Positions 1 to 15,220 of a stretch of 15,220 nt of DNA are shown here, one piece after another. A program made the position numbers and the translations under genes. Positions within the stretch are counted from its first letter, which is position 1. Each line of letters opens with the position of its first letter. Location: the NCBI GenBank assembly GCA_046497275.1, contig JAWOFX010000017.1:1-15220 (forward strand). Direction: 5' to 3'. The DNA is from Promethearchaeia archaeon. GTDB lineage: Archaea; Asgardarchaeota; Lokiarchaeia; Sigyniarchaeales; SOKP01. The notes beneath the pieces are model-generated. The model did no database searches. It was not told where the DNA came from and saw only the letters and a list, made by a program, of their open reading frames with translations.

Positions 1-25
1 CAAAAACACAGAAAAAATATCACAA

Positions 26-35
26 TTTTAATATA
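26..35 (+). promoter_or_regulatory. Putative archaeal TATA box for the aminotransferase (probably leaderless or short-leader mRNA)
   Basis: TTTTAATATA lies 32-23 nt upstream of the ATG at 58, preceded by an A-rich BRE-like tract. No SD motif before the ATG. The AT-rich background lowers specificity. Confidence 0.45.
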
Positions 36-57
36 TTTTCACGGTTATTCTTAATCT

Positions 58-1368
58 ATGGAAAAAGAGTCAAATAAAAAATACATTGGCACCTTATCCC
101 AAAAAGAATTATTAGACCTTTATGCAAAGTATGTAAACAAGCCAAAAGTTAAGATCTTCAAGCAATTTGGACTCAGTGTTATTCCGGGAGAACGCGAGGG
201 GATTCATTTGAAAACTTTGGACGGACCAAAAAAGGGACAACCTCCGATGGATATTATTAATTGTCGATCAAGTGGAGGCGTATTTAATCTGGGTCATCGA
301 CACCCTGAAATCGTAAAAACTTTAAAAGCTGCAATTGATGGTGGTCTTGATCTTGGAGATCATATGCTCTTATCAGAACAGAGAGCATTATTAGGAAAAA
401 AACTTGCGGGCTTATTTCCTGGGGATTTAACTAAAACTACGTTTGGTGTAAGTGGAGGTGAAGCAATTGATACAGCCATCAAATTTTCACGTGCCTATAC
501 AAAACGAAAAGGATGTGTTTCAGCAATTGGAGGTTATCATGGGCATACTGGATTTGCATTATTAACGGGAGATCCAGATTTTAAGGATCCATTCTTATGG
601 AATTTTCCTGAATTCAAGCAAGTCCCTTTTGGGGATCTAAAGGCGATGGAGAAGGTTGTAACAGAAGAAGTAGCTTGTGTAATATTAGAAGGAATTCCAG
701 CCACTGGAGGTGTGTTAATAGCACCTGAAGGATATTTTCCCGGAGTTAGAGAATTATGTGATGAGAAAGGTGTAATGCTTATTCTGGATGAGGTTCAGTC
801 AGGTTTAGGTCGAACTGGAGAATTTTGGTCATTTGATGGGGGACTATATCCAAATGATAAGATAGTTCCGGATTTTGTAGTTTGCGGAAAGGGAATGAGT
901 TCTGGAATCTATCCTCTTTCTACATGCACATATAAATCTGAAATCGAAAAATCAATCTTCAAAGAAGATCCATTTATCCATATTTCTACTACGGGAGGAT
1001 CAGATATTGGATGTGCTGTAGCGTCCAAAATGTTAGATATTCAATCTGATCCTAAATTCTTAGCTCATGTAAAAGAAATGGGAGAGCTTTTTGGAAAGGG
1101 TCTGAAAGAAATTCAAGAGAGTCACTCTGATCTAATTAAAGAAGTAAGAGGACGAGGATTAATGTGGGGTATGGAATTCTTCGAAGAAATGGATGGGCAA
1201 TTAAATATGCTCCATTGTATTAATGAAGGTATACTTCTTAATTATTGTGGAAATAACAAAGCTACTGATATTATAATGCCTCCCTTAATAATTACTAAAG
1301 AGCAAATATTTACAGTGATAGAAAAAATAAGTAATGCTGTAGCAAGATTAAGTCAACTGAAAACATAA
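58..1368 (+). CDS. Class III (omega-type) PLP-dependent aminotransferase, putrescine/acetylornithine aminotransferase-like fold
   Basis: 436 aa. Motifs: FNLGH, SGGEAIDTAIKF, GYHG, LILDEVQSGLGRTG, and GKGMSSG with the PLP lysine K278 (889-891). Also HISTTGG, VRGRGLM and PPL near the C-terminus. Confidence 0.95.
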   Translation: MEKESNKKYIGTLSQKELLDLYAKYVNKPKVKIFKQFGLSVIPGEREGIHLKTLDGPKKGQPPMDIINCRSSGGVFNLGHRHPEIVKTLKAAIDGGLDLGDHMLLSEQRALLGKKLAGLFPGDLTKTTFGVSGGEAIDTAIKFSRAYTKRKGCVSAIGGYHGHTGFALLTGDPDFKDPFLWNFPEFKQVPFGDLKAMEKVVTEEVACVILEGIPATGGVLIAPEGYFPGVRELCDEKGVMLILDEVQSGLGRTGEFWSFDGGLYPNDKIVPDFVVCGKGMSSGIYPLSTCTYKSEIEKSIFKEDPFIHISTTGGSDIGCAVASKMLDIQSDPKFLAHVKEMGELFGKGLKEIQESHSDLIKEVRGRGLMWGMEFFEEMDGQLNMLHCINEGILLNYCGNNKATDIIMPPLIITKEQIFTVIEKISNAVARLSQLKT

Positions 1369-1376
1369 AAATTGCC

Positions 1377-1390
1377 TTTTTTTTTCTTTT
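1377..1390 (+). terminator. Oligo-T archaeal-type terminator
   Basis: TTTTTTTTTCTTTT begins 9 nt after the aminotransferase stop codon. Confidence 0.55.
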
Positions 1391-1472
1391 ACACTTAGTT
1401 TATAATTTTAATTATATAATATTTTAAAATGGCAACAAATATTATGAATGGATTTTAGTAAAAAAATAATCA

Positions 1473-1480
1473 TTTATAAT
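1473..1480 (+). promoter_or_regulatory. Putative TATA box for the acyl-CoA synthetase gene
   Basis: TTTATAAT lies 28-21 nt upstream of ATG 1501, with an A7 run just upstream at 1460-1466. Confidence 0.4.
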
Positions 1481-1500
1481 TATTTTGTCTTATAAGAACT

Positions 1501-2946
1501 ATGGACCTTGAAAAGCTTTTTCGTCCTAAAAGTATGGCAGTTGTGGGAGTATCAAAGAGCAATAATCTGTCCCCTGGTAGGATAATTTTATTAAAAAATG
1601 AGTTCGAGATGAATGTTGATGTATATGGAATCCATCCTACAGGTGGAACTGTAGAGGGAGTACAGATATATAAAAATTTAGATGAATTGCCTTTAACTCC
1701 AGATATATTAACTATTGCTGTAGGACCTGATGATACTATAGGTTATATTAAGCAATGTGCGGATTATGAGATTCCCGCAAGTATAATTATCGGGGGTGGA
1801 TTCGCTGAAGTAGGCGGTGAAGGGATAAAACGTCAAAAACAGCTGGAAAAAATAGCATTTGATAATGATATTGCGGTATTGGGACCAAACTGTATCGGTG
1901 TATATTCTCCTCCCTTGATAGATACGATATTTCTGCCAACAGAGCGAATTACGCAACCTCCAAAGGGTTCAGTAGCATTGATCAGCCAATCTGGGGGTTT
2001 TATGATAGATCAATTTTTTGTTAAATTTAGTGAAAGGCATGTTGGAGTCTCTACAGCGGTTTCAATAGGAAACCGAGCAGTTGTAGATGAAACTATGTTA
2101 TTAGAATACTTCAGTCAAGTTGATAAAGAAACTACAAATATTGCATTTTATCTCGAAGGTTTCAAAGAAGGAAGAGCGAGAGATTTTCTAAAAGCAGCTC
2201 AAAAATCTGATGATACAGTAATTACATTTTTTGGTGGTAAAACAAAAGAGGGGAAAGTAGCCACCCAATCCCATACAGCAAGTTTAGCTGGAGATTATAC
2301 AGTTCTTGAGTCAGCTTTACGACAACATCAAATAATAAATCCTCATTCCGAGCGAGAATTAATTACGTGTTTAAAAGTATATGATGTTCTAGCACATAGA
2401 CACAATCCTTTTGGAGACAACGTAGTTACATATGGCGATGTTATCATTGTGTCAGTTTCTGGAGGTCATGGCGTTTTAGCAGCAGATATGCTAAAGAATT
2501 ATGGGCTTAATGCTGTTAAACTTACTGAAAAAGAAAAAGTGGATCTTAAAGAACTAATGAATCCAGTCGCGAGAGAAATAGCTGCGTTTGAAAATCCGAT
2601 TGATTTAACTGGATCGGTTTTAGATAAAGATATAGAGAATTTCATACGTTATTTATCTGATATAGACCGGATTGAATGTATTATTTTGCTATTATTACCA
2701 TATCCACCGAATATATCATTTCAGATAGGTAGAAGAATCGCGAATATTGTAATGTCAAAGAATAAGCCAGTGGTTTGTTTTGTACCTTTTGTACCGAAAT
2801 ATGAGATGATTATTCAATCTCTTGAATTAGCTTACATACCAGTATTTCATAGTATTAAAGAAACAGTTCAAGCGGTGAGTGCTTTAAAACATCGGACTAG
2901 AATTTATAATGTTAAGAAAGATAATCTATTCTGGGAAGATAGATAA
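1501..2946 (+). CDS. Acyl-CoA synthetase (NDP-forming), alpha-subunit type: CoA-binding plus ligase domains, no ATP-grasp domain
   Basis: 481 aa. Motifs: LFRPKSMAVVGVS, GGGFAE, VLGPNCIG, ISQSGG, AVSIGN, FYLEG, SHTASLAG with the phospho-His H258 (2272-2274), SGGHGVLAAD and NPIDLTG. Confidence 0.92.
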   Translation: MDLEKLFRPKSMAVVGVSKSNNLSPGRIILLKNEFEMNVDVYGIHPTGGTVEGVQIYKNLDELPLTPDILTIAVGPDDTIGYIKQCADYEIPASIIIGGGFAEVGGEGIKRQKQLEKIAFDNDIAVLGPNCIGVYSPPLIDTIFLPTERITQPPKGSVALISQSGGFMIDQFFVKFSERHVGVSTAVSIGNRAVVDETMLLEYFSQVDKETTNIAFYLEGFKEGRARDFLKAAQKSDDTVITFFGGKTKEGKVATQSHTASLAGDYTVLESALRQHQIINPHSERELITCLKVYDVLAHRHNPFGDNVVTYGDVIIVSVSGGHGVLAADMLKNYGLNAVKLTEKEKVDLKELMNPVAREIAAFENPIDLTGSVLDKDIENFIRYLSDIDRIECIILLLLPYPPNISFQIGRRIANIVMSKNKPVVCFVPFVPKYEMIIQSLELAYIPVFHSIKETVQAVSALKHRTRIYNVKKDNLFWEDR

Positions 2947-2994
2947 GATTTTTAGAGATCAAACTTATTAATTTGGATGTTCTCATTTGGGAAA

Positions 2995-3003
2995 TTTTTT
3001 TTT
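2995..3003 (+). terminator. Oligo-T terminator between convergent genes
   Basis: T9 run in the 66-nt gap between the convergent stop codons at 2946 and 3013. Confidence 0.45.
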
Positions 3004-3012
3004 AAGATCTAA

Positions 3013-3831
3013 TCAAACCACATCTATCAATCTATCCAATTTTACTATTGATTTTCTTACATAAGATTTATCAGTTATACTCAATTTTATCGCATCTGCT
3101 GGACATATATCCGCACATCTACCGCAGCCCCGGCATTCCTCAGTAATAATTATTTCGCCATTTTCTTCTTTTATAGCGTTCACAAAACAAATATCATCTA
3201 GACATTTTCCACAATGTATACATGTTTCATGGTTGACCTCAACTTGAACTCCTGGCATTTTTTTTATTTTCGATCCTATTTTTTTGTCGAGGATGGGGGT
3301 TATTCTCCATAAACAACAACACTCGCAGCAGTTGCATATACTCAAGAGTTTTTGCCCATCTTTCACTCCTAGCCATTGCTTATCCAGTAAATTTCTCCCA
3401 ATCATATGAACTAAACCAACGTCTCTACATTTTTTAATATGCTCTAATGCCTCTTCTTTAGTTACCAATTTTCCTAATTGAGGATTAATATCCAATACAC
3501 CTTCTCCCAAGAATAAGCATCCGAAGTCAATAGGATAATTTTGGCAATTCATACTTTTTCTACAGATACAAAAATTCATAATCCAATGATATTTAGCTTT
3601 CTCTATGAAATATTCAAGTATTTCCGAGGGAAGCACATAGCTTTCAGGTCCATCAACACTCTTATCTACTTCAACTACTCTATCTAAAGGAAGGTAGATA
3701 ATATCATCTTCATTAAAGAGTAAAATATCAAAAACTTTGGTTAATATCGGAATTCTTGTTAATTTTGCAATTTGTTTTATTTTTGGGAAAAGTTTCTTTA
3801 GAATATTAACAAACCATAGGGGTCTAGCCAT
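3013..3831 (-). CDS. Cys-rich 4Fe-4S binding protein: N-terminal CxCR/CNCCxCCC module plus C-terminal 2x[4Fe-4S] ferredoxin domain
   Basis: 272 aa with 19 Cys: CICRKSMNC...GCLFLG, ICNCCECCC, CIHCGKCLDDIC and CRGCGRCADICP. Confidence 0.9.
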   Translation of the reverse strand: MARPLWFVNILKKLFPKIKQIAKLTRIPILTKVFDILLFNEDDIIYLPLDRVVEVDKSVDGPESYVLPSEILEYFIEKAKYHWIMNFCICRKSMNCQNYPIDFGCLFLGEGVLDINPQLGKLVTKEEALEHIKKCRDVGLVHMIGRNLLDKQWLGVKDGQKLLSICNCCECCCLWRITPILDKKIGSKIKKMPGVQVEVNHETCIHCGKCLDDICFVNAIKEENGEIIITEECRGCGRCADICPADAIKLSITDKSYVRKSIVKLDRLIDVV

Positions 3832-3906
3832 AATAATTTTTTATATTTATTAGTTTTTAATCAATTATCATTATATCGAATTAGCTATTATTTTATTCTT
3901 TTGTTA

Positions 3907-3923
3907 TTTTGAATAATTCAAAA
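3907..3923. promoter_or_regulatory. Palindrome in the middle of a divergent promoter region (candidate operator)
   Basis: TTTTGAAT-A-ATTCAAAA is a perfect 8-bp inverted repeat. Its centre (3915) is 84 nt from start 3831 and 87 nt from start 4002. Confidence 0.35.
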
Positions 3924-4001
3924 ATGAAATAATTTAATTCTATAATTACTAATTATCCTATTAAGTATTAATAAATCAATTTTTAATAAGAATGAATATA
4001 A

Positions 4002-6062
4002 ATGAGTGAAAAAGCTAAATATTTAGATCTTACTCTTGATATTGAAACTCGTGTAAATGATCTTTTAAATAAACTTACTTTGGATGAGAAAATCAGACTG
4101 ATTCGTGGAAAAGATTTTTGGACTACTGAAGAAATTGAAGGTTTGATTCCTAAATTCGGTATGACTGATGGACCTTTGGGAGTAGCCCGCCATTCGAGTT
4201 CTAAAGTAAAATGCACTAGATTTCCCGCAACAATAGGATTAGCTGCGAGTTGGAATAAAAAATTAGCTTTCAAAATGGGGCAAGCTATGGGGAAGGAAAC
4301 AAAATTAGTCGGTCGACATCAGATTCTTGGACCTGGAGTAAATATTATCCGTTCTCCTTTATGTGGACGAAATTTTGAATATCTTAGTGAAGATCCTGTC
4401 CTTTGCTCTGATATAGCTGCTGAAATAGTGAAAGGAATTCAATCTGAAGGAACTGCAAGTTGTATTAAACATTATATTACAAATAATTCAGAAACGAAAA
4501 GAACGAAAATTAGTACCGAAGTAAGTGAAAGAGCGTTTTATGAGATATATATAAAAAATTATAAAAGAATAATTGAAAAATCTGATCCATGGGGATTAAT
4601 GGTTTGTTATAATAAAATTAATGGTACATATGGATGTGAAAATAAATATATTTTAAAAGATGTTTTAGTTGACCAGTTAGGCTTTACTGGACATACTGTT
4701 TCAGATTGGGGGGCTGCACAACGAGCATCGGGAACATCCGCCTGTATAAAAGCGGGTCTTAGTTTAGAAATGCCTGGAACGTATATTTTAAGTCGAGTTT
4801 ATAAGAAAAAGAAAGTTAAGCAAGCATTAGAAAAAGGTAAAATAACCGAAAGGGATATAGAATTTATAGTACGACCACTTTTGAGGACATTTATGAGGGT
4901 AAATTTATTTCAAGAGGAGGAAATAACTCCACCCGATAAATTAGATATGCCTGAACATCAAAAACTAGCCCAAATGATAGCGGAAGAAGGAATGGTATTA
5001 TTAAAAAATGATAATAATTTTCTCCCCTTAAATCTTAAAAATGTTAATAAAATAGCCATTTTAGGGCCCAATGCATCTAAAAAATTTGGAAAACCATTCT
5101 ATGGTGGTAGTTCTGCAGTTGTACCCCCTTTTGAAATTACGCCTTATGAAGGTATAAAAGATTATATTTCGGATAAGGCTAAAATTGTCTCGGAACCTAA
5201 GGATGCAGACATAGTCTTTCTGGTGTTAGGTTTAGATCATGGTGCGAGTTTTTTGCTAAACTTCCTTTTAAATAAAGAAGGAGATACTGAAGGGACTGAT
5301 CGTTCTAGTTATAAATTACCAGAAGATCAACGTCATATAATATCTGAGACTTTAAAAGAAAACCCAAATACAATGGTAATTTTAGTCGCCGGAAGCCCCA
5401 TAGATGTCTCAGATTGGTATGATGATGTTCCAGCCATTTTGAATGCTTGGTACCCGGGAATGATGGGTGGTAAAGCACTTGCTCGAATACTTTTTGGCGA
5501 AATCTCTCCATCTGGGAAATTACCAATAACTTATCCTAAAAAATTAGAAGATCATCCTGCACATAAAAACAGACGTCGTTTTCCAGGTGATCTGAAAGAA
5601 TTAAAAATATATTATGAGGAAGGTATTTATGTGGGATACCGCTATTTTGATAAAGAAAAAATTCAACCCTTCTTTCCATTTGGATTCGGACTTTCCTATA
5701 CCAGTTTTGAAATATCAAATCTAGTTTTAGATAAAACCGAGATTCAAGGCGATGAGAAATTTACTATTACGCTTGAAGTTGAAAATATTGGAAAAAGAGA
5801 AGGGGCTGAAGTAGTTCAGATTTATGTTAGTGATGATGAATGTTCAGTAGATCGTCCCCCTAAAGAACTTCAGGCTTTTGAAAAAGTATACTTAGATCCT
5901 GGAGAAAAAAAGAAAATTTCCATTGAATTAGATAAACAAGCATTCGAATTTTATTCCGAAAAGAAACATAAATTTAAAGCAGAATCTGGTTCATTTACAA
6001 TCTGGGCGGGATCATCTTCACGAGATCTCCCCTTATCGAAAAAAATTAGTTTTAAAGAATAA
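4002..6062 (+). CDS. Glycoside hydrolase family 3 (beta-glucosidase/xylosidase-like) with C-terminal fibronectin III-like domain, probably cytoplasmic
   Basis: 686 aa. Motifs: DGPLG, GRNFEYLSEDP, KHY, YNKING, SDW with nucleophile D235, LEMPG, LLKN, GPNA, EGTDR, AWYPG, SGKLP, VGYRYFD, FGFGLSYT and EVVQIY. No hydrophobic N-terminal signal peptide. Confidence 0.95.
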   Translation: MSEKAKYLDLTLDIETRVNDLLNKLTLDEKIRLIRGKDFWTTEEIEGLIPKFGMTDGPLGVARHSSSKVKCTRFPATIGLAASWNKKLAFKMGQAMGKETKLVGRHQILGPGVNIIRSPLCGRNFEYLSEDPVLCSDIAAEIVKGIQSEGTASCIKHYITNNSETKRTKISTEVSERAFYEIYIKNYKRIIEKSDPWGLMVCYNKINGTYGCENKYILKDVLVDQLGFTGHTVSDWGAAQRASGTSACIKAGLSLEMPGTYILSRVYKKKKVKQALEKGKITERDIEFIVRPLLRTFMRVNLFQEEEITPPDKLDMPEHQKLAQMIAEEGMVLLKNDNNFLPLNLKNVNKIAILGPNASKKFGKPFYGGSSAVVPPFEITPYEGIKDYISDKAKIVSEPKDADIVFLVLGLDHGASFLLNFLLNKEGDTEGTDRSSYKLPEDQRHIISETLKENPNTMVILVAGSPIDVSDWYDDVPAILNAWYPGMMGGKALARILFGEISPSGKLPITYPKKLEDHPAHKNRRRFPGDLKELKIYYEEGIYVGYRYFDKEKIQPFFPFGFGLSYTSFEISNLVLDKTEIQGDEKFTITLEVENIGKREGAEVVQIYVSDDECSVDRPPKELQAFEKVYLDPGEKKKISIELDKQAFEFYSEKKHKFKAESGSFTIWAGSSSRDLPLSKKISFKE

Positions 6063-6122
6063 TTATATTCCTTGATAATAATGCGCTAAAAAATTATAAA
6101 ATTCAATTTTATTAACTTAATA

Positions 6123-6145
6123 TTTTTCTTTCTTTTGTCTTTTTT
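6123..6145 (+). terminator. T-rich terminator-like tract after the GH3 gene
   Basis: TTTTTCTTTCTTTTGTCTTTTTT lies about 60 nt downstream of stop 6062. Confidence 0.45.
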
Positions 6146-6224
6146 ATCTATTTTAGATAGTTTTATATTTGTCTTTCACTAAATACATAATATTCTAAAA
6201 CGCTCTCTATCTTGTAGATGCAAC

Positions 6225-7187
6225 ATGGAAATTGATATAGATCTTTTAAAAAGATTTGAAAAAAATATTAGTACTGTATCTCCCGAAAAAGGGATGATTC
6301 CAATAAAAATTCTTGGCTATGGGGAAATCTCTTTAGTTTTTGAAATACTAGATGATGTAAATAAGATAGCATATAAAAGAATTCCGATATTTGACAATAC
6401 AAGGCAAGTTAAAAGACATATATGGGCATATAATGAATATAATCGAATTCTAAAGAATTATGTAGGTTTAAATCTCCCAGATTATGATGCTGCGTGGTTT
6501 TTAGATGAGAATGATAAGATTCAATTTTATTGTGTTCAAGAGAAGATAAACCCTAAATCTGTAGGGAATAGGATTATACATCAAATCTCTAAACAGCAGA
6601 TAAAAACTCTTGTTTTATTAGCTTTGAGAGAAATGAAAAAAGTATGGACATACAGTAAAAATAATATAAAATTAGATTTGGGATTAGATGGACAAATTTC
6701 TAATTTTTCAGTAATGGATTATAATAAAAACAATCCAAATATAAACGAAAATACAAAATTACTCTACTTAGATACGAGTACTCCTATGTTCAAAGTAAAT
6801 GGTAAGGAAGCTATGGAAGCTATATTATTTTTAAAAAGTGCTCCCTCTTTCTTACGATGGCTATTAAAACTGGTCTTTTTAGAAGATACGGTAAATAGAT
6901 ATTACGATTGGAGGCGTGTGTCAATTGATCTCATTGCGAACTTTTTTAAGGAGCAAAGGCCTGATATGATTCTCCCATTAATAGATCTCTCCAACAAATT
7001 TTTCGAAGAAGAAGCCCCGGAGTTCAATATAGCCCCAATTGAATTATCGGAAGTACAAGATTATTACAAAAGTGATAGAGATATGTGGGTTATATTTCAG
7101 AAAGTTCGAAAATTAGATAGGTTTCTAAAAACTAAGATTTTTAATAAACAATATGAATTCTATTTACCCCCAGATATCCTGCGATAA
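6225..7187 (+). CDS. DUF6206-like protein with protein-kinase-like (PKL) fold motifs; putative kinase of unknown substrate
   Basis: 320 aa. Motifs: LGYGEIS Gly-loop (G31,G33), AYKR (K51), E71, YCVQE hinge-like, LDGQISNF (D155-x4-N160) and YLDTS (D183). The DUF6206 name is from recall of similar sequences, not from a search. Confidence 0.75.
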   Translation: MEIDIDLLKRFEKNISTVSPEKGMIPIKILGYGEISLVFEILDDVNKIAYKRIPIFDNTRQVKRHIWAYNEYNRILKNYVGLNLPDYDAAWFLDENDKIQFYCVQEKINPKSVGNRIIHQISKQQIKTLVLLALREMKKVWTYSKNNIKLDLGLDGQISNFSVMDYNKNNPNINENTKLLYLDTSTPMFKVNGKEAMEAILFLKSAPSFLRWLLKLVFLEDTVNRYYDWRRVSIDLIANFFKEQRPDMILPLIDLSNKFFEEEAPEFNIAPIELSEVQDYYKSDRDMWVIFQKVRKLDRFLKTKIFNKQYEFYLPPDILR

Positions 7188-7355
7188 TTAATTTTATATT
7201 AAACTAAGATTATTTAATTAATCTATAAATATAGATTTTAAAAGTAAGAGATAAGTAATTAATTGTAACTGAAATTAGATAGTTATTAAGAGAATATCCA
7301 TTATCTTTCTTAATAATGCTAATAATAATTGAAAATAATTATTTTTTATAGGAAT

Positions 7356-8477
7356 ATGAAGCCAAAAATATTTTTAACTTCGAATGTATTTTCAGCAAAG
7401 GAGATTGGAGAAAATCAAAAAATCTCAGAAAATATTAGACAAAAAATAAAGACACTTTGGAACGAATTAGAGTCTAAATCTGAAATAAAAGTTTTTGATG
7501 GGCGTTTTCCCACTAAAACTCAAATAAAAAACAATATAGAACAATTTGAACCGCACTTAATAGGATGTCATTTAAGTCATCCTATTTCAAGGGAAATGTT
7601 AGAAAATTCAAATGTTTTTGCAGTTTCAACCTCAACTGCAGGTTTTAATCATATTCAGAGACCAGAGGAAGATGATATTATTATCACACATACTCCAGGA
7701 GTTTTATTTGAGACGGTGGCTGATTATACAATATCGCTGATAATGGCAAACTTACGAAATCTAGTTGATCTTCATCATTATGTATGGGAAGGAAATTGGT
7801 CCCCAGATGAAAAATGGGACATGGACCAAAAACTTTCTTCCGTTATAGATAATAAAATTATCGGTATCATCGGGTTGGGAGAGATAGGAATAGAATTGAT
7901 GAAACGATTGTATTCTTGGGGACTTAAGATTATTTATTATGATGTTAAATCAAAAGCAGATATAGAAAAATTGTATCCAGGTCTTGAGTACAAAGAAAAT
8001 ATTAAGGATGTTTTTAAAGAGGCAGATGTAGTTTCCTTGCATGTCCCGCTTAATGCTAATACGAAACACATGATAGATAAGAATTTATTAAAATTGATGA
8101 AAAGAAATGCTCTTTTAGTGAATACAGCACGTGGACCTGTGATACATTTTGAAGAATTATTAGATTTGCTTGAGAAAAAAGAGATCGATATAAATATTGC
8201 TTTTGATGTTTATCCAGAAGAACCTATTGATCCTGGCATATTAAAACGATTTAAAAAAATAAAACTCGATAATCCGGATATGAGAATGATATTAATGCCC
8301 CATAACGCTTCTGCTGATGCCGATACGAGAGGAAAAATGAATATTATGTTTTTAAATGATATAATTCACATTATTGATTCCAAGAGTATTGAGGATTTAG
8401 AGAAAATAAATCTGATTCCCCCACATAGAAAAAATTTATATGAAACTAAGTGGCGAATTCTAAACTATTGGAATTAA
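7356..8477 (+). CDS. D-isomer-specific 2-hydroxyacid dehydrogenase (glyoxylate/hydroxypyruvate reductase-like)
   Basis: Motifs: TAGFNHI, HTPGVLFETVAD, GIIGLGEIG Rossmann loop, DVVSLHVPL, NTARG (Arg), DVYPEEP (Glu) and PHNASA (His), so the catalytic triad is intact. I prefer ATG 7356 (MKPKIFLT, 373 aa) to the track's TTG 7329, whose extra residues (MKIIIFYRN) read like AT-rich intergenic DNA. Confidence 0.9.
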   Translation: MKPKIFLTSNVFSAKEIGENQKISENIRQKIKTLWNELESKSEIKVFDGRFPTKTQIKNNIEQFEPHLIGCHLSHPISREMLENSNVFAVSTSTAGFNHIQRPEEDDIIITHTPGVLFETVADYTISLIMANLRNLVDLHHYVWEGNWSPDEKWDMDQKLSSVIDNKIIGIIGLGEIGIELMKRLYSWGLKIIYYDVKSKADIEKLYPGLEYKENIKDVFKEADVVSLHVPLNANTKHMIDKNLLKLMKRNALLVNTARGPVIHFEELLDLLEKKEIDINIAFDVYPEEPIDPGILKRFKKIKLDNPDMRMILMPHNASADADTRGKMNIMFLNDIIHIIDSKSIEDLEKINLIPPHRKNLYETKWRILNYWN

Positions 8478-8582
8478 ATAATTTTACCAAAATTATGTAT
8501 AATGAAATTGTGATAAATTTAAAGCCTTAGTTAAATAAAATATTACGCAATTTTTTAAAATTAAATAATAATTCTTGATATT

Positions 8583-9149
8583 ATGATTCGATCTTTTATA
8601 TCATTTGACTTGGAAAATGAAGAGAGTATTAAGAATATTGAGGGATTTTTGTCCAGATTAAAGAAAAACCAACCCGGATTAAAACCAATTGAATCAGAAA
8701 ATATCCATCTTACCGTAAAATTTCTTGGAAATATTGAAGAATCAATTGCTCCAAAGATTTATAATATTCTCAACGGGGAAATTAATGAAAAAATTCTTGG
8801 TGGTGAAAGTTATACTTATGAACTTAAAAATGTAGGAAATTTTAGAAATTACCAGATAATTTGGGCTGGCTTATATGGAGATCTTGATTTATTACAAAAT
8901 ATAAAAGATACTGTTGAAGATAAACTTAATGAACAGTTGAAAATAAAAAAGGATAAAAGAAGATCATTTAAACCACATATAACAATCGGGAGATTGAAAA
9001 AAATAGATTATTCTAAATTTGATAGCTTTAAAAATTTAATGAAGGAGAATAGAAATAGGGAATTTGGCAAATTTGTAATCGATAAAATTAAATTAAAAAA
9101 GTCTATTTTAACTCCTAAAGGTCCTATTTATTCTGAATTAACCTATTAA
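8583..9149 (+). CDS. thpR: RNA 2',3'-cyclic phosphodiesterase (2H phosphoesterase, LigT/ThpR family)
   Basis: 188 aa. N-terminal RSFISFD and two HxT motifs (NIHLTVKFLG and FKPHITIGR). The C-terminal KSILTPKGPIY is typical of the family. Confidence 0.93.
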   Translation: MIRSFISFDLENEESIKNIEGFLSRLKKNQPGLKPIESENIHLTVKFLGNIEESIAPKIYNILNGEINEKILGGESYTYELKNVGNFRNYQIIWAGLYGDLDLLQNIKDTVEDKLNEQLKIKKDKRRSFKPHITIGRLKKIDYSKFDSFKNLMKENRNREFGKFVIDKIKLKKSILTPKGPIYSELTY

Positions 9150-9170
9150 CAATAATATGGAAGCTAATAT

Positions 9171-9851
9171 ATGCAAGCAATTATCTGGGATTTAGATGGA
9201 ACTCTTATACATTTCAAAATTGATTTCATCAAAGCTCGACGGACCGCCATGAAAATTTTAAAAAAAAATGGTGTTCCAAAATCGGCGATTTCAATCAAAA
9301 AGAGTATTTTGGATAACGTAAAAGATTCAATTGAGATTCTAAAAAAAAGGGATATTGATCCAGCAAAGATTAATTCCATTATTAAAGAAATTGATGAAGA
9401 GGTATCTAAAATTGAGCATGAAGCCGCGTTAAATGCCACAAGAATTGATGGAATAGAAAAAATTCTTCAATTTGCAAGAGACCAGAATTTAAAACAAGCA
9501 ATTTATACCTTCAATACTAAAAGAAATGCTATAACATCTTTAGAAACCGTAAATTTATTGAAATATTTTAGAATCATTGCTGGGAGAGATAGTGTTGAAA
9601 ATCCTAAACCTCATAAAGACCATCTTTTATTTATATGTAACAAATTAGATGTCAATCCTGAGCAAGTAATAGTAATTGGAGATACGTATCGTGATATAGA
9701 AGGAGCCCTAAAAGTTGGGGCAAAAGCAATCGCTATAAAAACTAAGACCTCTGGATTTGAAAATCAAGAGATCTTCGAACAAGCAGATATAATAATTCCT
9801 CAAGAAAAGATTGCTGAACAATTAATTGATGTTATTAATCGATTACTTTAA
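9171..9851 (+). CDS. HAD-superfamily phosphatase (subfamily IA, phosphoglycolate phosphatase-like)
   Basis: 226 aa. Motif I WDLDGTL, motif II YTFN, motif III NPKP and motif IV IGDTYRD. Starts 21 nt after the thpR stop codon. Confidence 0.93.
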   Translation: MQAIIWDLDGTLIHFKIDFIKARRTAMKILKKNGVPKSAISIKKSILDNVKDSIEILKKRDIDPAKINSIIKEIDEEVSKIEHEAALNATRIDGIEKILQFARDQNLKQAIYTFNTKRNAITSLETVNLLKYFRIIAGRDSVENPKPHKDHLLFICNKLDVNPEQVIVIGDTYRDIEGALKVGAKAIAIKTKTSGFENQEIFEQADIIIPQEKIAEQLIDVINRLL

Positions 9852-9927
9852 AGTATGATAAAAAGAAATTTTAAAAAATAAAAATTTAGGTATTAATAAC
9901 CCAAAATTATGCTTGGTTGGATTTTTT

Positions 9928-10203
9928 CTAATGATCATCCGTACCATCAGGAAATTCTTTCTGATAAAAAACCTCATCAACACTATGAAGAGCACAATTA
10001 AGTTCTTCTAATTTTTGGGTAATAGTTTCAAGATCAAGGTTATATCCTCCTACCTTTATATGTAATGATGCAGTCCTCTGATCCAACTCATCAACATTGA
10101 TTCTGACCACATCAACCCCTTCCATTTCCATAAGTGTTTGGGCAATTAGATCGCTACTAGGATTATGAGGTTTTAATACATCAAGGTAGAATTCATTGCG
10201 CAT
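9928..10203 (-). CDS. DUF211-family small protein
   Basis: 91 aa with the pattern LDVLKPH...GVDVV.I.VDELD...LHSVDEV, which I recognise as the mainly archaeal DUF211 family. Has an SD-like GAGG 6 nt before the ATG. Confidence 0.85.
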   Translation of the reverse strand: MRNEFYLDVLKPHNPSSDLIAQTLMEMEGVDVVRINVDELDQRTASLHIKVGGYNLDLETITQKLEELNCALHSVDEVFYQKEFPDGTDDH

Positions 10204-10209
10204 TTTTTT

Positions 10210-10213
10210 CCTC
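10210..10213 (-). promoter_or_regulatory. Shine-Dalgarno-like site for the DUF211 gene
   Basis: The minus strand reads AAAGAGG-AAAAAA-ATG. Confidence 0.45.
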
Positions 10214-10452
10214 TTTAATTTTATTTTTATAGCACTAATAATATTATATCATTAATATTATTGTTATCTTTTCTAAAGATTTATTTTTTTAAATTTTATT
10301 TGTTTATTTGTATAATCTCCTTCCTAAGTTATTTTAACCAACCCATCATAAATAAAATTTTGTCTTTTTTTAATATACAGCTAAAATTTAAAATTTTAAA
10401 TCAAGAACGATTAATATTTAATAATCTGAAATAATATTCTTTTATTAAGTAG

Positions 10453-10458
10453 TATAAA
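10453..10458 (+). promoter_or_regulatory. Putative TATA box for the 117-aa gene
   Basis: TATAAA lies 29-24 nt upstream of ATG 10482. Confidence 0.4.
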
Positions 10459-10481
10459 TTATAGTTTTCGGAATTTAGACA

Positions 10482-10835
10482 ATGGAGAGTCCGCAAGTAA
10501 AGAACGTCATTGAAAAAGAAGGAGAGATATCAGATGAATTGGATTATGCACTTATGAATTATCTTCTTAGAAATAGGGGAAGTGGTTATACTCCTTGTCA
10601 ACCCCAATTAGTAGAACTAGAAACCGGAAAAGAGGCGATTAAGATGAGTATTGATAATACTTTCATCGGGAAGAATAATGAATTAATGGGATTGGGCATA
10701 GTGGGGAAAATATTTATCGATCCAGATTCATTCGATATAATATATGCCACACCAAAAGAGGAGTTAGAAAAAAATATTCAAAAATTAGAAAAATCAGGAG
10801 TTAAGCCACAAAAGCGACCTAAGGGTAAATATTAA
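10482..10835 (+). CDS. Hypothetical protein (117 aa), no recognisable family
   Basis: Clean ATG..TAA ORF with protein-like composition, more GC-rich than its flanks, an upstream TATA-like box and no competing long ORF. Confidence 0.8.
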   Translation: MESPQVKNVIEKEGEISDELDYALMNYLLRNRGSGYTPCQPQLVELETGKEAIKMSIDNTFIGKNNELMGLGIVGKIFIDPDSFDIIYATPKEELEKNIQKLEKSGVKPQKRPKGKY

Positions 10836-10928
10836 ACTAATTTATCATCTAAATTTTGAGAATGAGATTTTTTGTTATTTGAATAAAAAATTTAATTTAA
10901 CATTCTTATTTTATAATAATGACGGAAT

Positions 10929-11471
10929 ATGACAAACGAAGCCCAAAATCTTGAAACTCTAATTAGAGAATATTTGTTAGACGAGGGATTACTTCGAAAA
11001 CGTATTGAAGATGAACATCTTGAATTTGGTTTTCAATTTGTATTTCCTCCCGTTAAAGAAGGATCGGGACAGAAAGTCCAAAATCTGGTGGTATATCAAC
11101 CAAAGAAAAAAGATTTAATTATAATATCTATAGGCACTCAAATCTCTAAGCCCCATATTGAAGCTCTTGAAGAAGGGAAAGAGCGCAAAATACGGTTTTT
11201 TGTTGAGCTTAAGAAATTATTGCTCTTCAAAGACCTTTATTTTAGATTTGATATAAATAATTATAAATACGAAATATCCGATCAAATATTTTTTTCTAAA
11301 GAAAAACTTATATCTAAAAATGAATTTTTCGATTCTGTGAGAAAAGTTTTTAATATTCAAGCATACAGTAATTTATTGCTTTTAGAGTTCTGCTCTGGAA
11401 AAATAAACCAAGAAGATTTTGAGAAAACAGAAAAATTCGAACCGGGTCCAGGATTTTCACTATATACCTAA
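10929..11471 (+). CDS. DUF2299-like archaeal protein
   Basis: 180 aa. The N-terminus (IREYLLDEGLL...EFGFQF.FPP) and the overall pattern resemble DUF2299 as I recall it; not confirmed by a search. Confidence 0.6.
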   Translation: MTNEAQNLETLIREYLLDEGLLRKRIEDEHLEFGFQFVFPPVKEGSGQKVQNLVVYQPKKKDLIIISIGTQISKPHIEALEEGKERKIRFFVELKKLLLFKDLYFRFDINNYKYEISDQIFFSKEKLISKNEFFDSVRKVFNIQAYSNLLLLEFCSGKINQEDFEKTEKFEPGPGFSLYT

Positions 11472-11483
11472 TAACTTGATTTG

Positions 11484-12011
11484 GTGATTTTAATTTTTAA
11501 AAATTGGCTTCAAGCATTAGATAAATTAGATTATGTTCAAGGAAAAGAACGTCCTGAGGTTGACTGCATATTATGTGCCGTTCGTGATGATGATGAGAGG
11601 GTAAAAATTCTAAAAGTGTATCAAGATGAGATTCTTTTTGTATGTTTAAATCTTTACCCTTATAATCCCGGGCATTTACTCGTTATTCCTATTAAACATA
11701 TAAAAGAGTATAGCGATTTATCTAAACAAGAGATCCTACATATCTCAAGAACAATTCAAGGATTACAAATGCTTTTAGATAATCTTTATCATCCGCATGG
11801 TTACAATGTTGGATTTAATCAAGGGAGAGATGCCGGGGCTTCAATTGAACATCTTCATTTTCATATAGTTCCCCGATATGGTGCCGAACTAGGGTACATC
11901 GATATCGTGGGAAAAACTCGGGTTGTCGTAGAGGGTCTCGATTCAGTGAAAGAAAAAATTGATAAGAACATTGATAAATATCTAAATACTGAATTTTTTG
12001 AGAGTTTTTAA
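11484..12011 (+). CDS. HIT-family nucleotide hydrolase/phosphorylase, Ap4A phosphorylase (Rv2613c)/Fhit-like subgroup
   Basis: Motifs: CILC, LNLYPYNPGHLLVIP, GYNVGFNQG..AGAS and the HIT triad HLHFHIVPR (codons at 11850, 11856, 11862). There is no in-frame ATG, so the start is GTG 11484 or TTG 11481. An in-frame TAA at 11472 rules out a longer N-terminus. Confidence 0.9.
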   Translation: MILIFKNWLQALDKLDYVQGKERPEVDCILCAVRDDDERVKILKVYQDEILFVCLNLYPYNPGHLLVIPIKHIKEYSDLSKQEILHISRTIQGLQMLLDNLYHPHGYNVGFNQGRDAGASIEHLHFHIVPRYGAELGYIDIVGKTRVVVEGLDSVKEKIDKNIDKYLNTEFFESF

Positions 12012-12023
12012 AAAATTTACTGA

Positions 12024-12171
12024 TTTCATATAATTATATTGGGAAGTAGAGATTTTGGAAAGATAGTGCATTCCGAATACGATTCAGTTGAAAATGTAGA
12101 TAAACGAGTTTTGAAAAAAATTATGTGAATTCTTGGTTGAACTATTAGAAGACACTCAGCGTAAGATATAA
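12024..12171 (+). pseudogene. Frameshifted remnant resembling the C-terminus of an M28-family metallopeptidase
   Basis: 12024-12119 reads FHIIILGSRDFGKIVHSEYDSVENVDKRVLKK. Skipping one A of the A7 run (12114-12120) continues LCEFLVELLEDTQRKI* (TAA 12169-12171). The H-S-x-x-D-S-x-E-N-V-D followed by an amphipathic helix resembles the M28 terminal H-T-x-x-D-T-x-x-x-(I/V)-D motif. Confidence 0.55.
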
Positions 12172-12187
12172 AATAAAAGAGAAAAAT
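12170..12187 (-). terminator. T-rich (minus strand) terminator-like tract after the P-type ATPase
   Basis: The plus strand reads AAAAATAAAAGAGAAAAA, i.e. oligo-T on the minus strand, about 45-60 nt past stop 12232. Confidence 0.35.
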
Positions 12188-12231
12188 TATTCTTATTTTT
12201 ACTTTATCGGTGACTCAATAATATATTATTT

Positions 12232-14991
12232 TTAACGATTAAGATAAAATTTTTCATATAATTCTTGGAAAATGAGAATTGGAATAGCAGTAATTAATAT
12301 TACTAACCAATCTATCGGTGGAAGAGGGTATGTTCCAATGAATAATTGCATGAACGGAATGTATATGGCAAAGAGAAGTAAAAGCAAACCCAAGAGAATT
12401 GCTCCGATTAAAATTTTATTTTCTAATGTTTTTTTTGAGAAAATAGTAACGTTTTGACTTACCGCTAAACATTGGAAAGTTTGATAAATAACTAAGGCAG
12501 CGAAAATAATGGTTCTGGCTCTTGAAAGATCTGCGGTTAGAATATCGATCGATAAATTGAATCCTATCGTCCAAAGAAATAAAAATGTGCATCCTAGGGC
12601 ATTGAGCAATCCAAAAATCATTATAAATATCACTAACTTTCTATCCAATAACTTCTCATCAGGATCCCTTGGCTTTCGTTGCATTAGGTTTTTTTCGGGT
12701 GGACTTACCCCTAATGCAAGGGCAGGAAACGTATCGGTTACTAAATTTATATATAATAATTGTATTGCTAAAATTGGAATAAATATATGTCGGAAAAATA
12801 ACAGTCCAAATAAAGTTAATACTAAAACCGTTATAACCTCGCCGGCATTGGCAGACAGTAAATAGCTAATAAATTTTTTTATGTTATCGTAAATTCTTCG
12901 TCCCTCACTTACGGCTTCAATAATATTTGCAAAATTATCATCCACCAAAATCATATCGCTTGCTTCCTTAGCTACATCAGTCCCAGTTATTCCCATGGCA
13001 ACTCCTATGTCGGCTCGCTTTAATGCGGGAGCATCATTTACACCATCTCCCGTCATCACAACAATCTCTCCATGATATTTAAAAGCGTTGATAATGTTTA
13101 ATTTATGTGATGGATTTACTCTTGCAAAAATTTCTGTTGTTTTAACTCTTTCTCGGAGTTCTTCATCTGTGATTTGCTCAAGTTGTTTTCCAGTGATAGG
13201 TTCAGTTTCATGAGATAACGATATTTCATTACCTACAGCCCTAGCTGTCTCTTTATGGTCTCCCGTAATCATAATCACACGAATTCCTGCTTCTCTTGCC
13301 TTCAAAACAGCTGGTCTCGAGGAACTTCTTGGTGGATCGATCATACCAACAAAACCCTCAAAGATAAGATCATTTTCTACCTTTTCGACATTCCTTTCTT
13401 CTAGTAAGCGTTCTGCTTCTTGTTTTTCGATGTCTCTAAAGGCAAATCCTAAAATTCTATAAGCAAAATTTGAAGAAAATCTCTCGCTAGTTATTATGAT
13501 TTTTTCTTTCATTTCTGGATCTAAGCTTTTTATTTGTCCATCTTCCACATAGCTAATACAATGTTCAAGTAAGATATCGAGAGCACCTTTCACCATAATT
13601 CGATATTTTCTGGACTCTTGTTCTTTTGCAACGACACTCATACGTTTTCGGTTGCTGTCAAAGGGAAATAAATATTCGATATCCCATTTTTGTTTAATTT
13701 TTTCAATACCTTGTGCTTTTTCTGCCAAAATTAATAATGCAACTTCCGTAGGGTCTCCAAATGTCTTGTACGGTTTTTCCTCCCCTTGGAACTCTATTGA
13801 TGCCTCATTTGCAAGCGTGGCAATTTCAATAAGAGTTTCTAGATTTTGGCCTGGTTCTGTTTCTTCGGCAGTAGATTTTTCTATTATTTTACCAACATTT
13901 GTGTATCCCGTTCCAGTTACTTCATATTGGTCCAGATCTCTCCAAATTAACTTCACTGTCATTTCGTTTTTGGTCAACGTACCTGTTTTATCTGTACAGA
14001 TTACTGTACTAGAACCGAGTACTTCTACCGCGGGAAGTTTTCGAATAAGCGCATTTTTACGGGCCATTCTTGTGACACCAATTGCCAGAGAAAGAGTCAT
14101 AACTGCCGGTAATCCTTCTGGAACAGCCGCAACTGCGAGTCCTATAGCAAAAATAAACAATTCTGTAAACTCTTCCAGCCCCACAATTATAATTTGAACA
14201 AGGAAAATACTTGCTGCTATTATTAAGATAAAAATCGTTAATTGTTTGGCTAAAAGATTTAATTTTTTTTGAATCGGTGTTTCTTCTCTTTCAATTTCGG
14301 TTAAAGAAGAAGCAATCTTTCCGATCTCAGTGTCAAGACCCGTTCTAACGACCAATCCCTTTCCAGAACCGCTGACTATGGTCGTTCCTTTATGAACCAT
14401 ATTTTCTCTTTCGGCTAAAGGAGTGTCTTCGGGTAGAATCGTATTAATTTTGCGTGTAGGTAAAGATTCTCCCGTCAATATTGCTTCACTTACACTGATC
14501 TCATAACTTTTAATTACACGGATATCAGATGGGACAACATTTCCCGCCTCTAAGAAGACAATATCTCCTGGAACTAAATATTCTGCTTTTAGTTTTACTT
14601 TCTCACCATCTCTAAGAACAATTACTTCACTTTTTGCCAATGATTGCAGCGCTTCGATTGCTTTCTCCGCAGAATATTCTTGGTAAAACCCGAGTCCCGC
14701 ATTTAAGAGTATAACAACCACTATCGCGGTAATTTCAATAATTACACCTAGGTCATTTTCTAATATTCCTATTAAGGCTGTGATCAAGCCAGCTACAATC
14801 AAGATTATTACTAGTAAGTCCCTGAATTGATTAAGAAAGAGTACAACAGGCGAAGTTCCTTTCTTGGCAGCCAATTCATTTTTCCCATATTTTTGTAAAC
14901 GTAGCTCCACTTCTGAGTTATTCAATCCCTTCTCATTTGTATCTAAAGCTTCATATAATTCTTCAATAGATTTTTGATGTGCTTTTATCAT
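12232..14991 (-). CDS. P-type ATPase, type IIA (SERCA/PMR1-like, probably Ca2+-transporting)
   Basis: 919 aa. Motifs: [13 protein letters not shown] (E292), DKTGTLT (phospho-D334), [21 protein letters not shown]5 SANAGE (N715,E718) and M6 INLVTD (N749,T752,D753). About 10 hydrophobic segments. Confidence 0.96.
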
Positions 14992-15220
14992 AATTAAAAA
15001 TAATTAGTAATTTTTGTTTCAGTTTGATTTCAAATAATTGTAATCTCTATTAATAATTTGATTTTATAAATAATCAATTCCTATTGGCTTCTCAAAATTC
15101 TGGAAAATCGCTAAAACAATGAAAAATTCTCGAACTTTGATTCATATATTTCTAAATAGATGTGATATTTAGATAATGGTCTCGTATGTATATTTTATCT
15201 TGAAACTATGGTTTCACGAA

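Follow-up and report, generated by a model that had tools for sequence, protein, structure and literature searches.

DUF6206, a Predicted Protein-Kinase-Like Family Paired with a Class III Aminotransferase-Fold Enzyme in Bacteria and Asgard Archaea

Introduction

What does a DUF6206 protein do, and with which partner does it act? The question is raised by one open reading frame in a stretch of 15,220 nucleotides, here called the window, from a Promethearchaeia archaeon (GenBank assembly GCA_046497275.1, contig JAWOFX010000017.1, positions 1 to 15,220). A preliminary description of this DNA had read the product as an active kinase of an unannotated protein-kinase-like (PKL) family, perhaps acting on a small molecule, and had added that it would bear on kinase evolution if the host were an Asgard archaeon, which it is. 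The firm parts of the answer are the fold, the conservation of residues, the gene linkage, a gene fusion and the co-occurrence of two genes. The main new point is the family-wide partnership of the kinase with a PLP enzyme of the class III aminotransferase fold (Aminotran_3; AT3 below). DUF6206 gains a testable biochemical assignment, that of an active kinase of the PKL fold whose substrate is probably a small molecule. Its tie to a specific partner enzyme also gives a defined protein pair or triple for expression and screening.

A Family without Assigned Function

The protein matches the Pfam profile PF19709 (DUF6206), a family without assigned function, with an E-value of 1.5e-21 and 77.3 bits against a cut-off of 30.4. 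The match covers profile positions 15-271 of 271 and protein residues 25-299. No other Pfam family matched the protein even at E<=10, and an NCBIfam scan returned one chance-level match and nothing else. When the sequences of solved structures were searched with the single protein, nothing was found at E<=10; the best match to the DUF6206 family profile, at E 0.13, was an unrelated deacylase. No mention of DUF6206 was found in the literature searched.

In the library searched, family members matching at E<=1e-3 fall into 476 clusters at 50% identity, and a whole-genome search found a single copy in the genome to which the window belongs. Long forms of 437-527 amino acids carry N-terminal extensions in which Pfam recognized no family, the extension of one of them (P0132) giving a weak DUF2007 match below the cut-off. 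Words sampled from positions 5800-9900 of the window were present at 6-21% in ten metatranscriptome runs, a figure that speaks to neither expression nor habitat. The features discussed below are collected in Table 1.

Table 1. Features of the window, with positions counted from its first nucleotide.
Feature	Position	Strand	Basis or setting
DUF6206 protein, predicted PKL-fold kinase	6225..7187	+	ORF, ATG start, 320 aa; Pfam; AF2 model; structure matches
Gly-rich loop G31-Y-G33-E34-I-S36	6315..6332	+	Between strands 27-32 and 37-41 (AF2)
K51-R52, candidate ATP phosphate-binding Lys	6375..6380	+	End of third strand, 48-52 (AF2)
Q105, hinge region	6537..6539	+	End of strand 99-106; invariant (105/105)
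Catalytic loop D155-G-Q157-I-S159-N160-F161 (D-x4-N), predicted	6687..6707	+	Between strands 150-152 and 161-163
D183-T-S-T-P187, putative metal-binding Asp at the DFG position	6771..6785	+	After strand 179-181
Class III aminotransferase-fold PLP enzyme (AT3), family-wide DUF6206 partner	58..1368	+	Pfam Aminotran_3, E 8e-73
GH3	4002-6062		Near DUF6206
HAD_2 phosphatase	9171..9851	+	Pfam HAD_2; recurrent neighbour in Asgard loci

Predicted Fold and Catalytic Residues

The AF2 model (pLDDT 94.9, pTM 0.92) is bilobal, with strands and helices in the canonical PKL order. All of the best 50 Foldseek matches were PKL enzymes, with moderate scores (TM 0.3-0.4, E about 1e-4), and so were 49 of the best 50 matches in VIA (Z 9.2-12.1). 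The best single VIA match was Bud32 (8k20_B; Z 12.1, rmsd 3.9 over 191 residues), and the matches also included an aminopropanol kinase (6ef6, Z 11.6), amicoumacin kinase (6sum, Z 11.5), the N-acetylhexosamine 1-kinase NahK (4ocj, Z 11.2), WaaP (6dfl, Z 11.0) and Rio1 (1zp9, Z 10.4; RIO kinases overall Z 9.8-10.4). Outside DUF6206, proteins of neighbouring shape in the Atlas include some that join an APH domain to Aminotran_3 (TM 0.55). The PKL fold that the reading in the preliminary description requires is supported by the model.

The motifs named there lie where they had been placed: ILGYGEISLVF from residue 29, IAYKR with K51, E71, YCVQEK from residue 102, LDGQISNF with D155 and N160, and LYLDTS with D183. 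Their conservation was counted in 105 representatives of DUF6206 clusters at 50% identity, reaching down to about 25% identity. Four of the five residues that had been expected to be conserved across the family are nearly or fully invariant, namely K51, D155 and N160 (each 104/105) and D183 (105/105), accompanied by R52 (88/105, K in 16), Q157 (100/105), S159 (92/105) and P187 (104/105). The counts in the Gly-rich loop are G31 96/105, G33 105/105, E34 98/105 and S36 89/105 (with T in 13). Chance alone would not come near to producing such a pattern. Position 161 is W in 100 of the 105 and F in the Asgard clade; D155 is directly preceded by L154, and the residue two before it is G153 (G in 82/105). 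Conserved residues of the C-lobe are Y226, D235, N239, E243, Y280, Y281, D284, W288 and Y310.

The fifth residue did not hold up. E71, which lies in helix 59-80 and had been taken for the alphaC Glu, is Glu in only 47 of the 105 representatives, and no other alphaC acid is conserved among them. Position 61 of the same region is E in 50 and Q in 19, with Q in the Asgard clade. Conservation in alphaC is seen at Y72, L76 and Y65, the last being H65 in the window protein. E12 or E34 are candidate stand-ins for the missing Glu. Since no alphaC Glu is conserved, the ATP site may be non-canonical or weak. Because K51, D155, N160 and D183 are essentially invariant, the modelled fold and the alignment are nevertheless best read, as first suggested, as those of an active phosphotransferase from a PKL family that lacks annotation.

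The likeness to APH and choline kinase-like enzymes is broad, the model sharing with them the bilobal fold, the beta3 Lys, the D-x4-N spacing, the metal-binding Asp and a helical C-lobe of the substrate-binding type. APH-type structures (APH(2''), amicoumacin kinase, NahK and macrolide phosphotransferase) match it at Z 10.6-11.7 over about 215-235 residues, at identities of 7-14%. However, the protein gave no match to APH (PF01636) at E<=10 and does not fit the Brenner motif H-x-D-x4-N, having a Leu in place of its His. Unlike the APH type, the family also has no conserved alphaC Glu and carries invariants of its own (R52, Q105, Q157, W/F161, P207 and Y310).

The PLP Enzyme Partner

The gene-neighbourhood survey proposed in the preliminary description points to AT3 as the partner. 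In 62 metagenomic loci of the bacterial type, AT3 lies directly upstream of DUF6206 in 43, often with a 4-nt overlap, and directly downstream in at least three more, so that the two genes adjoin in 46 of the 62 (about 75%). They also adjoin in many Asgard loci, belonging to several lineages, and Aminotran_3 is directly upstream in four of the five distant family members sampled. About a quarter of the bacterial-type loci have no AT3 within 4 kb. In the window, the AT3 gene is found 4.9 kb upstream of DUF6206, the two not forming one operon, and it shares a BLAST cluster with the gene that immediately precedes DUF6206 elsewhere among the Asgard loci. One protein that fuses DUF6206 to Aminotran_3 was found (P0274), and P0278-P0280 join relatives of the partner AT3 (E 3e-64 to 2e-58) to kinases of the APH type. 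Among 201 Asgard genomes, 35 contain both DUF6206 and the AT3 ortholog, two DUF6206 only, ten AT3 only and 154 neither.

The partner AT3s form a subfamily of their own, at 33-48% identity and E-values of 1e-76 to 1e-145; the AT3 of the window falls within the same 33-48% range when compared with the bacterial partners. The consensus of the subfamily lacks both the Arg before PPL and the Glu of QGEGG. As this carboxylate-binding Arg and the Glu switch are absent, the substrate is expected to be an amine without a carboxylate. The same absence would fit a lyase. Nevertheless, the partner AT3 scores better against putrescine aminotransferase (E 2e-63) than against the ethanolamine-phosphate phospho-lyase ETNPPL (9e-30), and it is also near the aminotransferase domain of PigE. 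Among its relatives are fusions to reductases, adenylating enzymes, an aldehyde oxidoreductase, and reductive-aminase-like or beta-hydroxyacid dehydrogenase domains. Together with the nearness to putrescine aminotransferase, these fusions make true transamination, with an amine or aldehyde as substrate, a better fit than the chemistry of a phospho-lyase.

A third gene recurs in bacteria. A Peptidase_C69/AAT-like gene, encoding a Cys-Ntn amidase, lies directly downstream in 26 bacterial-type loci, and other loci have Amidohydro_1 or Amidohydro_3. In the genome of the window, the amidase homolog is on a different contig from DUF6206.

Proposed Pathway

The inheritance of DUF6206 together with a PLP enzyme, in bacteria and archaea alike, makes a small amine-bearing metabolite, and not a protein, its most likely substrate, and the earlier guess at a small molecule thus fits the gene context. 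Our preferred reading, which we consider probable though far from certain, is an ATP-dependent small-molecule kinase that acts in one pathway with AT3 on a substrate of the amino-alcohol type. What we infer here is that the protein is catalytic, which class of substrate it takes and in which order the steps run. In many bacteria, an amine-bearing alcohol would be freed from an amide by the adjacent Cys-Ntn or metallo-amidase. The DUF6206 kinase would then phosphorylate its hydroxyl, with ATP held by the Gly-rich loop (G31-S36) and K51, Mg2+ bound by N160 and D183, and D155 serving as the base for the substrate hydroxyl. The PLP enzyme would act next, either by eliminating phosphate and ammonia in the style of a phospho-lyase or by transaminating the amine to give an aldehyde.

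Precedents for the phospho-lyase route are hydroxylysine kinase with 5-phosphohydroxylysine phospho-lyase (PHYKPL), ethanolamine-phosphate phospho-lyase, and aminopropanol kinase with its lyase. The analogy with such pairs lies in the phosphorylation of a hydroxyl near an amine, followed by PLP chemistry. These systems, hydroxylysine kinase (AGPHD1, of the APH family) with its lyase among them, resemble that of DUF6206 in coupling, and sometimes fusing, a PKL kinase to Aminotran_3, and the aminopropanol kinase matched by the model (6ef6) is associated with a microcompartment. One APH + Aminotran_3 fusion in the Atlas, which also has a peptidase domain, carries the automatic name hydroxylysine kinase/phospho-lyase. 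In contrast with these systems, DUF6206 lacks PF01636, and its AT3 leans to putrescine aminotransferase rather than to ETNPPL. Metabolic kinase and lyase pairs are known in which a PKL kinase is fused or translationally coupled to a class III-fold enzyme (ref. 31 of PMC8154272).

More tentatively, DUF6206 and AT3, joined in many bacteria by the Ntn amidase, could constitute an undescribed pathway that Asgard archaea and anaerobic bacteria of sediments share through horizontal transfer. In it, kinases of a new PKL family would phosphorylate an amino alcohol derived from an amide-linked compound, for example from an N-acyl amino alcohol or from the head group of a lipid or glycan, and a new type of class III-fold enzyme without the keto-acid binding residues would degrade the product. 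The HAD_2 phosphatase is a possible, unproven member of the pathway, HAD genes adjoining AT3 or DUF6206 in the context-B loci too, although the block that joins LigT and HAD is also retained by genomes that lack DUF6206.

Alternative Readings

The pathway might run in the biosynthetic direction, with the PLP enzyme converting an aldehyde into a primary amine in the manner of PigE, and the kinase phosphorylating a hydroxyl of the product or of a precursor. The outcome could be, for example, a phospho-amino-alcohol head group or a piece of a cofactor, which the HAD phosphatase may later dephosphorylate. The affinities of AT3 to putrescine aminotransferase and PigE speak for this direction, as do the fusions of its relatives to adenylation and to reductive-aminase-like or beta-hydroxyacid dehydrogenase domains, the Asgard loci in which HAD_2 repeatedly adjoins AT3 or DUF6206, and a UbiA prenyltransferase neighbour in several such loci. 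However, the amidase partners in bacteria and the hydrolase-rich Asgard loci (GH2, GH3 and sulfatase) look catabolic, and the DUF6206-AT3 pair has no conserved neighbour of the synthase or transferase kind to take up the product. We therefore regard biosynthesis, its head-group or cofactor version included, as unlikely.

As a special case of the small-molecule reading, the enzyme could be an amino-sugar kinase in the degradation of sulfated or amino-sugar glycans. The Asgard loci contain, near DUF6206, genes for GH2, GH3, an SGSH_C-bearing sulfatase, acyltransferases resembling HGSNAT and an MFS_2 sugar transporter; one bacterial locus has a sulfatase with SGSH_C as well, and the model's structural matches include NahK. 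The glycan genes vary from locus to locus (GH3 in only six of 81), often lie on the opposite strand and are missing from the conserved bacterial core. Furthermore, the transaminases that act on amino sugars do not usually belong to class III, and the proposal appears quite improbable.

Similarly doubtful is an atypical protein kinase or ATPase (RIO-, Bud32- or AceK-like) that regulates the PLP enzyme or another protein. Bud32 heads the VIA matches, and Bud32 (KEOPS), RIO1/RIO2 and WaaP/Kdo are, like DUF6206, compact PKL domains without an activation segment. The Gly-rich loop, with its acidic or Ser residue (GxGE-S), does resemble the RIO loop, as had been remarked at the outset, and the conserved pairing with AT3 and the one fusion would also suit a dedicated regulator. 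On the other hand, no RIO (PF01163) match was obtained with HMMER and none to Pkinase (PF00069) at E<=10. An hhalign comparison with 30 Asgard Rio1 sequences reached a probability of only 38% (E 3e-4, 101 columns); in this weak alignment D183 is paired with the metal-binding Asp of Rio1, and the catalytic-loop register is off by two. APH-type small-molecule kinases score equally well in structure, and the fused or coupled PKL and class III-fold precedents (ref. 31 of PMC8154272) come from metabolism. Compared with eukaryotic-type protein kinases, the loop reads L-D-G-Q-I-S-N and lacks the His and Arg of HRD, an absence already recognized in the preliminary description, while the gap between N160 and D183 is only about 20 residues and no APE-like motif is conserved. 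Unlike Bud32, RIO and WaaP, the model has about 100 additional helical residues at its C-terminal end (208-305), and its gene is not linked to those of KEOPS, the ribosome or LPS.

An RNA or nucleotide end-processing kinase, working with the downstream LigT/ThpR (RNA 2',3'-cyclic phosphodiesterase), HAD phosphatase and HIT, was largely rejected: the block (2-hydroxyacid dehydrogenase)-LigT-HAD-DUF211-orf117-DUF2299-HIT follows DUF6206 in 43-56 of 81 Asgard loci, with gaps down to 15-32 nt where the dehydrogenase is absent, and LigT scores above the ThpR model cut-off, but four related genomes of 98-100% completeness, in which neither DUF6206 nor the AT3 ortholog was found, keep LigT-HAD-DUF211-orf117 intact, and the neighbour clusters that recur in bacterial-type loci include nothing LigT-like. 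The adjacency of DUF6206 and LigT is therefore best seen as lineage-specific synteny.

Distribution and Kinase Evolution

The suggestion that this protein bears on kinase evolution, attractive in an Asgard host, turned out to be weak, since the family is labelled mostly bacterial in the Atlas, occurs in only 37 of the 201 Asgard genomes searched and travels with an aminotransferase-fold gene as part of a metabolic module. DUF6206 with AT3 is a patchily distributed metabolic module and not an Asgard-specific forerunner of eukaryotic kinases. The cultured Asgard archaea Promethearchaeum syntrophicum MK-D1 and Lokiarchaeum ossiferum both carry DUF6206 and AT3 as adjacent genes.

Identity and Predicted Fold of the DUF6206 Protein

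The motifs quoted in the preliminary description are all found at the residues assigned to them when the ORF is translated. Its sole Pfam match is DUF6206 (PF19709; E = 1.5e-21, score 77.3 bits, cut-off 30.4), with no second family at E ≤ 10, and an NCBIfam search gave no meaningful match. The host genome carries one copy. The nearest proteins, at 66–93% identity and with few exceptions of exactly 320 aa, are encoded in MAGs of Promethearchaeota/Lokiarchaeota, Thor-, Hod- and Heimdallarchaeota, and the homologs of Promethearchaeum syntrophicum MK-D1 and Lokiarchaeum ossiferum share 55% and 51% identity, respectively, with the window protein. These relatives identify the host as an Asgard archaeon.

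Features of the window, of the DUF6206 protein (residue numbers) and of a further host contig
Feature	Position	Strand	Remarks
Class III aminotransferase-fold enzyme (AT3)	58–1368	+	intact PLP core
GH3 gene	4002–6062	+	best NCBIfam match exo-alpha-(1->6)-L-arabinopyranosidase, 528 bits, below its cut-off
DUF6206 ORF	6225–7187	+	ATG start, 320 aa
ThpR/LigT, HAD, DUF211, orf117, DUF2299, HIT block	8583–12011
117-aa ORF (orf117)	10482–10835	+	65–73% identical in related Asgard genomes
Ntn hydrolase homolog (Peptidase_C69/AAT-like)	949–2157 of L199, contig C41, host genome G000	-	48% identity over 219 residues
Gly loop	from residue 29
Hinge YCVQEK	from residue 102
LDGQISNF			holds D155 and N160
LYLDTS			holds D183
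N-terminal helix	first element		AlphaFold2 model
Three strands	27–32, 37–41, 48–52		AlphaFold2 model; Gly loop between first two, K51 at end of third
Long helix, two strands, then hinge	59–80, 87–93, 99–106		AlphaFold2 model
Long helix, short strand, then D155...N160	123–146, 150–152		AlphaFold2 model
Strand, then D183	179–181		AlphaFold2 model
Helical C-terminal part	199–305		AlphaFold2 model

The AlphaFold2 model, built on an alignment of 52 diverse homologs (A2, identity down to 25%), has a mean pLDDT of 94.9 and a pTM of 0.92, with every residue at 70 or above, and its elements follow the order of a protein-kinase-like (PKL) domain. The best 50 Foldseek matches in the PDB are all PKL enzymes, at modest scores (E ~1e-4, TM 0.3–0.4). 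VIA, a structure search independent of Foldseek and covering 48,161 chains, likewise returned PKL enzymes as its best 50 (Z 9.2–12.1), bar achromobactin synthetase AcsD at rank 41. These matches include Bud32 (8k20_B, Z 12.1), a putative APH (3csv, 11.7), aminopropanol kinase (6ef6, 11.6), amicoumacin kinase (6sum, 11.5), NahK (4ocj, 11.2), WaaP (6dfl, 11.0) and Rio1 (1zp9, 10.4). Sequence searches against solved structures, with the single protein and with the family profile, detected no PKL relationship. Profile–profile comparison with 30 Asgard Rio1 proteins reached a probability of only 38%, with the alphaC-to-DFG region aligned in order and D183 opposite the Rio1 metal-binding Asp. The structural matches, combined with this lack of a sequence-level relationship, place the modelled protein within the PKL superfamily, but apparently outside all described PKL families.

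Proposed Catalytic Residues

Conservation was scored on 105 representatives, each from a different 50%-identity cluster. Among the five catalytic residues proposed earlier, K51, D155 and N160 (104/105 each) and D183 (105/105) are upheld, but E71 is not, being Glu in 47/105. The strong constraint on four of the five argues for an active enzyme and not a pseudokinase. G33 and Q105 are invariant (105/105), followed by P187 (104/105), Q157 (100/105), E34 (98/105), G31 (96/105) and S159 (92/105).

The alphaC helix has no further acidic residue that is conserved among the representatives; position 61 is E in 50 and Q in 19 of the 105, and Gln throughout the Asgard clade. Because E71 varies and no other alphaC acid is conserved, the Lys–Glu pair usual in kinases is not a feature of this family. 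The conserved C-lobe set specific to the family comprises Y226, D235, N239, E243, N257, Y280, Y281, D284, W288, R295 and Y310, whose acidic and aromatic side chains would be compatible with a positively charged substrate.

Distribution

DUF6206 is a family of modest size (476 clusters at 50% identity, E ≤ 1e-3). Its Atlas clusters are labelled 76–91% bacterial, mainly Thermodesulfobacteriota and Chloroflexota, and within the host's phylum it occurs in 37 of 201 genomes (27/86 among the high-quality ones), with a single match each time. DUF6206 is not Asgard-specific, and given this distribution the suggested link to kinase evolution has lost force, its bearing on eukaryotic kinase origins being weak.

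Two Asgard loci (L027 and L036) contain a second DUF6206-cluster ORF 51–82 nt downstream of the HIT gene, possibly a paralog or duplication. Long members of 437–527 aa (P0132, P0135, P0137, P0140, P0153, P0163, P0169, P0182 and P0190) have some 130–260 extra N-terminal residues without a Pfam family, with a weak DUF2007-like stretch in P0132.

Gene Neighbourhood

Two arrangements recur among the 81 Asgard loci surveyed. Downstream of DUF6206, loci of the window's lineage carry a 2-hydroxyacid dehydrogenase gene (2HADH; 43/81), then genes for a ThpR-type RNA 2',3'-cyclic phosphodiesterase (56/81) and a HAD phosphatase (56/81); after these come DUF211, the 117-aa ORF, DUF2299 and the HIT gene. 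Other lineages, among them MK-D1, L. ossiferum, Hel-, Sigyn- and some Hodarchaeota, have directly upstream (gaps -47 to +62 nt) a gene for a class III aminotransferase orthologous to the window's AT3. ThpR-HAD-DUF211-orf117 is intact in four same-family genomes (98–100% complete) in which DUF6206 and the AT3 ortholog were not found; adjacency to this block is thus lineage synteny and not a functional requirement.

The six-gene block (also L200–L203) is kept across many Asgard genomes; in those where DUF6206 and its partner were not found, the first four genes, at least, are still present. The 2HADH, LigT and HAD genes frequently overlap by 4–16 nt, which suggests that the block is a separate operon. 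No Pfam or NCBIfam family matches the 117-aa ORF, which, given its identity across related Asgard genomes, is a conserved small protein. In the window and in L002, L004, L007 and L057, the predicted kinase gene lies among genes for glycan degradation and related functions; such neighbours in Asgard loci are GH3, GH2, a sulfatase carrying an SGSH_C domain, two membrane acyltransferases of HGSNAT-like type, DUF362, an MFS_2 transporter and a URO-D-like protein.

The AT3 link, not the ThpR-HAD arrangement, is the general one. Aminotran_3 lies directly upstream in 4/5 distant members examined singly (27–46% identity) and in 43 of 62 bacterial-type metagenome loci whose flanking DNA was long enough, and directly downstream in at least three of the latter; a 751-aa protein fuses both domains. 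The partner AT3s are 33–48% identical to that of the window (E 1e-76 to 1e-145). In Asgard genomes, orthologs (E ≤ 1e-107) are clearly separated from other class III paralogs (~1e-61 to 1e-65). The counts over the same 201 Asgard genomes, related ones among which are not independent, are 35 for both genes together, 2 for DUF6206 alone, 10 for the AT3 ortholog alone and 154 for neither. One bacterial-type locus (L082/L083) has argC, argJ and argB homologs and an MFS transporter adjoining the pair.

The Partner PLP Enzyme

In the class III family, amino- and keto-acid carboxylates bind at the Arg preceding PPL and at the EPIQGEGG position. The consensus of the DUF6206-linked AT3 subfamily has ETIPATxG in place of the acetylornithine-type EPIQGEGG and a PPL motif without the preceding Arg, deviations of the whole subfamily and not just of the window copy. 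AT3 may differ from the classical transaminases that depend on a keto acid. Among solved structures, E. coli putrescine aminotransferase comes closest to it (2e-63); ethanolamine-phosphate phospho-lyase scores 9e-30. Fusions in longer relatives bring in reductive-aminase-like/beta-hydroxyacid dehydrogenase domains (1.7e-95), adenylation domains, aldehyde:ferredoxin oxidoreductase and, three times, APH-type kinases (3e-64 to 2e-58). Together, the altered carboxylate-binding positions, relatives and fusions point to an amine or an aldehyde that bears no carboxylate as the probable substrate, and to a pairing of class III enzyme and PKL kinase that arose with two different kinase families.

Proposed Function

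The evidence best supports an active small-molecule kinase, which would phosphorylate an amine-bearing alcohol in a pathway shared with AT3, whose step would be phosphate elimination or transamination. The missing keto-acid site favours a lyase; the sequence neighbourhood of AT3 favours a transaminase. The closest known logic is that of hydroxylysine kinase and its class III-fold phospho-lyase, with aminopropanol kinase as a further example. Ethanolamine-phosphate phospho-lyase (reference 31 cited in PMC8154272) is a class III-fold phospho-lyase of the same logic.

That the kinase–AT3 pathway runs in the biosynthetic direction is unlikely. An amino-sugar kinase is rather less probable, and a regulatory protein kinase or ATPase has equally small chances. 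An RNA-end kinase is highly improbable; the ThpR gene downstream of it is there by lineage synteny.

DUF6206 is apparently a distinct PKL family, with neither the HRD His/Arg nor a conserved alphaC Glu and with DTS where DFG is usual, and it is paired with a class III enzyme that is itself atypical. The papers searched contained no mention of DUF6206.

In 26 bacterial loci, a Peptidase_C69/AAT-like Cys-Ntn hydrolase lies directly downstream, and others have an Amidohydro_1 or Amidohydro_3 gene. The host's Ntn hydrolase homolog is not near the predicted kinase gene but on a separate contig, where it is flanked by an altronate/galactarate dehydratase-like gene and a GNAT acetyltransferase gene.
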